Position numbers and translations under genes: made by a program. 64,000 nucleotides of DNA, from positions 30,519 through 94,518 of the forward strand of contig CAYUUX010000002.1 in assembly GCA_964448085.1 (NCBI GenBank), in the 5' to 3' direction. Positions 1-64,000 of the stretch are shown here, one piece after another. Origin of the DNA: an uncultured Gammaproteobacteria bacterium (lineage in GTDB: Bacteria; Patescibacteriota; Microgenomatia; UBA10105; UBA927). The notes beneath the pieces are model-generated. The model ran no database searches and was not told where the DNA came from. It worked only from the letters and a program-made list of their open reading frames with translations. Position 1 is the stretch's first letter. Every line of letters starts with the position of its first letter.

Positions 1-1
1 T

Positions 2-1087
2 ATCGCAAGTCCTTACATATTTGATCCAACAAATTTTCGCTTATTACTGGTTGCAACAATTCAATATGTCGCCGTGCGTCTGATAGAGCTATCCACAGAA
101 GAAAAACACAGGCTTCTTCATTTTGTCGGAATAACTACCGTTTTTGTTGCACTTATTAGCCTTTTTCAACTGGTGTTTAGAGATCAAGCTATCGTTATTG
201 CAAAAAGATTTCTTTTTGGAGATGCTGCATATAGCATAGCTTGGGATTTGGGCAGAGGAAGAGGACCCCAGTGGGGCAACGCGGTTATTGCCTTTCCCCT
301 ATTTGTTGCCTCGGTTTTATTGCTGAGGAGTAAAAAAGACTTTATTATTCGCCTCTATACTTGGTCGGGAATATTTTTAATTCCTTTTTCATTTATTACA
401 ACGAATTTTCGTTGGCTTACCCTTTGTTTTTCTGGAGGGTTATTTTTTATGCTGTTTATGTTCGTTCGATACAAGATGACGAGTTGGAAATCTCTAAGAA
501 GACTTCTTGCGCCAGCACTCCTCTCGGTGATTGTCGGAATGACGATTGCTTCATCCGTTTTTCAATACAATCTCATCGACAGGTTTTTATTAAAGGAAAA
601 GAGCCGAGATGTTGTGTTTACCCTTGGGAGGCTTTTTTTATATAAACAAGCAATGTACGCCTTTACTGCTTCCCCCATTGTCGGAATAGGCACGGGAAAT
701 TACAAATATATAATAGACAGACCCGTCATTCTGCATTATTACAACTTTATCGTTGGTGGGGAAAGCGAGGTTGATACGACCACAAGGGAACCAGTTTCTT
801 CCCACAATGATCTATTAACGATTTTGGCTGAAACAGGCGCGCTGGGTGTCGTCCTGTACACACTCATAAATTACTTTGTTTTTTCTCGACTCGTTTTCCT
901 TTTGCGGAAAGCCGTTGTTGCGCGGTCCCAACACAAGACAGTTTTATGGCTTTCGATAATAACGGCAATTTCCCTTTTCCATCTGATTGGTTTGTTTGAA
1001 AACACGTCCCCAAACAATTTAACATACCTATTTTTTCTCTTTGCCGTTTCACTTACCTGGTTTCAAGACGCCGCACTAGAAAGTTAA
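2..1087 (+). CDS. O-antigen ligase / Wzy-like polytopic membrane protein, 5' end outside window
   Basis: Reading frame is open from the window edge (no stop in 2..73; the ORF-track start at 74 is a GTG). Multiple hydrophobic helices. The NDLLTILAETGALG segment resembles the O-antigen ligase (Wzy_C) signature. Confidence 0.55.
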   Translation: MASPYIFDPTNFRLLLVATIQYVAVRLIELSTEEKHRLLHFVGITTVFVALISLFQLVFRDQAIVIAKRFLFGDAAYSIAWDLGRGRGPQWGNAVIAFPLFVASVLLLRSKKDFIIRLYTWSGIFLIPFSFITTNFRWLTLCFSGGLFFMLFMFVRYKMTSWKSLRRLLAPALLSVIVGMTIASSVFQYNLIDRFLLKEKSRDVVFTLGRLFLYKQAMYAFTASPIVGIGTGNYKYIIDRPVILHYYNFIVGGESEVDTTTREPVSSHNDLLTILAETGALGVVLYTLINYFVFSRLVFLLRKAVVARSQHKTVLWLSIITAISLFHLIGLFENTSPNNLTYLFFLFAVSLTWFQDAALES

Positions 1088-2044
1088 GACGTCGTGGCGC
1101 ACTTCTAAAGAAGAGAACAGGGAAGAAAAAACGTGCGCATGCGTATATTTAGACAGAACGTTTTTCCTTCCAGCCCTCAGGAGCCGCCAGTTTTTTAGGC
1201 TTGAAATAATAATTTTTGGATACATCCATGGAGAATATTTTACTAAACAATAGATTGCGGTTATGAGCTGCCAAAGACACACCCTTGTTATGTTTTTTAT
1301 AATAGTTTGTTTTGGCCAGGTTAGTATAATAACCCACAGAAGGTTGCGAAAACTCTGGTACATGACGAAATAACTTTTTTCTCCCCAGGTAAACGTCCGT
1401 TTGTGAAAAGCAACCAGTTTGTCGCATTTATAAAAACAACCACCAATAGCAAGGGCGCGTATGGAAAACTCCACATCGTCTAAATACCAACGAAGAACAG
1501 GATTCAAAAAAAAGCCATACGTTCGCACCATCTTTTTAAGAAAAGGCGTTCGTATTAAAAGACACGACATAGACGCAAGCGAAGTGGTAATCGTGGGAAA
1601 AAAGGCGTTTTTTGAATAGCCAGTTCGAAAATATTCTACTCCAAAGGAATCAAGCTTTTTTGAATGTCCTCTATAGATATACGGGACATATATATCCCCA
1701 CAGTTCCTATCGGTTGTAAAAACGCGATACAGCTCGGCAAAGAAATTCTTTTTGATTTCTGCATCGTCGTTAATAATCAGATAAAAGTCACTTTGGAGAT
1801 GCATCGTTTTTTGTACGGCCAAATTATTTATCTGTACAAAGCCCGACTCCGGAGAGGAAACGAAAACGGAATCAATACAAGAAATTTTTGGGATACGATG
1901 TCGAGGGTTATTGGTTGTTACAACAATGGTTATATTTGCGTCTTGAGTTTTTGCCTGTCTGAGTGAACGGAGACACCTATTTAAAACAGAAATGTTTTTT
2001 GTATATCCGGCACACGAAACCACACAAATAATTGTCATATGCAT
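1076..2044 (-). CDS. glycosyltransferase family 2 (GT-A fold)
   Basis: N-terminal Rossmann-like segment with ITIVVTTNN and an INDDAEI acidic (DxD-type) motif. Sits in a glycan locus. Confidence 0.6.
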   Translation of the reverse strand: MHMTIICVVSCAGYTKNISVLNRCLRSLRQAKTQDANITIVVTTNNPRHRIPKISCIDSVFVSSPESGFVQINNLAVQKTMHLQSDFYLIINDDAEIKKNFFAELYRVFTTDRNCGDIYVPYIYRGHSKKLDSFGVEYFRTGYSKNAFFPTITTSLASMSCLLIRTPFLKKMVRTYGFFLNPVLRWYLDDVEFSIRALAIGGCFYKCDKLVAFHKRTFTWGEKSYFVMYQSFRNLLWVIILTWPKQTIIKNITRVCLWQLITAIYCLVKYSPWMYPKIIISSLKNWRLLRAGRKNVLSKYTHAHVFSSLFSSLEVRHDVLTF

Positions 2045-2089
2045 GAAGGATTACACGCGCAAGGTATTATATAATAAAGTAAGATTGCA

Positions 2090-2650
2090 ATGAAAACACA
2101 CGTTTCACCAACACGTTTTTCGGATCTCCTCATTATCACGATTGATTATTTTAAAGACGAGAGAGGTTTTTTTATAGAACCGTGGAATAAGAGAGATTTT
2201 AAAGAGGCTGGTTTTGATAAGGAATTTGTTCAAGAGGGTCATTCACGATCAAGGCGCGGCGTACTTCGCGGTCTTCACTACCAAGACATGACGGCTCCAA
2301 TGGGTAAACTTGTTCGGTGCACAGTGGGATCCGTCTTTGAGGTTGCGGTTGATCTACGGATATCATCAAAAACATTTGGGATGGGATATACTACAATTCT
2401 TTCATCAGCAAACAAAAAGATGTTATATGTCCCAGTCGGATTTGCCTTGGGATTTCTAACATTGAGTGCATACGCAGAGATGCAATATAAGCAAACCGGT
2501 TATTATACTCCCTCAGCGGAGGGGACGCTTTTCTGGAACGACAAGGATATTCAGGTTCCCTGGCCTTTAACAGCGCCACCCATTGTGTCTTCTCGGGATG
2601 CGCGCGGCATATCCCTAAAAACATACCTGCTTCATCCGGCCTTTCTATAA
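2090..2650 (+). CDS. rmlC: dTDP-4-dehydrorhamnose 3,5-epimerase
   Basis: 186 aa. RmlC/cupin signature GFFIEPWNKRDF...RGLHYQ. Confidence 0.85.
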   Translation: MKTHVSPTRFSDLLIITIDYFKDERGFFIEPWNKRDFKEAGFDKEFVQEGHSRSRRGVLRGLHYQDMTAPMGKLVRCTVGSVFEVAVDLRISSKTFGMGYTTILSSANKKMLYVPVGFALGFLTLSAYAEMQYKQTGYYTPSAEGTLFWNDKDIQVPWPLTAPPIVSSRDARGISLKTYLLHPAFL

Positions 2651-2675
2651 TGTATACTAGCCTGAATCATTATTT

Positions 2676-3701
2676 ATGAAAAATCTCAAAACGCAACACG
2701 TGTTGGTGACCGGAGGCGCAGGGTACATCGGGTCTGTTCTTGTACCATTTCTCGTTCAACAGGGGTTTTTTGTTAGTGTTTTTGACTCATTCTATTTTGG
2801 AAGAAAGCCCATTCAACATTTTCCCAAAGGCGTTCATGTTATTCGAGGAGATATTCGGCGTCCGCCAAGCGACCTTTTTCAGTCAATTGACAGTGTTATT
2901 CACTTGGCCGCCCTCTCAAACGACCCAACGGCAGAGTTTAATCCAATTGCAAATGAAGCTATTAATACAGAAGGAACAAAAACAATTGCCCTGATGGCAA
3001 AAGAAAAAGGGGTTCGGCGATTTGTTTTTGCCTCAAGCTGTTCAATTTATGATTGCGGGCTTTGTAGTAATATCGCTACCAAAACTGAAAACGCAGAGGT
3101 AAATCCCAAGAATCCTTACTCCAGGTCGAAATTTCTTGCTGAAAGGTTTTTATTACAACTTACCGATAATACATTTTCTCCAACGGTGTTGCGTAAGGGC
3201 ACGGTTTATGGACCGTCCCCACGCATGCGTTATGACCTGATAGTTAATACCATGGTTCGGGATGCCATGCGTTCCAAAAAACTCCACGTTTTTTGCCGGG
3301 GTAGACAATGGAGACCGTTGATTTCAATACACGACGTTGCAAATGCATACGCGTTAACGATTCGAGCGCCAGAAAAATTGGTGAAAGGAAAGATCATCAA
3401 TATTTCCGCGGGCAATTATCAGGTGGACGGCGTTGCTAAAGAGATACAGGGTGCATTCAAAGAAAGCCTGAATACGGATATTACCATTGTATATGAAAAG
3501 GACGATAAGCTAGATAGATCGTACAGGGTTTCGACAAAGAGGGCCAAAGAGCTACTTCACTTTTTTCCTAAAGAAACCATACGGGAATCCGTGCGCGCAC
3601 TCGTTTCGGCTATCAAAAAAAATAAAGCATTACAACAGTTTTCTAACCCACTGTTTTACAACATTGAGCGAATGAAGCCGATTCTTCAAAGTATGACGTA
3701 A
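2676..3701 (+). CDS. NAD-dependent nucleotide-sugar epimerase/dehydratase (SDR extended family)
   Basis: VLVTGGAGYIGS Rossmann motif at the N-terminus. 341 aa, typical GalE/WbpP-like length. Confidence 0.8.
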   Translation: MKNLKTQHVLVTGGAGYIGSVLVPFLVQQGFFVSVFDSFYFGRKPIQHFPKGVHVIRGDIRRPPSDLFQSIDSVIHLAALSNDPTAEFNPIANEAINTEGTKTIALMAKEKGVRRFVFASSCSIYDCGLCSNIATKTENAEVNPKNPYSRSKFLAERFLLQLTDNTFSPTVLRKGTVYGPSPRMRYDLIVNTMVRDAMRSKKLHVFCRGRQWRPLISIHDVANAYALTIRAPEKLVKGKIINISAGNYQVDGVAKEIQGAFKESLNTDITIVYEKDDKLDRSYRVSTKRAKELLHFFPKETIRESVRALVSAIKKNKALQQFSNPLFYNIERMKPILQSMT

Positions 3702-4496
3702 TTATCTGTATTGAAACAAGCCGTATTTTAGAACAAAACGAAGCATGCTTTGTGCATGATATACGGAATAGATACTCAATAATTTTTTATCGCTTTGCGC
3801 CCGGTGATGGTGTGTGACACGAGACCGTGGTAGATACCATACTTCCCATCCCGCACGCCAAGCCCGCAGGCAATAATCAATATCGTCAACATACAGATAA
3901 TACTTTTCATCTAATAGGCCAATGCTGTCCACCATTTTTTTTCTTATACACATGCACCCTCCCAACACCCAGTCAACTTGACGTTCTTGATCGTGATTTT
4001 CATTTTTCATTAGATGAAAATCATTTGAGTCGCTTTGGGCGAATAGATATCGCAAAGGGGTTCTGCGTACGAAAAAGGTTTTCCACGTTGGAAACCGTCG
4101 GCAAGAATATTGTAGGGACCCGTCTGGGTTCAGAAGCTTTGGTCCAACAATTCCAACCGTTTTATGACGTTTCATAAACTTCAAAATAGTTTGGAGTGCC
4201 TCCGGCAACAATTCGGTATCTGGATTGAGTAAGAGGATGTGGTCTGCCCGCGCCTTTTTGATTGCCAGATTGTTGTTATACGCAAAGCCACGGATGTTTG
4301 TGTTTCTTATAATATGAACGTGTTTCGTTGTTGCATATTTTTTTATATAAAATTCTGTTTGATCGGTTGAGGCGTTATTTACAACAAACAACTCTATATC
4401 AAGATTTTTTTGAGTCTTTTGAATTGAAAGTAAGCAGTTTTTAAGGAGTTCTGCCTCGTTCGTTGCAACTATAATGATGGTTACGTCAGGCCTCAT
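3702..4496 (-). CDS. glycosyltransferase family 2
   Basis: VTIIIVATNE...VVNNASTDQT and LLNPDTEL motifs typical of the GT2 (GT-A) N-terminal domain. Confidence 0.75.
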   Translation of the reverse strand: MRPDVTIIIVATNEAELLKNCLLSIQKTQKNLDIELFVVNNASTDQTEFYIKKYATTKHVHIIRNTNIRGFAYNNNLAIKKARADHILLLNPDTELLPEALQTILKFMKRHKTVGIVGPKLLNPDGSLQYSCRRFPTWKTFFVRRTPLRYLFAQSDSNDFHLMKNENHDQERQVDWVLGGCMCIRKKMVDSIGLLDEKYYLYVDDIDYCLRAWRAGWEVWYLPRSRVTHHHRAQSDKKLLSIYSVYHAQSMLRFVLKYGLFQYR

Positions 4497-5604
4497 GGCT
4501 TTTCGAACAGAGACTTCTAATCATTTTGCTGGTGACGAGGAGATCTCGAGCGGTGTTTCCTAATCCTGACGGTATATAGAGCCCTTCCTTTTCAACGCGT
4601 TCAGCCACCGGGAAGTTGCTATCTTGGAAGAGCCCCATACCTTTAAACGCTGTTTTTGGAGAGAAAAAAAACGAACGCGTTTGTATTCCTCTTTCCCCAA
4701 GGATTTTCATGAGTTCGGTTTTTGATTTTCCGTATTCTTTTCTTTTTATACGTATTGCATACATCCAGTACACGCTTTTTGCCCACGGTTTTTCAATGGG
4801 CAACACGATTCCCGGAACGCCCCAAAGTTGAACACCATAGGTTTGAGCCAAAAGCCGTTTTTTTTGTATTGATTCATTAATGTGTGACAAGCTAGCAAGA
4901 CCAATGGCCGCCTGAACATTGCTCATTTGATAATTATATCCAATACCATCGTGAACAAAGCGAATTTTTTTGGAATGATAGAGGTTTTTTAAACGAACAA
5001 TTCGTTCATAGATGCTGTGGCTGTTTGTTAGAATCATCCCCCCTTCCCCACAGGTGACAATTTTATTTGCATAGAAACTAAAAATGGATACATCACCGAA
5101 TGATCCAACCCTTCTCCCTTTGTATTCTGCTCCATGTGCTTCAGCAGCGTCCTCAATAATGAAGAGGTGGTGTTTTTTTGCAATACGCACGATTTCATCC
5201 ATGTCGCATGGGTGTCCATAGAGATGTACCGCCATAATTGCTTTTGTATTTTTTGTGATAGACTTCTCTATAAGATCGGGATTTAATGTGTAAGTTTCAG
5301 GATCAATGTCGACTGGTACAACAGTGGCGCCCACGTACCAAACGGCAAAATAACAAGAGGCTATGGTGAGCGCCGGGACAATAACTTCGTCGTTTTTTCC
5401 TATTCCAAGCGCAGCCATTGCCACATGAAGGGCTGCTGTTCCAGAATTGGTTGAAGCACCATACTTTGTTTTTATATAACGTGAAAAAGCCATTTCAAAT
5501 CGTTTTACAAATGGCCCTTCGGCGCTAAGCCAGCCCGAATCAAGCGCTTGATTTGTTAGTGTATACGTTTCTGGATAGATACACGGTTTATTTACTGGGA
5601 TCAT
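4486..5604 (-). CDS. DegT/DnrJ/EryC1/StrS family PLP-dependent sugar aminotransferase
   Basis: 372 aa. HLYGHPCDMDEI...FIIEDAAEAHGAEYKGRRVGSFGD...SFYANKIVTCGEGG is a typical DegT-family core. Confidence 0.85.
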   Translation of the reverse strand: MIPVNKPCIYPETYTLTNQALDSGWLSAEGPFVKRFEMAFSRYIKTKYGASTNSGTAALHVAMAALGIGKNDEVIVPALTIASCYFAVWYVGATVVPVDIDPETYTLNPDLIEKSITKNTKAIMAVHLYGHPCDMDEIVRIAKKHHLFIIEDAAEAHGAEYKGRRVGSFGDVSIFSFYANKIVTCGEGGMILTNSHSIYERIVRLKNLYHSKKIRFVHDGIGYNYQMSNVQAAIGLASLSHINESIQKKRLLAQTYGVQLWGVPGIVLPIEKPWAKSVYWMYAIRIKRKEYGKSKTELMKILGERGIQTRSFFFSPKTAFKGMGLFQDSNFPVAERVEKEGLYIPSGLGNTARDLLVTSKMIRSLCSKSHEA

Positions 5605-6608
5605 ACGACAGATGAAAGTTTAATTACCCTTTCTTGTTTGACTGATCGATAAACCCCCTCAATCATTCGGATTACTGCCGTACCGTCGGACGCACGTGGC
5701 TCTGGCTCCAACCCTTTTTGTATACATGAAGCAAAATATAACAATTCATTCATATAGGATACGGGTTGCCTCTTGGAAAAATCATATATTCTTTCCTTTT
5801 TTGATTCACGGTTGCCCACGATAATATTATCTCCCCGTTTAGAATCTATGAGCATGTATCCTTTCTCACCCCAAATCTCAAGCGACATATACCCTTTCCA
5901 TTGACTCCACGAAGATGTAATGAGAGCCATTCTTCCGTCCTTTGTTTTATATAATCCACCAGCCAAATCTTCAACGTGTGCTTTTTTCCAAAAGACGTTA
6001 CTGATCATCCCTGTGCAGGAATAAAAATCTCCCATAATCCATCGCGTGATGTCTAGCAGGTGGCACGCATTGTCCACATAGGTTCCTCCACCAGATGTGG
6101 CTTTGTCCCAAAACCAGGATTGTTTTGTGTGCGAACCGTCCGTTCCGATGTTTCCCTTTACAGAAAGTACTTTTCCTATTGTGCCCCGTCGAATAAGTTT
6201 AACAGCCTTTTGTATGCTTGGAAAAAAGCGATGATTCGAGCCTGTTTTGACAAATCTTTTAAATCTTTGAGAAGCTCTAACTATTTTGTTTGCTTCAGCA
6301 ACAGTTGGGGCAAGCGGTTTTTCACATAAAACATGCAGCCCGCTTTTTAAAGCCTCGCATGTCACTGGGGCGTGTTGTTTGTTGGGTACGCACACGATGG
6401 CGATATCCGCCGAATATATTTTCAGAAGACTTTTTAGTGATGTTGCATGCGGAACATGAAAGACCTGGCCAGTTTTTTTTGCTTTCTTTTCGTCGACATC
6501 GACAACACCAACAAGTTGTATGTGATGTTTTAATTGTCTGCAGGCCTCTATGCGTTTTTGTCCAAAATAGCCACAACCTACAACGACCGCTCGTAGCTTT
6601 TGATTCAT
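5601..6608 (-). CDS. Gfo/Idh/MocA family oxidoreductase (nucleotide-sugar dehydrogenase-like)
   Basis: N-terminal RAVVVGCGYFGQKR Rossmann motif and EKP motif. Overlaps the downstream aminotransferase by 4 nt, so they are likely a functional pair. Confidence 0.75.
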   Translation of the reverse strand: MNQKLRAVVVGCGYFGQKRIEACRQLKHHIQLVGVVDVDEKKAKKTGQVFHVPHATSLKSLLKIYSADIAIVCVPNKQHAPVTCEALKSGLHVLCEKPLAPTVAEANKIVRASQRFKRFVKTGSNHRFFPSIQKAVKLIRRGTIGKVLSVKGNIGTDGSHTKQSWFWDKATSGGGTYVDNACHLLDITRWIMGDFYSCTGMISNVFWKKAHVEDLAGGLYKTKDGRMALITSSWSQWKGYMSLEIWGEKGYMLIDSKRGDNIIVGNRESKKERIYDFSKRQPVSYMNELLYFASCIQKGLEPEPRASDGTAVIRMIEGVYRSVKQERVIKLSSVV

Positions 6609-6692
6609 AACAATAATCTGGCGGGTAGGCCATTATTGTAACAAGCTTTTATTTTTATAACAACAAAACGTATAATACCCTTACTTTTTTCT

Positions 6693-7820
6693 ATGTTACG
6701 AAACGCGATCATTCTTTTTATTTTAAATGATCCAATCACCCACTGGTGTGATTACGCATTTCAAACAGCAAAGCTTCTATCTAAAAAAAACACCATCGTA
6801 ATTTTTTGTTCGGAAGATACTATTTCATGGAAAAACGTATTGGGCTTGCGCAGGCGCGTGCCACTGTTTGAGAAACGATGGAACGCGCTTTTATTTCACC
6901 CCTTTTTTGTTATCCCCGGTCAACGTTTTCCAATTATTAAACACATGAATTATCGTATTAACGCATGGTGTTTGTATTGGTACTTGAAATTTAGCCAACC
7001 AGGAATAAAAAAATTCTTATGGTTCTTTGACCCATATTACGTTTCTTCTTTGATAAACATTTTTGTTCACTACCAGTCTATATACGATTGTGTTGATTAT
7101 TATGAAGGAGTATCAGAAGAGCTCAGGGTCCACAACAGATTTTTGTTCAGAAGAGCAACATACACGTTTGTTAATTCCCACGCTCTCCTGAATAAGTTTG
7201 GTGGATACAGAAAAAACGTTTCACTCGTTCCCCTCGGGTTTGCAAGCGATCTTTTTCAAACAAGACACGTCAATTCATCACGGGAAAACGGAATAGTTGC
7301 CGGTTTTGTTGGCGGCATTACTCGACGAATTGATTATCGCCTTTTAACATCCGTAGCAAAGCGTTTACCCGATATTCAATTTGTTTTTTACGGTGCCCGT
7401 CGAGATGACGCGTTCACCTCCGCCGGAAAGCTTTGTCCAGACATAGAGGAATTTTTCAGTCTCAAAAATGTTTTTTGGAAAGGGCCCGTCCCCAAAACGC
7501 TTATGCCATCCGTGATCTCCTCTTTTGATATTTGCCTCATTCCTTACACGAAGGACAAATTTAATTTATATTGTTACCCCATGAAAGTGATGGAATATTT
7601 CTATGTGGGGAAGCCCGTTCTTTCAACACCAATTGAGGAATTAAAACGCTTTCCTCAACTGATATCTATCGGTAAAACCGCAGAAGAATGGGAAGACAAT
7701 ATTTGGAAATTGTTGTCTGTTCCCTGGCCCGTTCGGTTTCAGAAAATACAAAGGGATACAGCAAAAAAGAACAGTTGGAAGAATAAGTTATTAGCCATGG
7801 AGCGCGTTATTCAACGATAG
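6693..7820 (+). CDS. glycosyltransferase, GT-B fold (GT1/GT4-like)
   Basis: The C-terminal half has a GT4-like nucleotide-binding pattern (GFVGGI...IQFVFYGA...KVMEYFYVGKPVLSTP). Confidence 0.5.
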   Translation: MLRNAIILFILNDPITHWCDYAFQTAKLLSKKNTIVIFCSEDTISWKNVLGLRRRVPLFEKRWNALLFHPFFVIPGQRFPIIKHMNYRINAWCLYWYLKFSQPGIKKFLWFFDPYYVSSLINIFVHYQSIYDCVDYYEGVSEELRVHNRFLFRRATYTFVNSHALLNKFGGYRKNVSLVPLGFASDLFQTRHVNSSRENGIVAGFVGGITRRIDYRLLTSVAKRLPDIQFVFYGARRDDAFTSAGKLCPDIEEFFSLKNVFWKGPVPKTLMPSVISSFDICLIPYTKDKFNLYCYPMKVMEYFYVGKPVLSTPIEELKRFPQLISIGKTAEEWEDNIWKLLSVPWPVRFQKIQRDTAKKNSWKNKLLAMERVIQR

Positions 7821-7824
7821 AACT

Positions 7825-8727
7825 TCATTGTTTTTTTGAAGAATAGGCTATTCCAACACACAACCCCTTCATTCTTATGAGTAGTTTAGCTATGGCATGT
7901 CGCCAAGAGTCCAGCCGAATTGTTTTTCTTTTAACAACATCACCCAAGTTCTTTTTTATCTCCCCAAACGAGTCCAAAAAATTATCAAGAATAATACGTT
8001 GAGCAAATTTCCACCCCAACAACGCGAAATGCGTATAACAAACCATTTCTCCGTGTATATATGTTAGATCTCGTTCTAGCTTGGTATTTTTGTCAACCCA
8101 ATTATTATGACGGACTATACATTTCGGGTCGCAGGCAATATGTTTACCAAACATAAGTTGTCGAAGCATGAAGTCTGCATCCTCTGCAGCCTTTCCAACA
8201 CTATGAGGCCCAAGATGCGTTGAAAAAAACACATTGTTGCATGCTTGTTTTTTCCACGCCATGTTGTTTCCAAAACCGATATAAACGGCGTGATTTTGCG
8301 GATGTGTAATAATTTTGTATTTGTTTTGTCGAAACGTACTCAGACAAATTTCGTCCGGGTGGCGCTTCGGTTGATATGGAACCGATGTCCCAACGATACC
8401 GTCAACAGACCTGTGTTTTGTAAAACCGTTTTGTATCCGTTGGAGCCAGCGGGTATCAATGATGCAATCATCATCAGTGAAACAGTAAATTGACCCGCGG
8501 GCTATCTTCATGGCGTGATTGAGGGCGGAAGACTTCCCTCTTTGCTTCATGTGCTTGTATATAAATCGTGCATCATGAAACGCTTCAACAATACTCCTCG
8601 TTTTGCCATTTGTGCTTTGATCCATAACGATGATTTCAAAATCTCTTTCGGTGCTTTTTTGGAACGCACATAAACAGGAGCAAACCGATTGGGGTCTATT
8701 GTGGGTTGCAATAAGCACAGAAAGCAT
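7825..8727 (-). CDS. glycosyltransferase family 2
   Basis: MLSVLIATHNRPQ...FEIIVMDQSTNGKT...FTDDDC is a GT2 signature. Confidence 0.75.
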   Translation of the reverse strand: MLSVLIATHNRPQSVCSCLCAFQKSTERDFEIIVMDQSTNGKTRSIVEAFHDARFIYKHMKQRGKSSALNHAMKIARGSIYCFTDDDCIIDTRWLQRIQNGFTKHRSVDGIVGTSVPYQPKRHPDEICLSTFRQNKYKIITHPQNHAVYIGFGNNMAWKKQACNNVFFSTHLGPHSVGKAAEDADFMLRQLMFGKHIACDPKCIVRHNNWVDKNTKLERDLTYIHGEMVCYTHFALLGWKFAQRIILDNFLDSFGEIKKNLGDVVKRKTIRLDSWRHAIAKLLIRMKGLCVGIAYSSKKQ

Positions 8728-8748
8728 AGTGTATGGTGTTGCGCTCTT

Positions 8749-9471
8749 TCAAATACGGTTTTGCGTATAAAGTCGAATCATGGATTTTGTATTTCCATCA
8801 TGAAGTATTCTTCCTTGCTGCATTATGAGGACACGATTGCAGTTTTTCTCGATGAAGTCTAACGCCTGAGAAGCAATAAGGATGGTTTTTCCTTGACGAA
8901 AAAAATCCTGCATTTTACGTAAAGCTTTTTTTTGAAAGGCTTTATCTCCAACCATAAGGTTTTCATCTAAAAGCAGAATATCAGGCCGTGTCGATGCGGC
9001 AACGGCAAAGCCCAAGCGCAACACCATTCCCGACGAATAGGTAAAAAGTGGAATATCAATAAACTTTCCTATATCTGCAAAATCAATAATTTCTTGTAAT
9101 TTATCGTTAATTTCCCGCCTTTTCATACCAAGAAGCATTCCGTTTAAATATATATTTTGAAGACCGGTTAGGTCGGGGTGAAATCCTGCCTCCAAATCAA
9201 TTAACGAAACGATTTTTCCGCGCGTTTGTAAAACACCGTCCGTTGGTGTCGTGAGGCGTGCAATAATTTTAAGAAGAGTGGTTTTCCCAGAACCGTTGGG
9301 ACCGATAATGCCAATTTTTTCTCCCTTCTGGATCGTAACATTAATATGTTTTAGTGCAATAAAGGTTTCATTTTTTGCATGAATGAGTTTTTCCACAAAC
9401 GTTGGTTTTTCATGGTGAATCGTGTATCGTTTTGAAACGTCGTCTAATTGAACAACAATGTTATTAATCAT
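8749..9471 (-). CDS. ABC transporter ATP-binding protein, polysaccharide/teichoic-acid export type (Wzt/TagH-like)
   Basis: Walker A GIIGPNGSGKTT, ABC signature YSSGM, Walker B ILLLDE. Start trimmed to MINNIVVQLDD so it does not overlap the permease. Confidence 0.85.
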   Translation of the reverse strand: MINNIVVQLDDVSKRYTIHHEKPTFVEKLIHAKNETFIALKHINVTIQKGEKIGIIGPNGSGKTTLLKIIARLTTPTDGVLQTRGKIVSLIDLEAGFHPDLTGLQNIYLNGMLLGMKRREINDKLQEIIDFADIGKFIDIPLFTYSSGMVLRLGFAVAASTRPDILLLDENLMVGDKAFQKKALRKMQDFFRQGKTILIASQALDFIEKNCNRVLIMQQGRILHDGNTKSMIRLYTQNRI

Positions 9472-9475
9472 GGTA

Positions 9476-10243
9476 TTAAAGCCAGTCGTCAAAAAAGTTG
9501 CTTTGTTTTTGAAAAGTCCATATGCCAACTCCGATCGTAAGCGCTGTGGAAAGTACGTTGGAAAGGATCATCCAGACGTCGGGAGGATTTATGTCAATAA
9601 AGGCGTGTTGGAACAATTGAATAATAGCGGTCATGGGGTTCAATCTCCAGAGCCAAACCAGATGATCAGGAATATTCTTAAAAGAATATACAATCGGTGT
9701 TGCATAGAACCATACGGTAAGTAAGGCTTGCACAAAAAAATTTACGTCTCGATAACGAACGTTTAGCGCTGAGGTCAACAGCGATAATCCGGAGGTAAAT
9801 ATGAGAATAAGCACACAAGCAAGTGCCAATGTTGGAACGCGCACTGCCTGAATAAATCCAAAAGGAAGAGAACAGAGAACAAACAGCGTTAACGCAACCA
9901 GAAGATGTATGCAATTTGACAGCACAATAGATAGGGGTATAACTGATCGAGGAAACGCTGATTTTTTAATGAGCGCGCGTTCAAAAACGACACTTGGGGT
10001 TGCTTTCGTCAGTGAAACAGAAAAAAAATTCCACGCCAACAAACCGATAAACAGATATGCGTAATAATGATCAATGGGATTTTTGACAAAAAAGTTAAAG
10101 ACGAAGCCAATAACAAGCATTTGTATAATGGGGTTGACCACAAGCCAGAAAAACCCGAAAATCGTGTACTTATATCTTGCGCGGAGCTCTTTTTCCGTCA
10201 TTGCAGCTAACAGTTCAACGAATCGACCTACATTCTGTCTCAT
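9476..10243 (-). CDS. ABC-2 type transporter permease (Wzm-like)
   Basis: Six predicted TM helices. N-terminal ELRARYK motif typical of ABC-2 permeases. Start trimmed to an internal Met to avoid overlap with the next gene. Confidence 0.7.
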   Translation of the reverse strand: MRQNVGRFVELLAAMTEKELRARYKYTIFGFFWLVVNPIIQMLVIGFVFNFFVKNPIDHYYAYLFIGLLAWNFFSVSLTKATPSVVFERALIKKSAFPRSVIPLSIVLSNCIHLLVALTLFVLCSLPFGFIQAVRVPTLALACVLILIFTSGLSLLTSALNVRYRDVNFFVQALLTVWFYATPIVYSFKNIPDHLVWLWRLNPMTAIIQLFQHAFIDINPPDVWMILSNVLSTALTIGVGIWTFQKQSNFFDDWL

Positions 10244-10340
10244 GTGGGTTATTATACACAAAAAGGCTTTTTCCTGGATTGGGTTGAATGGGAAATTGCC
10301 TCGTTTAACCAATATTGAATGCTTCCTTACGAAGAATGGG

Positions 10341-11042
10341 TTACTTAATGGTTGTACCAACAAAGGATAAATTATCCAATGCACGTTCGAGATTCTCTAG
10401 GTTTTTTCCGTCCAGAACCTTCACTGATATCGAAAGTTCTTCAGCAAGCCTTGCTGCAATTGGATCAAACGGGACATTCATTCGTGGCGTCCAAGTATTA
10501 CCCACCATTTTTCTGTAATCGCTCCAAGAAATATTTTTGATTGGTTTTGCATCAGCGCTTTGTTTTGGATCCTTGTCATAGACCTGTGTGATATTGCTTA
10601 AATTAATTACCTCTTTGATGTTATAGTCCTGACAGAGAATGACCGCATCGTAGTCAGTGCTCCACCCAGGTTTCCACCCGGCCGCTATTGCGATGGGGCG
10701 TTCGATTTTTAAAATGATTTCATAATGCTTGATTACTCTTGGATCTGCAATGTCATGGAAAATTGTCCTGACGAGTTGGGCATTTAAACGAGTGGCATGG
10801 ATACCAAGCCAATCCAGGTCGTCGTTGGTCAAGTCGTGGCCAACAACATCTTTTCCGGCATTAATGAATTTTCCCGCTGTCTCTCCTCCACCAACGACTA
10901 TAAAAAATCTCCGTTTTTTTTCGGAGACCTGATTTCGTATAAATGCGTTGAATGCTTTTAAAAATTGGGTATCAATTCCCCCATTGGGTACTATGAGCGA
11001 TCCACCGAGAGATAACACAAATGCCTGTTCGTTTGAGCTCAT
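10341..11042 (-). CDS. pyrH: UMP kinase, archaeal-type (amino acid kinase family)
   Basis: 233 aa. FVLSLGGSLIVP...FFIVVGGGETAGKFI...LGIHATRLNAQLV...VYDKDPK closely parallels archaeal PyrH (COG0528-like) and not the bacterial hexameric UMPK. Confidence 0.75.
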   Translation of the reverse strand: MSSNEQAFVLSLGGSLIVPNGGIDTQFLKAFNAFIRNQVSEKKRRFFIVVGGGETAGKFINAGKDVVGHDLTNDDLDWLGIHATRLNAQLVRTIFHDIADPRVIKHYEIILKIERPIAIAAGWKPGWSTDYDAVILCQDYNIKEVINLSNITQVYDKDPKQSADAKPIKNISWSDYRKMVGNTWTPRMNVPFDPIAARLAEELSISVKVLDGKNLENLERALDNLSFVGTTIK

Positions 11043-11096
11043 AAGTATATCAAGCGCAGAAAACCATCATGCGTGTTGCCTTGTATCATAAACGAG

Positions 11097-12218
11097 TCAT
11101 GGTAATTTTGTCAAACCACGGGCGTGCGAAGCAACAAACGCTTTTATTTGTTTTTGAAAAGCAGCTTTTGTAAATTTCTTTGCTTGTGTCTTACACGCTT
11201 TTTCCCAATTGTTTTTCTTTTGTATGAACTCAGCGATTGTTGTCATGAGCGCTTCTTTGGTTAATTCATAAAAAAACATCCCCGTTTCCCCCTCAATAAC
11301 GGTTTCGATAACGCCGCCAGAATGATACGCAAGGACAGGTGTTCCCGTGGCCATGGTTTCAACGGGAAGAATACCGAAATCCTCATCTTCAGATGGAAAA
11401 ATAAAAGCTCTGGCTTGTTTTAAATAACGCCATTTTTCTTGGTCAGTTATTTCTCCTAGAAATTCAACAGAAGGACCAGCGATTTTTTTAAGTTTTTCCC
11501 CATATCCCGCAAATCCCGCTCCAAACACCTTTAATGGAATCCGCATTGTTGTACAGGCGGCTATTGCCAAATCAATATGTTTTGCCTGCGCGAGTCTTCC
11601 ACCGGCGAGAAAGTAGTTTTGTTTTTTTAGCGGAAGCGTACCCGTTGGCTCGTTAACCGGTGGATAGAGCACAAGCGCTTCTTTCCTATAAAATTTTTTT
11701 ATGCGTTTGGCAACCTCATGAGAATTGGCAATAAAATAATCAACGTTTTGACTTGCCAAAACATCGGTGTTGCGCAAGAAATGATTCGCCACCTCTCCCA
11801 ATAACCGTACAATAAGATTCTGTTTCCAACTTCTTGCTGTTGCATAGCCATACAGATATCTTGGTGGTGTATGACAATAGCATATGTGGGTAGCCGATCC
11901 CTTGTGAATCATGTTCGATTGATATGCACCTGTGGCGGAAACAATAACGACATCGAAATTTGAAAAGTCCATAGAGCGAAAAACCGAAGGAGCCAATAAT
12001 CGCAAAGGGCTAATGAGTTTTTCCTTCCACGGAATATATTGGAGCCACGAAGGACGAATGTCCCATGATAGAAATCGGTTTTTGTGTGGACCGAGGAATT
12101 TTGGACAATATACAGTTGTAAATACTGGGGCATCAGGGAAAAGTTCATGGAGGGCCTCCAGCACTCGTTCTGCTCCCCCATACTCTTTAATATAGTCGTG
12201 AACCAGTGCTATTTTCAT
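11097..12218 (-). CDS. glycosyltransferase family 4 (GT-B)
   Basis: C-terminal FPSEDEDFGILPVETMATGTPVLAYHSGGVIETV, an E-x7-E type GT4 motif. Confidence 0.8.
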   Translation of the reverse strand: MKIALVHDYIKEYGGAERVLEALHELFPDAPVFTTVYCPKFLGPHKNRFLSWDIRPSWLQYIPWKEKLISPLRLLAPSVFRSMDFSNFDVVIVSATGAYQSNMIHKGSATHICYCHTPPRYLYGYATARSWKQNLIVRLLGEVANHFLRNTDVLASQNVDYFIANSHEVAKRIKKFYRKEALVLYPPVNEPTGTLPLKKQNYFLAGGRLAQAKHIDLAIAACTTMRIPLKVFGAGFAGYGEKLKKIAGPSVEFLGEITDQEKWRYLKQARAFIFPSEDEDFGILPVETMATGTPVLAYHSGGVIETVIEGETGMFFYELTKEALMTTIAEFIQKKNNWEKACKTQAKKFTKAAFQKQIKAFVASHARGLTKLP

Positions 12219-12225
12219 ATGTATA

Positions 12226-13173
12226 TTATATCAATGACATCTGTTCATCGATGGTTTTTTTCAATTCCCCCCTTTTGATGTTTGAGGATTGTTTGCCCGG
12301 CTCTATGGACGCTTGCAATCTCTTTATAAGGGAATGGAATCCCAGGTGTTGTAATATGTTGATGACGGCACCCGCTGAAAACTGTTGTATCAAAATCGGT
12401 TTGATCGATGTTTGGATTCTTATGTCTTGCTTTATGGTGGCGAGTGTTTTAGAAAGCATTGCCAGATTTTTATGTAAGATTAATTTGTCCTTTATTTTCT
12501 GCGAGAACGATGTATCTCTTTCGATATTTTCATAGATGTTTTCAATTGTAGAGTATCGCGTTAATAGATCCACAGCGGTTTTGGGTCCTATTCCTGGTAC
12601 TCCCGGATAATTATCCGATTGGTCTCCTGCAAGCGCCTTATAATCAGGTATTTGCGTTGGTTTTACTCCGAGACGCTCCTGAGTTTCTGAAACCCCATAT
12701 AATTTCGCTTCAGAAAGCCCTTTGGTTGGCATATATACTTTTGTGGTCTTGGTTGCGAGTTGTAAAATATCCTTATCCCCCGTAACAATAATTATTTGAT
12801 CAACCTTTTTGGAAAACTTTTTGCATAACGATCCGATTATATCGTCAGCCTCGAATCCGTCCCTTTCGCAGATAGGAACCTGCATTGCAGACACAATTTC
12901 GTGGATAAGGGGTATTTGATTTGCTAGTCCATCATCCATTTTGGGACGTTTTATTTGATAGTCTGCATAAAGTTTTTTTCTGAACGTCGGTTTTGGTCTG
13001 TCAAAAGTTACCACGAGATGGGTTGGGGTCAGATCGGTTACGAGTCGAAGAAGCATGGAGGTAAAACCATACGCTGCATTTACAAGGGTTCCGTCGGGTG
13101 CGGTAAGAGGAGGAAGCGCATGAAACGCACGATGTAATATTGCGTTTCCATCAATAATGATAAGTCGATTCAC
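12226..13173 (-). CDS. standalone 5'-3' exonuclease / flap endonuclease (Pol I N-terminal domain homolog)
   Basis: LIIIDGNAILHRAFHAL, GFEADDIIGSL and the H3TH segment YPGVPGIGPKTA. 315 aa with no polymerase domain. Confidence 0.8.
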   Translation of the reverse strand: MNRLIIIDGNAILHRAFHALPPLTAPDGTLVNAAYGFTSMLLRLVTDLTPTHLVVTFDRPKPTFRKKLYADYQIKRPKMDDGLANQIPLIHEIVSAMQVPICERDGFEADDIIGSLCKKFSKKVDQIIIVTGDKDILQLATKTTKVYMPTKGLSEAKLYGVSETQERLGVKPTQIPDYKALAGDQSDNYPGVPGIGPKTAVDLLTRYSTIENIYENIERDTSFSQKIKDKLILHKNLAMLSKTLATIKQDIRIQTSIKPILIQQFSAGAVINILQHLGFHSLIKRLQASIEPGKQSSNIKRGELKKTIDEQMSLI

Positions 13174-13187
13174 GGTGCTTAAAAAAA

Positions 13188-15071
13188 TTAAGAATTTTTT
13201 ATGAGTTCTTCAAACTCCTCCCCTTCCAGGGTTTCTCTTTTTACGAGTTCTTTCGTGATAAGATCCAGCTGCTTCTTGTGTTTTTTAAGAATAAAGATTG
13301 CTGTTTCATATCCCTCAAATACAAGTTTTTGAATTTCTCCATCGATTTTTCCGAGCATTTCAGGAGAAATTTGTTGTTGATCCATCAGTGATTTTCCCCA
13401 TTCGGTGACGTCAACATTTGGGCCGAAGTTTATTGGGCCAAGCGAGCTCATTCCGAATTCCATGACCATGTATCGCGCTATACGCGTTGCTTGATCGATG
13501 TCATTCGCAGCGCCACTTGTTATATCCTTATAGAGCAATTCTTCTGCGGCTCGTCCACCCATCATGGTCGCGATTTGATGTATGAGGTGAGATTTTGTTT
13601 CATGAAGCCTATCTTTTTCCGGAGGGGTCAGGGTATATCCAAGTGCCATACCTCGGGAAATAATAGAAATACGGTGTACCCGATCCATGTCGCCAAGATA
13701 ATAATTTACCACCGCATGTCCCGCTTCGTGTCCAGCAGTCATTCGTCTGTCTTGGTCACTTTGGAGCCTCTTTTTTTCCGGTCCCAATTTGACTTTGGTT
13801 GCAGACTCCTCAATATCCTCATGCGAAATTTCTTTTTTATTGTTTCTCGCAGCGTGAATTGCCGACTCATTCAGCATGTTTTCAAGGTCGGCTCCAGAAA
13901 ATCCAACAGTTCTTTTTGCAACCTTATCCCAATTCACTATTTTCGAAAAAGGTTTTCCTTTTGCATGAATAAGAAGAATTGATTTTCTTCCTTCCATATC
14001 GGGAAGGTCGAGCGTAACTCGTCGATCAAATCGGCCCGGCCTCGTCAAGGCGGGATCGAGTAAATCTCCCCTGTTGGTTGCCGCAACAACGAGTACGGCG
14101 GTGTTTGGTTCGAATCCGTCCATTTCTACAAGTATTTGGTTAAGCGTTTGTTCTCGTTCGTCGTGCCCGCCCATCGCGCCAACGGATCGCATGCGTCCTA
14201 TTGCATCGATTTCGTCAATGAAAATGATTGCTGGAGCAGTTTTTTTCGCGGTTGCGAAGAGATCACGTACCCGTGCAGCTCCGACACCAACAAGCATTTC
14301 CATAAACTCACTTCCCGCTATCGAATAAAAAGGGACTTTTGCCTCCCCCGCCATGGCTTTGGCCAGCAGGGTTTTTCCTGTTCCGCTTGGACCAACGAGT
14401 ATCACACCTTTTGGTGTGCGAGCACCGAGGGCTTTATATTTAGCGGGATTTTTTAAAAAATCGACGATTTCTACAACTTCGTTTTTTGCCTCATCAACAC
14501 CAGCAACATCCGCAAAAGTAATTTTAGGAAGATCTTTATTCCACAATTTGGCTTTACTTTGGCCAAATGAAAAAACGCTATCCTGCGCACCACGAGCCTG
14601 TCGAAACAGAAAAAGAAAAAAGACAACGGTCAGTACCAGTGGGAGCACGTTGGATAGGATGCCCATCCATATTTGGCTTGCATTCAGATCTTTTACTTTA
14701 ATTTCAATGGTTTTTGGATCAACGCCCGTGTCTTCAAGGAGTTTATATAGTGAATCTTGAGGCTCTTTATGCGTAATGACTTTTTTTCCGTCTTTATACA
14801 CAGCAGTGAGTTTCGTATCCTCCACCTCAATTGTTTGGATTTTATTATCTTTAATGTCCGATATCACTAGGGTAAACGGCTGTTCTGGTGTGGTTGCCGC
14901 TCCACCAGTTATATTTCCGAGAACTGAAAAGACAACGAAAATAATGAGCAACCCCGTGATGATATTCTTCAGATTTATATTCAATCGAAGTTCAAACATC
15001 TTCTTTGATTTTTTTGTTCCGTTTGTGGACACCCTTTTCTCTTGTTGCGAGGAATATTTTTTTGTTGTCAT
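13188..15071 (-). CDS. ftsH: ATP-dependent zinc metalloprotease FtsH
   Basis: N-terminal TM helices. AAA+ Walker [14 protein letters not shown], second region of homology, HEAGHAVV zinc motif. 627 aa. Confidence 0.9.
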
Positions 15072-15134
15072 ATCGAGAATAGCTTGATGATACTTACAAT
15101 TTCAATAGTGTAGTATACCACGGAATTTAAATAC

Positions 15135-16052
15135 TTGACAGAGCGCCATGGGAACGGTATTGTCTTTGCTATGCGCATTCCACACCATGTATTTGCCCCT
15201 TCTACTTCTGGTTATCCCATCATTGGTTTTCAATCGAAAGAAACACGTGCGCTTACCGTGGGGTATATTCATAAACGGGGGAAAAAGGAAACGTTTATTC
15301 CCTGTCGGGAGCATTTTGGAGCCCTTCGTGAGGAGGACGCGTTTTCGGCAACCGTACAATCGTTATCCCTTTCTCCCATTCAAAAAATGTTACACGCTCA
15401 CGATCCCTATACCATCTCGACCATAACTATTTTACGGGAAACGGTTGCGTGTCGGCTTTCAAGTGCGCTTTTTTATGCAGGTATACCCGCGCACTACGGG
15501 GACTGTTTTATTGGAGCAAATCATGTTAAGTCTGCAACAAGCATCACAACATCATATGCGTATGAAAATACTGAAGGATTGTGCACAGATGGGTGTTGGG
15601 TTATTGCTGATAGCATTGCCTCGGGCAAAAATTTAATAGCCACCCTTCGTTCTTTATTAGGAAAATATCATCCCAAAGAACTTATTTTTATTGTTCCCAT
15701 CGGTAATCGGTGGGGCATTAATGAAGTCAGTAGGGTTGTTGCAGACTATTCCGTACCCACTACGTTTGTTGTTTGGGGAGCGTTGTTTGGTTTAAATCCG
15801 GAAAATCACTACGACGAACCATGGGGGCTTCCAGACTGTGAACCTATTGATAAACGAGACCAACAAACGTTTGTTTCTATGTATTCTCCAACCCTATGTG
15901 TTGGTGGAGATTTTGGTAACGATTACTATTGTGTGGCGTTGGCAAAGAACTTATATAAAAAACAACTTGCAGATCTGCATATAACACCCAACATTCCCAC
16001 CGCAAAATTTATCCGATCGGTATACGCTTCAGAAGAAATCCTCACACGATAA
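15135..16052 (+). CDS. hypothetical protein with a possible phosphoribosyltransferase-like (PRTase) fold
   Basis: 305 aa with no clear family. The segment CWVIADSIASGKNLIATL resembles the PRPP-binding loop pattern (hydrophobic-D-x-hydrophobic-x-S/T-G) of type I PRTases. This is inference only. Confidence 0.3.
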   Translation: MTERHGNGIVFAMRIPHHVFAPSTSGYPIIGFQSKETRALTVGYIHKRGKKETFIPCREHFGALREEDAFSATVQSLSLSPIQKMLHAHDPYTISTITILRETVACRLSSALFYAGIPAHYGDCFIGANHVKSATSITTSYAYENTEGLCTDGCWVIADSIASGKNLIATLRSLLGKYHPKELIFIVPIGNRWGINEVSRVVADYSVPTTFVVWGALFGLNPENHYDEPWGLPDCEPIDKRDQQTFVSMYSPTLCVGGDFGNDYYCVALAKNLYKKQLADLHITPNIPTAKFIRSVYASEEILTR

Positions 16053-16056
16053 GCCG

Positions 16057-17454
16057 TTATCGGCTTTGGGATCCTAGAGGAAAGGTGTTTGTTTCAATAA
16101 ACAGTGGCCTTCCTTCTGTGTCGTCTACTGCCACTATCATTCCCTGAGATTCTTCTCCCATTATTTTTCTATATTGCAAATTGAAAACAAAGAGAAATTT
16201 TTTGCCGGTGAAATACTCTGCGGCATACCCAAACTGTCTGACTCCAGTGAATATGATCCGTTTTCCTAATTCCCCAAAATTAACATGGAGCCGGATCAAT
16301 TTTTCACTTTTCTCAACGTGTTCTGCTGATTCAACTTGCCCAACCCGCATTTCCACGTTGTACCAATCGTCAATTGTGATGGTTGTTTTTTTACTTGTAG
16401 GAACGGAGTAGGCATTAGTTATACCTGTCAAATTTTTAACCTCTTGTAACGTTGATTCTGCATATCTCATGGCTTGTTCTTTCCCACGAGAAAGAATCTC
16501 CTTTATATATTCGGGATGCTTCTGCATTTCCTTATATTGTTTTCGTGCCGGTGCAAAATGCTGTAGGAGCGATTGATATAAATATTCCTTTACTTCTATA
16601 TCCGCTATTTCTCCCCTCTTATATGCTTGTTTCATTTGCTGTACCTTTTCCTTATCACCAAAAAATTCCAGATATACAAAAACCATGTTTCCATCAATGT
16701 GACCGGGATCCGTTTTATGAATACGGGTTGGATCTGTATATGTTCCCATCACCTGTTTTTTGATGGTTTCTTCTGTTTCAAAAATGCTAATAATATTGCC
16801 TAAAGACTTACTCATTTTTCGTTTTCCATCGGTACCAAGTATTGTTGCAACGTTTTTTGAAATGAGTGGATCGGATAATTTAAAGCATGATGTGTTGTAG
16901 GTTCGGTTAAACAGTTGTGCAATATCTCTGGCAATTTCGACATGTTGTTTTTGATCTTTTCCTACCGGAACGAGGTCGGGTTTATATAAAAGAATGTCAG
17001 CCGCCATGAGAATTGGATAACTAAATAGACCGACGTTAATAGTATCCTCAGCGGTGTCTTTTTGGAGTTTATCCTTATATGCATGCGCCCGTTTTAACAA
17101 CCCAAGTGGAGTAAAATTATTGAGAATTGTTTGTAGTTCTGAATGGAGCCCCCCGATGTCGGATTGTCTAAAAAAGATAAGTCGATCGAATTCTTCTGGT
17201 TCCAAAAAACCTTTCAAGAGAGCGAGTTCGCTAAGTATCAATGTTTCTGTGTTCCTTTGTAATTTATCTTTATTCTGAACAGTTGTCAGTGCGTGATAGT
17301 CAGCCACAAAAAGAAAGCACTCATGTGTGTGTGCCATGTCAATAAATTGTTTGACTGCTCCTAGGTAGTTGCCGATATGGAGAGTGCCATCACCACTTGG
17401 TGTTATACCAGATAAAACTCGTTTCATAGTTATTCCTTTCATATATTGTATCAT
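16057..17454 (-). CDS. trpS: tryptophanyl-tRNA synthetase with C-terminal Trbp111/EMAPII-like tRNA-binding domain
   Basis: Class I core with TPSGDGTLHIGNYLGA (HIGH-type) and KMSKSLGN. About 110 extra C-terminal residues (VGQVESAEHV...LIRLHVNFGE...ESQGMIVAV) match the Myf/Trbp111 OB-fold tRNA-binding domain. Confidence 0.8.
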   Translation of the reverse strand: MIQYMKGITMKRVLSGITPSGDGTLHIGNYLGAVKQFIDMAHTHECFLFVADYHALTTVQNKDKLQRNTETLILSELALLKGFLEPEEFDRLIFFRQSDIGGLHSELQTILNNFTPLGLLKRAHAYKDKLQKDTAEDTINVGLFSYPILMAADILLYKPDLVPVGKDQKQHVEIARDIAQLFNRTYNTSCFKLSDPLISKNVATILGTDGKRKMSKSLGNIISIFETEETIKKQVMGTYTDPTRIHKTDPGHIDGNMVFVYLEFFGDKEKVQQMKQAYKRGEIADIEVKEYLYQSLLQHFAPARKQYKEMQKHPEYIKEILSRGKEQAMRYAESTLQEVKNLTGITNAYSVPTSKKTTITIDDWYNVEMRVGQVESAEHVEKSEKLIRLHVNFGELGKRIIFTGVRQFGYAAEYFTGKKFLFVFNLQYRKIMGEESQGMIVAVDDTEGRPLFIETNTFPLGSQSR

Positions 17455-17492
17455 TTGTATTTTTTCTATAGATATGTTTGTTTTATCTTCTG

Positions 17493-18839
17493 CTATTGCA
17501 ATGAACCGTTCAAAAATTTTTCATACCCTCCGAGATCTAGCAAACCGTGTCCGGACAGATTAAAACAAATTACCTTTTTGTTCCCTTGCTTTCGAGCGCG
17601 AATAGCTTCATCAATTACTGCCTTGATCGCGTGTGCACTTTCTGGAGCCGGAATTATTCCCTCTGCTTTCATAAAACAATGCGCGGCTTCAAAAATTTCT
17701 TTTTGAGAATACGCACGAGCACGCGTAATTCCACGCGTGTTTAAGAATGACAAAATTGGTGCATTTCCATGGTATCGCAGCCCCCCAGCGTGAATTACGG
17801 CAGGAATGAACGATGCGCCCAGCGTCTGCATTTTAAGCAGCGGCGTTTGTTTTGCCGCGTCACCAAAATCATATTTGTATTCCCCTTTGGTCATTTTTGG
17901 ACAGGCACTGGATTCAACGAGTATGCAATCAAGACTTGTGCGTTCTCCTGAGATTTTTTTAATAATAAATGGTGCCATAAACCCAAACGCATTGCTTCCT
18001 CCACCAACACACCCAATCAACACATCTGGATATTCTCCAAGGTGTTTAAATTGTTCTTCTACCTCCTGTCCAATAATGGTTTGATGCATGAGTACGTGAT
18101 TTAATACGCTTCCCAAAGCATAACGTGCTGTTTTGTCGTCCCGAATTGTTTCCAGGGCCTCAGCTATGGCGATCCCAAGGCTTCCGGGATGCTGCGGACG
18201 TTCGTTTAACAGATGTTTTCCGAATGCCGTTTGATTTGAAGGACTTGCAAATACGTTTGCACCAAACAACTGCATGATCGTTTTTCTATACGGTTTTTGT
18301 TCATAGGAAGAACGGACCATAAATATGGAGCACCGTACATCAAAAAATTTACATGCTAGTGCTAACGCTGACCCCCATTGACCAGCGCCAGTTTCCGTAA
18401 TGAGTCGTTTAACACCTTCTTGTTTGTTGTAATACGCTTGAGGAATTGCCGTATTGATCTTATGGCTTCCAGAGATGGTTGCGCCTTCATTTTTAAAATA
18501 GATATGCGCAGGGGTTTGGAGCACCTGTTCCAGACGGGTTGCACGGACAAGTGGCGTTGGTCGAAATGTCATATAGATGTTTCTGACTGCATTGGGAATT
18601 TCAACTTTTTCCTCAAGCGTTAATTCTTGTTTAGCGATTTCCTTTGGGAAAAGCCCACACAGATCCTTCATGGTTATGGGTTTGTTTGTTGCCGGATTGA
18701 GATGCGGATCTGGCAAACTCCCCACATATTTTTTGAGGTAATAGTTTATATTGAGATAGTGTGTTGGTGTTTGCACCGAACATTGATTTCCTTTTGTCAT
18801 AGTAGATCCTTTATAAAAATTTTTTGTACACATTGACAT
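17493..18839 (-). CDS. trpB: tryptophan synthase beta chain-like protein, TrpB2 (long) type
   Basis: 448 aa. PLP lysine motif ISGSHKINTAI and GCVGGGSNAFGFMAPF. The length fits the archaeal-like TrpB2 subfamily. No trpA is adjacent. Confidence 0.75.
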   Translation of the reverse strand: MSMCTKNFYKGSTMTKGNQCSVQTPTHYLNINYYLKKYVGSLPDPHLNPATNKPITMKDLCGLFPKEIAKQELTLEEKVEIPNAVRNIYMTFRPTPLVRATRLEQVLQTPAHIYFKNEGATISGSHKINTAIPQAYYNKQEGVKRLITETGAGQWGSALALACKFFDVRCSIFMVRSSYEQKPYRKTIMQLFGANVFASPSNQTAFGKHLLNERPQHPGSLGIAIAEALETIRDDKTARYALGSVLNHVLMHQTIIGQEVEEQFKHLGEYPDVLIGCVGGGSNAFGFMAPFIIKKISGERTSLDCILVESSACPKMTKGEYKYDFGDAAKQTPLLKMQTLGASFIPAVIHAGGLRYHGNAPILSFLNTRGITRARAYSQKEIFEAAHCFMKAEGIIPAPESAHAIKAVIDEAIRARKQGNKKVICFNLSGHGLLDLGGYEKFLNGSLQ

Positions 18840-18892
18840 ATGACTGTTTTTGCCAGTATTTCCCCCTTGTCATACTTTGTTGATAGTTCATA

Positions 18893-18965
18893 GGCAGGAG
18901 CATCAGGATTTGAACCTGAAATGAGGATTTTGGAGATCCCCGTGATACCGTTTCACTATGCTCCT
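18893..18965 (-). tRNA. tRNA-Trp (anticodon CCA)
   Basis: Hand-folded cloverleaf on the minus strand: 7-bp acceptor AGGAGCA/TGCTCCT, D-loop with GG, anticodon loop CTCCAAA, T-arm TCAGG-TTCAAAT-CCTGA, discriminator G. CC is encoded, the terminal A is not. Confidence 0.8.
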
Positions 18966-18977
18966 AAACGACAAAAA

Positions 18978-19015
18978 CCCGTACAGAACACCAAGATATT
19001 GTTGTTCTGTACGGG
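18978..19015. terminator. perfect 13-bp stem / 12-nt loop hairpin flanked by A-run and T-run (bidirectional intrinsic-terminator-like)
   Basis: cccgtacagaaca-[ccaagatattgt]-tgttctgtacggg, then cctttattt on plus and tttttgt on minus. Lies 12 nt upstream of the tRNA-Trp 5' end. Confidence 0.5.
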
Positions 19016-19236
19016 CCTTTATTTGAGATTCGGCTGTGCCACCGTACGCTTCCCTTTCGGGACTTTTCTTGACGCACTCCGTTTTTACGACATGCGTTCC
19101 TGACTTTTACGGTTTCGGCTCCGTACCTGATTGGGGTCAGCTTCCCGGTTCCATCCTTCCGGATCAGCGCTTTCTAAACATACATAGTATACCATACGCT
19201 GTCCAGCGGTAGAGCTATAGTAGGAAACTATTGTTA

Positions 19237-20865
19237 TTATTTTGAATGGATGCGACTGCATCCCGTATTCAGCATAATAACCATAGACACGAGAAGCAAT
19301 GGTGGTATCGGTCCGAAATAGCCAGAAAAAACCGCTATCGGCAGCGATGTGGCAGCTAAGAAAACGATGATTCCTGACAGCCCTGTTATTGCAGAATAGA
19401 GAGCCAATAGTATTGGTAGCTCATTGCTGTGACCCAACTCTTTTCTTCTTCGAATAATCACAACACCATAGAGAATCACTCCCAACAGAAATAATGGAAA
19501 AAATAGCGTTTTGTACATGACAATAATAGCGTTTATGCTTTTTATTCGTATATCTTCCACATCAACTCTTCGAGGATATTCTAACGTTATTTTTTGGATC
19601 AATTCGTAATTTTGTTGAGGCTCCCGGATCTCATCATAAAATACGTGAAGATTTTTGAAAAAGAATATCTGTTCAAATAAATCTATCGTAAACATATGTA
19701 TCTTTGCTATGTGTTCATACCGAAAGGGTGGTAGAAACGTGTTTCTTTTTTTCATGCAATCAAGTGTCCGTAGGTTGCACGCAGTATTAATTTCTTTCGC
19801 AATTTGTCGGTATGTTGTTAGTGCATCTTTTGGTGTTTTGTAGCGGCCGGCATCGGCAACTGCATCGCGTAAGGCCCACAGAAACCACCCTCCACCAATA
19901 TCTAATTCATTTCCGTCTAAAGGTGCATTTTTTTTCGTCTCAGTTGACCAGTTTTCATAAATGTATCCCTCTAATTGTTCATCGATTATCTTCCATGTTG
20001 GGCTTGCAGACGTTATTTTTTCTCTAACGCTTTTAGGAACGGGAACATATATCCTATCAGTATCGTGCTTTACTCGTGTAAGTGCGCCATACGCAGCTAT
20101 GAAATCAGCGTTTTGACTTTCTGTAAGCATATATGTTCCGTAATAGACCTTGTTTAAAATGAGTATTGGCGTAATCCCAATAACAACCATGCTAAGACAA
20201 GCAAGTGTTGTGGAGAGACCTCGTATTCCCACACGATGCAGATATGAGTAAATCGTTATATCGACACCGAGTATGCACAGCGGAATTGCCAACCATATAC
20301 TTTCCTCTCTTGTTGTCCAGGCACACGCAAAGAATACCCCGCTCATCATAGCCCAGACATATTGTGCGTACCCTTTTTGTTTGGTACGTGTTAAGAATGT
20401 TGCTATTGCAAAAGAACTAATAGCAAGCAAAGAAAGGGAATAATAAATAGCTGGACGATTTACACGGAGATTGAGATTGCCATCAAAAGAGAAGGGATTA
20501 AACAATAGAACTGTAAACATTACGATAAACATGAAGATTTTAGCCTTTTTTGCTAAAAGCCACACTAGCAGCGACGCACAGAAACACGCAATGGTATAGA
20601 GAACTTGTTGAGCAAGCAGTAGTGGAATGTTAAGAGTATGCGATAAGGCTATAAAGATAGGATAAAATGCACCTTTGGCCAGTGTACGGTTAGAATATTC
20701 CCCCAACCATTTTCCATGCAATATTGCATCTGCTTGATTAATAAATAACAGATCGTCGTGTGGAGAATTTGCGTCAATTCCAAGAGATAGTCCAGAAAAT
20801 AACCAAAGCTTCACTCCTGTCAGCACAACAACTGTAACAATTATGCAAACAATGGATCGTTTCAT
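19237..20865 (-). CDS. large polytopic membrane protein of unknown function (possible GT-C-like glycosyltransferase or polysaccharide-modifying integral membrane protein)
   Basis: 542 aa. N-terminal cluster of about 8 TM helices, a central soluble region, and 2-3 C-terminal TM helices. No diagnostic motif seen. Confidence 0.35.
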   Translation of the reverse strand: MKRSIVCIIVTVVVLTGVKLWLFSGLSLGIDANSPHDDLLFINQADAILHGKWLGEYSNRTLAKGAFYPIFIALSHTLNIPLLLAQQVLYTIACFCASLLVWLLAKKAKIFMFIVMFTVLLFNPFSFDGNLNLRVNRPAIYYSLSLLAISSFAIATFLTRTKQKGYAQYVWAMMSGVFFACAWTTREESIWLAIPLCILGVDITIYSYLHRVGIRGLSTTLACLSMVVIGITPILILNKVYYGTYMLTESQNADFIAAYGALTRVKHDTDRIYVPVPKSVREKITSASPTWKIIDEQLEGYIYENWSTETKKNAPLDGNELDIGGGWFLWALRDAVADAGRYKTPKDALTTYRQIAKEINTACNLRTLDCMKKRNTFLPPFRYEHIAKIHMFTIDLFEQIFFFKNLHVFYDEIREPQQNYELIQKITLEYPRRVDVEDIRIKSINAIIVMYKTLFFPLFLLGVILYGVVIIRRRKELGHSNELPILLALYSAITGLSGIIVFLAATSLPIAVFSGYFGPIPPLLLVSMVIMLNTGCSRIHSK

Positions 20866-20955
20866 AACGGCTATGAGTATCTGTATTGTATGATACCTGA
20901 TATTTTAGTGAATAATCTTGTTATGCAAAGATTCCTCGTGCGTTGTCTTGGTATG

Positions 20956-21954
20956 TTATCGGTCGTTTTCAAATACCTCTTGCAGAAGAGGGGCAATGCT
21001 TTTAAAAAGTGCATCCGCTGCAAGCGTATGCCCCTTTTCATTGGGGTGTCCTGGATATTGTTGATCTTCCAAGCTTTGTAATGTGTGTGTTTGATATATA
21101 GGAAGAAGATCAACGGTGTTACCAACGCTGTTGGTTTCTTTGATGATTTGCATCATTGCGTCGTGTGTCATCGTCGCCTCTTTAGAATCATTAAATATCG
21201 GAAAAACAACAATCCGATATTCCACACCGTTTGTATTTAACATATGAATCATGGTCTGTAGGGGTTCTAGTATGACCGATTTTTGTTTTTCTGTTCCCTC
21301 AAATGCATCAAAATTTTCCATACCAGAAAGCGTAGATAAATGTATTAATGTAAAGAGACGGTATGTTTTGAAATGATTAAAGAGAAAAGCATTAATAAAC
21401 CTATTTTGATACTTGCCATCAATTGCAGTCCACGTTGCTCCTTTCATAAAGATTACAGGAGTGCTAAAGAAATCATTCATACACGTTTGAATAATAACGA
21501 GATCTGGTTTCATTAACGACATGTATTTTTTTAGAAGCAGAGCCTCGCGTGTGGTCTCATATCCCACAATACCCCCATTAATAATACGTATGTTTTTATT
21601 TGGAAACGCTTCTGATAACTTTTCTTGAAGTAAGGACGGATAGGAACCATAGTCTGATATGGAATCCCCAAGAATTACTATGCGATAGTCTATTGTGTCA
21701 TCGTGTACTGTGCGTTCAATATTATTTTCAAAATCCGACTTTATATATCCGAAAGTCGAATCAAATACGTACTCCGTGTTTGTACGGAACGTCTCTGTTT
21801 GTGGGGACGCTGTCCGTATGTGCCCCCAAAGGTTTTTCTGTATATATTTGTCTTCTAACGATATGGAAAAGAAGCTTAGAAATCGAAGAGCTAGTTCAAC
21901 AAAAACCATCGCAACACATAAGGCTAAACTGAAATATGCCAGGCGTTTTATCAT
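20956..21954 (-). CDS. SGNH/GDSL-family hydrolase (esterase/acyltransferase-like), membrane-anchored
   Basis: N-terminal signal-anchor. Block I motif IVILGDSISDYG. Conserved distal GHPN-like region (YPGHPNEKGH). Confidence 0.65.
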   Translation of the reverse strand: MIKRLAYFSLALCVAMVFVELALRFLSFFSISLEDKYIQKNLWGHIRTASPQTETFRTNTEYVFDSTFGYIKSDFENNIERTVHDDTIDYRIVILGDSISDYGSYPSLLQEKLSEAFPNKNIRIINGGIVGYETTREALLLKKYMSLMKPDLVIIQTCMNDFFSTPVIFMKGATWTAIDGKYQNRFINAFLFNHFKTYRLFTLIHLSTLSGMENFDAFEGTEKQKSVILEPLQTMIHMLNTNGVEYRIVVFPIFNDSKEATMTHDAMMQIIKETNSVGNTVDLLPIYQTHTLQSLEDQQYPGHPNEKGHTLAADALFKSIAPLLQEVFENDR

Positions 21955-22997
21955 GGTGTCCCAGTGTATTCTTTTTCATACGGCATAATTTTTTCCGTAA
22001 GTATTTTTGCTATATACGCATGACCAGCTTTCGTATTATGTAAATCTTCCGGTTGGATAAAATATGATGCGTAAGTATCCCTATCTGTTTGAAACATGCT
22101 GGTGCCGATATCAATAAATACAAAATTGTATTTAGAAGCAATTTCCTCTAATTGTTGAGCTGTTTTTTTATATGCTGTTTTGTAGGTTTGTTCGTTTTCT
22201 GGTTTAAAATAGGTAGGAAGCAATACGAGAACATATACCCCTCCCCCTGCCTTTGTTTGATTATTCATTTCATTCAAAATAGCATCGATGATGGGGAGAT
22301 TTTTCTCATCATTTGTTTGTTTCGGAAGATACCGCTGTATAAATTTATATATATGTAATTCTGTGAGGCCTGCGCGAATTTGTGTTAGTAACGTTTTCCA
22401 CCCCATTGTTGTTTTGATGGGATAATTGAGGTTTACAAGTGACGTACCCTGAAGTGTCAGATATGGTTTATCGAAATATTCAAACAATGAGGGAGATGTG
22501 GCACGGTCTAAATCATCGGCGATAATTGCGTTGATGTGTATTTGATGGTTTATGGTTTTGGCATCTCGTTCGTATCGCAGATACATTTGATCAAGTCCAT
22601 ATGCGTCCTGACCAAGGTTGTACGTTTTCCAATTATTGTTAGTTAATAGCGAACACCATGTTTCATAATCACCGACACCAAGCCCCAGGGTAAATGAGTC
22701 CCCAGAACAGATAATACTTATCTTTTTTTCTTCCTGAATAGGTGTTATGCGCAATCTATTTGCATCGGTTGTAAAATGGCTACCCAGTCCAAATATATTT
22801 TCTATATGAAGATTGGGTTTGTTCACCCATCCAAGTAAGGGATCAAAATCAAGATGCTGTGCTATCCACGGTCGAGATGTCACTATTCGTTTTTGGATCG
22901 TACGGACGGTATGGATCCACCCAAGTGCCCCCTCAAGGAGCATAAGAAGCAGACAGCAGAGCACCAAACCCGCGACTATTTCAAGAGATCGCTTCAT
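21951..22997 (-). CDS. SGNH/GDSL-family hydrolase, paralog of the adjacent gene
   Basis: Signal-anchor. IICSGDSFTLGLG GDS(L) block. C-terminal HNTKAGH resembles block V (DxxH). Overlaps the upstream paralog by 4 nt. Confidence 0.65.
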   Translation of the reverse strand: MKRSLEIVAGLVLCCLLLMLLEGALGWIHTVRTIQKRIVTSRPWIAQHLDFDPLLGWVNKPNLHIENIFGLGSHFTTDANRLRITPIQEEKKISIICSGDSFTLGLGVGDYETWCSLLTNNNWKTYNLGQDAYGLDQMYLRYERDAKTINHQIHINAIIADDLDRATSPSLFEYFDKPYLTLQGTSLVNLNYPIKTTMGWKTLLTQIRAGLTELHIYKFIQRYLPKQTNDEKNLPIIDAILNEMNNQTKAGGGVYVLVLLPTYFKPENEQTYKTAYKKTAQQLEEIASKYNFVFIDIGTSMFQTDRDTYASYFIQPEDLHNTKAGHAYIAKILTEKIMPYEKEYTGTP

Positions 22998-23166
22998 ATA
23001 CGGTACGTGGTGCTCATTATATCATCTGTTTTTTTTGTATATCGTACGGTATGTAATTATGAAGGAAGCCTGCCACAATTGTTTATAGGCTATACACCGC
23101 GATTGGAAATGTGATACAAATTGAACTGCTTAAGCGTCACATGTGTTGCGCGTTATGTAACTTGGT

Positions 23167-24084
23167 ATGAATGCTAAACAACTATTAAAACACTGGGTGT
23201 TTCAATATCTCGTATATTTTTTCCCCAGATATTCTTCTGTTGATCCATCCGTTACCATATGCACTCTTCTTTGTCATAAAGATGTGTATATGTATTTGTA
23301 TATGATGCAATCGTTTCACTATTTTAGCGGGTTGAGCCACCCCTTGTTAATTGTAAACGACGGGACGTTAACGAAGCAGGATGTCCATTTGCTTCAGCGA
23401 TTTTTTGTTGTAACCGTTATCACCAAACAGACACTTTTGCGCAAGATAGCTTTGCTGTTACGAGGGTATCCGTATTTACGGAGATTCATACTTGATGAGT
23501 ATACGCCGATTATTAAGTGGAAAATTGCCCTTATGCTATCCAATCCATCAAAGAAATATATGTTTATTGATAGTGATATTTTATTTTTTCAGAGACCACA
23601 GGAGATTATCAAGTGGTTTACTAGTGATGTTTCGTATTGTTTAAATCTTGAATATGCAGAACGAGAACGAACGTTTAAATATTCCGACGATGAAAATTAT
23701 TTGGACGTCTATCATGCATATCGAACTTCCTTAAAAATGTTGCAGTTTCCGCACGCAAATACGTTATTCAACAACGGAATTTTTTGCGTTCCTGACTCCA
23801 GCCTTATTCAACCGAAACAATTAAATACAATACTTAGGGTTGTTCATAATTCCTATTTTGATAATCAATTTGGAACCGATGAGCTCATTTTAAGTTGTCT
23901 TCTTGATCGTCAACAAACACGTTCACTTCCAAAACTTCTCTATAGGATTCAACTTGATAGCGTGCGAAAAAAACACGAACGATTAATATGTAAACACTAT
24001 TGCTGGCGGGCCAAAGTATTATTCCCACGTGATGCAATTGTTTTAGCGTTGCGAACACGGTTTTTTAAACCGGTGAATATATGA
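23167..24084 (+). CDS. hypothetical protein, possible nucleotide-diphospho-sugar transferase (DxD motif)
   Basis: 305 aa. KYMFIDSDILFF is a GT-A/GT8-like DxD context. No other family signature recognised. Confidence 0.35.
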   Translation: MNAKQLLKHWVFQYLVYFFPRYSSVDPSVTICTLLCHKDVYMYLYMMQSFHYFSGLSHPLLIVNDGTLTKQDVHLLQRFFVVTVITKQTLLRKIALLLRGYPYLRRFILDEYTPIIKWKIALMLSNPSKKYMFIDSDILFFQRPQEIIKWFTSDVSYCLNLEYAERERTFKYSDDENYLDVYHAYRTSLKMLQFPHANTLFNNGIFCVPDSSLIQPKQLNTILRVVHNSYFDNQFGTDELILSCLLDRQQTRSLPKLLYRIQLDSVRKKHERLICKHYCWRAKVLFPRDAIVLALRTRFFKPVNI

Positions 24085-24701
24085 AAAAAACCCCGATGAT
24101 AGTTTGCATCGACTCTCTAAAAGCATTTGATGATGCAACCAGTTCATATTTTGTGTCCCTTTCAGGCTCTTACCGATTATTTTTTATCTTAGGCTCTCAT
24201 CTATTTTCCTTACGAGAACTCATACATTGCGACATTCGCCGTCACGTTCATAATATATATCGCAGCTTTTCTTCGAATTCCCGTTTTTTTCTGCCGATTG
24301 GATTTGTTCCTTTTGGAAGGTGTCCTTTCATTGCAACGATTAATCAAAGTGTTGCGCTCGTTGCCCTTTGGTTTTCATTGAAACGATTTTTTCGTATCCA
24401 AACCTTTCGGTCGTTTCACCCAATTGTATATTTCGTGCATACCAAGCGCATGGCGTGTCCTCATTGGATGTATGTACCTGGTATTTTTAAAGAACGGTGT
24501 TGTGTGCTTGACATCACAAGAAGACACACGCCCGATTCTTCCCCACCATTCTTACCGCATGAAGAAAAAATGCAACAGTACGCAGACGTTATTCTCACTA
24601 ACTCTATTGTTGCGAAACGAGATACACGGTTTCATGTAGTTTCAAAAGATCCAAATAAGAAATCAACAGCTTTATTTTCTGTTTTGAAACCATACCTATG
24701 A
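24081..24701 (+). CDS. hypothetical protein
   Basis: 206 aa, His/Cys/Phe-rich, no recognisable domain. Start overlaps the upstream stop (ATGA) and its stop overlaps the radical SAM start, so it is translationally coupled. Confidence 0.3.
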   Translation: MKKTPMIVCIDSLKAFDDATSSYFVSLSGSYRLFFILGSHLFSLRELIHCDIRRHVHNIYRSFSSNSRFFLPIGFVPFGRCPFIATINQSVALVALWFSLKRFFRIQTFRSFHPIVYFVHTKRMACPHWMYVPGIFKERCCVLDITRRHTPDSSPPFLPHEEKMQQYADVILTNSIVAKRDTRFHVVSKDPNKKSTALFSVLKPYL

Positions 24702-25639
24702 TGTCACGGATGAACATTTATACGTATTTTCGAACACATATCCCCTTAGTGTTTGATGCAATAGAAATTGAAACGACCGCTGTGTGCAATAGGGCGTGTA
24801 GTTTTTGCCCCAATTCTCTTGTTGGGAGGAAAAAAGGGGTAATGAAAACACACGACGTTTTGCACATTTTAGATCAATTGGGCATGATGCGATACCATGG
24901 AAGAATTTCCTTACATATGTATGGGGAACCTTTGTTGGATAAACGGTTGCCCTCACTGGTTGCCTATGCACGGCGGAAGTGCCCTGAAGCTTTTATCAAA
25001 ATAAATTCTAACGGAGATTTTGTCACACGAACGAATGTTACTCAACTCACACAGGCAGGAATGGATCTTCTCTATATAAGCCAATATGATAATAGCGTAC
25101 AGCAAAACGTTAAAGACGTTCTAAATTGGATGACCAGCACTAGACCTCAATGGGTACACCACCTTCAGGTCCGTGTTACGAGTAGCTTTTCTGACAATCG
25201 TGCGGGTTTGTTGCCTCACATTGGTGCCCAACATAAAGTGATGCACACCCCCTGTTATCGACCGTTGACCACAATGGTAATCAATTGGGAAGGGAATCAC
25301 GTTTTATGTTGTAATGACTATTTTGGAACGTGCGTTATTGGGTCAATTCATGCCACTCCACTTTTATCATTATGGTTTGCGTCTCGACTGGTGCGTATAC
25401 GAAAAATGCTTCGTGCGGGTAAGAGAAAGGCTCTACCCCTTTGTTCTCGGTGTAGTTATGAGCAAGTATCATTTGATGGCGACAATACAAACGAAGAACA
25501 TTTTCATCTGTATGGAATTTTTACCAGTCTTTTTGTTCCACTTTCTGTTTTGTGGAAAAATAGTTCTACTGTCGATTTTGGAACTCTTGTGCGTACACGA
25601 TATACTAGTGCCAATCCTGTCCAAAATAACACTACATAA
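24698..25639 (+). CDS. radical SAM protein with C-terminal Cys-rich SPASM/twitch-like auxiliary-cluster region
   Basis: CX3CX2C at residues about 29-36 (CNRACSFC). Further Cys cluster LCCNDYFGTC...PLCSRCSY in the C-terminal third. 313 aa. Confidence 0.75.
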   Translation: MMSRMNIYTYFRTHIPLVFDAIEIETTAVCNRACSFCPNSLVGRKKGVMKTHDVLHILDQLGMMRYHGRISLHMYGEPLLDKRLPSLVAYARRKCPEAFIKINSNGDFVTRTNVTQLTQAGMDLLYISQYDNSVQQNVKDVLNWMTSTRPQWVHHLQVRVTSSFSDNRAGLLPHIGAQHKVMHTPCYRPLTTMVINWEGNHVLCCNDYFGTCVIGSIHATPLLSLWFASRLVRIRKMLRAGKRKALPLCSRCSYEQVSFDGDNTNEEHFHLYGIFTSLFVPLSVLWKNSSTVDFGTLVRTRYTSANPVQNNTT

Positions 25640-26880
25640 TGAAACCCTCGATTGTCGTTGTGTTTGATGACCTTTTTCCCGGCGGTTTGAGAACGTTGAA
25701 TGAAAAAATTTGGAATGAGTATAACCACAAAGGTCAATATTCGATGGTTGTTGTGTCGGGAATAAATTTTGACCAACAGCTTCAGAAGGATACCTTTCCC
25801 TATGCTGATGAACTCCATGTGTATTCCATACCCCCAATGAATCAATTTTTTTTCTTTTTCTATTGTTGTTGGCATACAATTCGTCTTATTCATCACATAA
25901 AGAACAATCATACGATTCAATGTGTTATCGGAAACAATTCTTTTTCTGGTGCAGCCGCCCGCGTCGTGAGTTTGGTTTTTGGAATACGGTATATATATTT
26001 TTACCACGGTTCTTTGTTTCAGGAGGTTCGCTCTTTGGGACACATCTCCACAACCTTTTTTAAAAAAGCAAAGATGTGGTTCATGCACCATTTTTATTGG
26101 TTTGTACAATATTGTTGTGTATATGCAGCCCCAGTGGTGTGCTTTAGTACCCATTCTCGGTTTCTTTTACACCACGATTTTCATAAGACAAAACACGTGC
26201 ACACACTATCTGTTCCTTTCCGGTATACCCCTCTCTCTCAACGGACAAAAAGGAGTATGAAAGAGACGTTGGGATTTCATCAGCGTGTCCACGTGCTGTT
26301 ATTCCCCTCCCGGCTCGAGCCAAGAAAAGGGTTGCACATGTTAACACAAGCCCTTTCCCTGTTGCCAAACACCCTATCCGTTGTTGTGTTGGTTGCTGGG
26401 CCACTCCATGGTGAATCTATTGATTACCTTGTTGGTCTTATAAAACAGACTGTGTCAAATACAGAACGCCAACGGATATATTTTATGGGAGAAGTTCCTG
26501 TATCAAACATGAAAGTGCTTTACGGGGCAGCAGATGTTACCATTGTGCCCTCCATAGGTCTTGAAACTCTTGGTATGGTGACTTTGGAATCCTTATCCTA
26601 CGGCACGCCCGTCATAGGCTTTCCTACGGGTGCCACACCAGACATTCTGACCGGCATAGACAAGAACCTCATTGCAAAGCGTATTTCGCCTCAATCGCTT
26701 GCGCGCACCATTACACTCTTTTTTCACAGGCCGCATGTTCATTCTATGTTGATGCAAAAACAGATTCAAGCCTATATACAGACACATCATTCCCCGAGTC
26801 TTTTTACCCATCAATTGACAGAAGTGTTGTCCAATAGAGTCAGATCGCCAAAGGTCTCCTCTGCATACGAGCGTATATGA
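25639..26880 (+). CDS. glycosyltransferase family 4 (GT-B)
   Basis: C-terminal LFPSRLEPRKG...GLETLGMVTLESLSYGTPVIGFPTGATPDIL is a GT4 signature. The start overlaps the radical SAM stop (TAATG). Confidence 0.75.
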   Translation: MKPSIVVVFDDLFPGGLRTLNEKIWNEYNHKGQYSMVVVSGINFDQQLQKDTFPYADELHVYSIPPMNQFFFFFYCCWHTIRLIHHIKNNHTIQCVIGNNSFSGAAARVVSLVFGIRYIYFYHGSLFQEVRSLGHISTTFFKKAKMWFMHHFYWFVQYCCVYAAPVVCFSTHSRFLLHHDFHKTKHVHTLSVPFRYTPLSQRTKRSMKETLGFHQRVHVLLFPSRLEPRKGLHMLTQALSLLPNTLSVVVLVAGPLHGESIDYLVGLIKQTVSNTERQRIYFMGEVPVSNMKVLYGAADVTIVPSIGLETLGMVTLESLSYGTPVIGFPTGATPDILTGIDKNLIAKRISPQSLARTITLFFHRPHVHSMLMQKQIQAYIQTHHSPSLFTHQLTEVLSNRVRSPKVSSAYERI

Positions 26881-27545
26881 TAAAAGCAGTTATTTTTGAT
26901 CTCGGTAATGTTTTAGTGTTGGGGAATAATTCCAAAACACTTTCCCAGTTTGCTCCATTTTTGCAAAGACCATATTCCGATGAGGTATTGGAGGTTACAT
27001 TATATGGGTACTCTTCCAAAGCAAAACACTGGGAGACGCAGGGAGAACGAACCAAAACGCTGGAAGCATATCAACTCGGATTACTTTCTACCAGGCAATT
27101 CTATGAGTATATGCGTGACCAATTGAGATTTTCCGACGAATTGACGTTTGATCAATTCAAACATATCTGGCCTGCTCGTTTTTCTCGCTACACAGAAACT
27201 CTCACGCTTCTTAAGCGCTTGAATCATCTGCAACGATACATGCTTTCCGATACTAATGCATTAGACACATTCTGGATTCAACACGCGTTTCCAGATATTT
27301 TTGTACACTTTAATAAACTTTTTCTCTCGTATAAAACACACGTCAATAAGTATAGTTTTGAAGCGTGGCACAATATACTCAACTATAGTCATTTGCTCCC
27401 CGAGGAGCATCTGTTTATTGATGATCGCGAGGAGCATGTGGTGAGGGCCCAGAGATTAGGATTGAAAGGAATAGTTTTTTGTGGATCAAAACAACTTGAG
27501 AAAGAACTCATAGCGTTCGGATGTTTTAAGAAGCGCTCATTTTAA
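26877..27545 (+). CDS. HAD-superfamily hydrolase, YihX-like sugar-phosphate phosphatase
   Basis: MIKAVIFDLGNVLV N-terminal motif I as in E. coli YihX (alpha-D-glucose-1-phosphatase). Distal LFIDDREEHV motif IV-like. Confidence 0.8.
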   Translation: MIKAVIFDLGNVLVLGNNSKTLSQFAPFLQRPYSDEVLEVTLYGYSSKAKHWETQGERTKTLEAYQLGLLSTRQFYEYMRDQLRFSDELTFDQFKHIWPARFSRYTETLTLLKRLNHLQRYMLSDTNALDTFWIQHAFPDIFVHFNKLFLSYKTHVNKYSFEAWHNILNYSHLLPEEHLFIDDREEHVVRAQRLGLKGIVFCGSKQLEKELIAFGCFKKRSF

Positions 27546-27563
27546 GCAGTATCGTTGTATATG

Positions 27564-27633
27564 TTGCGGGGCCAGGAATCGCACCTGGTCTAGAAGATTA
27601 TGAGCCTTCTGTGCAACTTTACACTACCCCGCG
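27564..27633 (-). tRNA. tRNA with CAT anticodon (Met/fMet/Ile2), atypical architecture
   Basis: Minus-strand cloverleaf: acceptor CGCGGGG/CCCCGC with a C1-A72 mismatch, anticodon arm GAAGG-CTCATAA-TCTTC (U33, A37), T-arm CCAGG-TGCGATT-CCTGG. Only 70 nt. The D-loop AAAGTT lacks G18G19. CCA is not encoded. Confidence 0.55.
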
Positions 27634-27701
27634 GTTGTTGAAAGAACGTTGTTAGTATACTGTATTTTGACGATTCTGTATACCGTGCGTATACTCAAAG
27701 T

Positions 27702-28208
27702 ATGGGGAAGAACAACAAAGTGCCACACCAATCGAGGGTATTTGTGGTTGTCTGCATTTTTCTGCTTTTGTTGGCAACAGCCATTTTTTTTACAACACGA
27801 TGGAACGTCAATGTTTTAGGCACGACAGACACAGTTTCTGGTGTGGGGAAGGAGTACTATATTCCCTTTGGAACAGGTACGAATACAACAACAGAGTGGA
27901 CTGATGTTAAGGGGGTGGGAGCATATATTGATAGCAGATTATATGGTGCAGTGAAAAAAGTTGTTTTTGAAGCGACTGTTGGAGTCCCATCGGGGAATCA
28001 AATTGCTTTCATACGGTTGTATAACACAACGGACAAGCACCCCGTATGGTATACGGAAATGCAGATGTCTGGAACGGGTCCGGAGCTTCTTATATCATCG
28101 GGAATTACGCTTGATAGCGGGAATAAATTTTATCAGGTTCAAATGAAGTCTCAGATGGGAGCGCCAACCAATCTTCTACAGGCACGCATGCACATTCTGA
28201 CTTACTAA
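27702..28208 (+). CDS. hypothetical membrane-anchored secreted protein
   Basis: 168 aa. N-terminal TM/signal anchor VVVCIFLLLLATAIFF followed by a Thr/Gly-rich, likely beta-rich domain. Confidence 0.4.
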   Translation: MGKNNKVPHQSRVFVVVCIFLLLLATAIFFTTRWNVNVLGTTDTVSGVGKEYYIPFGTGTNTTTEWTDVKGVGAYIDSRLYGAVKKVVFEATVGVPSGNQIAFIRLYNTTDKHPVWYTEMQMSGTGPELLISSGITLDSGNKFYQVQMKSQMGAPTNLLQARMHILTY

Positions 28209-28209
28209 T

Positions 28210-28284
28210 TGGTGCCAGCGGCGGGATTCGGACCTGCGACCCACGCCTTATGAAGACGCTGCTCTACCACTGAGCTACGCTGGC
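28210..28284 (-). tRNA. tRNA-Met (anticodon CAT), canonical elongator-type
   Basis: Acceptor GCCAGCG/CGCTGGC, D-arm GCTC-AGTGGTA-GAGC, anticodon loop TTCATAA, T-arm GCAGG-TTCGAAT-CCTGC, discriminator A, CCA encoded. Confidence 0.85.
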
Positions 28285-28335
28285 GCAGAGGCTATTGTAC
28301 GGGATTTTTGAGGAAATTGGAAGCTTGTTGAGAAT

Positions 28336-28686
28336 TTAAAAAAATACGTTCCACCACCGCTTCCAATTGACCTGTTCCGGAATTTTGTTGTTTGTTTCAT
28401 CGTATATCGGCACTATCGGATCCATGACAACAATGGTTTCTCCCGGTTTCGACATATTCAGTTTTTCGCGCGCCTCTTTTTCGATAAACTCCGGGGTTTG
28501 CACACGGATAAGCTGGTTTGCTGTCGCATCTCTTTTTTCCATGAGTGTTTGTAGTTCATCATTTTTGGTTTGCACCAAAGATCTTTTTTTGAGGGTTTGC
28601 AGAAGAGATGAAGAGAGCACGAAGATAGCAACCAGTAGCCCCAGGAAGATGTATATCATAATGTTTATGTGTTTGTTTTGTCTCAT
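28336..28686 (-). CDS. septum formation initiator (FtsB/DivIC-like) small bitopic protein
   Basis: 116 aa. One N-terminal TM helix followed by a heptad/coiled-coil region (LKKRSLVQTKNDELQTLMEKRDATANQL). Confidence 0.45.
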   Translation of the reverse strand: MRQNKHINIMIYIFLGLLVAIFVLSSSLLQTLKKRSLVQTKNDELQTLMEKRDATANQLIRVQTPEFIEKEAREKLNMSKPGETIVVMDPIVPIYDETNNKIPEQVNWKRWWNVFF

Positions 28687-28819
28687 GTTGAGTTAAACCA
28701 CCCCGTTGCAACATACGGGGCAGTTATGATATTATAGGCTTTACTCTTGCCTCTGGAAAACAGTATCTTTGCAATTTTGATACGTTTTTCAGGAATTTTC
28801 CTGCTCCTTATACCATTAT

Positions 28820-29680
28820 ATGAGCACAGATCTCAAAGCCACAAATGAGCAGTTTGTTGAATATCTTACATCCAGACGGCGCGCTCGGGCAACTGTTGTT
28901 GCGTACAAAAAAGATATCGACCAACTGCTATCATTTTTTACCACGATGGGTAAAAAAGCAATTGCCGAAGTGACATACGATGAAATAACTGCATTTTTAA
29001 AAAAACTTGCAAACGATAGCTATACTCCCAAGTCAATATCAAGAAAAATTAATTCCATCAAAACCTTTTTCCGATTCCTCAAAGCGTCTGGAGTCATACA
29101 AACAGATCCGGCACTTGAAGTCGCACACCCAAAATACGAGGTAAAACCCCCAAGGATCCTTTCAAAGCTTGAGTACCGAGCGTTGCGGGATACCTGTCGC
29201 AGCGACGTTCGGATGTATGCAATTGTCGAACTATTCTTGCAGACGGGTATCCGCATTGGCGAGCTTGCTGCACTTACCATGGATGACGTGAAACAAAACG
29301 AGCTGCACATAGCTGCGCAGGAGGGTCACGAAGAACGGATGGTTCCTTTAAATAAGGCTGCCCTTGAGGCTCTGGAAAAATATCGCGTGGGGCGAGCTGA
29401 TATGACAAAAAGCACAGCGCTTTTTATCACAAAGACTGGGCGGCCACTGTTGATACGCAATATTAGAACGGCAATTGATCGGTATTTCCGGATTGCGGGT
29501 ATTGAAGGGGCAAAAGTCAATGATCTTCGCCATACATTTATCGCACATCATCTTCTTGCTGGAACGCCAATAACGACCCTTTCCAAGCTGGTAGGTCACA
29601 AACGCCTATCCACAACGGAGAAATATTTAGAGCTTGTGAAGGGAAATCAATCTGAGCGCGTCAAATTGGAAGAATTGTAA
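28820..29680 (+). CDS. tyrosine site-specific recombinase, XerC/XerD family
   Basis: 286 aa. Catalytic R...HxxR...Y pattern (DLRHTFIAHHLL...LVGHKRLSTTEKYL). N-terminal SAM-like domain. Confidence 0.8.
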   Translation: MSTDLKATNEQFVEYLTSRRRARATVVAYKKDIDQLLSFFTTMGKKAIAEVTYDEITAFLKKLANDSYTPKSISRKINSIKTFFRFLKASGVIQTDPALEVAHPKYEVKPPRILSKLEYRALRDTCRSDVRMYAIVELFLQTGIRIGELAALTMDDVKQNELHIAAQEGHEERMVPLNKAALEALEKYRVGRADMTKSTALFITKTGRPLLIRNIRTAIDRYFRIAGIEGAKVNDLRHTFIAHHLLAGTPITTLSKLVGHKRLSTTEKYLELVKGNQSERVKLEEL

Positions 29681-29932
29681 ACAATTCTTCTTGTCTCTTC
29701 CGATCATTTTAGACTACAATACACTGTATGAGTTGCGAAAAATCAGGCAACCCTGAAGATTCTCAACGTTTCTACCAAGAGTTGCGAAAAGAAGAAAGAC
29801 TTTATCCGTGGGGTGAGCCGCAAACTCATATTTCTGGACGCCCGCATCACCTCGCGTTTCCGCAATGGGCTGGTGAATTGCAGCGTTCGTACGGTGCACA
29901 CAGAAGGGGTCCAACGCGAAGATGAGGAATAT

Positions 29933-32182
29933 ATGGAAAAAACATATTCAGCAAAACACGTAGAGCAGGATATCTACCGCATGTGGGAGGAAGGCGGTTA
30001 TTTTACCCCAACAATTGATCCATCAAAAAAACCTTTTACGATCCTTCTCCCCCTTCCGAACGCAAATGATCCCATGCATATGGGCCACGCAATGTTCACG
30101 GTTCAGGACATTCTTGTCCGATACCATAGAATGAAGGGAGACCCGACCTTGTGGCTTCCCGGCGGGGATCATGCGGGTATAGAAACCCAATTCGTTTTTG
30201 AAAAAAAACTGGCAAAAGAAGGAAAAAGCAGATTCGATTTTGATCGTGACACCCTGTACAAAATGATTGCAGAGTTTGTCGACGAAAATAAAACCATCAA
30301 TCGTGATCAAATGAAACGATTGGGATTTTCACTCGACTGGACTAGGTACCATTATAGTTTGGAGCCAAATATCATTGCGTTTGTTCTGGATACTTTTCGA
30401 AAACTCCACGACGACCATCTTTTGTATCGGGATGAAAAGCTCGTCAATTACTGTACTAAATGTGGTACCAGTTTTTCCGATCTTGAAGTTAAACACGTTG
30501 AAAAAATTGATAAGCTGTACTACATGAAGTACGGTCCTTTTGTTTTGGCAACGACTCGGCCGGAAACAAAATTCGGTGATACGGGAGTTGCTGTGCATCC
30601 AAAAGATAAACGGTACGTACGCTATATTGGGAAAGAAATAGAATTTGAGGGATTGAACGGCACCGTGAAAATGCGCGTCGTCGGCGACGAGGCGGTTGAT
30701 CCGACATTTGGTACGGGAGTTGTTAAAGTCACACCTGCTCATGACATGACGGATTGGGAAATCGGTCAGCGCCACAAACTCCCCATGAAACAAGTGATTG
30801 GTTTTGACGGCAAATTAACCGCAGATACCGGCCCATATGTAGGACTACGAGTAAAAGCGGCAAGAGAAAAAGTGGTGCAAGATCTGCAGGAACGCGGTTT
30901 GATTGACCATATTGACGATGCGTATGTGCATACCGTCGGAACCTGTTACAAATGTGGTTCTGTGTTGGAGCCCCTTCCACTTCCCCAGTGGTTTGTGAAG
31001 ACAAAACCACTGGCAGAGCAAGCAATTGCGGCCGTGAAAGAGGGAAAGACGAAGGTTGTTCCTCTGGCGCGATTTGAAAAATTATATTTTGATTGGCTTG
31101 AGGGTATCCATGACTGGAATATCAGTCGACAAATTGTATGGGGTCCTCGCATACCCGTGTGGTATTGTGCTGATTGTACACCCACGCTTTCGATTACGTT
31201 CATTGATGCGTCGGGTAAGAAGATAAGTGGGATGATTTCCGATCTTCTTGGCACATATACCCTTGATGATATACGAAAAGGGTTGCAATCGGTGGTTGCG
31301 CCCATCAGTGCAACATATACACTGGATAACACGCAGTGTTCAACATGTCATGGCTCGCATTTGATTCAAGAAACTGACACATTTGATACGTGGTTTTTGT
31401 CCGGACAATGGCCTCTGACAACACTTGGATGTCCCGATAGTAAAGATTTTACCTACTTTTATCCAACAACGGTTTTGGATACTATGTGGGACATTCTTTT
31501 CTTTTGGGTTGCACGCATGATGATGTTTGGATTGTACAGAACAGGGAACGTTCCGTTTGAAGTCATACACCTGCACAGTCGTGTCGTTGACAATAAAGGT
31601 CAAAAAATGAGCAAAAGTAAAGGGAACGTTGTGAATCCTTTGGACATGGTCGATACGTACGGTGCAGACGCGCTCCGGATGGCATTAATTTTTGGTTCTG
31701 CACCAGGCAGTGACATTGTTATGTCCGAAGACAAAGTTCGCGGTATGCGAAATTTTGCGAATAAACTTTGGAACATTACACGTTTGTTTACCATGAGCAC
31801 AGAAGGTATGAGCGAGCAGCTTCCCGTTATTGCTTCCCCTGACGATGCGAACCTGACAGATGCCGACAAAAAAATACTCCAAACGCTCAACAGTGTTATA
31901 ACTGACACAACGAGTTCTATTGAGCGGTATCGCCTTTCTGATGCAGCACAACTTCTGTACGACTTTCTGTGGCATACATTTGCAGATGTGTATCTTGAAG
32001 AAAATAAAAACAGGTATAAAGAAAAAGATACATATGCGCTTGCAGTATATCGCCATGTTTTGCTTGCAAGCCTTGCGCTTTTGCATCCGTTCATGCCGTT
32101 TGTAACGGAGCACTGTTATCAACAGTTGCAACACGCCACAAAAACACCTCTTATTACCGCCCCGTGGCCACAAGCACTCTAA
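29933..32182 (+). CDS. valS: valyl-tRNA synthetase
   Basis: PLPNANDPMHMGHA (HIGH), LPGGDHAGIETQ and KMSKSKGN. The ORF-track start at 29813 is trimmed to MEKTYSAKHVEQDIY (29933), which has a GAGGA ribosome-binding site 8 nt upstream. Confidence 0.9.
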   Translation: MEKTYSAKHVEQDIYRMWEEGGYFTPTIDPSKKPFTILLPLPNANDPMHMGHAMFTVQDILVRYHRMKGDPTLWLPGGDHAGIETQFVFEKKLAKEGKSRFDFDRDTLYKMIAEFVDENKTINRDQMKRLGFSLDWTRYHYSLEPNIIAFVLDTFRKLHDDHLLYRDEKLVNYCTKCGTSFSDLEVKHVEKIDKLYYMKYGPFVLATTRPETKFGDTGVAVHPKDKRYVRYIGKEIEFEGLNGTVKMRVVGDEAVDPTFGTGVVKVTPAHDMTDWEIGQRHKLPMKQVIGFDGKLTADTGPYVGLRVKAAREKVVQDLQERGLIDHIDDAYVHTVGTCYKCGSVLEPLPLPQWFVKTKPLAEQAIAAVKEGKTKVVPLARFEKLYFDWLEGIHDWNISRQIVWGPRIPVWYCADCTPTLSITFIDASGKKISGMISDLLGTYTLDDIRKGLQSVVAPISATYTLDNTQCSTCHGSHLIQETDTFDTWFLSGQWPLTTLGCPDSKDFTYFYPTTVLDTMWDILFFWVARMMMFGLYRTGNVPFEVIHLHSRVVDNKGQKMSKSKGNVVNPLDMVDTYGADALRMALIFGSAPGSDIVMSEDKVRGMRNFANKLWNITRLFTMSTEGMSEQLPVIASPDDANLTDADKKILQTLNSVITDTTSSIERYRLSDAAQLLYDFLWHTFADVYLEENKNRYKEKDTYALAVYRHVLLASLALLHPFMPFVTEHCYQQLQHATKTPLITAPWPQAL

Positions 32183-32191
32183 AGACTGTCT

Positions 32192-33112
32192 TTACAATGT
32201 TGGGGGTGTTGTTGGAAGAAGCGATGGAATCGGAATGACAGAGCCTTTCGTATTTCCAGTGAACACCAAAGTATTGACGATTGCGTTGAAGACCGTTTCA
32301 TCGGACGCGAAATCTGCTGCAATGCCGCTTGGAGAAAAATGATTGATTTCCAACGATAGTGTATCGGAAACCTCAATCATGTATCCGCGCATTTGGGAAA
32401 ACGCATATCCTCCGATTGTCGATCCGTTCGTTATATTGGTAAATTCCATAGCGGGTTTTCCTGCAACAGTTGTTGCCTTTGTCGTAAAAGCTTTTCCTCC
32501 AGCATCACTGATAATTTTTCCTCGAAAATCTGCGAGAACCTGTCCTGCGCCGCGAAGCGCTACGGTAAACCGCGTTCCGCCGGGAAGATAGGTTCCTTGA
32601 GATCCGCACGCTGATCCGTCGCAGACAAGCGGAAGCACCGTGTTGGGAAGTTGGAGTTGAATTTCTTCGTACGGTTTTCTGGTTGTTCCGTTAAGGATAT
32701 ATTGCGCATTTGAGATAGTTGCAGATGGTGTGGTTGCCTTTGTTTCAGATGGATATGGCTCCGGTTGGAGTCCTATTTCCGTTGCTTGAGGCGCATCAGG
32801 TGGCGTAATTGAAGGTTTTGCCGTAATAGGTAACTGGATTTTCGGAGGTGAATTCAACAGATTTCGTATTAGGCCGCTTAAGGCAAATCCTATGACAAAC
32901 AACACGATAAAAAAGATGGCACCTTTGACAAAACCAAGAAATCCGGATCGTTTTTTTGGTGGTTCTTGTTGGGGTGTCGCGTCTGAAGGAGGACTTTGTT
33001 CGACAACAGGAGTGAGAATCGGTGTTTCCTCGTAGGTCATATCTGGGTGTTGCGATGAAGGAAATTCCACGGGTGATTGTGTTCCTGAAGGATTTGCGTT
33101 GGTATCATCCAT
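32192..33112 (-). CDS. hypothetical bitopic membrane protein with Pro/Thr-rich N-terminal region and a C-terminal globular domain
   Basis: 306 aa. Low-complexity N-terminus, one TM helix (AIFFIVLFVIGFAL), a Pro-rich linker, and a roughly 180-aa C-terminal domain of unknown family. Confidence 0.4.
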   Translation of the reverse strand: MDDTNANPSGTQSPVEFPSSQHPDMTYEETPILTPVVEQSPPSDATPQQEPPKKRSGFLGFVKGAIFFIVLFVIGFALSGLIRNLLNSPPKIQLPITAKPSITPPDAPQATEIGLQPEPYPSETKATTPSATISNAQYILNGTTRKPYEEIQLQLPNTVLPLVCDGSACGSQGTYLPGGTRFTVALRGAGQVLADFRGKIISDAGGKAFTTKATTVAGKPAMEFTNITNGSTIGGYAFSQMRGYMIEVSDTLSLEINHFSPSGIAADFASDETVFNAIVNTLVFTGNTKGSVIPIPSLLPTTPPTL

Positions 33113-33150
33113 ATGAAGATTATTGTTTCACGGGTGCTCGATGCTGTCAA

Positions 33151-33714
33151 TCACGCGCGCTCAACATAACTTCCGGTTTCCGGATCTATTGCAATACGTT
33201 CCCCTTGTTTGATAAACAAAGGGACGGTGACAACGGCACCCGTTTCTACAACAACAGTCTTTGTTGCTCCTGATACGGTATTGCCCCGTGCGCCGTCGGT
33301 TGCCTCAGTAACCAACAGGCGTACTTTTTTGGGAAGCCGGATACCAATAGCTTCTTCTTCATGAATCAGCACCTGGTATGTGTCGTTGGGTTTGAGATAT
33401 TTAACAAAATCCCCCAACAATACTCCTGGTACAGTCACCTGATCGAATGATACATTATCCATGAAAACGAACCCCTCACCTTCCGGATATAAATACTGCA
33501 TTTCGTGCGTTTCAACCGGAAGCTCCTCGACAGATTCCCCGGATTTATAGGTAAATTCCTGAACTTTGCCCGTTTTGAGTGATTTGAGTCTGGTTCGTAC
33601 AAACGCAGAACCCTTTCCCGGATTTACGTGTTGGAACTCCACGATTTGATGGGGTTCATCCTTAAATGTGACAAATAACCCCTTTTTGAATTCTGATGTA
33701 GAGATGATAGACAT
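33151..33714 (-). CDS. efp: elongation factor P
   Basis: MSIISTSEFKKG...NPGKGSAFVRTRLKSLKTGK with the conserved Lys in the PGKG loop. ORF-track start trimmed to the internal Met. Confidence 0.9.
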   Translation of the reverse strand: MSIISTSEFKKGLFVTFKDEPHQIVEFQHVNPGKGSAFVRTRLKSLKTGKVQEFTYKSGESVEELPVETHEMQYLYPEGEGFVFMDNVSFDQVTVPGVLLGDFVKYLKPNDTYQVLIHEEEAIGIRLPKKVRLLVTEATDGARGNTVSGATKTVVVETGAVVTVPLFIKQGERIAIDPETGSYVERA

Positions 33715-33739
33715 GGAAGGTATTATCGCACGAAGCGGA

Positions 33740-34777
33740 TCACTTTTCAAACAGATCTTTTGGTGGAAAAAATGTCGTATCGTTAATATCCCTCGTATTT
33801 GCAAAGAGCATGCACAACCGGTCGATTCCCAATGCAATGCCGCTTGTCTCCGGCATCCCTACTCGAAGCGCTTCAATAAAATCATGATCATATTCATACA
33901 TGGTGTGACCTTTTTTTTGAATTTCTCGCATTTCTTTTTCAAACCGGCTTTTCTGTTCTTGCCAGTCAGTCAATTCTTCGTAGCAATCCGCAAGTTCAAG
34001 ACCCTCAATATAAAGCTCAAAGCGCCTTGCAAAACGTGGATCGTTTACGTCTTTTTTCGCAAGTGCTGCGATAGACGATGGGAATCCATAGAGGATCGTG
34101 GGATGGTTTTTCCCAATGTGTGGTTCAATCTCATTGAGAAAGATCTGATTATACAGTTCTTCCCATGTGGTGTTTGGCATGATTGTATATCCTTTTGCTT
34201 TTGCAAGCTTTTTTGCTTGCCGTATTGAAAAAAACGTATGGAGGTCGATATGTGCATAGCGTTGAAACGCTTCAGCTACAGAAATTCGTTCCCATTTTTT
34301 ATTCAGGTCGCAGACATGGTGTTGGTATTGAAACTTTCCGCTTATCCCCAGGGAGGATGCGATTGACAGAAGGAGGTCTTGGCAATCCTTCATGATACGC
34401 TCGTATGCGTCTCCTACTCTATACCATTCCAGAATCGTAAATTCCGGAAGATGAGATTCGCTTTGATTTTCCGTATTGCGGAAGCTTTTGGTTATCGAAT
34501 AACAATTGCCGATGCCCGCAACAATGAGTTTTTTTAGCGCCAATTCCGGGGATGTTGAAAGGTATGCACGCGTTTTGTTCCTTTGCCTATCCAAAAGATC
34601 CGTTTCAAACACTTCAAGGTATGATTCCGCAGCGGGATAGCGGATAAGCATGGGGGTTTCAACCTCGTGAAATCGTCTGGTTTCAAAAAAAGAACGTATG
34701 GCTGTAATTACTTTTTCGCGAAGAAAATACTTGTCCCAGAGAGCGGGCGTGTTTTTCAGTTTTTGCCAGGTTTTCAT
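33740..34777 (-). CDS. epmA: EF-P lysine-lysyltransferase EpmA (GenX/PoxA; truncated class II LysRS paralog)
   Basis: 345 aa. Class II motifs: motif 1 FFETRRFHEVETPML, motif 2 FRNTENQSESHLPEFTILEWY, motif 3 GIALGIDRL. No anticodon-binding domain. Adjacent to efp. Confidence 0.7.
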   Translation of the reverse strand: MKTWQKLKNTPALWDKYFLREKVITAIRSFFETRRFHEVETPMLIRYPAAESYLEVFETDLLDRQRNKTRAYLSTSPELALKKLIVAGIGNCYSITKSFRNTENQSESHLPEFTILEWYRVGDAYERIMKDCQDLLLSIASSLGISGKFQYQHHVCDLNKKWERISVAEAFQRYAHIDLHTFFSIRQAKKLAKAKGYTIMPNTTWEELYNQIFLNEIEPHIGKNHPTILYGFPSSIAALAKKDVNDPRFARRFELYIEGLELADCYEELTDWQEQKSRFEKEMREIQKKGHTMYEYDHDFIEALRVGMPETSGIALGIDRLCMLFANTRDINDTTFFPPKDLFEK

Positions 34778-35061
34778 CGCGCCCGCTTCTTCTTTACTGA
34801 CATTTGTTTTGTTTTTTCAGAGGTAAACAGTTTTACGACAAATACCAAATAACAGATTTCTAGAATGCCCGCAGTGTTAATAAACAGGAGCGCTATAAAC
34901 CACCATTTTTCCTCGCGACGGGCAGCGTGCCAAAGCGCTATGCCCTTCCATACCGAGCTCCAGAGAATTGTCGGAATAAATCCCCAATGCAGCCACGGCG
35001 TGATCATCGCATTGGTTCCATACATCCAAGACCACCCCATATATCCTCCTTTCCAACCCAT
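34774..35061 (-). CDS. small Trp-rich membrane protein
   Basis: 95 aa, two predicted TM helices, unusually Trp/Gly-rich N-terminus. No family assigned. Confidence 0.35.
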   Translation of the reverse strand: MGWKGGYMGWSWMYGTNAMITPWLHWGFIPTILWSSVWKGIALWHAARREEKWWFIALLFINTAGILEICYLVFVVKLFTSEKTKQMSVKKKRAR

Positions 35062-35064
35062 GTA

Positions 35065-35748
35065 TTATTTCATGAGCCGATAGATTTTTGCGTTATTTTT
35101 TAAATCAGTGAACCACGGCTGGAGCTTTTCGCCAATTTTTTGCGTAAGAATAGCCTCTTTTGCTTCACTGTTCATACCTGCTGCATCTGTTGCAGAGAGC
35201 ATTGCCGCGTTGTCTTGCACATATGTAGCAATTTCCTCTTCACTAATGACGATGTCTTTTCCAAGCAGTGCCGTAAGCATCATTTGGAGTTTTATTTGAT
35301 CGTCAAAATCGTTTTTGGTGATTCCCTGAAGCTTAAGTGCTTCGTCAAGGGATATACCACCAAAACTTTGAAGAATTTCTGCTTCTTTTGCCTCTATGTC
35401 CTTCTGGCCGATGGCAATTCCCTTTTTGGCAGCTTCATCAGCGATGAGGCGTTCCGCAATCATATTTTCAAGCGTTGTTGTTCCATAGCGGGCAACAAGA
35501 ATCTTGTTTATATTCCATCGGAATATCGGTTTTCCGTTCACCATTGCAGCGACAATCAGTCCGCGGTTTATGGCAAGTAATCCAAGGATAATAATACCAA
35601 GAACTATGGCGACCTTCGCGGTTTTCGGAAACCTGTGTTCACAACAACAAGATTTGTCTGTGCACTCAGGTTGTTTCGTTGGAAATTCCGTTGGAAGTTC
35701 AACTATACTTTTCAGTATTTTTTTACCCTTTTTGGGAGCTTTTGGCAT
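35065..35748 (-). CDS. hypothetical membrane-anchored protein (SurA/PpiD N-terminal chaperone-like?)
   Basis: 227 aa. Cys-rich cytoplasmic N-terminus (CTDKSCCCEH), one TM helix, then an alpha-helical periplasmic-type domain. Confidence 0.35.
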   Translation of the reverse strand: MPKAPKKGKKILKSIVELPTEFPTKQPECTDKSCCCEHRFPKTAKVAIVLGIIILGLLAINRGLIVAAMVNGKPIFRWNINKILVARYGTTTLENMIAERLIADEAAKKGIAIGQKDIEAKEAEILQSFGGISLDEALKLQGITKNDFDDQIKLQMMLTALLGKDIVISEEEIATYVQDNAAMLSATDAAGMNSEAKEAILTQKIGEKLQPWFTDLKNNAKIYRLMK

Positions 35749-35829
35749 ACGATCTCCTTTGCAATATGGCAGCCAATAATATGCTCAAATCCTATCATGT
35801 TTTTGCATGCGAAACAAGAAAGAGTTGCG

Positions 35830-36669
35830 TTATCTTTTTGAAGGGCAATACTTCCCTACTACACAGTGTAAACATTGTGGCTTGATTGCCTTACACACAG
35901 CGCGTCCATGATCAATGAGTTGGTATGTGAAGGATCCCCATAGTGTTTTTGGAATGATCAGTTGAAGTTCTTGTTCGATTTTTGACGGGTCGGCGTCTTT
36001 TTTGTAGTCCACACGGCGGATTGTTTCGTCGATATATACAGTACGCTTCCCCCCGATTCTATTTAGATTGATAAGTCGCAGGCGTTGGGAAAGACGAATG
36101 ACGTGCGTATCTACTGCAATTCCTTCAATAATCCCATATGCGTTTGTCAAAACGACATTAGCCGTTTTTCGTGCAACACCCGGAAGCGTGAGCATCTCCT
36201 TCATCGTTTTTGGAACAGAACTGTTATAGTCGGAAATCAGAAGCCGTGCTGTGGCCTGGATATTTTTGGCCTTGGCACGGAAAAAACCTGTTGCATGTAT
36301 GGAAGATTCCAGTTCGTAACTGTTGGCGTTTGCCATGTCCTGCATGGATGGAAATCGCGCAAAGAGATTTGGCGTGATTTTATTGACCATGACATCGGTG
36401 CACTGAGCAGACAATATGACTGCAACCAGTAACTCCCATGGGGTGGTATATGTCAGGGCGATGTGTGCGTTTTGGTATTCCTTTGCAAGAGCAGTCAGAA
36501 TCCGTGCAATTCTCGGGTCGTTTTTCTCTTGCGTATCCTTGCGTTTGGTCATACAAATTCCTACAATAGTATCTATAGAAGGTGTATCATTATCCTGTTC
36601 AGAATGCAAAAAATACATTTCCCGCATATTTCCCGAATATTCTCCGCACACGTGTTTGTCCAGATTCAA
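35830..36669 (-). CDS. nth: endonuclease III (HhH-GPD DNA glycosylase with [4Fe-4S] cluster)
   Basis: HhH motif LPGVARKTANVVL, catalytic region, and C-terminal CX6CX2CX5C (CKAIKPQCLHCVVGKYC). Confidence 0.85.
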   Translation of the reverse strand: MNLDKHVCGEYSGNMREMYFLHSEQDNDTPSIDTIVGICMTKRKDTQEKNDPRIARILTALAKEYQNAHIALTYTTPWELLVAVILSAQCTDVMVNKITPNLFARFPSMQDMANANSYELESSIHATGFFRAKAKNIQATARLLISDYNSSVPKTMKEMLTLPGVARKTANVVLTNAYGIIEGIAVDTHVIRLSQRLRLINLNRIGGKRTVYIDETIRRVDYKKDADPSKIEQELQLIIPKTLWGSFTYQLIDHGRAVCKAIKPQCLHCVVGKYCPSKR

Positions 36670-37158
36670 CGGGCAGCTTTATGGATCGGTGTACTTGGAT
36701 TGGTTGGATATAACATTTTTGCTTCCATGTCTGGATTTATGCCTTATGAAGCAGAACGGAAAAACATACTCATGTTTCCTTTTATGGAAGAGTCATACAC
36801 CAGACTTGGCGCTTCGCTTTATGATGTCGGAGAGATATATATGGCAAAACATGAGTTGGATATAGCGCAGGATGTTGCCTCAAAGACGACTTCTTCGTCC
36901 GTTTTGGGTGCCTCTACCCCATCCGAAGCACTTTTTACTTCCTGGGAAACACAGAGAAACTCCTTGGCAACGACGTATGTGTTTTGGCAACACGTGGTTG
37001 ATGAAAAGCCGGACTATCGGGACGCGTATGTATATCTCGCAACACTTGCCTATGCACTCCATATGCGTGAAGATGCCGTTTCTTATCTTGATGCAGCCTA
37101 CGAACTGGATGCAAACAATGCTGTTATAAAACATCTTACAGAGGAAATAAAACGGTAA
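36604..37158 (+). CDS. hypothetical membrane protein with TPR-like C-terminal region
   Basis: Start is uncertain (36604 or 36727). One TM helix, then helical repeats (YVYLATLAYALHMREDAVSYLDAAYELD). Confidence 0.3.
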   Translation: MQKIHFPHISRIFSAHVFVQIQRAALWIGVLGLVGYNIFASMSGFMPYEAERKNILMFPFMEESYTRLGASLYDVGEIYMAKHELDIAQDVASKTTSSSVLGASTPSEALFTSWETQRNSLATTYVFWQHVVDEKPDYRDAYVYLATLAYALHMREDAVSYLDAAYELDANNAVIKHLTEEIKR

Positions 37159-37161
37159 AGG

Positions 37162-37824
37162 TTATTCGGCGGGTTGTTCAGTTTTTTCTTCCGGAGCCTT
37201 CTCTTCTTCTGGTGTTGCAACTGTTCCTTCTGGAGTTGTTTCAACAGGTGGGGCCTCCGGTTCTTTTTCAACAACAAACGCACCAATTTTGGCAACTATC
37301 ACTTCCCCATCAGTGAGCATTGTGACGTGCGATGGAACCGGGAGATTTGCCACAACGATTTGATCATTGACTGCGGCAAGGTGCGTACAATCTACCTCAA
37401 TTTTTTCTGGAAGTTCGGTTGGCAATGCTTCAACCTCCACATGATCAATAAGGCTTAAGAATATTCCTAGCTTTTCTTTTACAGCCAGAGGTTCCCCAAT
37501 AAATTCCAACGGGATTTCTGCGTGCACCTTTTCCTTCAAGTCAACTTGGTGGAATTCAATATGAAGCACAGTGTTGTATACAGGATCTTTCTGAACGGTA
37601 TGGACAAGAACGGGGTGGATTTTCCCTTCGATTGTCAGTTCGATAAGCCCCGTTTCCCCCGTTATTGCATACACCTTGGCAAACTGTGGTTCCCCAACTG
37701 TTATGCTGAGCGGTTGTGTAGTTTTTCCATATACCGTTGCCGGTATAAAACCAGTTGTCCGGAGTTTTTGAACCTTTTTTCCAGTGACAGTTCTTGGTTC
37801 CGCAGGAAGTTTTTGTGTGCTCAT
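37162..37824 (-). CDS. rplY: 50S ribosomal protein L25 / general stress protein Ctc, with acidic Pro/Glu-rich C-terminal tail
   Basis: MSTQKLPAEPRTVTGKKVQKLRTTGFIPATVYGK is the L25 N-terminal domain. ORF-track start trimmed to the internal Met. Confidence 0.8.
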   Translation of the reverse strand: MSTQKLPAEPRTVTGKKVQKLRTTGFIPATVYGKTTQPLSITVGEPQFAKVYAITGETGLIELTIEGKIHPVLVHTVQKDPVYNTVLHIEFHQVDLKEKVHAEIPLEFIGEPLAVKEKLGIFLSLIDHVEVEALPTELPEKIEVDCTHLAAVNDQIVVANLPVPSHVTMLTDGEVIVAKIGAFVVEKEPEAPPVETTPEGTVATPEEEKAPEEKTEQPAE

Positions 37825-37828
37825 GGTG

Positions 37829-40345
37829 TTAGTCCTTAATAAATGTGACCGCGAAAGCGTCACTTTCAAACATCGTGCTATTGTACTCGAGAAACCCATT
37901 GTTTGCAAGTGTAGGAGAACCACCATTAGCTGGTATTGCTTGCCACGAGGTGGGATAGGTTATTCTTGTTGTTGTCGGTATCGTATCTATTCCCGGTTGT
38001 TTTTGTGTATAGACCGATACGTTGAATTGATTTTTTTTGATCAATGCGGTTATATCTCGTTCATACCGAATTTCGATAACAGACTCTCCGCCTTGTTTTG
38101 TGTCTGCCGCAAGCCCGATGACGGTATAGGAGGGATGAGAAATTGTGTCCAGTTCACCATATGGCAACAAGAGAGATGTATTTTTTCCTGTTCCTTTTTT
38201 GGGAACCGATACGTCATTGATCCGAAACAAGGTGATGTGCGCATCACGGGGAACGAATGCGCGCATATACATTCGATACAATCCGCTCCCCTGTTCATCC
38301 TTGCTTGTGTTCCGTATCGTTCTGGTGATGGTTTCAGTCAAACGGCCGTTTTCCTCAATTTCAATATGGCGCAAATCTTTTCTCGAGACAAAATAATTTG
38401 CCTTGTTTACTCCTAAGTTTGCTTCATTAAATATGTGTGGAAGTTGTATACAGGAATCTGCATCTTCGTATGCACAACGTGTGTTCTCGGGTATTGTGGC
38501 AAGCCAACTAAACTGAGTTACGAGCTGTTGCGGCTCACGCTCTTGAAGATATAGTTGAATATCGTGAGAATCCAGCGCCGCTTTCAACAGCCGGAAGAGT
38601 GCCATTGGTGCATTCTGTTTAACCAATTGTGTCAATATCCCAGATAATAACGTTCCCAGGAAATCCTTTTTTTGTGTGGATCCCGGAAAGAAATCTTCTT
38701 GTGTGTATTGCAACGATTTGGAAAAAAAGTTTGTTGCGTCAATGACGTCTCCAGAATCCGATAACTGGATAGGACCGGTCACTTCTAATATTTTGGCGAT
38801 GAGCGAAGCATTGAGAGCAATGACAGCATTTGCGGTTTCCCCCGTTTCCTTTTCATAAAACCACAAAGCGCGTTTTGCAGATTCAATGAAATCCGGATTC
38901 CAGTTGCTATCCCGAAGATACCAATGTTCTTGTTTTAATATATCGCGGATCGGTTCCGGAGGGTCGACGTGTCCTTTGAGTTGCCCGTCAATCGTATAAA
39001 TGTCCTGGATTTCCATATTGGTCATTTTCCCCTCTGTAATTGTGAGTTTCATGAATGAGCCAATGAATCCACCAGTTGGTCGTAATTCCATATTGTTTTG
39101 TAACAATATCAAGAATGTATATGGGGATTTATATCCTGATATGTAGGGATACAACAGCAGTACGCGTTCTGCCGTTACTATTGCACTTTGCAGGTCGTCA
39201 ATTATTTGTATCCCCTTCTCCAAAAATGGTTCTGCAGGAAGCGTGCGAAGGAATATGGGAGGGTGTTTTTGTATTTTCTCCATCAGCGCATGTGTGACGT
39301 CGACGTGCGTGTGAAGCGTGAGCAGTTCTATTTTTATCTGTTCTAACGCAAGAACGTTAGAAGTGTTCTCTTCCAAAAGACTCCCAATATTTTTCCATGA
39401 CATGATTAGTGGTGTCACTTGGGTGCTTATTCGGTTAAGCGAGGTTTCGATGGTGATAATTTTTTCATACACAGCCAGAAGCGTGTGTTCTGGTTCTGTT
39501 GAAAAAGATGGTGCAATGATTCGTATCGGGAATTCAAGTATTTGAAGACCGGTGTTTGCCAGGATAAGTGATTTATCTGCGTAGCGAGTCCACGAACTGG
39601 TACAGGAATTCTGTTTAGCAATGCAAGAGGCCCCCAGTTTTAAAAAATATGGCGTTGTGATGTTGCCTATTCCGTAAAAAAGTATTGGAAGAGCGAAGAG
39701 GACGAGTATGCACACGCCTATGATTTTTTTTCTACCGGTTTTTTTAGTCAACCGCTTGGATACCATGGGTTTTTGTTGGTTTGTTGGTTTATATACAGAC
39801 TGTACAGTTTTTTGTATGCGTTGCTCATTTTCTATTTTTTCCACTTCTGATTTTTGTATAAATTGGTCACGTAAGTTTGGGTTATTCTTTGCGTACGTTT
39901 CCAAAGGAATTGATTGTTTTTGATAGGGTGTTGTTTGTAGGTCCTCAATTTTTGTTGAGCCGACAAAAAAAATATTCATTATTGTGTTAAGAAGCTGAGG
40001 TGAAATATTTGTCGGATCAACGAGAAGTATTTTTCGATCACTTCGTATAAACTCCTGTGCGCGCTCGTATTCTGTTTGCCAAAGAAGAAGCAACACTTTT
40101 TCTCCATGAATATGGTAGGTTCCGAGAATTTTTTTCACGAATTCATAATCACCCGCTATGATGTGATAGGTGCAAGAAAGTGTCGGCGACGCGTTGACGA
40201 ACGTTTGACAACCGTTTATAGAAAAAAATTCCCGTATCGGTATTACATACCCCTCATCCATCGCATCAATACGCACTATCGGAAGTGATATGGAATTTAT
40301 TGTTGACGTCCTTTTTCCCGGGTTTTGCATAGGAGAATGCTTCAA
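37829..40345 (-). CDS. large (838 aa) membrane-anchored protein of unknown function
   Basis: About 220-aa cytoplasmic N-terminus, a single TM helix (IIGVCILVLFALPILFYGI), and a roughly 590-aa extracytoplasmic region. No catalytic motif recognised. Confidence 0.45.
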   Translation of the reverse strand: MKHSPMQNPGKRTSTINSISLPIVRIDAMDEGYVIPIREFFSINGCQTFVNASPTLSCTYHIIAGDYEFVKKILGTYHIHGEKVLLLLWQTEYERAQEFIRSDRKILLVDPTNISPQLLNTIMNIFFVGSTKIEDLQTTPYQKQSIPLETYAKNNPNLRDQFIQKSEVEKIENEQRIQKTVQSVYKPTNQQKPMVSKRLTKKTGRKKIIGVCILVLFALPILFYGIGNITTPYFLKLGASCIAKQNSCTSSWTRYADKSLILANTGLQILEFPIRIIAPSFSTEPEHTLLAVYEKIITIETSLNRISTQVTPLIMSWKNIGSLLEENTSNVLALEQIKIELLTLHTHVDVTHALMEKIQKHPPIFLRTLPAEPFLEKGIQIIDDLQSAIVTAERVLLLYPYISGYKSPYTFLILLQNNMELRPTGGFIGSFMKLTITEGKMTNMEIQDIYTIDGQLKGHVDPPEPIRDILKQEHWYLRDSNWNPDFIESAKRALWFYEKETGETANAVIALNASLIAKILEVTGPIQLSDSGDVIDATNFFSKSLQYTQEDFFPGSTQKKDFLGTLLSGILTQLVKQNAPMALFRLLKAALDSHDIQLYLQEREPQQLVTQFSWLATIPENTRCAYEDADSCIQLPHIFNEANLGVNKANYFVSRKDLRHIEIEENGRLTETITRTIRNTSKDEQGSGLYRMYMRAFVPRDAHITLFRINDVSVPKKGTGKNTSLLLPYGELDTISHPSYTVIGLAADTKQGGESVIEIRYERDITALIKKNQFNVSVYTQKQPGIDTIPTTTRITYPTSWQAIPANGGSPTLANNGFLEYNSTMFESDAFAVTFIKD

Positions 40346-40442
40346 GCGGCATCAGTATTATGACAAAAAGAAAAGACGAAAACAACATTAATTTTTATCA
40401 GGTGAATTATACTTTCTTGTATAATCGCACATGAGAAGTGTT

Positions 40443-40862
40443 TTAGCGCATGTATTCGTCGAGGGATTTATTAACAAAGAAATCTGCACGAGCGTTTTGT
40501 TCACGAGGGATATTCTTGTAAAGTATTTTTGCACCGATATTTTGTTCGAGTGTGTGAACTCGAAATGAAAGCTCTCGTAATTTTGCATCCTTAATTTTAA
40601 ACAACCCATTTAACTGATTGACGACCAACAACGAATCAAGAAAACAGGTGACCAATGCATCTTTTTCTATATCCATTTCTCGGAGTGATTCAAATGCGTA
40701 AATGACTGCGGTGTATTCAGCAACATTATTTGTTGTTTCCCCTATATATGCACCAAATTCCTTAATCATCACCCCATTCTTTTTTATTGTTATTCCGACC
40801 GCGGCGGGACCAGGATTTCCTCTGGCTCCCCCATCCGTATTGATTGTGTATTGTGGATTCAT
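40443..40862 (-). CDS. rnhA: ribonuclease HI (type 1 RNase H)
   Basis: 139 aa. TDGGARGNPGPAAVGI...AEYTAVIYA...D...N RNase H1 catalytic pattern. Confidence 0.75.
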   Translation of the reverse strand: MNPQYTINTDGGARGNPGPAAVGITIKKNGVMIKEFGAYIGETTNNVAEYTAVIYAFESLREMDIEKDALVTCFLDSLLVVNQLNGLFKIKDAKLRELSFRVHTLEQNIGAKILYKNIPREQNARADFFVNKSLDEYMR

Positions 40863-40865
40863 GCG

Positions 40866-42122
40866 TCAAGTATCGCGAGATGTTCTCGTCTTGTCAAGAT
40901 TGTTTACTGCGATTGTAGAGCACACAAGTACGAAAAGTTCAGAAATCACCGTGATCCACGCCGCTGCGATATACCCATAGAGGGGGACGAACAGTAGGTT
41001 GGCAATAATGTTTCCAACCATCGATATTCCGTAGATGCGAAGTAAACTCCCCTGTTTATTGCCAACAACTAGAAGCCACATCGTGAAAGATGTTAGGAAA
41101 AACACCGGAACGCCACCAAAAAGTATTTGCATGGGAATGCGACTTGCTGCAAATTCAGGACGAATATGATACAGAAGTGGTGCGGTCATCCAACCGATGT
41201 ACACAATGGCAATGGACGCGGCGAAAAGAAACAACAATGATTGTTGTTTTCTGCGGTGGAATAGATCCGCATCGTGTGATTTTTTCGCCTGTACTAACAA
41301 CGGGAAAACCGCGTTCATAAAAAAAGTAGGTATCACCAAAACTAATTCAAAAAATTTATAGGCGAGTCCATAGATACCGACTTCTTCAGTTGGTCTCGTA
41401 AGTGTAAGGATGAAACTGTCCGCATGGAAATATACAACGTTGCATATGAGAGTAAATCCTAGAGGGAGGGCGACGGTCAAAAGCTGTTTTGCTAACGTGC
41501 TATCCAATATAATATGAAACGTTGCGTCGAGCTTGTGTGCAAATATAAATGCAAGCGTGACGGTAAGAAGTGATCCAAAAAGCAGTATTCCCAATATATG
41601 ATTGAGTGATAGAGGAGTGATTTGTGATACAAGAAACACCGTTAAGAAGGAGAAAACCGCTCCTGCACCCACGGAAAAAGTAGAAAAAAGGTACCGAAGA
41701 TTTTTCTGGAAAATAGCGTTTGTTGTCGTAAGCAGTGCCTGTAAAAGAATGGAAGGAGTAAAAAGGATTATTCCGATTTTTACCGCCATTGCATACCCCT
41801 GACTTCCAGAGCTTGGGAGAATGAGCAGCAGGAGAAGCGCAAAGCACGCGGATACCACGCCGATGCACAAACGGAGAGTGAAGAGGGTATTGGTAAGCTG
41901 TTTTTTATTGTCGGCATTTACCAGTTGAACATATGCAGCATTGAGTCCAAAATCAGAAAAAAGGTAAAAGATTGCAACATAGGTAGTAATTTTTATGAAG
42001 TCGCCATAGCCCGCGACGCCCAGTTGTCTTGCCAACACCAAGCTGATCAGAAAGGTGAGACCGCCTGAAATTACTTTTCCAAGAATCTGCACGGCGGTAT
42101 TCCACAGGACTGTTTTTTTCAT
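40866..42122 (-). CDS. polysaccharide/oligosaccharide flippase, MOP superfamily (Wzx-like)
   Basis: 418 aa, about 12 TM helices, and an N-terminal pattern typical of PST-family flippases. Confidence 0.7.
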   Translation of the reverse strand: MKKTVLWNTAVQILGKVISGGLTFLISLVLARQLGVAGYGDFIKITTYVAIFYLFSDFGLNAAYVQLVNADNKKQLTNTLFTLRLCIGVVSACFALLLLLILPSSGSQGYAMAVKIGIILFTPSILLQALLTTTNAIFQKNLRYLFSTFSVGAGAVFSFLTVFLVSQITPLSLNHILGILLFGSLLTVTLAFIFAHKLDATFHIILDSTLAKQLLTVALPLGFTLICNVVYFHADSFILTLTRPTEEVGIYGLAYKFFELVLVIPTFFMNAVFPLLVQAKKSHDADLFHRRKQQSLLFLFAASIAIVYIGWMTAPLLYHIRPEFAASRIPMQILFGGVPVFFLTSFTMWLLVVGNKQGSLLRIYGISMVGNIIANLLFVPLYGYIAAAWITVISELFVLVCSTIAVNNLDKTRTSRDT

Positions 42123-42127
42123 TACGC

Positions 42128-43408
42128 CTATTGTATCAATTTTTTGGAGGAGGGAGCGAGAGTTGTGGCAAGAAGCACGGTGAGAAAAAGTTGCCCCTGT
42201 TGAAGTGTCCAGCTATAGTGGTCAACGAGCCCCAGAATGAGAAATGAAATAAGAGGAAGAGTATGAATGAGTGGGATGTGTTTCTTTTTTATCCTACTAA
42301 CATAGAATTTGCCAAGAATGAGGAGCAGTGTGAAGCCGACAAGTCCAGTTTCCACAATAATCAATGCCGGGACGGAATGAACCGGTTGAATGAAATAGAG
42401 ATGCTTAGCGTCAAGGACACTCGGAAGAAGAACAATAAATTGTCCCAAGCCGGTACCAAAGAGTGGATATGTTTTCCACAATTTACCAGTTATTCTTAAT
42501 AGCTCAATTCTTTCAATTACACTCTCGTTTGCTGCAAGCAACAAAGAAAAATACCTCAACGATATGAGTGTTACTCCTATCAGGAGTACACCGATAAGTG
42601 CTTTCCAAATCGGTGGTATTTTGTATTGCTTGCGCAGCATCAGGCTGATTCCGACTAGAGCAACGATCCAGGATGACCTACTGAATGTGCACGCAAGCGC
42701 GCACGACGCTATGCCAATGGTGATTGCGCTGAACATCTTGAAATACCGATTCCGCTCATTGGTTGCCGAATACATAAGTAGGGGAATGGTTATGGCAAGA
42801 AACCCCGCGAGCACATTTGGGTGTGGGAATGTTGCATACGGCCGCAACAATTCTGTACACGCTGACGACGTGAGCCAGCACCAATCCACTTTTGCAATTC
42901 CAGGAGTTGTACTCTGAAACGTTCGTTCTCCGACGAACCAGAAAATAGAACCAACACTATGTTGCAACGCAAACTGCACAATCGCAAGTATGGAGGAATA
43001 GAGCATCGGAATGATAAGGCATGCCGCTGTGAAGCGTAACGATATTTTTGTACGGTATATATACAATCCAAAGATGGCAAACTCAGCTATTTTTCCCCAT
43101 CTATATACGGCAACAAACGGACTTCGCGAAATCAAAATATTGATAATGATGCATGCCCCTATTGTACCGTACCATTTCCAGTTTGACCGGACCGACTTTG
43201 TTATCAATTGCCATATGTTTGTACGTTGATATAGCATCCACGAACATACCGTTGCACACATACAGATGTCAGTTACAAAGAGTGTGGGAGAGAGATAATC
43301 AATCCGTCTTCCAAGAACAAATGCCCAATCAGGCCAAAGATGCAATCCTAACTGAGAAGGGAGAAGTATGATTGTCAGAATGTATAACAGTCTATGAAGC
43401 GGCATCAA
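42128..43408 (-). CDS. O-antigen ligase/polymerase (Wzy-like) polytopic membrane protein
   Basis: 426 aa, at least 10 TM helices with a large external loop. Adjacent to the flippase. Confidence 0.55.
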   Translation of the reverse strand: MMPLHRLLYILTIILLPSQLGLHLWPDWAFVLGRRIDYLSPTLFVTDICMCATVCSWMLYQRTNIWQLITKSVRSNWKWYGTIGACIIINILISRSPFVAVYRWGKIAEFAIFGLYIYRTKISLRFTAACLIIPMLYSSILAIVQFALQHSVGSIFWFVGERTFQSTTPGIAKVDWCWLTSSACTELLRPYATFPHPNVLAGFLAITIPLLMYSATNERNRYFKMFSAITIGIASCALACTFSRSSWIVALVGISLMLRKQYKIPPIWKALIGVLLIGVTLISLRYFSLLLAANESVIERIELLRITGKLWKTYPLFGTGLGQFIVLLPSVLDAKHLYFIQPVHSVPALIIVETGLVGFTLLLILGKFYVSRIKKKHIPLIHTLPLISFLILGLVDHYSWTLQQGQLFLTVLLATTLAPSSKKLIQ

Positions 43409-43434
43409 GGACAGTATAAGAGGATATGCTTGCG

Positions 43435-43890
43435 TTATGCAACTTTCGGGGATATCACGAGTTTTCTCTCTTGCCCCAGTCCGGTTGATTCGGTCGATAC
43501 GCGATCATCTCCCTGGAGTGTGAGATGTATGACTCTTCGTTCAGCGGATGAAAGGTGTGCCAATTCCACTGGTCTGCCAGAAGAAATTGCTCTTTCTGCT
43601 GCGCGTTGCGCCATATACATAAGCGCTTCTTCACGTTTTTCTCGATAATCGCCGACGTTAACATACACTCGTTGCCACGCGCCAAGTTGTTTGGAAACGA
43701 TCATTCCTAAAAGCATCTGAAAGCTTTCCAATGTTTTACCATGAAATCCTATGAGAAGTCCTGTTTCTTCTGTATTGATGTTCACTCTATATGCTCCCGA
43801 TTCATCGATGTCTACAGAAACCGTACTGATGATGCCGATGCGCTCCAGAAGGTTTTCAGCTATTTCTTTAATTGTTGTTATTGGATCCAT
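43435..43890 (-). CDS. jag: RNA-binding protein Jag/KhpB (KH + R3H domains)
   Basis: MDPITTIKEIAENLLERIGI...GLLIGFHGKTLESFQ (KH) and RVIHLTL (R3H). In the conserved position after yidC. Start trimmed to the internal Met. Confidence 0.75.
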   Translation of the reverse strand: MDPITTIKEIAENLLERIGIISTVSVDIDESGAYRVNINTEETGLLIGFHGKTLESFQMLLGMIVSKQLGAWQRVYVNVGDYREKREEALMYMAQRAAERAISSGRPVELAHLSSAERRVIHLTLQGDDRVSTESTGLGQERKLVISPKVA

Positions 43891-43891
43891 A

Positions 43892-44683
43892 TTATTTTCC
43901 TTTGTTAATTTGTAACTGCTGCATGATACCAAAAAGACCAAAGATATTCCAATATAGTGCGAGGCCAACAGGAAGCTGTAGTGCAAAGAACCCAAACATG
44001 ATTGGCGTAATAAACATCATTTGTTTCTGCATATCTGCCATTGTGTCCTGTTTCTTGTCCTTGTCGGTTTCTTGAGTTTTGACGGCAACAGCTGTGGTTT
44101 TTGGTGACATGAGTTTTGTTTGCCACAATTGAAGTCCTCCTGTAATGATCGGTATCATGAGAAGCCACCAGCCGTATTGTTGCCATTCTGCGGGTTTTAT
44201 CGCCAGGTTCGTTCCCAAAAAATGAATATCGAAATTTTGCACTTTCAAAAACGGAGCGTAGACAATCGCATTGATATCTTCGAGAAGTTTTGTGCCGTTT
44301 CCATTTCCCAGTACCTGATAAAATACATTGTACAAAGCGATCAGTATTGGAAATTGAATAAGTGTTGGCAAACAACCAGCTGCGGGATTCACTCCGTGTT
44401 CTTTATAGAGGGCAAGTTGTGCCTGTTGGAGTGCTTGTTTGTCGTCTTTGTGTTTTGCACTTAAGGCATCCAAATGCGGTTTCATATCCGCCATTTTTTT
44501 TGCGCTTTTTAATTGAGCATTCATCAAAGGATAGAGGAGAATTCGAACCGTGATCGTGAGAAGAATAATTGCGAAACCAAGAGGTCCTGGAAGTTGCAGC
44601 CATTCGCAGAATTTATAAAATACCACAAGCAAATTTGTGATTGGCCATATCAATAATTGATTCCAGATCGTCGGATTTGTCAT
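43892..44683 (-). CDS. yidC: membrane protein insertase YidC (short form)
   Basis: 263 aa, 5 TM helices. Conserved YidC core (LLIWPITNLL...YPLMNAQLKS...GCLPTLIQFPILIALYNV). Confidence 0.8.
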   Translation of the reverse strand: MTNPTIWNQLLIWPITNLLVVFYKFCEWLQLPGPLGFAIILLTITVRILLYPLMNAQLKSAKKMADMKPHLDALSAKHKDDKQALQQAQLALYKEHGVNPAAGCLPTLIQFPILIALYNVFYQVLGNGNGTKLLEDINAIVYAPFLKVQNFDIHFLGTNLAIKPAEWQQYGWWLLMIPIITGGLQLWQTKLMSPKTTAVAVKTQETDKDKKQDTMADMQKQMMFITPIMFGFFALQLPVGLALYWNIFGLFGIMQQLQINKGK

Positions 44684-44925
44684 AGGTGTTTCGGTATCGG
44701 ATCAAAGCCTCCAGGGTTCCAAGGATGACACCGGATAAGACGCTTCAATCCCAACCGCAGTCCGGTCATTATACCATAGCGATCGATCGCTTGATACGTG
44801 TATTCGCTGCACGTTGGTGTAAAACGGCACACTTTATCCGTTATCCACAGTGTCCGTGCAAGTCCTGTGTCAAGCGAAAGATATTTTTGATAGAAGCGGA
44901 TTGCCTTTAACAACGCCTTTTTCAT
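44680..44925 (-). CDS. yidD: membrane protein insertion efficiency factor YidD
   Basis: 81 aa. CRFTPTCSEYTYQAI...RLIRCHPW matches the YidD/haemolytic-domain signature. Confidence 0.85.
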   Translation of the reverse strand: MKKALLKAIRFYQKYLSLDTGLARTLWITDKVCRFTPTCSEYTYQAIDRYGIMTGLRLGLKRLIRCHPWNPGGFDPIPKHL

Positions 44926-45266
44926 ATATTATCACCGCTTCTTCTCTTAAGCATTAGCGTAAGCTCTCTGAGAATATCAGACGTTTGTGTTTCTTGTATG
45001 TCTTTTTGAACAAACAAGATCAGATCCATGCTGCCAGAAGGATGTGATTGCAGCATCTGCATAAAGGCGGCATGGATTTTGCGTTTTATCCGGTTTCTTC
45101 CAACTGCTGTTTTTGCAACTTTCTTTCCTACGATTACCGCCATTTTGGTTTCTTTATTGTGCGTTGGAAGGAACTTGCAACTGAACTGATGTGTGAGCAT
45201 ACGGCTACCAGTTTTTTTTATGCGTGCAATATCTTGAGAAGACAACCTGTATCTTTGTGGAAGCAT
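44922..45266 (-). CDS. rnpA: ribonuclease P protein component
   Basis: 114 aa, basic. VIVGKKVAKTAVGRNRIKRKIH is the RnpA RNR motif. Conserved position between rpmH and yidD. Confidence 0.75.
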   Translation of the reverse strand: MLPQRYRLSSQDIARIKKTGSRMLTHQFSCKFLPTHNKETKMAVIVGKKVAKTAVGRNRIKRKIHAAFMQMLQSHPSGSMDLILFVQKDIQETQTSDILRELTLMLKRRSGDNI

Positions 45267-45309
45267 GATCGTATTATACCAACACCGTTTCGAAGATTGT
45301 ATAAAGCGC

Positions 45310-45450
45310 TTATACCGTCAGAATTTTTCTTCCGATAGCGCGACGGCGCTTGAGTACTCGACGTCCACCTTTGGTGCTCATCCGCTTTCGAAATCCATGC
45401 GTACGTGCACGTTTTATTTTGCTTGGTTGATAGACACGCTTTGTTGCCAT
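45310..45450 (-). CDS. rpmH: 50S ribosomal protein L34
   Basis: [46 protein letters not shown] (46 aa) is near-identical to the bacterial L34 consensus. Confidence 0.9.
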
Positions 45451-45515
45451 AGTCGGATTATTATACTGAACATTTCTTTGTTTTTCAATACGACGTATAT
45501 GGAAAATGATACAAT

Positions 45516-46598
45516 ATGGCCATGCGACTCGGCGCATTACACCTGACATTTTTCAGGAATTACAAAAAACGCACATTCTCATTTGACGCACCAATTGTCC
45601 TTTTTGTTGGGGAAAACACCATAGGCAAAACGAATATTTTAGAAGCGATTTCGGTGCTTTCCGTCGGAAAGAGCTTTCGTGCACAGAAGGACAGTGATAT
45701 GGTTTTTTGGGGAAGCGAAGTGGGGCGCGTGCGGGGAGAGATTGTACGGGTCGTCGACAATACACAGGATGTTCTTTTATTGGAAATTGTCCTGACGACA
45801 GGATCGGTTGGAGGTCGCAAGACACACGTTAAAAAATATCTGGTAAATGGCGTAGCGCGCAGACAGGTCGATTTTATTGGGAATTTTCGTTCAGTCCTTT
45901 TTTCTCCTACGGACTTAGAATTGGTCACAGACAGTCCGAGCGTACGACGGGAATTTCTTAACGGTGTTTTGGTGCAGACGGATCGGGAGTATCGGAGAAG
46001 TATGTATTCCTATGAACGGGGATTGCGGCAGCGCAACTCTTTATTGGATCGTATCCATGAGGGAAGCGCGTCACCATCACAGCTTCTTTTTTGGGATCAT
46101 CTACTGATTAAAACCGGTGCGTATATTACGCAAACTCGCGAGTCTTTTATCGACTACATTAACAAGACAGCAAAAGACGATCTTTCATATAAACTTGTGT
46201 ATGATCCGAGCATCATATCGGAGACGCGTTTGGCACAATACGCTCAAGAGGAAATTGCCGCGAAGACCACTTTAATTGGTCCACAACGAGATGACTTCCG
46301 TTTTGAAAAATTGGGACGGGGGAGCACATCCATTGATATATCCCGTTTTGGATCACGCGGCGAGCAACGGCTTGCGATTCTTTGGATTAAGCGGGCGGAG
46401 CTTGCATACATAGAAAAACAAACGGGAGAACGCCCCGTGTTGCTCCTTGATGATATTTTTTCGGAACTGGACGATAAAGGAAAACATATTGTTCTTGACA
46501 CCATTACAAAACAGCAAACCATTATTACTTCGGCGGAAGACGACACGCAACGTCTTTTGGAAAAGACACACGAAGCACAGACCATTCACTTACCATAA
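45516..46598 (+). CDS. recF: DNA replication and repair protein RecF
   Basis: 360 aa. N-terminal Walker [17 protein letters not shown]-terminal SMC-like signature and Walker [12 protein letters not shown]. Confidence 0.85.
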
Positions 46599-46624
46599 GA
46601 GAATGCGTACAATATACACATACC

Positions 46625-47413
46625 ATGTTTCATATTCGCGACACCATTCAGCTCCCCAACCCCACATCCCATAAAGGGCAGAACGGAAGGTTGCTTATCA
46701 TCGGAGGATCCGCGTTGTTCCATTCGGCAAGCATGTGGTCGTTGACTGTTGCGTCGCGAATCGTTGACCTTGTGCATTATTCGTCTATACCGGAAAACAA
46801 CAAGTTGATACAAAAAGCAAAAGAAGAATTTAGGAACTGTATTGTTGTTGGAAGGGAAGACATTGATGCATATATACAGGAGGATGACTGTATCCTCATC
46901 GGTCCCGGGATGACCAGAAGTGAAGAAACCGCCAGTCTTACCAACATTCTTGTGTCTTCGTATCCAAAAAAACGATGGGTCATTGATGCGGGGGCGTTGC
47001 AAATGATTGATCCACATCGTATCCCCCACGGATCAATTTTAACTCCACACCACAAGGAATTTGCATACCTGCAGGAGAAGACAACTGATGGTATCACGCC
47101 GGAATTGTTTGCCAAACAGTATCAGTGCATCATTGTCCAAAAGGGGACGGTGGATATTGTAACAAATGGAGAAGTTACGGAGCATATTTCTGGTGGGAAC
47201 GCCGGCATGACAAAGGGAGGGACCGGTGACGTATTATCAGGACTCATTGCCGCACTGGCAACAACCAATGCACCGTTTGCTGCAGCATGTGCCGGTTCGT
47301 ATATTAACAAACAAGCGGGGGATGATTTATATGTTCGTGTCGGGCCCTTTTATAATGCTACGGATCTTGCAAACCAAATACCACTTACCATGAAGCGATT
47401 GTTCGTCCCTTAG
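46625..47413 (+). CDS. nnrD: ADP/ATP-dependent NAD(P)H-hydrate dehydratase (YjeF C-terminal domain only)
   Basis: GQNGRLLIIGGSALFHSASMW and GGNAGMTKGGTGDVLSGLIAAL carbohydrate-kinase-fold motifs. 262 aa with no epimerase half. Confidence 0.75.
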   Translation: MFHIRDTIQLPNPTSHKGQNGRLLIIGGSALFHSASMWSLTVASRIVDLVHYSSIPENNKLIQKAKEEFRNCIVVGREDIDAYIQEDDCILIGPGMTRSEETASLTNILVSSYPKKRWVIDAGALQMIDPHRIPHGSILTPHHKEFAYLQEKTTDGITPELFAKQYQCIIVQKGTVDIVTNGEVTEHISGGNAGMTKGGTGDVLSGLIAALATTNAPFAAACAGSYINKQAGDDLYVRVGPFYNATDLANQIPLTMKRLFVP

Positions 47414-48177
47414 AGCGCAGCACCCTGAAACCCGGGGCAATTACTTTTTGCCCATTCAAGAAATTCTTGTGTACATTCAAATTTTATCCCGGCGGTATCC
47501 ACAGTTGGCATACAATCAACCCATTCAGTCTCAGGGCACGTAAACGCAGCATCCTGTTTTACGGTACAGTCTACCGCTATGTTATGCCAACAATCACTTT
47601 TGCTCCCTGATCCCGAAAAAATCCATTCTGGAGGCGTCCCCGGTTTTTTTTGGTCTATAGCTCCCCAATACCATCCTTGTTCTTTTTCAGACTCCAATAT
47701 CTGTGGAATGTCAGCGTTTTCCGTTGTTTTCTGTGCCGCAGTAATTGCGTTATAGAACTCCCACTCATCCACGTCTTTGCCAAGCAATGTGCAGATTCCC
47801 TGTTGGCCGTCGGGATTTTCTTTTATGGATGCGGTTCCGCCCATACATGTACAAAATGTTGTAGCAGGATTTGTAAGACACGATGTTTCCGCATTTTCTT
47901 CGCATGTAGTTTCTTGGATACATGCCGTTACATCGGGTGTTGGTGTTGGCACGGGTGTCTCATCAACGGTTTTTTGAAAACCAAACTTATCCTTGAGTAC
48001 AGTAAAAATACCGCGGCCAACCGACGGGGTCATATCCCACTTCGTTTCACCATTTTCCGTTATGCGTTGTTCCGGGATGGGAAGAAGCAAGAGTAATAGG
48101 ATATAGGCGACAAAACCAAACACGAGAATAAGTATTCTGGGACTTTTCTTTTCCGAGGGGGGATTGGCAGGATCCAT
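47410..48177 (-). CDS. hypothetical Cys-rich secreted/membrane-anchored protein
   Basis: 255 aa. N-terminal TM anchor, then a domain with about 16 Cys in paired patterns (CIQETTCEENAETSC...CTC). No family assigned. Confidence 0.4.
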   Translation of the reverse strand: MDPANPPSEKKSPRILILVFGFVAYILLLLLLPIPEQRITENGETKWDMTPSVGRGIFTVLKDKFGFQKTVDETPVPTPTPDVTACIQETTCEENAETSCLTNPATTFCTCMGGTASIKENPDGQQGICTLLGKDVDEWEFYNAITAAQKTTENADIPQILESEKEQGWYWGAIDQKKPGTPPEWIFSGSGSKSDCWHNIAVDCTVKQDAAFTCPETEWVDCMPTVDTAGIKFECTQEFLEWAKSNCPGFQGAAL

Positions 48178-48193
48178 ATACTGTTAGTATACA

Positions 48194-48478
48194 CTACTTT
48201 TGAAATTTTTTGTCTACCTTCATCAGAAGATAGGTTACAAGTACCGCAAGCACAGTTACGACAATTGCGTAGATCGCAAGGGAGACGATGACACTTCCTT
48301 TTGGGACAAACGGTTTTATATACGTATTTACTATTTCTTCGATGAAGGAATTCCACGCAAGCGCTGCGACCAAACCGAAGGCAGCCGTGGACAGTGCTAT
48401 CATCTGTTTGAGCATCGCTCGAGCCATCCCTTTGGATTGTTTTTTGGCTTCCATACCGCTATTATATACTATAGACAT
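48194..48478 (-). CDS. small two-TM membrane protein
   Basis: 94 aa with two hydrophobic helices. Ends 1 nt before the fic start on the opposite strand. Confidence 0.35.
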   Translation of the reverse strand: MSIVYNSGMEAKKQSKGMARAMLKQMIALSTAAFGLVAALAWNSFIEEIVNTYIKPFVPKGSVIVSLAIYAIVVTVLAVLVTYLLMKVDKKFQK

Positions 48479-49522
48479 ATGTACACTCCAACTTTCTCAA
48501 TCACCAATAAAATCCTGAAATATATTGGTATCATAGAGGCGGCAAAGGAAGTGATTGAGAATGCTCCGTTAGTACCAGCGTGGGAGGCAAAATTTCGTGA
48601 AGAAGCGATCGTTCGAACAGTGCACCATGGTACGCACATTGAAGGAAATGAGCTCAATTTTACGGAAGCGGAAAAAGTATTGGCAGGAGCGAAAATTGTG
48701 GGTCGGGACAGAGATATTCAGGAGGTCTTGAATTATCGGAACGTGTTGAAGTTTATTGAGACTTTTTCAGGAGAAACAATATCGGACGAAACCATCAAAC
48801 ATGTCCATTCACTTGTTGCCGACAGAATTCTTCCCGATGCTGTGGTTGGTGAGTTTCGGAAATCGCAAGTGGTCGTGAAAAACAGTCAAACGGGAGAAAT
48901 TACCTTCCGTCCTCCACCAGCAGTTGAAGTACCATTTTTGATTTCCAATTTCCTGTTGTGGATGAATAACGCCAAGCCGGATGAAGTGCATCCCGCGATA
49001 AAAGCGGGGATAACACATTATGAATTGGTCCGTATCCATCCATTCTTAGATGGGAACGGGAGGGTTGCGCGCGCGATTGCAACGTTAGCGCTTTTCAGAG
49101 ATGGGTACGACATTAAGCGTTTTTTTTCGCTTGAAGAATACTATGACCGTGAACCGGTAAATTACTATGCGGCGTTGCAAAGTGTTGTAAACGAGAATGG
49201 TAACTTGACACACTGGTTGGAATATTTTTCAGAAGGTCTTGCAATAGAACTTACGCGTATTAAAGAAAAGGTGAAATCGCTTTCTACTGATTTAAAAATA
49301 AAAAAGCATTTGGGCGGTCATCAAATGGCCCTTTCCGAAAGGCAAATTAAGATTGTCGAATTTATTCAGGAAAACGGGTTTTTACAAAACAAAGCATTTT
49401 TTGAGTTGTTCCCCATGATTTCCGAAGATACCGTGCTTCGTGAAATAAAGGATTTGATGAAAAAAGGGATTATTCAAAAACAAGGATCGACGAAGGGTGT
49501 GCGATACGTATTGAAAAGTTAA
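48479..49522 (+). CDS. fic: Fic family protein (AMPylase-type, Fido fold) with C-terminal winged-helix domain
   Basis: Canonical Fic motif HPFLDGNGRVARA. Upstream THIEGNELN segment. C-terminal wHTH-like region (RQIKIVEFIQENGFLQNKAFFELF). ORF-track start trimmed to MYTPTF at 48479. Confidence 0.85.
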   Translation: MYTPTFSITNKILKYIGIIEAAKEVIENAPLVPAWEAKFREEAIVRTVHHGTHIEGNELNFTEAEKVLAGAKIVGRDRDIQEVLNYRNVLKFIETFSGETISDETIKHVHSLVADRILPDAVVGEFRKSQVVVKNSQTGEITFRPPPAVEVPFLISNFLLWMNNAKPDEVHPAIKAGITHYELVRIHPFLDGNGRVARAIATLALFRDGYDIKRFFSLEEYYDREPVNYYAALQSVVNENGNLTHWLEYFSEGLAIELTRIKEKVKSLSTDLKIKKHLGGHQMALSERQIKIVEFIQENGFLQNKAFFELFPMISEDTVLREIKDLMKKGIIQKQGSTKGVRYVLKS

Positions 49523-49530
49523 TTGGATCA

Positions 49531-51258
49531 ATGGTATTTTCCACGCTTGCTACCTATTTTCAAAAACTCGAGAACACGCCGTCACGCATCACGATGACGG
49601 AGATACTTGCTGATCTTTTTTCATCCGCTTCCACAACGGAAATCGGTGAAATTTGTTTTCTTCTTCAAGGGCGGGTTGCGCCGCTTTTCGAACCCGTGGA
49701 GTTTGGTGTCGCTGACAAGCTTATGATTCGTGCCATTACCAGTGCATATTCTTTAAAAGAGGCGCAGGTTATTGCTCTTTTTAAAAAATATGGCGATCTC
49801 GGCATTACTGCGGAAACAATTGCTAAAGAGAAACACCCTTCCGACAAACATACGAGCACAAGCGTACATTCGGTGTTTATAAAACTCCAACAATTGGCCG
49901 GTGAAAAAGGAGCAGGATCTCAAGAACGAAAGAATGCCATTCTTTCCGAACTTTTGTCCGCTTGCGACCCATTATCCGCACGATATCTGGTTCGAATTCC
50001 TTTGGATAAATTACGGCTCGGATTTTCAGACATGACGATGCTTGACGCGTTGTCATGGATGATCACGAAAGACAAATCCAACCGCAGTGCTTTTGAAGCA
50101 GCATATAACGTACGGCCGGATTTGTCCTTTATTGCTACGCTCATCAAAACGCGTGGGCTAGCAGGGGTTTCAGGTATATCGACAAAGGTCGGAGCGCCGA
50201 TTCTTGCAGCATTGTGTCAACGACTGCCCAATGCAAAGGAAATGATTGAAAAGATGGGAGAAGTAGACGTGGAGCCGAAATACGACGGTGTTCGGACACA
50301 GATTCATTTTATAAAACACCCCTCATGGGTGCAAAGCTACTCCCGAAACCTTGAAAACACAACTGCTATGTATCCCGAATTAACCCACATTGCATCCCAA
50401 ATTGATGCCGACGAAGTGATTTTGGATAGCGAAGCGGTGGGGTACGATGAAATCCATAAGAGAGTTATTCCCTTCCAAGAAACCGTTACGAGAAAACGCA
50501 AATACGGTATCCGCGAAGCAAGTGCTACGGTACCGCTTCGCTTTTTTGTCTTTGATATTCTTTCAAAAAACGGGAAAGATCTCATGGGCACGCCGTTGTC
50601 CAAACGAAGAGTAATTTTGGAAAAAACGATACGAACGGGTCGCATTCTTTCTCTTTCACCACACATCGTAACTTCGGATATCGCGACGCTTCGGGAATAT
50701 CAAAAAGAACAAATAGCATTAGGGCTTGAGGGTGTCGTTGTAAAAAAATGGGACAGTCATTATGAGCCTGGTCGTAGAGGCTATACGTGGGTGAAGTTTA
50801 AAGAGGAGGGGAAGGTTGGGAAGCTTGCCGATACCATTGACTGCGTGGTGATGGGGTATTACAAAGGAGAGGGGAAACGGGCAGACTTTGGCATCGGAGC
50901 GTTTCTTGTTGGGGTTTTGGATAAGGAAAATTTTGTGACGGTAACAAAAATCGGAACAGGTGTTTCGGACGAATTATGGAAAATGCTTGCTAAACGGTTT
51001 GCCAAGGAACGTATGGCGCAAAAACCATCCATGTATGGCGATGTTGAAAAGAGTTTGACCCCTGACGTTTGGGTTCAGCCAACCACCGTTGTTGAAATAG
51101 CGGCAGATGACATCACGAAGTCGCCGATTCATAAGGCTGGATACGCGTTGCGATTTCCTAGGTTGGTGCGTATTCGAGAAGATAAATCCATACACGCCAT
51201 TACGTCGACCAAAGAACTACAAACAATGTATAGTAATCAACAGTCCATACGATTATGA
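49531..51258 (+). CDS. lig: ATP-dependent DNA ligase (archaeal/eukaryotic type, N-terminal DNA-binding domain + adenylation + OB)
   Basis: 575 aa. Motif I EPKYDGVR (KxDG), motif III/IV (EGVVVKK) and motif V regions. Begins 8 nt after fic. Confidence 0.85.
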   Translation: MVFSTLATYFQKLENTPSRITMTEILADLFSSASTTEIGEICFLLQGRVAPLFEPVEFGVADKLMIRAITSAYSLKEAQVIALFKKYGDLGITAETIAKEKHPSDKHTSTSVHSVFIKLQQLAGEKGAGSQERKNAILSELLSACDPLSARYLVRIPLDKLRLGFSDMTMLDALSWMITKDKSNRSAFEAAYNVRPDLSFIATLIKTRGLAGVSGISTKVGAPILAALCQRLPNAKEMIEKMGEVDVEPKYDGVRTQIHFIKHPSWVQSYSRNLENTTAMYPELTHIASQIDADEVILDSEAVGYDEIHKRVIPFQETVTRKRKYGIREASATVPLRFFVFDILSKNGKDLMGTPLSKRRVILEKTIRTGRILSLSPHIVTSDIATLREYQKEQIALGLEGVVVKKWDSHYEPGRRGYTWVKFKEEGKVGKLADTIDCVVMGYYKGEGKRADFGIGAFLVGVLDKENFVTVTKIGTGVSDELWKMLAKRFAKERMAQKPSMYGDVEKSLTPDVWVQPTTVVEIAADDITKSPIHKAGYALRFPRLVRIREDKSIHAITSTKELQTMYSNQQSIRL

Positions 51259-52193
51259 TTGCGTTGTACATTCTCGCATTTATCCTTTCCGGCGTTGTAC
51301 TTGCTGTGTGTGCTAATTGGGTTGTTCGTTCTGTTTCCTATTTTTCTCAGGCGCTTCACGTTAAAAGTTTTCTCTTGGGATTTTTGCTTCTGGGTGTTGC
51401 GACGACGATTCCCGAGATGTTTGTTGCATATCAGTCGGTGCACGATGGTGTTCCCCAATTGGCCGTCGGGAACTTGCTTGGTGGATCCATTCTCCTTTTA
51501 TCCTTTGTGATGGGAACGAGCGCAATTTTTCTCAAACGGATTGTGTTGGATCACGGGATGAGAACCATGGATATCGGCATTTCGTCTTTGGTGGTTTTTG
51601 CCCCCGCTATTATGTTGTGGGATGGCACTCTATCACGTGCGGAGGGTGCACTTCTTGTTATCGTCTACCTTATTCATATTTTTCTTATCAACAAGGAACA
51701 ACAATTGGTCGGCCATATCGAAGAGCACGCACACCACGTCAAACATGGAGGCCACGCAATTTTTTTGAGCATCGTTGGGCTTGCAGGTATGGCGATTGCT
51801 TCGCGATCAATAGTAACGATTGGGGAGCACGTAGTCCAATTGGTTCACATGCCGACATTTGTTGTCGGATTGTTTTTGATAACATTTGGAACAAACCTTC
51901 CAGAAATCTCTCTTGTGGTTGAGGCGGTAATCAAAAAAAAGCGTGATATTGCATTCGGGGATATTCTTGGATCCAGCGTTATCAATACGCCGATATTGGG
52001 TATTATTGGTTTGTTAGCTCCGTTTACCATTGCCGATCATGAACGTATACGCGTTACCCTTCTGTTACTGGCGCTCGTTGCACTCTTTTTTTATTGGGCG
52101 GCGTCCAGCAAACGCGATGTCACGCGCAAAGAAGGATTTGTGTTACTGGTGGTGTACGGGTCATTTGTGTTGTTTGAAATGATGCATATATAG
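51255..52193 (+). CDS. Ca2+/cation antiporter, CaCA family (YrbG-like sodium/calcium exchanger)
   Basis: 312 aa, about 10 TM helices. Duplicated alpha-repeat motifs (GNLLGGSILLL ... GDILGSSVINT). Confidence 0.7.
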   Translation: MIALYILAFILSGVVLAVCANWVVRSVSYFSQALHVKSFLLGFLLLGVATTIPEMFVAYQSVHDGVPQLAVGNLLGGSILLLSFVMGTSAIFLKRIVLDHGMRTMDIGISSLVVFAPAIMLWDGTLSRAEGALLVIVYLIHIFLINKEQQLVGHIEEHAHHVKHGGHAIFLSIVGLAGMAIASRSIVTIGEHVVQLVHMPTFVVGLFLITFGTNLPEISLVVEAVIKKKRDIAFGDILGSSVINTPILGIIGLLAPFTIADHERIRVTLLLLALVALFFYWAASSKRDVTRKEGFVLLVVYGSFVLFEMMHI

Positions 52194-52200
52194 CCGTATA

Positions 52201-53037
52201 ATGCGTCAAGCTATGGGAAAACCATTTATTTCCGTTATCATCCCGGCATTAAATGAAGAAAAATTCATCGCAGGACTTCTTTCGAGTTTAAGTACGCAAC
52301 ATAGTCGAGATTTCGAAGTAATCGTGGTGGACGGTCGCTCCAAGGATAAAACCGTTGAGGTAGCGCGCAGATTTGCATCCAAGCTTCCCTCTCTTTCCGT
52401 CATTGTGGCGGATCATGCAAGTTTACCGTTTCAGCGAAATATTGGGGCAGATGCTGCACGGGGGCAATGGCTGGTTTTTATTGATGCGGATGTTGTCTTG
52501 TATAGCTATTCTCTCGAGCGTCTGCACGCATACTTACGTGCTTCGGACAGTTCCTTTGTTACTTCATGGTTTAGTCCAGATAGCGAGGATATCAATGATG
52601 TCCGTCTAACGCTGTTTGCCATCTTTTTCTATGAGTTATCAAAAAATTTGAAGCGCGCAATTTCTCCCGGTCCTTTTACCGTTGTCCAACGAGACGCATT
52701 TGATATTGTTGGAGGATATGATGTGGAACATCCATTTTTGGAGGATCAGGACTTTTCCCAACGGATGGCAAAAGCTGGGTATACACTTTCGATTGTTCGC
52801 GAATCCCTCTATATTTGGTCGCTTCGAAGATACAGAAAAGAAGGGACGAGGAAGGTATTTCAGGCCTATACAAAAGCGTTATTACCTATTCTTTTTACAA
52901 AGACGGTACCAAAGAATATGAAGGGATACCAAATGGGTGGTCATGTATTTTCTAAAAAGAAAAAGAATGTGCACACGCCCTTCATTAAACAGACAGAGCG
53001 TAAAATGAAGCAGTTGATGCAGGATATATTTGAATAG
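52201..53037 (+). CDS. glycosyltransferase family 2
   Basis: ISVIIPALNEEKFI...FEVIVVDGRSKDKT...FIDADV is a GT2 signature. Confidence 0.75.
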   Translation: MRQAMGKPFISVIIPALNEEKFIAGLLSSLSTQHSRDFEVIVVDGRSKDKTVEVARRFASKLPSLSVIVADHASLPFQRNIGADAARGQWLVFIDADVVLYSYSLERLHAYLRASDSSFVTSWFSPDSEDINDVRLTLFAIFFYELSKNLKRAISPGPFTVVQRDAFDIVGGYDVEHPFLEDQDFSQRMAKAGYTLSIVRESLYIWSLRRYRKEGTRKVFQAYTKALLPILFTKTVPKNMKGYQMGGHVFSKKKKNVHTPFIKQTERKMKQLMQDIFE

Positions 53038-54370
53038 TATGCAGATGCTTGCCGATCTTCATATCCACTCGCGATTTTCCCGTGCGGTTTCCCGGGAGAT
53101 GACCATTCCCACCATAGCAACATGGGCAAAGAAAAAAGGTATTGGCTTAGTTGCAACAGGTGATTGGACACATCCGTTGTGGCTTAATGAAATCGAAAGT
53201 CAGTTAGAGGAAACAGGAGAAGGTTTTTTGCACCTGCGGAAGCATAATGAAACTGACCATATTAGTCAGCCGTTGTTTCTTCTTTCAACCGAACTGTCTT
53301 GCATTTTTTCCCAGGGAGGCAAAACACGTCGGGTACATACTATGGTGTGGGTGCCAACCATTGCAAGCGCGCGTAAAATCAGTCAGGAAATAACGAAGCG
53401 AGGCGGTAATGTGCTTTCAGATGGCCGTCCAATCTTGGGTTTTTCATTGATACAACTTGCGGATCTTATCCTATCGACAGAACCGAATGCACTTATTGTG
53501 CCTGCACACATCTGGACTCCGTGGTTTTCGGTGTATGGCGCCATGGGAGGATTTTCCACTCTTGCGGAAGCCTTCGGTCCTTTTGCCAAGCATATTTATG
53601 CTGTTGAGACGGGATTGTCCAGTAGTCCTGATATGAATTGGCGGATACAAGAGCTGAAAACGCGATCTATTGTGTCGTTTTCAGATGCGCACAGTGCACC
53701 CAAATTAGGTCGTGAGGCAACGCTTTTTTCTTTGCCGAAAGCCACCTTTCCCATGCTTCGCGAGGCGTTGATGAACTACGCAAACGACCAGACAGAAGCC
53801 CATATTGTTTCCACGATGGAATTTTATCCCGAGGAAGGAAAATATCATTATACGGGACACCGGGACTGTCATGTGCGATTGACACCGAAGGACGCTGTTG
53901 CAAAAGGCGCCGTCTGTTCTGTGTGTGGAAAACCATTAACGCAAGGTGTGATGCAGCGCGTTGAAGAGCTTGCATCCATTGGGGAAACGGGAGCGTGGGA
54001 TATGAAAAATGGCGTACGGTGGAGAAAAAGCGCAGATGGAACCAGGCCGCCGTTTGTCATGCTGGTCCCGCTACAAGAGATAATCAGTGAAGCAATTGGA
54101 AGTCCTGTGACAAGTCCGAAGGTTGCAGTGCATTTTGAACGACTTACTAAGGAGCTTGGCGGAGAATTTTCTGTATTGCTTGACAAAACGATAGAGGATA
54201 TCGCGCGATATTCTACACCACAGATAGCAGACGGCATATGGAAAGTTCGATCTGGCGATATCGTCATTGACCCTGGATACGATGGAGTATTCGGGGTGGT
54301 GAAAATTTGGAAAAGCGATGCGGATAAGGCCCTGGTTTCTGCAACTGGGGAACAAATGGGAATTTTTTGA
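53030..54370 (+). CDS. PHP-domain phosphoesterase with C-terminal Zn-ribbon, endonuclease Q-like (COG1379 type)
   Basis: N-terminal ADLHIHSRFS PHP metal-binding motif, further His/Asp positions (VPAHIWTPW, SFSDAHS) and a CSVCGKP Zn-ribbon near the C-terminus. 446 aa matches EndoQ-family length. Confidence 0.55.
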   Translation: MNSMQMLADLHIHSRFSRAVSREMTIPTIATWAKKKGIGLVATGDWTHPLWLNEIESQLEETGEGFLHLRKHNETDHISQPLFLLSTELSCIFSQGGKTRRVHTMVWVPTIASARKISQEITKRGGNVLSDGRPILGFSLIQLADLILSTEPNALIVPAHIWTPWFSVYGAMGGFSTLAEAFGPFAKHIYAVETGLSSSPDMNWRIQELKTRSIVSFSDAHSAPKLGREATLFSLPKATFPMLREALMNYANDQTEAHIVSTMEFYPEEGKYHYTGHRDCHVRLTPKDAVAKGAVCSVCGKPLTQGVMQRVEELASIGETGAWDMKNGVRWRKSADGTRPPFVMLVPLQEIISEAIGSPVTSPKVAVHFERLTKELGGEFSVLLDKTIEDIARYSTPQIADGIWKVRSGDIVIDPGYDGVFGVVKIWKSDADKALVSATGEQMGIF

Positions 54371-54437
54371 TCGGTTCTTATTGACCTTGAAAAAGTAATC
54401 GTGATACGCTGGTAATAAGAAAGCGAGGTGAAACATT

Positions 54438-54770
54438 ATGGCACAGTCAAAACAAAGCAATGAAAATCTGATGGGAGCAGCTGCATATTTGTTGGCATTC
54501 GTGACAGGAATCATTTTCCTCATCGTGGAAAAGGAAAGCAAATTTGTCCGGTTTCATGCAATGCAATCAACGATTTTGTTCGGCGGTATTTTTATCGCGA
54601 ACATCATATTAGGATTCATTCCGATACTTGGTTGGCTTGTTGGGCTTTTACTGTCTTTCGCATCATTTATCCTGTGGATTATTTGTATGTGGAAAGCATT
54701 CCAAGGAGAGATGTATAAAGTACCATATATCGGTAAGCTTGCTGAACAGCAATTGCAGAAAATGAAATAA
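54438..54770 (+). CDS. small membrane protein, DUF4870-like
   Basis: 110 aa, 3 TM helices. AAAYLLAFVTGIIFLIVEKESKFVRFHAMQS matches the conserved N-terminal pattern of the DUF4870 family. Confidence 0.5.
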   Translation: MAQSKQSNENLMGAAAYLLAFVTGIIFLIVEKESKFVRFHAMQSTILFGGIFIANIILGFIPILGWLVGLLLSFASFILWIICMWKAFQGEMYKVPYIGKLAEQQLQKMK

Positions 54771-54772
54771 TG

Positions 54773-54788
54773 GATATCGCGCGATATC
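54773..54788. promoter_or_regulatory. perfect 16-bp palindrome GATATCGCGCGATATC (candidate operator), followed by a TTGACA -35-like hexamer and a 6-bp-stem hairpin
   Basis: Read directly from the sequence. Lies 2 nt after the DUF4870-like gene stop and about 100 nt upstream of pth. TTGACA at 54797..54802. caccac/gtggtg hairpin at 54801..54827. Confidence 0.4.
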
Positions 54789-54888
54789 TATATCTATTGA
54801 CACCACTTGTCATGTGTACAGGTGGTGTTTATAGTATGAGCTGCATAGTGATTGGTACAGACGTGTTTTGTAAGGAAAGGAGCGCTGC

Positions 54889-55515
54889 ATGAAACTCATC
54901 GTTGGACTTGGAAATCCGGGAGCTGAATATCAGGATACCCGACACAACCTCGGTTTTATGGTTATTGAGAAGCTTGCAAAAGAACTTGCATCGGAGGAAA
55001 TTTCATGGAAGGAAGAAGACAAATTTAAAGCGTTGGTTGCAAAAATTGGCGATGTGGTTTTAGTTAAGCCCATCACGTTCATGAACAGCTCTGGCGTAGC
55101 TGTGGCTTCTATAATGCGGTATTTTAAGCTGGATCCGTCCGACGTTTGGGTGATACATGACGACATTGACTTGCCGCTTGGAAAAATACGAATACGCGAA
55201 AAGGGAAGCAGCGCAGGTCACCGGGGTATTGAATCCATCATTGCAGAATTGAAGACTGACGTATTTGTTCGGTTTCGCCTTGGTATAGGGCGCGGAAAGC
55301 TGTTTTCTAAAGGAGACAGCGATACGACAACGATAGAAAAAGGCATTGCGGGGCGATCACATCATGGGCGACACCATTGGGATATTTCCTTCGTGCTTTC
55401 CCGATTTACCCAAAGTGAAGCAGGTGCATTAAAGCACCTGATAAAAAACGGAACCGAGGCAGTGCGAATAGCTATCACTGCAGGTACGGATAAGGCGATG
55501 GCGAGATTTAATTGA
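54889..55515 (+). CDS. pth: peptidyl-tRNA hydrolase
   Basis: MKLIVGLGNPGAEYQDTRHNLGF is the canonical Pth N-terminus, with catalytic His in HNLGF. 208 aa, C-terminal extension. Confidence 0.9.
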   Translation: MKLIVGLGNPGAEYQDTRHNLGFMVIEKLAKELASEEISWKEEDKFKALVAKIGDVVLVKPITFMNSSGVAVASIMRYFKLDPSDVWVIHDDIDLPLGKIRIREKGSSAGHRGIESIIAELKTDVFVRFRLGIGRGKLFSKGDSDTTTIEKGIAGRSHHGRHHWDISFVLSRFTQSEAGALKHLIKNGTEAVRIAITAGTDKAMARFN

Positions 55516-55522
55516 TGCGTAT

Positions 55523-55786
55523 ATGCAAAAAATCAGTGACATTTTGCAGACGTTCAATCCCATTGAGGATAAATATATATCCCGTGAATTTCAAAAATAC
55601 GGTATCTATCTTGCTGAGACGCTTGATGACTATGCACACAAGTCCTTGTATATCCGGCTTGCCAAAACGGTTCCGAGAGCAATTCTGGAAAAAGCCCTGA
55701 CATTTGTAAAAGATGCGAATGCAACAAGTAAAGCCCGATTGTTCATGTGGAAAATGAAAGAGCTGCGAAAAGGTGTCGGTTTATGA
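55523..55786 (+). CDS. hypothetical small protein
   Basis: 87 aa, helical and basic, no family recognised. Its 3' end overlaps the acyP start. Confidence 0.3.
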   Translation: MQKISDILQTFNPIEDKYISREFQKYGIYLAETLDDYAHKSLYIRLAKTVPRAILEKALTFVKDANATSKARLFMWKMKELRKGVGL

Positions 55787-56067
55787 AATCGGAGGAAAGA
55801 CAAACCATTCGTCTCGTTATTTCCGGTCGCGTTCAGGGGGTTGGATACCGCGCATGGATCGCGAAAGAAGCGCGCCGTCTTGGTATTACGGGTTGGGTAA
55901 AAAATCGGGAGGATGGAAGTGTAGAGATCGTCGCAACAGGAACACATGCAATGCTATCGTCCCTTGTACGACTTGCATGGAAAGGGCCAATGCTTACGGT
56001 TGTTGACAGCGTTGAAACGCGTCCAATTGAGCTCCAGGATTTTCCACAATTTCGCGTGATACAATAA
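55783..56067 (+). CDS. acyP: acylphosphatase
   Basis: ISGRVQGVGYRAWIAKEARRLGITGWVKNREDGSVEIVATG matches the acylphosphatase signatures (VxGxVQGVxFR ... GxVxN). ORF-track start trimmed to MKSEERQ. Confidence 0.8.
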   Translation: MKSEERQTIRLVISGRVQGVGYRAWIAKEARRLGITGWVKNREDGSVEIVATGTHAMLSSLVRLAWKGPMLTVVDSVETRPIELQDFPQFRVIQ

Positions 56068-56071
56068 TGGT

Positions 56072-56539
56072 ATGCAGGGTATTCTCCGTATCTTTCAGAA
56101 GAAGCCACGTTTTTTTGTCGCGTTAACGATTGGATATGTTGTCTGTGTTATCGTGGCGCGTTGGAATATGTACATACAATGGGAAACTGTGTGGTTTATT
56201 GCAGGAAGTATGATCGGCACATTTCTTTTGGAAGCAGCGGAGGAATTTTTTCATCTCCAACCCTCGCCCGTGCGAACCATTGTTTTTGTTGTACTCCTTG
56301 CCGCCTTAAGTTTTTTTATCATCACATCATCCGGAAGCGTGTTTGCATCCGGCATCGTGCTTTGTATATTTTTGACGTTATTGTGTTGGCAGATCGGAGA
56401 ATGGAGGATCGCGGGTAACTTGGACAGATGGTACCAAATGCTTGCGGATCCAGTGTCCGTGCGCACCCAAAAACTTCTTACTGCATGTTTTATTGCGATA
56501 TTTCTTGTTGAAACACTACTTTTTATTCAGGGAGCATAG
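56072..56539 (+). CDS. hypothetical membrane protein (4 TM)
   Basis: 155 aa. Hydrophobicity pattern only. Confidence 0.35.
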   Translation: MQGILRIFQKKPRFFVALTIGYVVCVIVARWNMYIQWETVWFIAGSMIGTFLLEAAEEFFHLQPSPVRTIVFVVLLAALSFFIITSSGSVFASGIVLCIFLTLLCWQIGEWRIAGNLDRWYQMLADPVSVRTQKLLTACFIAIFLVETLLFIQGA

Positions 56540-56541
56540 GT

Positions 56542-57033
56542 ATGATTCGTCATGAAAGTCCTGTGTGGAACTATCTCTCGACTGAGCAGCGGATTTTAGC
56601 GGACGACGGTGCGTTTCTTATAGAAGACAGTGCACTTCACCGTGATGCAGAGCCGACTGATTATTCCTACCTTGTTTTTCCGTTTGCCAAACTCTATGAG
56701 GGATTTCTCAAAGATGTTTTTTTGGATCTTACGATCATTTCCAAGCAAGATTACGCAAGCGGAAGATTCCGTATAGGGAAAGTATTAAATCCTAATATTG
56801 TCAAACAACTCCATGGGAAAAGCGCGTATGGACAACTTTGCAATCGATATGGACAAGAGCTTGCAGATTTGGTGTGGCACGCGTGGAAAGAGGGAAGAAA
56901 TCTTGTCTTCCATTATTTTCCCGGTAATTTTCGCATGCTCTCTCGGGATAGGGCTCTTGAGACCGTTGCGCTTCTCATACAGGCGATGGAATCGTTGCTT
57001 CGGCAAACAGGCGTTTCTCGATTGGGGGGTTAG
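56542..57033 (+). CDS. hypothetical protein
   Basis: 163 aa, soluble, no recognisable motif. Tightly packed after the preceding membrane protein. Confidence 0.35.
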   Translation: MIRHESPVWNYLSTEQRILADDGAFLIEDSALHRDAEPTDYSYLVFPFAKLYEGFLKDVFLDLTIISKQDYASGRFRIGKVLNPNIVKQLHGKSAYGQLCNRYGQELADLVWHAWKEGRNLVFHYFPGNFRMLSRDRALETVALLIQAMESLLRQTGVSRLGG

Positions 57034-57072
57034 GATAACAATTGACATGGATATCTGTGTTACCATATTCGT

Positions 57073-57753
57073 ATGAGGAAAAAAAATTCATCAAAAATGC
57101 AAGAGAAACCACGAACTGCGGAATGGATATTTCAATTTTGGGCATGGCAACTTTTATTATGGACGTTGTATCGGTACTACCTGCATTACCCCGAGTGGGT
57201 AGATGAGTTTCTTTTTAAACCTGCAGTTTTTGTTGTACCGGTTCTCTGGTATGTTCTGGTAAAAGAAAAGCGGTCGCTTACAACAGTTGGCATAACGGGA
57301 AAAAGGATCGGTTCAAGCGCGTTGTTGGGTGTTGGGATTGGGATCGCGTTTTTGCTTGAGGGATTGTTTGTCCACTTGGTATCACGCGGATCGCTGACAT
57401 TGCAGCAGTTACCAAGTGTTTCCTCATATTCATTCGGTGCGTTGATTGCCTTGTCATTTGCGACAGCTTTTTCCGAAGAACTTCTGAGTCGTGGATTTCT
57501 ATTTTCTAGACTCTATGAACAAACGAAACGCATATGGTACTCGATTGTGCTGTCCACACTGATGTTTGTTGCTTTTCACATACCCATCCTTATTACTTCA
57601 TTGAAGTTTCAGGGGGCAACACTAGTGATATTTTTGGTAACCAGCATGACCATCGGTATAATCAACAGCGTTTTATTTTTGGAAAAAAAGAGCATCATTA
57701 CACCACTTCTCGTGCACTTTTTTTGGAATATAACCGTGGCACTTTTCTTATAG
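57073..57753 (+). CDS. CPBP family intramembrane glutamic endopeptidase (CAAX protease/Abi domain)
   Basis: FSEELLSRGF (EExxxR motif 1), FHIP (FxxxH motif 2), HFFWN motif 3. 226 aa, multi-TM. Confidence 0.7.
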   Translation: MRKKNSSKMQEKPRTAEWIFQFWAWQLLLWTLYRYYLHYPEWVDEFLFKPAVFVVPVLWYVLVKEKRSLTTVGITGKRIGSSALLGVGIGIAFLLEGLFVHLVSRGSLTLQQLPSVSSYSFGALIALSFATAFSEELLSRGFLFSRLYEQTKRIWYSIVLSTLMFVAFHIPILITSLKFQGATLVIFLVTSMTIGIINSVLFLEKKSIITPLLVHFFWNITVALFL

Positions 57754-57760
57754 CAAAGCG

Positions 57761-58522
57761 TTAGCTTGCCGTCCACCCACCATCGATATAGAACGTTGCT
57801 CCCGTTGTATAGCTTGCTTCATCGGACGCAAGGTACACGACGGTTGCCGCAATTTCCTCTGCTTTTCCAAAACGCTTCATCGGAATACGGGCAATGAGTG
57901 CGTTGTAAAAGTCGGGCATTTCCTGTATGGACGCCGTCATTTCTGTTTCAATGAACCCCGGCCCAATGGCGTTTGCTGTTATGCCCAGTGGTGCAAATTC
58001 GTCGGCAAGCGCTTCAGTCATCGCAACCACACCACCTTTGGAAGCGCAGTAATTGACTGCACCAGCCATGCCGCTCCCCACACCTCCGGAAAGGATGGAT
58101 GCAATGCTGATAATGCGTCCAAATTTGTTTTTTGCCATTTCCTTTGCCGCTAGCTGCGACATAAAGAAATAGGATTTGAGGTTCGTATCAACAACCTTGT
58201 CCCACATGTCCTCAGGCATTTCCAGTGTCGTTGACAATGCACCAACGCCCGCGTTGTTGAGAAGAATATCCAATTTTCCAAACGCCTTTACAGTTTGGGC
58301 AACTGCGTTTGTTATATCCTGCAGTTTCAAAACGTCGGTTGGAATAACGAGTGATTTTCCTCCAGCGGCTTCAATTTCTTTGGCAAGCGTTTCTAATTTC
58401 TCCACGCGTCTTGCGCACAGTGCAACCGATGCCCCTTGTTTAGCAAGGGCTAGTGCGGACGCACGGCCAATACCGCTGGAAGCACCAGTTACGAGCGCAA
58501 CTTTTCTTGATAAATTAAACAT
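57761..58522 (-). CDS. SDR family oxidoreductase (FabG-like 3-oxoacyl-ACP reductase fold)
   Basis: VALVTGASSGIGRA (TGxxxGIG), NNAG, and YCASKGG catalytic YxxxK. Confidence 0.85.
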   Translation of the reverse strand: MFNLSRKVALVTGASSGIGRASALALAKQGASVALCARRVEKLETLAKEIEAAGGKSLVIPTDVLKLQDITNAVAQTVKAFGKLDILLNNAGVGALSTTLEMPEDMWDKVVDTNLKSYFFMSQLAAKEMAKNKFGRIISIASILSGGVGSGMAGAVNYCASKGGVVAMTEALADEFAPLGITANAIGPGFIETEMTASIQEMPDFYNALIARIPMKRFGKAEEIAATVVYLASDEASYTTGATFYIDGGWTAS

Positions 58523-58530
58523 ACGCCTCC

Positions 58531-59157
58531 TTATTGGATATTTTGAATGGCTTTTTCTACTTCTATTGCCAAGTCTGCAACCGTGTTGAGGTTCAATTTT
58601 TTCCCATTTAAATAGAATGTCGGTGTTGCGTTGACCCCAATCGTGTTTCCAAGATCAATTTCCTTTGCAACGAGCGTTTTCACTGCATCACTTTTTATAT
58701 CTTGGTTAAACGCTTCTTCACGAAGTCCAAGACGTGCCGCTTCCGATGCGATGCGTGTGGTGCTCAGGTCTTTTTGGTTGGTAAATAACGCATCATGCAT
58801 TTCCCAGTATTTTCCTTGCATGGCTGCAGCCTCAGCCGCGTAGGCGGCGGGGATGGCCATCAGGTGGGAGGGGAGTGGGTAATTCCGATAGACAAAAAAA
58901 AGCGAATCCTTATATGTTTCCGTGAGCTTCTTGACCTCCGGATAAAAGAGCGCGCATGCGGGACATTGGAAGTCGGAAAATTCAACAAGCCAGACGGATG
59001 CGTCTTTTGAACCTAACGTATGCGTTGCTCCCAAGAGAAGCACGTCTTTTTCAATCGGTTTTGCCGGTTTGGTCATGACAAACATAGCAATCGCGACAAT
59101 ACAGGCTGTAACAGCAAATACCCCAATAAAAAGTTTGGATTCACTCGAGAATTTCAT
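58531..59157 (-). CDS. DsbA-like thiol:disulfide oxidoreductase (thioredoxin fold), membrane-anchored
   Basis: N-terminal TM anchor. EFSDFQCPACALF CxxC active site in a thioredoxin-like context. Confidence 0.7.
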   Translation of the reverse strand: MKFSSESKLFIGVFAVTACIVAIAMFVMTKPAKPIEKDVLLLGATHTLGSKDASVWLVEFSDFQCPACALFYPEVKKLTETYKDSLFFVYRNYPLPSHLMAIPAAYAAEAAAMQGKYWEMHDALFTNQKDLSTTRIASEAARLGLREEAFNQDIKSDAVKTLVAKEIDLGNTIGVNATPTFYLNGKKLNLNTVADLAIEVEKAIQNIQ

Positions 59158-59621
59158 ATTTTTTCTCTTTTTGATAACGACAGGCTTTTTAGAGTAAGCG
59201 CAAAAATGATGTACATGTTAACTGCAGATATTCCACACCACATGCAGACCCCGTGTATCAAAAATAATTCCGTATACGTAAACCATGTAACAAATACTAT
59301 GCCAAATAGGGACATACCAAATATTCCCCAGAGAAGCCCCTTATTGTTTTTTACCGTTCTCAGAAACGAAAGCACAAGCAAAAATATGTATCCGGCAACG
59401 CCGACTGCTGGGACTGGAATGCCAAAAGGATACGAAAGAGCACTTTTTCTCACTGCCTCGCACCCACCGCCGGTTAAGCATACAACGCCTGTTTGCCGAA
59501 GAAAACTTTGCAGAACATAGCTTCCCATCAAAAGTCCCGCAAGTGACAAAATAAAAATCACTCTATTTATGGATTTGATTTGAGTATTCATAGTATGTCT
59601 ATTATGCCATAGGACGTGCAA
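59154..59621 (-). CDS. vitamin K epoxide reductase (VKOR) family protein, DsbB-analog
   Basis: 155 aa, 4-5 TM helices. Loop Cys pair (VCLTGGGCEAV) plus CMWC CxxC in the last helix. Overlaps the DsbA-like gene by 4 nt. Confidence 0.6.
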   Translation of the reverse strand: MHVLWHNRHTMNTQIKSINRVIFILSLAGLLMGSYVLQSFLRQTGVVCLTGGGCEAVRKSALSYPFGIPVPAVGVAGYIFLLVLSFLRTVKNNKGLLWGIFGMSLFGIVFVTWFTYTELFLIHGVCMWCGISAVNMYIIFALTLKSLSLSKREKI

Positions 59622-61566
59622 TATTTATACGTGATAATCGAAGGGAATTCAAAACGACGGATAATGAGCTCGCTGCCATAGCAAATGCTGCCATTTGTGG
59701 GGTTAACGTTATACCAAAAGCAGAGAGCGCACCTGTGGCAATGGGTATTAGCACAATGTTGTAGCCAAATGCCCATGCAAGATTCTGTTTCATCGTCTTT
59801 ACCACAGCCCTACTCAAGATGATCATGAACGGAATACGCGTTAAATTATTTGCAAGAACGGTCATATCAGCAGTGGCTTTGGCGATTGCAGAACCGGTTC
59901 CGATTGCCGCACTCACATCTGCGGCGGCAAGTGCTGGAGCATCATTGATACCGTCTCCAATCATCATGATTGGTAGGCTATTTTGCTTGCGAATCGTTGC
60001 TAAAGCGTCCGATTTCCCCTCCGGTTTCACCTCTGCGATGACGTTGGATATGCCAACGTTTGTTGCTTTTGCTTTGGCAACGGCGTACCTGTCGCCCGTC
60101 AATAGCGTTACATCCATCTTCATCTTTTTTAACAATGTTATAGCTGTTGCTGCTTCTGTTCGGACAGGATCATCAACGGCAAAAACCGCAACAAGCGTTT
60201 TGTTATATGCGGCACAGACAATCGTTTTCTCTTCTTTTTCCCACAACGCTATTGTTGTTGCTGCAGCTTGATGAATCGGTATCTTGTGGGAGGAAAGGAA
60301 TTGTGCGGTCCCAATAAACATATCATTGCCACGATAGGATCCTCTTATGCCTTTCCCAGGCTCTGCATGACCATTCGTAGAAATCCTTTGAAACACTATG
60401 TTCTGATTGGAACCCCACGCAAGAAGCGCATTTGCCAAGGGGTGTTCTGATGCGGACTCCAACGCAAGAATTGCCGGTAGGAACCGTTTGTGCAGTATCA
60501 ACGCATCAACAACCTGCGGTTTTCCTTGTGTTATCGTTCCTGTTTTGTCAAAAACGATATGCCGAATTGCGCCTGTTTGTTCAAGCGTACGTGCTGTGCG
60601 AATGAGGACGCCTGCTTTTGCCGCCCTTCCGATACCCACAACGATAGCCATAGGGGTCGCAAGACCAAGGGCACATGGACAAGCAACCACAAGGACTGCA
60701 ATAGTTGCTCTGATTGCTTCTGTGGAATGTCCTGTTGCAAACCAAAAGAGCGCTGTTACAGCAGCGATTCCCAAGATGACAGGTACAAAAACTGCCGATA
60801 TTTGATCTGCTAACTTTGCCATATTCGGTTTTGCATTTTGCGCGTCACGAACGAGTGTTTGGATGTGAGACAAAACGGTATCTTTTCCGATTGCAGTAAC
60901 CGACATCCGTAACACACCTGTTCCATTCATTGTTCCGGCAACTAGGAGGTCGCGCGTTTTTTTAGTCACCGGTATCGGTTCGCCGGTTAACATAGACTCA
61001 TTTACCGAAGACACACCATCAACTACATATCCGTCAACTGGAATACGTTCGCCCGGACGAATTTCCAGGATGTCATTTTTTTCTATCTGTTCTATGGGAA
61101 CGGTTCGTATCTCGTGTCGGAGCACTTTATGACCGGTTGGAGATTCCAGTTTACTTATCTCTCTGAGCGCTGTGTTTGCAGCGCTTTTTGCGCGCGTTTC
61201 CATGAGTTTTCCAAGAAGGACGAGTGTTATGATAACCGTGCTTGAATCAAAAAACATAGCCTTGGGAAGTCCAGAAGCTTTATTGAGAAGTGTTGCGATA
61301 AAATGAAATACGGAATAGCCGTACGCGACGCTTGTCCCCAGCACGATAAGCGTATCCATGCTCGTCGTGCCTGTTTTTATTCCACTTATCGCAGCTTTAT
61401 AAAAATGTCCTCCTCCATAAAATTGTACAATTGAAGCGAAGATCGCTGTTGTAAAAACAACATAGGGTTCCAGATGGATGGGGAGGGGAATTTTAAGTAG
61501 TTCCGGAATCGTTGCGAGAAACACAAAAAACGTACCTATTGCAGACCACCAAAACCGTTTTGTCAT
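59602..61566 (-). CDS. copA: copper-translocating P1B-type ATPase lacking N-terminal metal-binding domain
   Basis: CPC in TM6 (VVACPCALGLATP), DKTGTIT phosphorylation motif, GDGINDAP hinge. 654 aa and it starts directly in the TM region. Confidence 0.9.
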   Translation of the reverse strand: MTKRFWWSAIGTFFVFLATIPELLKIPLPIHLEPYVVFTTAIFASIVQFYGGGHFYKAAISGIKTGTTSMDTLIVLGTSVAYGYSVFHFIATLLNKASGLPKAMFFDSSTVIITLVLLGKLMETRAKSAANTALREISKLESPTGHKVLRHEIRTVPIEQIEKNDILEIRPGERIPVDGYVVDGVSSVNESMLTGEPIPVTKKTRDLLVAGTMNGTGVLRMSVTAIGKDTVLSHIQTLVRDAQNAKPNMAKLADQISAVFVPVILGIAAVTALFWFATGHSTEAIRATIAVLVVACPCALGLATPMAIVVGIGRAAKAGVLIRTARTLEQTGAIRHIVFDKTGTITQGKPQVVDALILHKRFLPAILALESASEHPLANALLAWGSNQNIVFQRISTNGHAEPGKGIRGSYRGNDMFIGTAQFLSSHKIPIHQAAATTIALWEKEEKTIVCAAYNKTLVAVFAVDDPVRTEAATAITLLKKMKMDVTLLTGDRYAVAKAKATNVGISNVIAEVKPEGKSDALATIRKQNSLPIMMIGDGINDAPALAAADVSAAIGTGSAIAKATADMTVLANNLTRIPFMIILSRAVVKTMKQNLAWAFGYNIVLIPIATGALSAFGITLTPQMAAFAMAASSLSVVLNSLRLSRINIARPMA

Positions 61567-61626
61567 GGTATGGAGATACTCTTTCTGTTGTCTTTACATT
61601 TACTCTTCCTGCATGGCCATGTCAGT

Positions 61627-61830
61627 TTATACGACCGGCGTATAACAAAGACGTTGTATTGTTTTATGTACCCCACCAAGGCTTTCAGGAGCGTCTATAT
61701 CAACGGTTGCTTCTTCACTGCCAAAATTCACTTGCGCACTGTTGACCCCTGGTATTTTTTTGAGGGAACGTTCAATAAGTTGCGCGCATGAGGCACAATG
61801 CATGCCAAGAATGGGGATTGTTTGTTTCAT
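61627..61830 (-). CDS. copZ: heavy-metal-associated (HMA) domain copper chaperone
   Basis: MKQTIPILGMHCASCAQ has the GMxCxxC motif. 67 aa after trimming the ORF-track N-terminal extension. Confidence 0.8.
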   Translation of the reverse strand: MKQTIPILGMHCASCAQLIERSLKKIPGVNSAQVNFGSEEATVDIDAPESLGGVHKTIQRLCYTPVV

Positions 61831-62111
61831 GCTTGTTTTTTTGCCATCACTTTCATTACTTCGTCGATGACTTCCTGTTGTTTTCCCTGTTTGATCGCAT
61901 CGGCAACGCACGTTTCCAGATGATTTTTTAAAATTACCTGGTCAATCTCACGAAGCGCGGCTTGAACCGCAAGAGACTGATGGATTATATGAATGCAATA
62001 CCGACCTTCCTCAACCATGGAGACTATCCTTGATAGTTGGCCGTTGGCTATTTTAAGACGGTGCAATATTTTGTGTTGTACTGATTGGTCTCGCGGTATA
62101 CCTTTTCCCAT
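61827..62111 (-). CDS. csoR: CsoR/RcnR family metal-sensing transcriptional repressor
   Basis: 94 aa. YCIHIIHQ and ETCV supply the Cys/His/Cys metal ligands typical of CsoR. Confidence 0.8.
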   Translation of the reverse strand: MGKGIPRDQSVQHKILHRLKIANGQLSRIVSMVEEGRYCIHIIHQSLAVQAALREIDQVILKNHLETCVADAIKQGKQQEVIDEVMKVMAKKQA

Positions 62112-62166
62112 ATTTTTCCTCCTTGACTTTTATACCCCCCTAGGGGATAGAATAGAATGGTTATTG

Positions 62167-63207
62167 ATGTTTGTCAAGGGTATGCCAAATCTTTGGGTTA
62201 TTTTTCTTACAGGACTTGTTACGGGCGGAATAAGCTGCATGGCGGTGCAAGGGGGACTGCTTGCAAGTGTTTTGGCTGTTGGGGAAACATCCAGGAAGAC
62301 CTGGGCACACACCCTGCGCTCCGTCGTTTTTTTCCTTATCGGAAAGGTGAGCGTATATACTTTATTGGGTGCCTTTCTCGGATTCCTCGGTTCGTCGCTG
62401 CAGCTTTCCATCACCATGAATGCGGTTTTTATGATACTTGCTTCGCTGTTCATGATCTTTTCCGCACTCAATCTTCTCAATGTCCACCCTATATTCCGTT
62501 TCTTTGTGCTACAGCCTCCACGTTTTTTGTATCGGATTGCACGCAGCGAATCGCGTAAAGTCGATTGGTTCGCGCCTTTGGCAATCGGCGTATTAACAGT
62601 ATTTCTTCCTTGTGGCACAACACAGGCAATGATGTTGGAAGCAATGCAGTTTGGCAACCCTTTGTTATCAGCAAGCATTCTTTTTGCGTTTACCATTGGT
62701 ACCATACCGCTTTTTCTTTTGTTCGGGGTGTTTTTTCATGCCGCGTCATCATTTTTTACAAAATATTTTGCTCCTGTTGCAGCGACTCTGGTTATCGGTC
62801 TTGCATTATGGAACCTGTCTAACGTATTTGCTATTGTGGGCTGGGCGACACCAGTTACTCGGTTTGTGCGTTTTGCATATTGCCAGGTCGTTTATTGTGA
62901 CGACATGGTAGCTGTTGGAAACAGTAAATCATTGGAGAATACTCAGGAGCCCGTCATTGTGATCAACGCCACGTCATACGCAATTGAAAATCCATACATT
63001 CCTGCGGGAGCATCGATACGGCTTTCTGTGCGCAACGTTCGCGGAAACGGCTGTATTCAATTTTTTACGATCCCCAAGTTAAACATCCAAAAAGTAATCC
63101 CGGTGGGCACAACGGAAATTATTGAGTTTACCGCACCAGCGGAGAAAGGAGAATTACCGTTCATGTGCAGTATGGGTATGTATAGAGGTATGTTTATTGT
63201 ACGGTAG
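62167..63207 (+). CDS. polytopic membrane protein (DsbD/CcdA-like TM domain) with C-terminal cupredoxin-like domain, probable copper-handling protein
   Basis: About 6 TM helices with a GISCMAVQGG Cys. C-terminal 110 aa is beta-rich with a Met/Cys cluster (FMCSMGMYRGMF) resembling cupredoxin/copper-binding domains. Start trimmed so it does not overlap csoR. Confidence 0.45.
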   Translation: MFVKGMPNLWVIFLTGLVTGGISCMAVQGGLLASVLAVGETSRKTWAHTLRSVVFFLIGKVSVYTLLGAFLGFLGSSLQLSITMNAVFMILASLFMIFSALNLLNVHPIFRFFVLQPPRFLYRIARSESRKVDWFAPLAIGVLTVFLPCGTTQAMMLEAMQFGNPLLSASILFAFTIGTIPLFLLFGVFFHAASSFFTKYFAPVAATLVIGLALWNLSNVFAIVGWATPVTRFVRFAYCQVVYCDDMVAVGNSKSLENTQEPVIVINATSYAIENPYIPAGASIRLSVRNVRGNGCIQFFTIPKLNIQKVIPVGTTEIIEFTAPAEKGELPFMCSMGMYRGMFIVR

Positions 63208-63212
63208 AGACT

Positions 63213-63416
63213 ATGAAAACACTCCAGTTGAAACTTTCCGGCATGCATTGTGCAAGCTGTTCGCTTCTCATTGAAGGCGCTCTGGAAGATATGGGAGTAA
63301 CGGCACACGCAAGTTATGCAAAACAGGTTGTTGATGTTACGTTTGATGAAGGGAAAACAACACTTGCCAAAATAACATCGGCGATTCGATCGCTCGGGTA
63401 TGATGTGACTGTGTGA
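63213..63416 (+). CDS. copZ: HMA-domain copper chaperone (second CopZ-like)
   Basis: 67 aa. LSGMHCASCS GMxCxxC motif, ferredoxin-like fold length. Confidence 0.8.
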   Translation: MKTLQLKLSGMHCASCSLLIEGALEDMGVTAHASYAKQVVDVTFDEGKTTLAKITSAIRSLGYDVTV

Positions 63417-63417
63417 T

Positions 63418-63840
63418 TTACGCAATAGTGGATAAATATGTTTTGAGCTGTGCCAACGCATCTTCCTCGGAGGAAAAAACGATTTCCTTTTTTACAGAAG
63501 GGCATCCCCGAAGCATTCTGCTGACATTCTTTCCTTGTTCATACAAAATAACCACGGGTTTACCCGTATGGTGTGCATGCTCAATCTCTATACCCGTACC
63601 CGTCGTCGGTTCTCCTATATAGGCAATCATCACGTCACTCGTATCCAGTTGGGCAATATCTCGTTGGTAAACTTCCCGGGCTGGAACGTCGGGATTGAGA
63701 ACTGGATCTGTTCCATTCATGAATGCCCAGAAATAGTCAAAGCCTAATTCTTGTGCAACTCCAGCCATCTTTTTATAAAATGACTTTGTTTTTTCAGGAT
63801 TTTTTAGGTCTGTAAGCGGGCCTGCAAAAAAGACTTTCAT
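63418..63840 (-). CDS. nucleoside 2-deoxyribosyltransferase-like protein (Rcl/DNPH1-type N-glycosidase family)
   Basis: MKVFFAGPL N-terminus, IAYIGEPTTGTGIEIEHAHHTGKPVV with a conserved Glu, about 140 aa. The fold family is inferred from these motifs. Confidence 0.55.
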   Translation of the reverse strand: MKVFFAGPLTDLKNPEKTKSFYKKMAGVAQELGFDYFWAFMNGTDPVLNPDVPAREVYQRDIAQLDTSDVMIAYIGEPTTGTGIEIEHAHHTGKPVVILYEQGKNVSRMLRGCPSVKKEIVFSSEEDALAQLKTYLSTIA

Positions 63841-64000
63841 AGATTGTCATTGTATCGTACGTGTTTTTGTATAGCAAGCGTATCTCCCCCGGCGTTTGGA
63901 CAACAAAGACGCCCTTTTTCTGGGGGACTTACACAAAATTCTATTGCATGCTATAGTTCTGATTGTTATTTATTTTTATCGTAAAGGAGTATTGTATGGC

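Follow-up and report, generated by a model that had tools for sequence, protein, structure and literature searches.

A putative Trp-specific T-box leader upstream of a conserved tRNA-Trp, TrpB2 and TrpRS gene unit

The window, that is, the whole 64,000-nt stretch of DNA analysed here, carries on its minus strand, in order, a leader RNA, a tRNA-Trp(CCA) gene, a micro-ORF, trpB2 and trpS. The tRNA-Trp(CCA) gene (18893-18965, minus strand) was recognised by ARAGORN and by the Rfam tRNA model (60.1 bits); the tRNA has an A1-U72 pair and the discriminator G73, and its gene encodes CC without the final A. It is followed by trpB2 (17493-18800, minus), specifying a TrpB2-class PLP-dependent tryptophan synthase beta-like enzyme of 435 aa, and trpS (16057-17427, minus), specifying a bacterial-type tryptophanyl-tRNA synthetase (TrpRS) of 456 aa. 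The co-directional run of these three genes, described in a first-pass annotation of this DNA, is borne out by ARAGORN, Rfam and profile scores alike. The same annotation gave intergenic gaps of 53 and 38 nt, which do follow from the longest ORFs (17493-18839, 448 aa, for trpB2, and 16057-17454, 465 aa, for trpS, both minus), but the real starts are probably internal, at M14 (ATG 18800) and M10 (ATG 17427), respectively. Both internal ATGs are preceded by AAAGGA-N7, the protein collection has an entry (P0001) identical to the 435-aa form of TrpB2, and on three sister contigs the gene callers give 435 aa for TrpB2 and 456 aa for TrpRS. As the internal starts are favoured over the longest ORFs, gaps of 92 and 65 nt are more likely. 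A Pfam search of essentially all ORFs of at least 150 aa in the 64-kb window found no member of the TrpA, IGPS, PRAI, TrpD, TrpE or TrpG families, in keeping with the earlier statement that trpA, trpC, trpD and trpE are absent from this stretch. Two mechanistically important parts of the locus, the T-box-type leader (19176-18966) and the micro-ORF (18891-18811), had been overlooked at that stage.

The TrpB2-like character first ascribed to the 448-aa ORF product was upheld by profile comparison: it scores 638.7 bits against NF009057 (cut-off 366) and 593.9 bits against TIGR01415 (cut-off 518.85), and with 159 bits falls far under the cut-off of 392 for the TrpB1 model TIGR00263. Its nearest PDB structures are those of Sulfolobus TrpB2 (6HUL_B, 483 bits; 4QYS, 379 bits), whereas TrpB1 structures reach about 120 bits. 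The PLP-lysine motif SGSHKINTA is present, and is invariant across 28 relatives (H113 and K114 of the alignment). Neither the window nor the Pfam-annotated surroundings (±4-10 kb) of 11 related CPR loci contain a TrpA family member, a TrpA-less neighbourhood that supports the assignment of the window enzyme as a stand-alone TrpB2. TrpB2 enzymes have been described as combining high indole affinity with O-phosphoserine dependence (PMC11917138; PMC2700814). The first-pass annotation had named serine as the partner of indole; according to the account of Busch 2014 given in PMC11917138, O-phospho-L-serine is preferred over serine. A SerK-like O-phosphoserine-kinase homologue adjoins TrpB2 in many relatives, which fits the reported reaction of O-phosphoserine with indole, although no such gene lies beside trpB2 in the 64-kb window. 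The enzyme encoded here would make Trp from indole and either O-phosphoserine or serine.

TrpRS scores 271.9 bits against TIGR00233 (cut-off 176.75) and 238.7 bits against the TrpRS structure 3M5W, and its translation contains the class I motifs TLHIGN and KMSKS. It carries in addition a C-terminal Trbp111/MetRS-beta-like tRNA-binding domain (16084-16350, minus; PF01588, 58.4 bits), matching PDB entries 1PYB (Trbp111) and 8VTZ with 64 and 65.5 bits, respectively. In the PDB search, no matching TrpRS chain extends over this domain; almost all have lengths of 322-355 residues, one has 388, and the alignments end near query residue 336.

The order tRNA-Trp, TrpB2, TrpRS recurs in five diverged CPR loci (L085, L090, L165, L166 and L172), whose TrpB2 proteins are 58-73% identical, so the three-gene arrangement is not due to chance and the proposal that it forms a conserved unit gains support. 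The pairing of TrpB2 with TrpRS, on the other hand, is not peculiar to this organism: it was found at 30 of 160 unrelated TrpB2 loci, and extends to Anaerolineae, Dehalococcoidia and Bacillota, in some cases behind canonical T-boxes. Canonical T-boxes precede the TrpB2/TrpRS operons of L054, L060, L108 and L122, Trp-rich leader peptides precede nine of ten other CPR-type loci, WW-type attenuators occur in CPR loci of the non-T-box kind, and a TrpR-family gene is a neighbour in seven CPR-type loci retrieved through protein look-up. In this lineage, expression of TrpB2 thus appears consistently tied to the status of Trp-tRNA, through a T-box or else a Trp-rich leader, often with a TrpR-family gene.

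Upstream of the tRNA gene lies a leader RNA of 211 nt (18966-19176, minus), homologues of which were found at seven further loci (L085, L165, L166, L006, L167, L172 and L090), the conserved blocks following T-box order in all eight. A model of this leader, R1, scores 132.5 bits on the window copy, its sole match in the window, and recovers the held-out leaders of L172 and L090; the fold z-score of the window leader is -3.98. The alignments of the Rfam T-box model RF00230 to the leaders of L085 (30.3 bits, E 4e-5) and L090 (23.3 bits, E 3e-3) run over the full length, with scores far under its gathering threshold of 93 bits; no other non-tRNA family is significant for either. RF00230 gave no match to the window leader at E<=1 (541 nt searched) or E<=10 (226 nt), nor to the leaders of L165, L166, L167, L006 and L172 in a 67-kb search.

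Stem I (19144-19175, minus) is delimited by compensatory changes and by the RF00230 alignment of L085. Its K-turn-like base is formed by AGAAAGCGCUGA (19175-19164), the pattern AAAGCnnUGA ... GA(A/G)GCU being invariant among the leaders, and in the L085 alignment AGCGAUGA...GGAGC falls on this base. Above it is a helix of only 5 bp, UCCGG/CCGGG (19163-19159 with 19148-19144), with compensatory changes from CG to GC and AU, closed by a 10-nt terminal loop presenting UGG (19153-19151) and A (19150). The UGG specifier is complementary to the CCA anticodon of the neighbouring tRNA, and is followed by a purine; UGG plus A occurs in all six sequences of alignment A3 (window, L165, L085, L166, L006, L167) and in L172 as GGAUGGAAC, while L090 has UGG plus G. 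The distal Stem I platform of interdigitated T-loops, which contacts the tRNA elbow and is held to be essential for transcriptional T-boxes (PMC7583486), is absent, the L085 leader having 9 nt in place of 71 consensus positions. The middle domain (19072-19137, minus), defined by covariation, comprises a short Stem II (19137-19125), a Stem IIA-like hairpin CGGAGCCGAAACCG (19123-19110) and a lineage-specific hairpin X (19097-19072), which has compensatory changes in 4-5 of its 10 pairs and, in the Rfam alignment, is an insertion relative to the T-box consensus. Hairpin X may compensate for the missing elbow platform. In a model-based alignment of the 5' core that includes the held-out loci, 99.5% of cells are paired and 12 of 23 pairs show compensatory changes.

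The 3' part of the leader can adopt two alternative structures. Stem III and the antiterminator (19009-19063, minus; identified by covariation and minimum free energy, MFE) consist of Stem III (19063-19051), helix A1 (19047-19042 with 19014-19009) and helix A2 (19034-19032 with 19017-19015); every A1/A2 cell is paired, and three of the six A1 pairs show compensatory changes. The 7-nt bulge begins directly after A1 with the T-box sequence UGGC (19041-19038), as in all known T-boxes, where UGGN abuts A1 (PMC7583486), and the C is complementary to G73 of the adjacent tRNA-Trp. N is C in six loci and U in two, every adjacent tRNA-Trp gene has G as its discriminator, and C or U opposite G73, G:U included, also occurs among Trp T-boxes in TBDB (PMC7778990). 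The second structure is an intrinsic terminator (18966-19015, minus), recognised by covariation and folding and composed of a hairpin (19015-18978; 98.7% of cells paired, 7 of 13 pairs compensatory) and a U-run (18977-18966). Its 5' arm overlaps the 3' strands of the antiterminator, making the two sets of helices mutually exclusive, and a three-way covariation links them, A1 changing from GCAAGG/CCUUGC to GUACGG/CCGUAC with the 3' arm of the terminator changing along. Folded in full, the leader reaches -41.8 kcal/mol as the terminator and -24.1 kcal/mol when the antiterminator is enforced, whereas the unconstrained MFE structure of a truncated leader transcript is exactly the antiterminator, at -16.4 kcal/mol. 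Across the alignments, 97.7% of cells are paired in the terminator form, where 14 pairs show compensatory changes, and 97.9% in the antiterminator form, where 10 do; none of 500 shuffles reaches either form, and slid controls give 19-45%, statistics that overstate the significance because the alignments comprise only 6-9 related sequences. The leader thus has conserved alternative RNA structures, with codon-anticodon and UGGC/G73 complementarity to the adjacent tRNA-Trp. Judged by these features, the upstream RNA is most likely a divergent, reduced, Trp-specific T-box with an ultrashort Stem I, which would bind tRNA-Trp.

Ahead of the leader is a putative promoter, an extended -10 element TGGTATACT (19186-19194, minus), proposed from a consensus scan and conservation. 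In seven of the eight homologous loci, TGnTAyAnT is found 21-28 nt before the leader AAAGC, L167 having TTGACA-17-TATAAT, and this element would drive the leader; a putative alternative in the window is the sigma-70-like pair TGGACA-17-TATGTT (19205-19177). Beyond the leader, the tRNA begins 12 nt past the terminator stem, the distance from terminator to tRNA +1 being 5-18 nt in six diverged loci. Immediately after the tRNA is the micro-ORF MNYQQSMTRGKYWQKQSYVNVYKKFL with its stop codon (18811-18891, minus), a putative leader peptide identified as a conserved short ORF upstream of TrpB2. Its ATG lies 3 nt after the tRNA discriminator, a distance kept exactly in five of the six tRNA-bearing loci and suggestive of processing from a polycistronic precursor. 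At the other end, its stop codon overlaps the ribosome-binding site of TrpB2 and is only 10 nt from the trpB2 ATG. A short ORF with (Y/R)-W-(R/Q) directly precedes TrpB2 in seven of the eight T-box-type loci, TGA replacing the Trp codon in L090. The window copy has a single Trp codon (18855-18853), and neither tandem Trp codons nor a terminator, so it does not qualify as a classical trp attenuator; it may nevertheless be translated and have a role of its own.

These elements are best read as one transcription unit, made up of promoter, Trp T-box leader, tRNA-Trp, micro-ORF, trpB2 and trpS, in which read-through depends on uncharged tRNA-Trp, a reading to which a probability of about 0.72 can be given. 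The CCA anticodon of tRNA-Trp would find its codon, UGG (followed by A), in the terminal loop of the 5-bp Stem I, and the UGGC bulge would pair with the free G73-C-C-A end of the uncharged tRNA, stabilising the antiterminator over the much stronger terminator. On a fall in Trp-tRNA charging, RNA polymerase would then read through into tRNA-Trp, TrpB2 and TrpRS, which are predicted to be co-transcribed. RNase P and 3' processing would release tRNA-Trp, the TrpB2 product would make Trp from scavenged indole and O-phosphoserine or serine, and the TrpRS product would charge the tRNA. The earlier suggestion of an indole-to-Trp-tRNA supply module, in what may otherwise be a Trp auxotroph, is therefore retained as a sequence-based proposal, fitting the conserved unit, the stand-alone TrpB2 and the leaders responsive to Trp status. 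More tentative, at somewhat short of even odds, is the further proposal that the T-box autoregulates the gene of its own ligand, with uncharged tRNA-Trp opening transcription of tRNA-Trp together with the indole-to-Trp enzyme and the synthetase. If correct, this would constitute a self-contained module for sensing, substrate supply, synthesis and charging in a minimal genome, built on a transcription-terminating switch that lacks the elbow platform thought essential for such a mode. Once the tRNA had been cut out, the remaining mRNA would be nearly leaderless and would begin with the ORF of the conserved Trp-containing peptide, right next to the trpB2 start. Such control of the tRNA raises a bootstrapping problem, as its gene would stand behind a tRNA-dependent switch, unless there is basal read-through or a second gene copy.

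The leader could be a true T-box and tRNA-Trp a passenger with its own promoter, or trpB2-trpS could have a promoter in the tRNA-trpB2 spacer, in which case the riboswitch would not govern the gene of its ligand and the adjacency would reflect a convenient neighbourhood. The presence of the tRNA does vary, L006 and L167 lacking it, and the tRNA-TrpB2 spacers are AT-rich and of variable length (92 to about 530 nt). There are also -10-like hexamers in the AT-rich terminator loops (TATTAT in L166 and L172, AATAAT in L090, CAATAT/TATCTT in the window), but if one of these were a promoter, trpB2-trpS would be transcribed constitutively as well, and the conserved T-box would serve no purpose. The promoter scan found none between terminator and tRNA, and no terminator separates tRNA and trpB2 in the window; taken with the close spacing of terminator and tRNA across six diverged lineages, the fixed position of the micro-ORF ATG and the occurrence of the same leader immediately before protein genes in L006 and L167, this makes the passenger arrangement unlikely. 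An improbable explanation of another kind is that TrpB2 does not serve indole salvage in an auxotroph, either because TrpA is encoded elsewhere as part of a complete pathway, or because the enzyme performs another PLP-dependent beta-substitution or deamination, such as indole detoxification or the synthesis of a different amino acid. The view is limited to 64 kb of the genome, and the best PDB match, 6HUL_B, is presumably the TrpA-associated Sulfolobus TrpB2i. The physiology of TrpB2 also continues to be debated (PMC11917138). Against this stand the lack of TrpA in the window and around the 11 related CPR loci, the SerK-like neighbour in many relatives, and the finding that TrpB2 is always linked to TrpRS, tRNA-Trp and Trp-sensing leaders. 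That the leader is instead another attenuator (a small-molecule riboswitch or protein-binding leader), or an independent small RNA ending at the hairpin, would accommodate the Rfam miss on the window copy, the missing platform, the hairpin X without T-box counterpart and the failure of model R2 (CPR 3' domain) to retrieve canonical T-boxes, but is very improbable given that UGG+A and UGG(C/U) match the adjacent tRNA's anticodon and G73 in every locus, that the layout of K-turn-like base, IIA-like hairpin, Stem III and A1/bulge/A2 antiterminator is T-box-specific, that the Rfam T-box family is the one significant non-tRNA match for L085 and L090, and that a downstream aminoacyl-tRNA synthetase with cognate amino-acid synthesis is a classical T-box regulon.

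The transcription unit favoured here shares parts with several known systems. In the E. coli thrU-tyrU-glyT-thrT-tufB operon, tRNAs and a translation-related protein gene are placed under one promoter, and the tRNAs are excised from the precursor, but a riboswitch is lacking, and neither a synthetase nor a biosynthetic enzyme cognate to the tRNAs is encoded alongside them. The stand-alone TrpB2 enzymes of Thermotoga maritima and Sulfolobus solfataricus (4QYS, 6HTE, 6HUL) belong to the same NF009057/TIGR01415 family, with high affinity for indole and use of O-phospho-L-serine as reported properties; both organisms have complete trp operons, and no linkage of their TrpB2 to trpS, tRNA-Trp or a T-box is described in the literature searched. 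The Trp-regulated trpRBA operon of Chlamydia trachomatis genital strains, as outlined in PMC6302012 and PMC8376405, likewise keeps the last biosynthetic step in a reduced genome, converting environmental or microbiota indole to Trp, but with TrpB1, an allosteric TrpA and the TrpR repressor, in place of the stand-alone TrpB2, RNA-based control and tRNA/synthetase coupling proposed here. Canonical transcriptional Trp T-boxes, known before trpS and trp genes in Firmicutes and Chloroflexi and found here in L122 (T-box, TrpB2, TrpRS), L054 and L060 (both T-box, TrpRS, TrpB2), follow the same logic of antitermination by uncharged tRNA-Trp, and have in common with the window leader the UGG specifier and UGG(C/U) opposite G73 (PMC7778990). 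These canonical leaders differ in reaching the Rfam gathering score (96-109 bits), and in having a long Stem I and no tRNA gene in the unit. The ultrashort (US) Stem I T-boxes of actinobacterial ileS, including those of Mycobacterium smegmatis and M. tuberculosis, resemble the window leader in having a short helix with the specifier in its terminal loop, no elbow platform, a retained Stem II/IIA middle domain and UGGN at the bulge edge (bioRxiv 10.1101/2023.02.28.530422; PMC7583486). All of these are described as translational, acting on ileS by sequestration of the SD sequence, and Ile-specific, whereas the CPR leader of the window ends in a terminator with a U-run, is Trp-specific, contains hairpin X as an extra conserved element, and stands ahead of a tRNA gene.

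Three co-directional genes on the minus strand form the trp unit of the window: tRNA-Trp(CCA) (18893–18965; ARAGORN and Rfam), a TrpB2-class ORF (17493–18839, 448 aa at its longest) and, downstream, a TrpRS ORF (16057–17454, 465 aa at its longest). The 448-aa ORF scores above cut-off with both NF009057 (638.7 bits) and TIGR01415 (593.9 bits) and reaches 159 of the 392 bits required by the TrpB1 model, its nearest solved structures being Sulfolobus TrpB2 (483 and 379 bits), with TrpB1 enzymes at ~120 bits. The 465-aa ORF is a bacterial TrpRS (TIGR00233, 271.9 bits, cut-off 176.75; HIGN and KMSKS motifs), with a C-terminal Trbp111/MetRS-beta-like tRNA-binding domain (16084–16350) that is covered by none of the solved TrpRS matched in the PDB search. 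The gene order and enzyme class proposed in the first-pass annotation are thus borne out, as is its claim that other trp genes are missing from the 64 kb, since Pfam detected no TrpA, IGPS, PRAI, TrpD, TrpE or TrpG in essentially all window ORFs of at least 150 aa. The intergenic gaps of 53 and 38 nt that it gave apply to the longest ORFs; the real starts of trpB2 and trpS are probably internal (ATG 18800 and ATG 17427), and the gaps would then be 92 and 65 nt. Both of these ATGs are preceded by AAAGGA-N7, the 435-aa TrpB2 form is found verbatim in the protein collection, and gene callers choose the matching internal starts on sister contigs. A CPR/Patescibacteria genome is indicated both by gene content and by the nearest named relatives, which are Gottesmanbacteria (71% identity).

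Elsewhere in the window, a 305-aa ORF (15135–16052, plus strand) lies antisense between trpS and ftsH and has no Pfam or NCBIfam match; a 293-aa ORF in the same position and orientation in L165, one of the homologous TrpB2 loci, suggests a real conserved gene. An EF-P gene (33151–33837, minus strand) adjoins a truncated class II Lys/Asp/Asn-type aaRS paralogue (33740–34777, 345 aa), an arrangement that appears ordinary and similar to EF-P/EpmA(PoxA), a known lysylation pair.

The trp unit had been described without a regulatory element, overlooking a leader immediately 5' of tRNA-Trp. The 270 nt 5' of the tRNA give a significantly more stable fold than their shuffles (z = -3.98), ending in a strong hairpin and U-run 12 nt before tRNA-Trp, and homologues of this leader occur in seven loci, before the tRNA-Trp/TrpB2/TrpRS module in L085, L165, L166, L172 and L090, and before TrpB2 without a tRNA in L006 and L167. 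The elements follow one another in one common order in all eight leaders. A promoter of extended -10 type (in L167, a classic -35/-10 pair) comes first, then AAAGCnnUGA and, in seven of the eight, a short helix whose loop contains GG(A/U)UGGAA; L090 is the exception, with a longer, divergent Stem I and UGGG. Next are a short Stem II, a CGGAGSCGAAACCG hairpin and a further conserved hairpin X (19097–19072 in the window), and finally a variable Stem III, (A/G)GGUGG(C/U)AC and a terminator. An SRP RNA, suggested by a GGAA-tetraloop motif in the 270-nt region, has no Rfam support, and the homologous leaders show T-box motifs.

By Rfam score alone, the leader would not be called a T-box. Rfam returned no T-box match for the window leader even at E<=10, where searching it alone gave hairpin-type false matches (miRNA families) and noise-level hits to RF04312, the ‘trpB motif’, which is a distinct two-hairpin element of Firmicutes and Fusobacteria (PMC11109978). 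The leaders of five relatives gave no Rfam T-box match in a larger search, every RF00230 match to the homologous leaders falls well short of the 93-bit gathering score, and a small covariance model of the leader 3' domain (R2), searched for canonical T-boxes, retrieved CPR leaders only. The RF00230 matches to L085 (30.3 bits, E 4e-5) and L090 (23.3 bits, E 3e-3) do run end to end, over model positions 1–219, and in the alignment AGCGAUGA falls on the Stem I base, the CGG...CCG hairpin on Stem IIA and GGUGGNAC on the antiterminator bulge.

Structural features carry the case for a T-box. When two alternative structures were laid column by column on a six-sequence MAFFT alignment, 97.7% of cells paired in the terminator form (14 pairs changed on both sides) and 97.9% in the antiterminator form (10 pairs), whereas sliding the partner strand by 1–3 columns left only 19–45% of cells paired; neither value was reached in any of 500 shuffles, a statistic that overstates significance for a sample of few, related sequences. 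Antiterminator helix A1 is GUACGG/CCGUAC in the window and L165, and GCAAGG/CCUUGC in most loci, and the 3' arm of the terminator varies together with it, the three-way covariation expected of a switch. UGGN opens a 7-nt bulge immediately next to A1, a placement common to all known T-boxes (PMC7583486), and its N (C in six loci, U in two) lies opposite the discriminator G73 present in every adjacent tRNA-Trp, in agreement with Trp T-boxes in TBDB (PMC7778990). A transcript ended before the terminator 3' arm folds, unconstrained, into Stem III and A1/bulge/A2 (-16.4 kcal/mol), whereas the full leader favours the terminator (-41.8 kcal/mol, versus -24.1 with the antiterminator enforced). RNAalifold also proposed that GCUGACC pairs at long range with the GGUGGC T-box core; both sides are invariant and provide no covariation, so this pairing was not adopted.

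The leader was modelled in two parts, and the model of the 5' core (R1) has 19064–19176 (132.5 bits) as its sole match in the window. R1 recovered the held-out leaders of L172 (77.8 bits) and L090 (28.6 bits), with one borderline match (L031, E 0.07) across ~160 other TrpB2 loci; 99.5% of cells pair in its alignment and 12 of 23 pairs are compensatory, a count biased by the alignment being model-fitted. Since T-box features are present and the Rfam score is low, the leader was filed as a divergent T-box variant by its features rather than its score, with tRNA binding putative, and the best reading of the locus is an operon under T-box control that includes the gene of its own (putative) ligand. 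In the Gottesmanbacteria genome of L006, a second sub-threshold T-box (4544–4699, minus strand; RF00230, 40 bits, E 2e-5) immediately precedes a 741-aa class I aaRS of Ile/Val/Leu type, and T-boxes that fall short of the gathering score may therefore be a wider feature of CPR; upstream of the window class I aaRS (29813–32182) there was no GGUGGNAC motif and no convincing alignment.

The tRNA gene starts 5–18 nt after the terminator in six lineages, and a consensus scan found no promoter between the two. In L006 and L167 the leader homologue directly precedes protein genes, and its output is therefore downstream transcription. The tRNA could conceivably have its own promoter, hidden in the AT-rich terminator loop, where several loci contain -10-like hexamers; however, this would make trpB2-trpS constitutive too, defeating the conserved switch. 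Control of the tRNA-Trp gene by read-through is most likely, and we infer it with a probability of roughly 0.6–0.7.

In L165, the orthologue of the window tRNA-Trp (5664–5905) is interrupted in its anticodon region by a ~190-nt insert holding a second, intact tRNA-Trp(CCA) (5774–5845); a clean spliced anticodon loop could not be derived, and the inserted copy may have replaced a disrupted gene. Group I introns (RF00028) adjoin the Trp locus in L090 (59–248, plus strand, 62.5 bits), within an apparent tRNA-fMet(CAU) gene, and in L166 (160–378, minus strand, 69.4 bits), where the exon sequence that matches is on the other strand. Both window tRNA-Met genes (27563–27633 and 28210–28284) are uninterrupted.

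In the tRNA-Trp to trpB2 spacer, five of the six loci with a tRNA have an ATG exactly 3 nt past the tRNA discriminator, such that the mRNA remaining after tRNA 3' processing would be almost leaderless. The ATG of the window begins a micro-ORF of 26 codons (18891–18811, minus strand) with one Trp codon, whose stop overlaps the trpB2 ribosome-binding site, and which falls outside the definition of a classical attenuator. Micro-ORFs with a conserved (Y/R)-W-(R/Q) directly 5' of TrpB2 are present in seven of eight T-box-type loci (including L165 5910–5969, L167 5549–5617, L172 4809–4871 and L006 9873–9950), the conserved motif being G(R/K)EYW(R/Q), and L090 has an equivalent at 1133–1174. Variation at the codon level (GGG/GGA, CGG/AGA/AGG, TAC/TAT) suggests that they are translated; in L090, TGA replaces the conserved Trp codon and similarity runs on beyond it.

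TrpB2 contexts were taken from GTDB genomes, metagenomes and an exact-protein look-up, which supplied most of those from CPR, the metagenome scan with the single window protein giving few close relatives among the matches listed. The order tRNA-Trp, TrpB2, TrpRS was found again in five mutually diverged loci (L085, L090, L165, L166 and L172), with TrpB2 58–73% identical to that of the window. A co-directional TrpRS lies inside the fetched flank of 30 of 160 non-self TrpB2 loci, and near TrpB2 in 11 of 80 GTDB species representatives, spanning Gottesmanbacteria, Roizmanbacteria, several Anaerolineae, Dehalococcoidia and Bacillota. Set against a chance linkage of at most ~2% (our own estimate rather than a tool's, for a single-copy gene within ±10 kb in a genome of at least 1 Mb), these gene-context counts make TrpB2-TrpRS linkage a broad comparative-genomic signal, of which a literature search returned no description. 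TrpRS architecture differs across the lineage: the Trbp111-like domain of the window enzyme is likewise fused in L006, L090, L165 and L166, tRNA_bind is a separate protein in L167 and L174, and an N-terminal tRNA_edit (YbaK-like, PF04073) domain is fused in L167 and L173 (variant regions: L167 7789–9234 and 9338–9652; L173 7028–8491; L174 5549–6577 and 7851–8189).

Other TrpB2 loci independently support a place for TrpB2 in the Trp-supply regulon. In four non-CPR loci, TrpRS/TrpB2 operons follow canonical T-boxes that exceed the Rfam gathering score, and in L035 and L055 canonical T-box sequences lie directly upstream of TrpB2. Nine of ten CPR-type loci without a T-box have Trp-rich leader peptides (for example MKNLNNNWWTNFLW and MKNKIFSNNWWIDSLW, each read to its stop), frequently with tandem WW, encoded among others at 9785 (L005), 1641 (L086), 5848 (L089), 5855 (L168), 4860 (L173), 3772 (L174), 3865 (L175) and 3586 (L171). 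A hairpin and U-run follow the ORF in the five loci inspected (L005, L086, L089, L168 and L174), and a Trp_repressor-family (PF01371) gene is often just upstream; the pattern resembles trp-type attenuation of the classical kind, here in Patescibacteria.

Among the CPR loci annotated with Pfam, none showed a TrpA close to TrpB2. A ~130-aa ParB_N-like ORF adjoins TrpB2 in many CPR loci (L167 7329–7730, L168 7308–7706, L170 6311–6709, L175 5287–5670, L086 3073–3465, L172 6337–6672, L006 ~9466–9856, L090 ~735–1136) and two archaeal loci (L023 11374–11778, L026 11386–11607), and is absent from the window. It matches best to SbnI and to the N-terminal half of SerK, a free serine kinase (PDB 5X0B, E 3e-10), both of them O-phosphoserine synthases; NF053625 of NCBIfam scores below cut-off (57–68 bits). 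This half-size homologue may supply O-phosphoserine to TrpB2, which fits the O-phosphoserine dependence, alongside high indole affinity, reported for TrpB2 (PMC11917138; PMC2700814). The consistent wiring of TrpB2 to Trp-tRNA-sensing leaders, TrpRS and a serine-kinase homologue is the strongest comparative-genomic argument so far for TrpB2 as a physiological supplier of Trp from indole, probably with O-phosphoserine as co-substrate, and suggests indole from neighbouring cells as a nutrient for episymbiotic CPR bacteria. The indole-to-Trp-tRNA salvage unit proposed in the first-pass annotation is therefore partly supported: the three-gene unit is conserved and TrpB2 is tied to Trp-sensing leaders, and the T-box leader missing from that proposal sharpens it considerably.

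T-box riboswitches are a textbook case of RNA sensing RNA and, if the present reading is true, the sensed tRNA is encoded within the unit it controls, a feedback architecture of which we found no description. Full-text literature searches brought up no account of T-boxes in CPR/Patescibacteria, nor of one before a tRNA gene, and standard annotation by Rfam gathering scores misses T-boxes in this group, whose gene regulation is little known. Structural and synthetic studies also gain a compact new scaffold in the leader. Its Stem I is a helix of only 5 bp that carries the specifier in its terminal loop and lacks a distal platform; L172 has a longer Stem I with the same GGAUGGAAC, suggesting a derived origin for the short form. 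The Rfam consensus contains no equivalent of hairpin X, and it may be speculated that this hairpin makes up for the missing elbow contact.

This ‘ultrashort’ Stem I architecture is shared with ileS leaders of Actinobacteria, and has been described only for these translational, Ile-specific T-boxes (bioRxiv 10.1101/2023.02.28.530422), the distal platform being held essential in transcriptional ones (PMC7583486). In contrast to the ileS leaders, the window leader ends in an intrinsic terminator and its first downstream gene is a tRNA, and SD sequestration therefore cannot be the output. An ultrashort Stem I combined with a transcription terminator contradicts the current view that only translational T-boxes can dispense with the elbow-binding platform.

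Follow-up and report, generated by a model that had tools for sequence, protein, structure and literature searches.

A tryptophanyl-tRNA synthetase with a predicted Trbp111-type tRNA-binding domain, fused or encoded side by side in candidate phyla radiation bacteria

Results

The trpS locus and its product

Here we describe a trpS locus on the minus strand of a 64,000-nucleotide stretch of DNA (the window). The gene is a single uninterrupted reading frame (open reading frame listing), and its predicted product combines a tryptophanyl-tRNA synthetase (TrpRS) core, a linker and a C-terminal OB-fold domain (Table 1). Its true start is probably M10 at position 17427, which would give a protein of 456 amino acids, because a Shine-Dalgarno-like AAGGA sequence lies upstream of this codon and most homologues begin with MKR. 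A tRNA-Trp gene, trpB2 and trpS all lie behind a Trp-specific T-box-like leader.

Table 1. Features of the trpS locus, with window positions and the evidence for each
Feature	Positions	Strand	Evidence or remark
trpS ORF, TrpRS-linker-OB fusion	16057..17454	-	465 aa as longest ORF; Pfam and NCBIfam profiles
TrpRS core (Rossmann catalytic and helical anticodon-binding domains), residues 10-345	16420..17427	-	profiles, Foldseek
Linker TNAYSVPTSKKTTIT, residues ~346-360	16375..16419	-	low pLDDT, low identity, variable length
Trbp111-type tRNA-binding OB domain (predicted), residues 361-465	16060..16374	-	profiles, PDB sequence match, domain-only model
L12-loop motif S383-E384-K385, corresponding to Trbp111 E32/K33	16300..16308	-	alignment to 1PYB
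L45-loop motif Q427-Y-R429-K-I431-M432-G-E-E-S436-Q-G-M439	16138..16176	-	alignment to Trbp111
TrpB-like PLP enzyme (TrpB2 type), directly upstream of trpS	17493..18839	-	NF009057 639 bits; TIGR01415 594 bits (cutoff 519); PALP domain
tRNA-Trp (CCA), between leader and trpB2	18893..18965	-	ARAGORN; Rfam tRNA 60.1 bits
T-box-like leader	18973..19172	-	folding, covariation, comparison of loci
Leader: K-turn and very short Stem I	19172..19139	-	UGG in terminal loop at 19153..19151
Leader: T-box core GGUGGCACAGCC	19043..19032	-	
Leader: antiterminator	19047..19009	-	
Leader: competing terminator with U tract	19015..18973	-	

The core is recognised by Pfam PF00579 (tRNA-synt_1b) at residues 12-300 (E 5.5e-58) and by the NCBIfam trpS equivalog model TIGR00233 (271.9 bits, cutoff 176.75), and carries the HIGN variant of HIGH (TLHIGN), KMSKS and a GxDQ-type VPVGKDQKQH motif. 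A Foldseek search of the PDB with the full-length model returned only TrpRS chains (~50 solved bacterial chains, TMt 0.77-0.88), all of which stop short of the extra domain, and it found no solved TrpRS structure with an OB domain. Since the full-length model retrieved TrpRS chains only, a domain-only AlphaFold model was made for the tail.

A short, dimer-class OB domain on a flexible linker

The tail matches PF01588 (tRNA_bind) at residues 369-457 (window positions 16084..16350) with an E-value of 7.5e-16, scoring 58.4 bits where the gathering score is 27; the match takes in positions 1-90 of the 96 in the profile and is far above chance. This profile search had been suggested by an earlier note, made from the sequence, which took 16057-16420 for a Myf/Trbp111-type tRNA-binding OB domain. 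That reading is borne out, and the range takes in residues 346-465 and the stop codon, and so linker and domain together. The best NCBIfam models for the tail were metG_C_term (85 bits) and methionyl-tRNA synthetase (MetRS) models, the set scoring 85-95 bits, and against PDB sequences it aligned over ~100 residues with Aquifex aeolicus Trbp111 / MetRS beta subunit entries (E 3e-18 to 1e-17; Trbp111 at 1e-17).

The domain-only model (pLDDT 85.8) is predicted to form a five-stranded beta-barrel of the ~110-residue class with both N- and C-terminal flanks. In Trbp111 these flanks make up the dimer interface, and here both are present in the model at high confidence. Its best Foldseek matches were 2cwp (TMq/TMt 0.80/0.88), 5h34 (0.77/0.82), 1mkh (0.76/0.86), 8vtz (0.70/0.75) and CsaA, spanning TMq 0.70-0.80 and TMt 0.75-0.88, and the first four targets were covered whole by the alignment. 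The model therefore places the domain in the ~110-residue dimeric Trbp111/MetRS-C/CsaA class and not in the longer EMAPII class. The earlier label "Trbp111/EMAPII-type" thus keeps its first half and loses its second, as the protein ends ~105 residues past the linker and the alignment with EMAPII structures spans no more than 80-104 columns (TMt 0.42-0.50). A tblastn search found no second OB domain in the 64-kb window.

The linker has a pLDDT below 50 at residues 342-347 of the 456-residue model and differs in length among 44 homologues. Mean identity of these homologues to the window sequence is 68% for the core, 58% for the OB domain and 38% for the linker; the OB domain, being better preserved than the linker beside it, is therefore under constraint.

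Residues of the 3'-CA pocket

The Trbp111 residues that contact the CA end of tRNA (E32/K33, R75, I77, S82 and M85) are known from a tRNA co-crystal and mutagenesis, E32/K33 holding C75 and the L45 residues forming a pocket for A76 and C75 (PMC11286949). The L45 motif of the window aligns with Trbp111 K73-P-R75-K-I77-F78-...-S82-...-M85, so that E32/K33, R75, I77, F78, S82 and M85 fall on TrpRS E384/K385, R429, I431, M432, S436 and M439. Among the 44 sequences, S and K of the L12 motif are invariant and its acidic position is conserved as E/D, and in the L45 motif R is present in 42 (K in the others) and S, G and M in all 44. Judged by alignment, the pocket is kept and nearly invariant in the TrpRS OB domain. 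As a counterpoint, F78, which stacks on C75, is replaced by Met/Leu: the position is Met (M432) in the window and M or L in homologues, a conservative replacement. At the position of K73 the window has Q427, and relatives have A or E, a change softened by the fact that K73 of Trbp111 contacts tRNA through its backbone.

Relation to known OB modules

The free-standing Trbp111 of A. aeolicus (1PYB, 8VTZ, 8VU0) is ~43% identical to the TrpRS domain over ~100 residues, is alike in fold and length class, and shares E/K in L12 and R, I, S and M in L45; its F78, K73 and P74 are Met, Gln and Tyr here. It differs in standing alone, whereas the window module is covalently joined to TrpRS, and in lacking a known cellular partner, whereas fusion and operon define one in the window. 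The bacterial and archaeal MetRS C-terminal domain (1MKH, 5H34) and the Pyrococcus horikoshii MetRS-related 2CWP give the best NCBIfam scores, and 2CWP the best fold match. MetRS also shares the architecture of a class I core, a flexible linker and a ~110-residue dimeric OB domain, the last acting as a cis-acting tRNA cofactor, but the host enzyme here is TrpRS. EMAPII-type domains (eukaryotic TyrRS C-terminal domain, AIMP1/p43, Arc1p) have the OB core and 3'-end-binding loops in common and likewise occur on or together with synthetases, among them TyrRS, to which TrpRS is most closely related. They are, however, monomeric and ~165-175 residues long with an extra pseudo-dimer subdomain of ~60 residues, while the window domain, at ~105 residues, ends where Trbp111 ends. 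CsaA and YgjH, the E. coli Trbp111 homologue, agree in fold and size class with much weaker sequence scores (26-38 bits), and CsaA has been described as a protein-export chaperone.

Fused and split forms of a trpS-trbp pair

All 120 best homologue clusters (60-100% identity) contain both PF00579 and PF01588, and the identical 465-residue protein is encoded on contigs of two different JGI metagenome samples. Among the 150 best TrpRS cluster representatives at 50% identity, only nine have the OB domain. The description of the domain in the earlier note as atypical on a bacterial TrpRS is thus apt for TrpRS at large, where solved structures also lack it, but not for the enzyme's own lineage of Gottesmanbacteria-like candidate phyla radiation (CPR) bacteria, in which the fusion is the rule.

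At 13 metagenome loci a separate PF01588 reading frame of 106-123 amino acids lies downstream of trpS, starting -20 to +51 nt from the trpS stop in 12 of them and 689 nt away in the remaining one (L102). A check of reading-frame continuity at metagenome loci found all 13 divergent loci split and only three fused; at GTDB loci where both parts were seen, 17 of 23 had a continuous fused frame, six species loci were split, and one GTDB locus (L021) resembles a frameshifted copy. The stop of trpS and the start of trbp overlap in some split pairs. In the split pair at L093, trpS encodes 330 amino acids and trbp 120. Unfused TrpRS of relatives end at the linker position (..YSFFKY), and stand-alone trbp proteins start exactly at the end of the fusion linker. 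Because relatives carry the same module as a separate gene beside the trpS stop, the window gene can be read as the fused version of a conserved trpS-trbp pair. Its most likely origin is a trpS that lost its stop codon and came to read on into a neighbouring trbp to which it was translationally coupled. MetRS was considered as the origin of the domain and set aside: NCBIfam scores favour MetRS-C, but the stand-alone trbp beside trpS is the more direct source.

OB-bearing enzymes are scattered over a neighbour-joining tree of TrpRS cores, which, crude as it is, hints at repeated fusion. Within the sequence covered, ~10 of 23 T-box-linked trpS loci have no OB gene, and at a locus whose core is 63% identical (L015) it is absent within 3.5 kb; the module is therefore dispensable in some close relatives. 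One or two N-terminal editing-type PF04073 domains are found on 25 of the 120 best TrpRS-OB clusters, and other relatives add PF03483 (B3_4) to TrpRS.

The tRNA-Trp gene and the T-box-like leader

The tRNA-Trp gene 1.4 kb upstream of trpS is canonically bacterial (anticodon CCA, A1-U72, G5-C68, A9, G73), which lends no support to the suggestion in the earlier note that the domain might serve an unusual tRNA. The gene occupies the same position in three relatives (L003, L005, L093).

In the leader, an antiterminator (GUACGG-UGGCACA-GCC...GGC-CCGUAC) folds at -8.9 kcal/mol in the window and is mutually exclusive with a terminator that folds at -23.6 kcal/mol (z -7.3). Its 7-nt bulge starts with UGGN, complementary to the NCCA end of tRNA; of 50 Trp-context loci, 48 have C as N, which pairs with G73, and 42 form all four of the unconstrained pairs in antiterminator helix A1. 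Across the leader family UGG is invariant in the Stem I loop, and the Stem I helix is 98.1% paired with both-side changes in six of seven pairs, a score reached by none of 500 shuffles. Genes downstream of family members are trpS, trpB, tRNA-Trp, trpE and trpD-like, and some members have nothing between Stem I and the antiterminator.

Actinobacterial ileS-type T-boxes with a very short Stem I have a K-turn at the base of Stem I and the specifier codon in its terminal loop. The present leader resembles them in its K-turn, its terminal-loop specifier and an antiterminator with a 7-nt UGGN bulge that competes with a terminator; it differs in that Rfam RF00230 is blind to it and in having a tRNA-Trp gene downstream besides trpB2 and trpS. 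In the window and 21 related loci RF00230 had no match, whether the cutoff was the gathering score or E <= 10. The Rfam 'trpB ncRNA motif', a motif of Firmicutes/Fusobacteria, scored 17-19 bits (gathering score 59), the level of a chance hairpin with a U tract, and was rejected. The terminator also escapes the promoter/terminator scan, its loop being longer than the scanner's limit. Conservation and folding point to an unannotated, T-box-like variant of a Trp T-box.

Discussion

A probable unit for capture of tRNA 3' ends

We interpret the trpS product as a functional bacterial TrpRS with a complete Trbp111-type OB module on a flexible linker of ~15 residues, and this module as most likely one that captures tRNA 3' ends in cis and reduces the Km for tRNA; to the explanation as a whole we give a somewhat better than even chance. 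Judging from its homologues Trbp111 and the MetRS C-terminal domain, the module would bind the single-stranded 3'-terminal CA of mature tRNA, whatever the identity of the tRNA. Tethering to TrpRS would raise the local tRNA concentration and lower the Km for tRNA-Trp, and the module may then hand the 3' end over to the active site, specificity staying with the core. The catalytic domain already makes bacterial TrpRS an obligate dimer, and the module would not be needed for this; with a dimeric TrpRS and a module that retains the dimer-forming flanks of Trbp111, the two OB copies would probably pair into one Trbp111-like dimer. According to work cited in PMC11286949, OB-type fusions lower the Km for tRNA. 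On the model of MetRS, it is plausible that the module offsets a weak tRNA affinity. The opposite effect is conceivable too, in that binding of the CCA end needed by the active site could inhibit TrpRS and not help it.

Other readings of the module

The retained flanks also suit a different function, in which the module would mainly be a dimerisation or stability clamp for a TrpRS dimer with a weak interface of its own, tRNA binding being secondary. Such flanks hold the Trbp111 dimer together very stably, dimerisation of some MetRS has been ascribed to the same interface, and a clamp role has been proposed for the MetRS C-terminal domain. A pure clamp, however, would not need CA-binding residues conserved at least as well as the rest of the domain; moreover, the module also exists as a separate protein at split loci, and TrpRS, as is generally known, has its catalytic domain to dimerise with. 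We regard this function as unlikely.

A more far-reaching form of the capture proposal, to which we assign a slightly smaller chance than to the clamp, holds that the Trbp111 module is a dedicated TrpRS partner across candidate-phyla bacteria, whether as a fusion or through translational coupling, under the joint control of a Trp T-box, and does more than lower the Km: it would keep hold of the tRNA-Trp CCA end for handover between the synthetic site and the YbaK-/B3_4-type editing modules of sister TrpRS, or shield Trp-tRNA. If true, this would amount to post-transfer quality control for tryptophan charging, which to our knowledge is not established for any TrpRS, and a physiological role would be in sight for free-standing Trbp111 proteins.

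The module might instead act on aminoacyl-tRNA proper, by deacylating mischarged tRNA, by shielding or handing off Trp-tRNA, or by shuttling the CCA end to the YbaK-/B3_4-type domains of sister TrpRS. The editing-type domains carried by relatives favour this, as does the tolerance of Trbp111 for 3' adducts, and the OB folds of Arc1p and Tb MCP1 deacylate Ala-tRNA (PMC12021450). MCP1 needs three residues for deacylation, however, and two of them are missing here: the triad K326, R331 and S335 corresponds to Q427, M432 and S436 in the window and to A, M and S in the family consensus, so that only Ser is kept. In the alignment, MCP1 K326 and R331 occupy the Trbp111 K73 and F78 positions. With the K and R positions changed, membership in the Arc1p/MCP1 deacylase type was rejected. 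The window TrpRS has no editing domain of its own, and tblastn found no YbaK-like sequence in the 64-kb window; we also know of no requirement for editing by TrpRS. We consider an aminoacyl-tRNA role rather improbable, and less so only than the two readings that follow.

A CsaA-like protein chaperone module unrelated to tRNA is very improbable: CsaA structures are among the fold matches (TMq ~0.75) and the CsaA NCBIfam scores are weak (29-33 bits), but Trbp111 and MetRS-C sequence scores are much stronger (68-85 bits, against 26-33 bits for CsaA), the CA-pocket residues of tRNA binding are conserved, and the module is part of a tRNA synthetase under the control of a predicted tRNA-sensing leader. 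The least likely reading, a sequencing frameshift or misassembly that joined trpS to a neighbouring trbp, could draw on the split and sometimes overlapping pairs of relatives, which one base error might join, and on the frameshifted look of L021, but as far as sequence data go it is already refuted by the continuous frame, the identical protein in two samples, the 120 fused clusters from many assemblies, the 17 fused loci out of 23 and a conserved linker region in place of an intergenic gap; here the earlier note was right to treat the domain as part of the TrpRS polypeptide.

Significance of the TrpRS-OB pairing

Appended Trbp111/EMAPII modules are a textbook aid to tRNA capture by MetRS, PheRS and TyrRS, and TrpRS is not among these enzymes. 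A 2024 survey of synthetase fusions with this fold likewise includes MetRS, PheRS and TyrRS and not TrpRS, and the literature searched, of incomplete coverage but extending to the domain make-up of CPR synthetases and to T-boxes in candidate phyla, describes neither a TrpRS with a Trbp111 domain nor the leader. TrpRS-OB would accordingly join two known parts in a way not described before but ordinary in mechanism, with the expected chemistry unchanged by the fusion. Its value lies in the partner that it suggests. The cellular role of free-standing Trbp111-type proteins is still debated, and a 2024 finding has them bind the 3' end of tRNA rather than the elbow; the occurrence of a fusion and a coupled two-gene operon in one CPR lineage is a "Rosetta stone" argument for joint function and offers them a concrete, testable partner. 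With OB, YbaK-type and B3_4 additions all seen, the TrpRS of reduced-genome bacteria also appears as a hotspot for extra tRNA-handling domains.

A Trbp111-type domain at the C-terminus of TrpRS

The trpS gene encodes a tryptophanyl-tRNA synthetase (TrpRS) with a C-terminal extension. Its class I W/Y synthetase domain (Pfam) covers residues 12-300 (E 5.5e-58), and the NCBIfam model trpS, TIGR00233, scores 272 bits against a cutoff of 177. The true start is likely M10 (ATG at 17427), because AAGGA lies upstream and most homologues begin with MKR. The core (residues 10-345) carries the HIGN and KMSKS motifs together with VPVGKDQKQH. Modelled at full length (pLDDT 81.6), the protein overlays roughly 50 solved TrpRS chains from bacteria (TMt up to 0.88); each of these chains, 309-342 residues in length, stops short of the extra domain.

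Beyond a poorly predicted linker of about 15 residues and variable length, Pfam tRNA_bind (PF01588) matches residues 369-457 with 58.4 bits (gathering score 27; E 7.5e-16), and in a search of solved-structure sequences some 100 residues of the tail align with Aquifex aeolicus Trbp111 / MetRS beta subunit (E 3e-18 to 1e-17). Both searches bear out an earlier note that read positions 16057-16420, in effect linker plus domain, as a tRNA-binding OB domain of Trbp111/EMAPII type; of that double label, only the first half stands. A domain-only model (residues 361-465, pLDDT 85.8) matches the Pyrococcus horikoshii MetRS-related protein 2cwp (TMq 0.80, TMt 0.88) and covers whole targets of the dimeric class of about 110 residues (2cwp, Trbp111 8vtz, N. 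equitans and P. abyssi MetRS-C, CsaA, YgjH), whereas its match to EMAPII-class structures is confined to the OB core (TMt 0.42-0.50); the modelled fold is therefore of Trbp111 type, not EMAPII type. Mean identity to the window protein across 44 homologues is 68% in the core, 58% in the OB domain and 38% in the linker.

This kind of fusion is well known: in MetRS, too, a Trbp111-type OB domain is appended to a class I synthetase. As a host, TrpRS is new, at least when set against the fusion list in PMC11286949 and the literature searched, an incomplete library in which no published description of a TrpRS with a Trbp111-type domain was found. Database pipelines already assign both Pfam domains to TrpRS-OB proteins; the architecture can thus be seen in databases and is apparently undescribed in print.

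A conserved pocket and the possible role of the domain

In a 2024 co-crystal, Trbp111 holds the 3'-terminal C75-A76 of tRNA rather than the elbow, through E32/K33, K73 (via its carbonyl), R75, I77, F78, S82 and M85, and the R75A substitution all but eliminates binding (PMC11286949). The aligned residues of the window protein are E384/K385, Q427, R429, I431, M432, S436 and M439. Across the 44 homologues S383, K385, S436, G438 and M439 are invariant, and position 429 holds R in 42 sequences and K in the other two. With contact residues invariant or nearly so, the predicted C75-A76 pocket is preserved.

The best-supported reading is that the OB domain acts in cis as a capture module for tRNA 3' ends, the role also proposed for MetRS-type fusions (PMC11286949). 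Bound tRNA would be raised in local concentration, lowering Km, and its CCA end would then pass from the OB domain to the active site. OB-OB dimerisation may also be expected of this domain; that it is mainly a dimer clamp we consider unlikely. Somewhat less likely again is the handling or editing of aminoacyl-tRNA. It draws on sister TrpRS, with or without a C-terminal OB domain, that bear a YbaK-type editing domain (PF04073) at the N-terminus, in one copy or two, and/or a B3_4 domain of PheRS type (PF03483) (P0021, P0032, P0037, P0094; P0122, P0126, P0128, P0129). To our knowledge, no editing-type domain is known on a bacterial TrpRS. Against an editing role, catalytic residues of the Arc1p/MCP1 type are missing: that OB fold was recently reported as an Ala-tRNA deacylase needing three residues, and the window's domain lacks two of them, K326 and R331 corresponding to the Trbp111 K73 and F78 positions (PMC12021450). 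A CsaA-like chaperone is very improbable; the NCBIfam models that match the tail best are those of the MetRS C-terminus (metG_C_term, 85 bits), with CsaA at 33 and PheT at 17 bits.

Frequency and lineage of the fusion

That the fusion is an artefact can be dismissed almost entirely: the reading frame is continuous, an identical 465-aa protein lies on contigs from two JGI samples, and PF00579 and PF01588 occur together in each of the 120 top-ranking clusters of homologues (60-100% identity), which also speaks against a separate gene joined by frameshift. Named sources among those clusters are Candidatus Gottesmanbacteria or Microgenomates.

Among 1.84 billion cluster representatives (50% identity), 968 proteins were found at E <= 1e-30, and nine of the best 150 carry the OB domain, six as full-length clusters (P0121, P0124, P0127, P0134, P0146, P0179) and three as fragments; one of the nine is labelled 'Patescibacteria group'. 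In a GTDB scan (one genome per species, taxonomy from record titles), close relatives at 57-72% identity came only from records labelled Gottesmanbacteria, Microgenomates, Woesebacteria or Patescibacteria, save a few binchicken TPA records. The latter (L007, L010, L014, L018, L024, L025) are titled uncultured Gammaproteobacteria or Pseudomonadales and have Gottesmanbacteria-like trpS loci; the titles are implausible and look like mislabels. In the same scan the domain was absent from the plain TrpRS (40-50% identity) of Peregrinibacteria, Gracilibacteria and other phyla. Judged from nine of 150 library representatives against 120 of 120 close clusters and the GTDB scan, the fusion appears rare among TrpRS overall, as the earlier note had supposed for bacteria, yet typical of the window's lineage.

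Split and fused states of trpS and trbp

Among fetched loci showing both parts, TrpRS and OB form one ORF in 17 of 23, a count that takes in the window and L001 and L002 (the same gene). Six GTDB loci have them on separate ORFs; all relatives are metagenome-assembled, and errors of assembly may account for some of the split states. In L016 and L018, TrpRS stops where the linker would begin (..YSFFKY), and a 111-112 aa PF01588 protein is encoded 1.0-1.6 kb further downstream in the same orientation.

Among metagenome loci found by the leader motif described below, 13 encode divergent TrpRS (cores 31-45% identical) followed by a separate OB gene of 106-123 aa, at a gap of -20 to +51 nt in 12 of them, frequently with stop/start overlap. 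Only three of the leader-motif loci are fused (cores 65-75% identical), and no OB gene was seen in about 10 of 23 leader-motif trpS loci within the sequence recovered. The first residue of stand-alone OB proteins falls exactly at the end of the fusion linker.

By these arrangements trpS and trbp, the stand-alone OB gene, are a recurrent pair, and the window's trpS is the pair in its fused form. Most simply, the fusion would have arisen through loss of a stop codon. OB-bearing TrpRS are scattered in a crude tree, which is compatible with several separate fusion events and does not prove them.

A Trp T-box-like leader and the gene neighbourhood

Features of the window and of related loci (L-numbers)
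Feature	Locus	Coordinates	Strand	Remarks
ORF convergent with trpS, ~293-305 aa	window	15135..16052	+	without Pfam match
trpS ORF	window	16057..17454	-	single unbroken reading frame, 465 aa
TrpB-like PLP enzyme (TrpB2 type)	window	17493..18839	-	TIGR01415, 594 bits
tRNA-Trp gene	window	18893..18965	-	anticodon CCA
T-box-like leader, 5' of tRNA-Trp	window	19172..18973	-	fold and covariation
Two tRNA-Met (CAT) genes, ~600 nt apart	window	27563..27633, 28210..28284	-	
Group I intron match	L004	3526..3733		Rfam RF00028, 56-76 bits (all three)
Group I intron match	L144	4001..4224		
Group I intron match	L191	5920..6110		
Asp/Glu/hydantoin racemase family gene (PF01177)	L093	1433..2152		directly behind Trp leader

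The leader comprises a K-turn and a Stem I of 4-5 bp with UGG in its terminal loop (19153..19151), and a core, GGUGGCACAGCC (19043..19032), that folds into an antiterminator. The 7-nt bulge of the antiterminator, UGGCACA, opens with UGGC, the complement of tRNA-Trp's GCCA end (G73-CCA); a terminator of -23.6 kcal/mol competes with the antiterminator. A pattern for the antiterminator only, with Stem I left out, retrieved 120 metagenome loci, and in 50 of them trpS, trpB or tRNA-Trp follows in the same orientation (35 of the 66 loci whose downstream sequence extends to 1.5 kb or more); other leaders stand ahead of trpE, a trpD-like gene, DUF3182 or Asp/Glu racemase. In the 50 Trp-context loci, the four pattern-free bases of helix A1 are all paired in 42, and 48 have C as the N of UGGN. 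Across 30 related leaders, 98.1% of Stem I cells are paired, six of seven pairs show changes on both sides, none of 500 shuffles attains the observed score, and UGG is invariant. Covariation and linkage to Trp genes thus support a Trp-specific T-box-like element. The Rfam T-box model RF00230 detected neither this leader nor its relatives in any search, and the incomplete literature library yielded no publication on candidate-phylum T-boxes. Minimal leaders (L100, L102, L128, L192, L202, L203) consist of Stem I, some 20-30 nt and the antiterminator, without the window's intervening hairpins.

Nothing suggests the unusual tRNA substrate once proposed for the domain, since tRNA-Trp has anticodon CCA, A1-U72, G5-C68, A9 and G73, which we take to be bacterial tRNA-Trp identity elements. 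The order leader, tRNA-Trp, optional trpB2 or other gene, trpS recurs in relatives. Because it sits between leader and protein genes, as also in L003, L005 and L093, tRNA-Trp seems to share a transcript with the synthetase that charges it and with the TrpB2-type enzyme.

The convergent ORF keeps its position between trpS and ftsH in L003, L004 and L005. In many related loci, though not in the window, a tRNA-Met lies about 300 nt 5' of the Trp leader. The group I intron matches adjoin tRNA-like sequence near trpS leaders, and that of L004 appears to interrupt a tRNA gene preceding the leader. Racemase family genes also directly follow Trp leaders as downstream ORFs in L137 and L158; in L093 the gene stands between tRNA-Trp and trpS.

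Follow-up and report, generated by a model that had tools for sequence, protein, structure and literature searches.

A GT4 half-glycosyltransferase paired with a BtrN-type radical SAM enzyme in a CPR operon points to radical modification of a cell-surface sugar

The window, the whole 64,000-nucleotide stretch of DNA that was analysed, contains five plus-strand ORFs encoding proteins of 305, 206, 313, 413 and 222 residues, here called g1 to g5. The chain of stop/start overlaps described in the sequence-only reading is present throughout, with junctions ATGA at 24081-24084, ATGA at 24698-24701, TAATG at 25637-25641 and ATGA at 26877-26880. Independent gene callers produced the same gene models on four other metagenome contigs with identical sequence. 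Promoter and terminator scans gave counts at the shuffle background (15 versus 14.7 and 6 versus 5.0, respectively). The operon includes no nucleotide-sugar synthesis gene and thus offers no hint of that kind to the substrate.

The product of g1 (23167..24084, plus strand), earlier described as a DxD protein, is predicted to be a GT8-like, retaining-type GT-A glycosyltransferase. Its predicted GT-A fold is most like that of GT8 members, with 9-15% identity to LgtC, glycogenin, GlyE, the LARGE1 xylosyltransferase domain, the UGGT catalytic domain and WbbM. No Pfam model, including those for GT8, and no NCBIfam model matched g1 at E ≤ 0.1, so the GT8-like assignment is one of fold only. Across 38 sequences the DxD motif (D135, D137) and H277, candidate ligands of a divalent metal, do not vary, and their D-to-H spacing of 140 resembles that of Asp105-His244 in LgtC. 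Two relatives of g1 give a weak match to PF11051 (Mannosyl_trans3) instead of GT8. A relationship between g1 and DUF6625 was considered and was negative by hhalign (1%). DUF6625 itself is a domain fused to archaeal BtrN-like enzymes.

The fourth gene, g4 (25639..26880, plus strand), encodes a full-length GT4 glycosyltransferase, as had been proposed. It has full GT-B length and matches Glycos_transf_1 with 73.9 bits (cut-off 26.4) and Glyco_trans_1_4 with 63.2 bits; no NCBIfam equivalog came close to its cut-off. Orthologues with 39-46% identity are located directly downstream of the radical SAM gene in loci L001 and L004. The last gene, g5 (26877..27545, plus strand), encodes an accessory HAD-IA phosphatase-type hydrolase with an FDLGNV motif at its N-terminus. 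The only NCBIfam model that it passes is the generic HAD-IA v3 model TIGR01509 (33.2 bits, cut-off 29.4). The YihX-like phosphatase of the sequence-only reading is kept here as a HAD-IA hydrolase, with YihX as a resemblance only, the top NCBIfam match (NF006991, glucose-1-phosphatase) scoring 57.6 bits where the cut-off is 295.

The window annotation also places the radical SAM gene among glycosyltransferases and beside tandem SGNH hydrolases, as had been noted. The first of these, a 348-residue SGNH/GDSL hydrolase (21951..22997, minus strand; Lipase_GDSL_2 36 bits, cut-off 32.9), is divergent from g1 and shares 4 nt with the gene for the second, of 332 residues (20956..21954, minus strand; Lipase_GDSL_2 37.2 bits, Lipase_GDSL 31.2 bits). 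The divergent unit ends with a hydrophobic 542-residue protein (19237..20865, minus strand) that has no match in Pfam, NCBIfam or the PDB. It is probably a membrane protein, and its membership of the module is uncertain. GT-C/PMT_2-like proteins occur in other loci; this identity was considered for the 542-residue protein and rejected, as BLASTP, Pfam and the PDB gave no such similarity. No g5 homologue adjoins the module in other loci. Since neither g5 nor the SGNH genes are conserved with the module, the unit of five genes is peculiar to this genome, and the conserved core consists of g2, the radical SAM gene and the GT4 gene, usually with g1.

The 206-residue protein g2 (24081..24701, plus strand) had been left without a recognisable family and is here assigned to the N-terminal, acceptor-side half of GT4 glycosyltransferases. 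Its family is small: a search of 1.84e9 proteins gave just 6 cluster representatives. All 10 members were without a Pfam match at E ≤ 10, and there was no PDB profile match. Comparison of the g2 family with full-length GT4s by hhalign aligned g2 26-198 onto GT4 31-189 (98.5%, E=2e-15), the GT4 alignment including the protein encoded at 6693..7820 of the same window. The g2 HMM matches GT4 N-domains in register with 30-45 bits, and all 4 GT4 proteins that it matched carry Glycos_transf_1 in their C-half. The 6693..7820 gene (plus strand), located inside the upstream ABC-transporter polysaccharide locus, encodes a full-length GT4 of the parent type of g2: its g2-type N-domain matches the g2 profile over residues 3-112 (33.5 bits) and its C-half matches Glyco_trans_1_4/Glycos_transf_1. 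The g2 protein stops about 10-15 residues past the inter-domain linker, and the donor-binding C-domain is missing. Without this nucleotide-sugar domain, g2 is not a complete glycosyltransferase by itself. The hhalign signal between the g2 and g4 families is weak (10.7%) and probably stems from one member with a g2-type N-domain, and the AF2 model of g2 is poor (pLDDT 48). The His/Cys-rich character noted earlier holds for this copy (6 Cys, 10 His) and not for the family, whose 10-member alignment has no conserved Cys or His.

The product of g3 (24698..25639, plus strand) had been read as a radical SAM enzyme with a CX3CX2C motif and C-terminal cysteines, and scores above the Pfam cut-offs for Radical_SAM (42.2 bits, cut-off 29.5) and SPASM (40.7 bits, cut-off 21.5). 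The motif corresponds to C30/C34/C37, which are spaced like C16/20/23 of BtrN and are invariant in 84 of 84 relatives. A search of the PDB with the g3 family profile matched BtrN over its full length (E=3.7e-68, 233 bits), with a runner-up at 48 bits; no housekeeping radical SAM enzyme aligned comparably, MoaA scoring 40 bits, and anSME scored about 34 bits. The two proteins share 31% identity over 239 residues (E=3e-37), and by these comparisons BtrN is the sole close solved relative of g3. The auxiliary cysteines C186/C204/C249/C252 are also invariant, and their spacing of 18/45/3 is that of C169/C187/C232/C235 in BtrN, in which four cysteines ligate the auxiliary cluster (PMC9012708, PMC10337720). 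No loss of C-terminal cysteines was thus observed among orthologues, and all seven cluster cysteines are kept in 80-84 of the 84 relatives. The two-cluster SPASM motif CX2CX5CX3C is absent from g3. Given the four invariant auxiliary cysteines and their BtrN spacing, a single-cluster twitch site is predicted, so that of the SPASM/twitch cluster proposed earlier the twitch-type site is retained and the full SPASM site is not. R168 and D207, equivalent to R152 and D190 of BtrN, are conserved, and a C-terminal tail of about 60 residues is common only to the closest CPR orthologues. Homology and genomic context together strongly support the suggestion that g3 is a small BtrN-like twitch enzyme acting on a sugar in a glycan operon.

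Five or more separate CPR lineages show the same g1-g2-rSAM-GT4 order, and the arrangement is therefore not a product of chance. Every g2 member found adjoins a BtrN-like radical SAM gene and a GT4 gene, so the co-occurrence of the 206-residue protein with the radical SAM enzyme extends to all relatives recovered. The module of Gottesmanbacteria and of other CPR loci lies inside polysaccharide loci of the Bac_transf/Wzm-Wzt/Wzx/Wzy type, and such loci are located at 0-12 kb and 38-43 kb of this window. Across the wider g3 family, 48 of 81 loci have a glycosyltransferase gene within 4 kb of the radical SAM gene, and 32 of the 81 have one directly adjacent. Sulfatase/alkaline-phosphatase-family proteins are present in related loci, and sulfatase-family genes lie close to the module in L001 and L089.

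The family divides at the residue that follows the second auxiliary ligand. C205 of g3 stands where BtrN has F188; it is present in 74 of 84 family members and absent from BtrN and its nearest relatives. The signature at this site reads CCND in g3, as in these 74 relatives, and CFED, CYED or CFND in BtrN and its nearest relatives, so g3 does not carry the C[F/Y]ED of BtrN orthologues. In this analysis BtrN-proper is a small side branch of its family. Of the 8 loci lacking the CC pair, 5 have a DegT aminotransferase nearby or as a fusion, versus 2 of the 74 loci with the pair (Fisher, p=4e-5, a value inflated by phylogenetic non-independence); in locus L060 DegT is fused to a BtrN-type enzyme, and locus L081 (Photorhabdus) has a DHQ-synthase-like gene. 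Neither of these BtrN-orthologue pathway partners, a DHQ-synthase-like 2-deoxy-scyllo-inosose synthase and a DegT aminotransferase, is encoded in the operon. No DHQ-synthase-like gene was found among the scanned ORFs of the window, whose sole DegT gene lies with a GFO/IDH/MocA oxidoreductase gene at 4.5-6.6 kb, 18 kb upstream of the operon in a separate sub-locus. Work cited in PMC10991966 offers precedent for radical SAM sugar enzymes in which one cysteine sets whether epimerisation or dehydrogenation results (NeoN Cys249, HygY); HygY is described as a twitch enzyme in which mutation of one Cys brings out dehydrogenase activity. On one conserved cysteine and a missing partner gene, we favour epimerisation over keto-sugar formation for the CCND clade.

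We consider it probable that the operon, translationally coupled as one unit, serves to tailor a cell-surface glycan of an ultra-small, Microgenomates-like CPR bacterium, and that g3 performs a radical sugar modification in it. In this scheme g1, a Mn/DxD-type enzyme, and g4 would build or extend a sugar chain. The CX3CX2C cluster of g3 would cleave SAM to a 5'-deoxyadenosyl radical, which would abstract the hydrogen of a sugar (or cyclitol) residue at a carbon that bears a hydroxyl group. The Cys4 auxiliary cluster would be located as the electron-accepting cluster of BtrN, and the product might be a keto-sugar, as with BtrN, or an epimer, in which case Cys205, beside an auxiliary-cluster ligand, could give the hydrogen atom back. 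Unable to bind a nucleotide-sugar donor, g2 would, we infer, most likely have no catalytic role and serve as an acceptor-binding or adaptor subunit, keeping the glycan intermediate in place for g3, for g4 or for both. The HAD phosphatase g5 and the divergent SGNH genes would be lineage-specific accessories, and export would probably rely on Wzm/Wzt and Wzx/Wzy genes located in other parts of the window. A more specific version, in which g2 is the substrate-recognition subunit of g3 and the CCND clade are radical epimerases with Cys205 as hydrogen donor, inverting unactivated sugar stereocentres on a growing lipid-linked glycan once glycosyl transfer has taken place, is a speculation that we think unlikely.

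A plain BtrN-type dehydrogenase activity for g3, converting a hydroxyl to a ketone that enzymes encoded elsewhere process further, is possible, though we do not expect it. The ketone could be reduced or transaminated, for example by the DegT and GFO/IDH/MocA pair, so that the glycan would contain an amino sugar or a rare sugar. BtrN, the sole characterised homologue, is indeed a Cys4-auxiliary twitch dehydrogenase that acts on a carbinol C-H (PMC9012708, PMC10337720), and g3 keeps the Cys4 ligands and the R152 and D190 equivalents. However, the upstream pair, although in the same window, is already a self-sufficient NAD-dependent oxidise-and-transaminate couple in its own sub-locus, CCND loci very rarely adjoin an aminotransferase whereas most BtrN-proper loci do, one by fusion, and this reading gives the extra conserved Cys205 no role. 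It is very improbable that g3 is a true BtrN orthologue in a pathway to a 2-deoxystreptamine-type aminocyclitol or pseudo-oligosaccharide decorated by BtrM-like glycosyltransferases. The full-length homology to BtrN fits such a pathway, as do a GT4 neighbour in the Photorhabdus locus L081, which also has the 2-deoxy-scyllo-inosose synthase-type gene, and a weak match of g4 to the inositol-phosphate glycosyltransferase MshA (51 bits, cut-off 462). Against it, neither the operon nor the scanned window ORFs encode a DHQ-synthase-like or inositol-phosphate synthase, no aminotransferase adjoins g3, g3 falls in the CCND clade outside BtrN-proper, and orthologous modules lie in Wzx/Wzy/ABC polysaccharide loci.

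We give hardly any credence to the idea that g3 is a SPASM-type maturase, whether anSME-like or RiPP-type, whose target would be a protein or peptide of glycan assembly such as a sulfatase/alkaline-phosphatase-family member. The Pfam SPASM match and the distant structural relationship to anSME (34 bits) speak for it. Against it, the four conserved auxiliary cysteines account for one cluster, the two-cluster motif is missing and BtrN scores 233 bits. Sulfatase-family genes do lie near the module in two loci, but this operon has neither a sulfatase gene nor a small precursor ORF, every NCBIfam peptide-maturase model is far under its cut-off for g3, and we found nothing to support the protein or peptide modification raised earlier as an alternative. 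It is just as implausible that g2 is a decaying GT4 pseudogene fragment without its own function. It is a truncated paralogue of nearby full-length GT4s and diverges fast, with 17-27% identity between lineages. Nevertheless, its length is constant (205-216 residues), nine residues (F70, P72, P77, R80, N88, P114, G134, E138 and D169) are invariant in the 10 divergent members, its start and stop overlap the flanking genes and it keeps the same place beside the radical SAM and GT4 genes in all lineages found, which together indicate purifying selection on an intact ORF.

The favoured module, a radical sugar-modifying enzyme working within glycan assembly, shares features with several known systems. 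Alg13/Alg14 is a split GT-B enzyme with one half as a separate polypeptide, Alg14 corresponding, like g2, to the N-terminal, acceptor-side half. Unlike in that pair, no separate C-terminal half is encoded near g2, the adjacent g4 is full-length, and the radical SAM enzyme that is the obligate neighbour of g2 has no counterpart. The 2-deoxy-scyllo-inosamine dehydrogenase BtrN of butirosin biosynthesis in Bacillus circulans (PDB 4M7T/4M7S) is like g3 in size class, motif and auxiliary cysteines, whereas g3 carries CCND instead of CFED, has no DOI synthase or aminotransferase partner and belongs to a glycosyltransferase operon or polysaccharide locus of a CPR bacterium. The aminoglycoside epimerases NeoN and HygY abstract a hydrogen from a sugar carbon and return one from an enzyme cysteine; g3, whose clade has an extra conserved Cys that BtrN lacks, may resemble them in this. 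These two act on free pseudo-oligosaccharide antibiotics, whereas the setting of g3 is polysaccharide. With anSME and the SPASM maturases g3 shares the superfamily, the Pfam SPASM match and a predicted auxiliary cluster near the active site. The maturases differ in carrying two auxiliary clusters, against one predicted in g3, and in acting on proteins or peptides.

A literature search returned nothing relevant tying BtrN-like or SPASM radical SAM enzymes to polysaccharide or O-antigen, nor anything on DUF6625. The twitch-domain radical SAM dehydrogenases have BtrN as their founding member, and within what was searchable no other member of its family is characterised. Most of this family, at hundreds of loci from anaerobic bacteria, CPR and archaea, has a polysaccharide setting, an extra conserved Cys and no assigned reaction. 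With this analysis two families of 'hypothetical' proteins, those of g1 and g2, each receive a fold or family assignment; g2 appears to be a previously unrecognised half-glycosyltransferase, and its pairing with g3 suggests that a cell-surface sugar undergoes a radical modification not yet characterised. If radical epimerisation or oxidation of sugars does occur during glycan assembly, the surface glycans of organisms that form a large share of the uncultured biosphere would owe diversity to a source so far unrecognised, and a radical epimerase would open a route to the rare sugars of cell-surface polysaccharides that is NAD-independent and has not been described before. The CPR-specific pairing is a testable case in which a donor-less half GT4 may have been recruited as a radical-enzyme partner. 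As a recognition subunit, g2 would be the carbohydrate counterpart of the RRE peptide-binding domains in RiPP maturases. The CCND clade is widespread in anaerobic bacteria, DPANN and other archaea.

The operon comprises five plus-strand genes: g1 (23167-24084, 305 aa), a GT8-like GT-A protein; g2 (24081-24701, 206 aa); the radical SAM enzyme g3 (24698-25639, 313 aa); the glycosyltransferase g4 of family GT4 (25639-26880, 413 aa); and the HAD-IA hydrolase g5 (26877-27545, 222 aa). The junctions between them are, in order, ATGA, ATGA, TAATG and ATGA, and the five genes lie just where the sequence-only reading has them. The same gene models were reproduced by other gene callers on several independent metagenome contigs with the same sequence, the longest being the 106-kb JGI contig Ga0236239_1000012. 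The 305-aa start of g1 is supported by its orthologues, whose alignments begin at residue 1.

The g3 protein scores above the Pfam gathering scores for both Radical_SAM and SPASM, in line with its initial classification. Among the NCBIfam models, 25 listed of 33 matching, every one is far under its cut-off (at best 48 bits versus 380). We searched all PDB sequences with a profile built from 32 relatives of g3. This search revealed a whole-length match to BtrN, the 2-deoxy-scyllo-inosamine dehydrogenase of the butirosin pathway (PDB 4M7T/4M7S; E=3.7e-68, 233 bits), the next structure being at 48 bits, MoaA at 40 and anSME at about 34. In pairwise comparison, g3 and BtrN share 31% identity over 239 residues (E=3e-37). 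BtrN had been named as an analogue from the sequence alone, and correctly so; similarity to housekeeping radical SAM enzymes is far weaker. BtrN binds its RS cluster through C16/C20/C23, has a Cys4-ligated auxiliary cluster and acts on 2-deoxy-scyllo-inosamine in a two-electron oxidation (PMC9012708, PMC10337720). In an alignment of 85 sequences (84 relatives and BtrN), C30/C34/C37 of g3 are invariant, and C186/C204/C249/C252 are kept in 80-82 of the 84 relatives, so that the C-terminal Cys cluster is not lost among orthologues. The spacing of the latter (18/45/3) is identical to that of the auxiliary cysteines C169/C187/C232/C235 of BtrN, whose R152 and D190 correspond to the conserved R168 and D207 of g3. 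The CX2CX5CX3C motif is absent from g3, and its C-terminal domain is thus a twitch rather than a full SPASM domain. Past the last cysteine, g3 bears a tail (residues ~255-313; 25460-25636) with the motif D-x-T-x-E-E-H-F-H-x-x-G-(I/L)-F, which is common to its closest CPR orthologues (P0002-P0004) whereas BtrN and most of the family are without it.

The g2 protein had been considered a His/Cys-rich partner of no recognisable family. A profile of 10 diverse g2 members matches the N-terminal ~200 residues of full-length GT4s in the CPR loci fetched, including those at 11471-12694 of locus L004 (45 bits), at 6693-7820 of the window (33 bits) and in locus L037 (30 bits). These matches are all in register and have the common motif F-x-P-x-G-x2-P-F-x-R-x7-N. 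A reciprocal profile-profile test aligned g2 residues 26-198 with GT4 residues 31-189 (98.5% probability, E=2e-15), the alignment stopping at the start of the Glycos_transf_1 donor-binding domain of those GT4s. We therefore assign g2, by profile homology, as a free-standing N-terminal half of a GT4, which replaces the earlier view. The invariant residues of the g2 family are F70, P72, P77, R80, N88, P114, G134, E138 and D169; neither Cys nor His is conserved, and the His/Cys-rich description does not hold as a family trait. Since it has no donor domain, g2 would be unable to transfer sugar alone. As it is strictly linked to the radical SAM enzyme and a GT4, it may serve to bind the acceptor or act as an adaptor.

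The order g1-g2-radical SAM-GT4 is found in contigs resembling Microgenomates GW2011_GWB1_40_9 (L001-L003, L005), in a Gottesmanbacteria MAG (L004/L006) and in two more metagenome contigs (L085, L086). The loci with the most distant g2 members (L088, L089/L090) have the order g2-GT4-radical SAM-GT4, without g1. All g2 genes found lie at most two genes from a BtrN-like radical SAM gene, and the six radical SAM enzymes nearest to g3 are all g2-linked (6/6). The co-occurrence of the 206-aa protein with its radical SAM partner, proposed as a check in the sequence-only reading, is thus kept in every g2-bearing locus found. No counterpart of g5 was found in the other loci, and of all loci fetched, only those from CPR contain g1 and g2. 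Neighbouring genes in L004, L088 and L089 form a classic polysaccharide-locus set: Bac_transf, ABC2_membrane/ABC_tran, Polysacc_synt, Wzy_C, further GT4/GT2, sulfatase/LtaS-like and PAPS_reduct. L005 (CAYRFA010000021.1) is labelled 'uncultured Gammaproteobacteria bacterium', but its block has the spacing and scores of L001-L003, and the contig probably comes from a CPR bacterium and was mis-binned. At 12700-14411, the polysaccharide locus of L004 also has a Methyltransf_24 gene and, two genes past the module in the downstream direction, another radical SAM/SPASM gene (340 aa), which is unrelated to that of the module.

A family scan limited to one genome per species gave 272 confirmed relatives of g3, for which 80 loci were fetched, including Cloacimonadota, Brocadia, Desulfobulbus, myxobacteria, Omnitrophota, many DPANN and other archaea, Acetivibrio and Photorhabdus. 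The main neighbour clusters, labelled after checking representatives with Pfam, are GT4 (27 loci), GT2 (22), Wzx (14), B12-radical SAM (12), methyltransferase (10), Wzt (9) and SDR epimerase (9), and a glycosyltransferase directly adjoins the BtrN-like gene in 32 of 81 loci. Immediately following the second auxiliary ligand, 74 of 84 relatives, g3 among them, have a Cys ('CCND'); BtrN and its nearest sequences have Phe or Tyr there, and two further sequences have Ala. Of the 8 loci lacking this Cys, 5 have a DegT gene at most 5 kb away, versus 2 of 74 loci having it (Fisher p=4e-5, the sequences being related and not independent); L081, from Photorhabdus kayaii DSM 15194, stands apart from this comparison, as the residue is unreadable there. 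One of the 5 loci is L060 of Halobacteriovorax marinus, where a single ORF (9980-11923) joins a BtrN-like enzyme without the Cys to a DegT/DnrJ/EryC1 aminotransferase, which places the 'oxidise then transaminate' pair BtrN/BtrS in one polypeptide. No other relative is as close to BtrN as the one from L081. Its gene follows, in one row (1857-6149), a DHQ-synthase-like gene, another ORF and a GT4; the arrangement resembles a 2-deoxystreptamine-type (aminoglycoside-like) cluster, here of an entomopathogen. The next ORF overlaps the BtrN-like one (235 aa), so that a frameshift or a fusion may be present. In two uncultured archaea (L028, 8906-10816; L029, 8957-10714), DUF6625, a Pfam family without assigned function, forms an N-terminal fusion with a CC-clade enzyme; it bears a DxD-like FTDLDI motif and is possibly another GT-A-type transferase. 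However, hhalign detected no relation between DUF6625 and g1.

From this homology we predict with good confidence that g3 would cleave SAM and then abstract a hydrogen from a carbon that bears a hydroxyl group in a carbohydrate-like substrate, which would be held near the Cys4 auxiliary cluster. The gene context points, also with good confidence, to cell-surface glycan assembly rather than to an aminocyclitol antibiotic, a peptide or a cofactor. The default reading of the radical step is a BtrN-type oxidation to a ketone. However, the CCND clade is without a ketone-consuming aminotransferase partner and, at the hairpin of the auxiliary cluster, has acquired a conserved Cys; both features speak for a redox-neutral outcome. 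In combining them, the clade resembles what PMC10991966 cites of two radical SAM sugar epimerases that depend on a Cys, NeoN (Cys249) and HygY. On these grounds, epimerisation would, by analogy, be slightly favoured over dehydrogenation if g3 modifies a sugar.

The enzyme family of g3 is already known. Against the libraries and literature that we searched, four points appear to be new: our assignments for g1 and g2, the obligate pairing of a radical SAM enzyme with a half GT4 in CPR bacteria, the position of BtrN proper as a minor branch of a large polysaccharide-locus-associated family, and the CC versus C[F/Y] signature that tracks aminotransferase linkage. None of them upsets current understanding, and the chemistry proposed for g3 is one that we infer.

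Upstream of g1, a 169-nt gap separates the operon from a divergent unit of two SGNH/GDSL genes and, as its final gene, a 542-aa hydrophobic protein (19237-20865, minus strand) that is probably a membrane protein. For the latter, Pfam, NCBIfam and PDB gave no match, and its assignment as PMT_2/GT-C was rejected, since it is not similar to the proteins of that type encoded close to BtrN-like genes in archaea. Scans for promoter and terminator consensus sequences stayed at background level and were uninformative. The GC content is 37-40% over 20-26 kb (the SGNH/g1-g3 region) versus 42-45% in the flanks, and a XerC/D-type tyrosine recombinase gene (28820-29680) lies 1.3 kb downstream of g5; both would fit a gain of the module by horizontal transfer.

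The window also harbors a complete Wzm/Wzt-type (ABC-transporter) polysaccharide locus (74-12218). It encodes Wzy_C-like, RmlC, an SDR epimerase/dehydratase, a GT2, a DegT aminotransferase with a GFO/IDH/MocA oxidoreductase, a GT4 with a g2-type N-domain, a second GT2, Wzt, Wzm, an AA_kinase-family protein and a second GT4. Between it and g1-g5 lies a housekeeping stretch of about 7 kb (5'-3' exonuclease, FtsH, TrpRS and a PALP enzyme). A third glycan patch on the minus strand (37829-43408) encodes an 838-aa DUF4012 protein, a Wzx-type flippase (Polysacc_synt) and a Wzy_C-family protein; L089, one of the g2-bearing loci, has DUF4012 in a fusion with an epimerase. Inspection by eye indicated a ~100-aa C-terminal extension resembling a tRNA-binding domain in the TrpRS ORF (16057-17454, minus strand). 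It also indicated that the EF-P ORF (33151-34777, minus strand), if its called TTG start is taken, overlaps an upstream EpmA/PoxA-like lysyl-tRNA-synthetase paralogue by ~100 nt, and its true start is therefore probably farther downstream.
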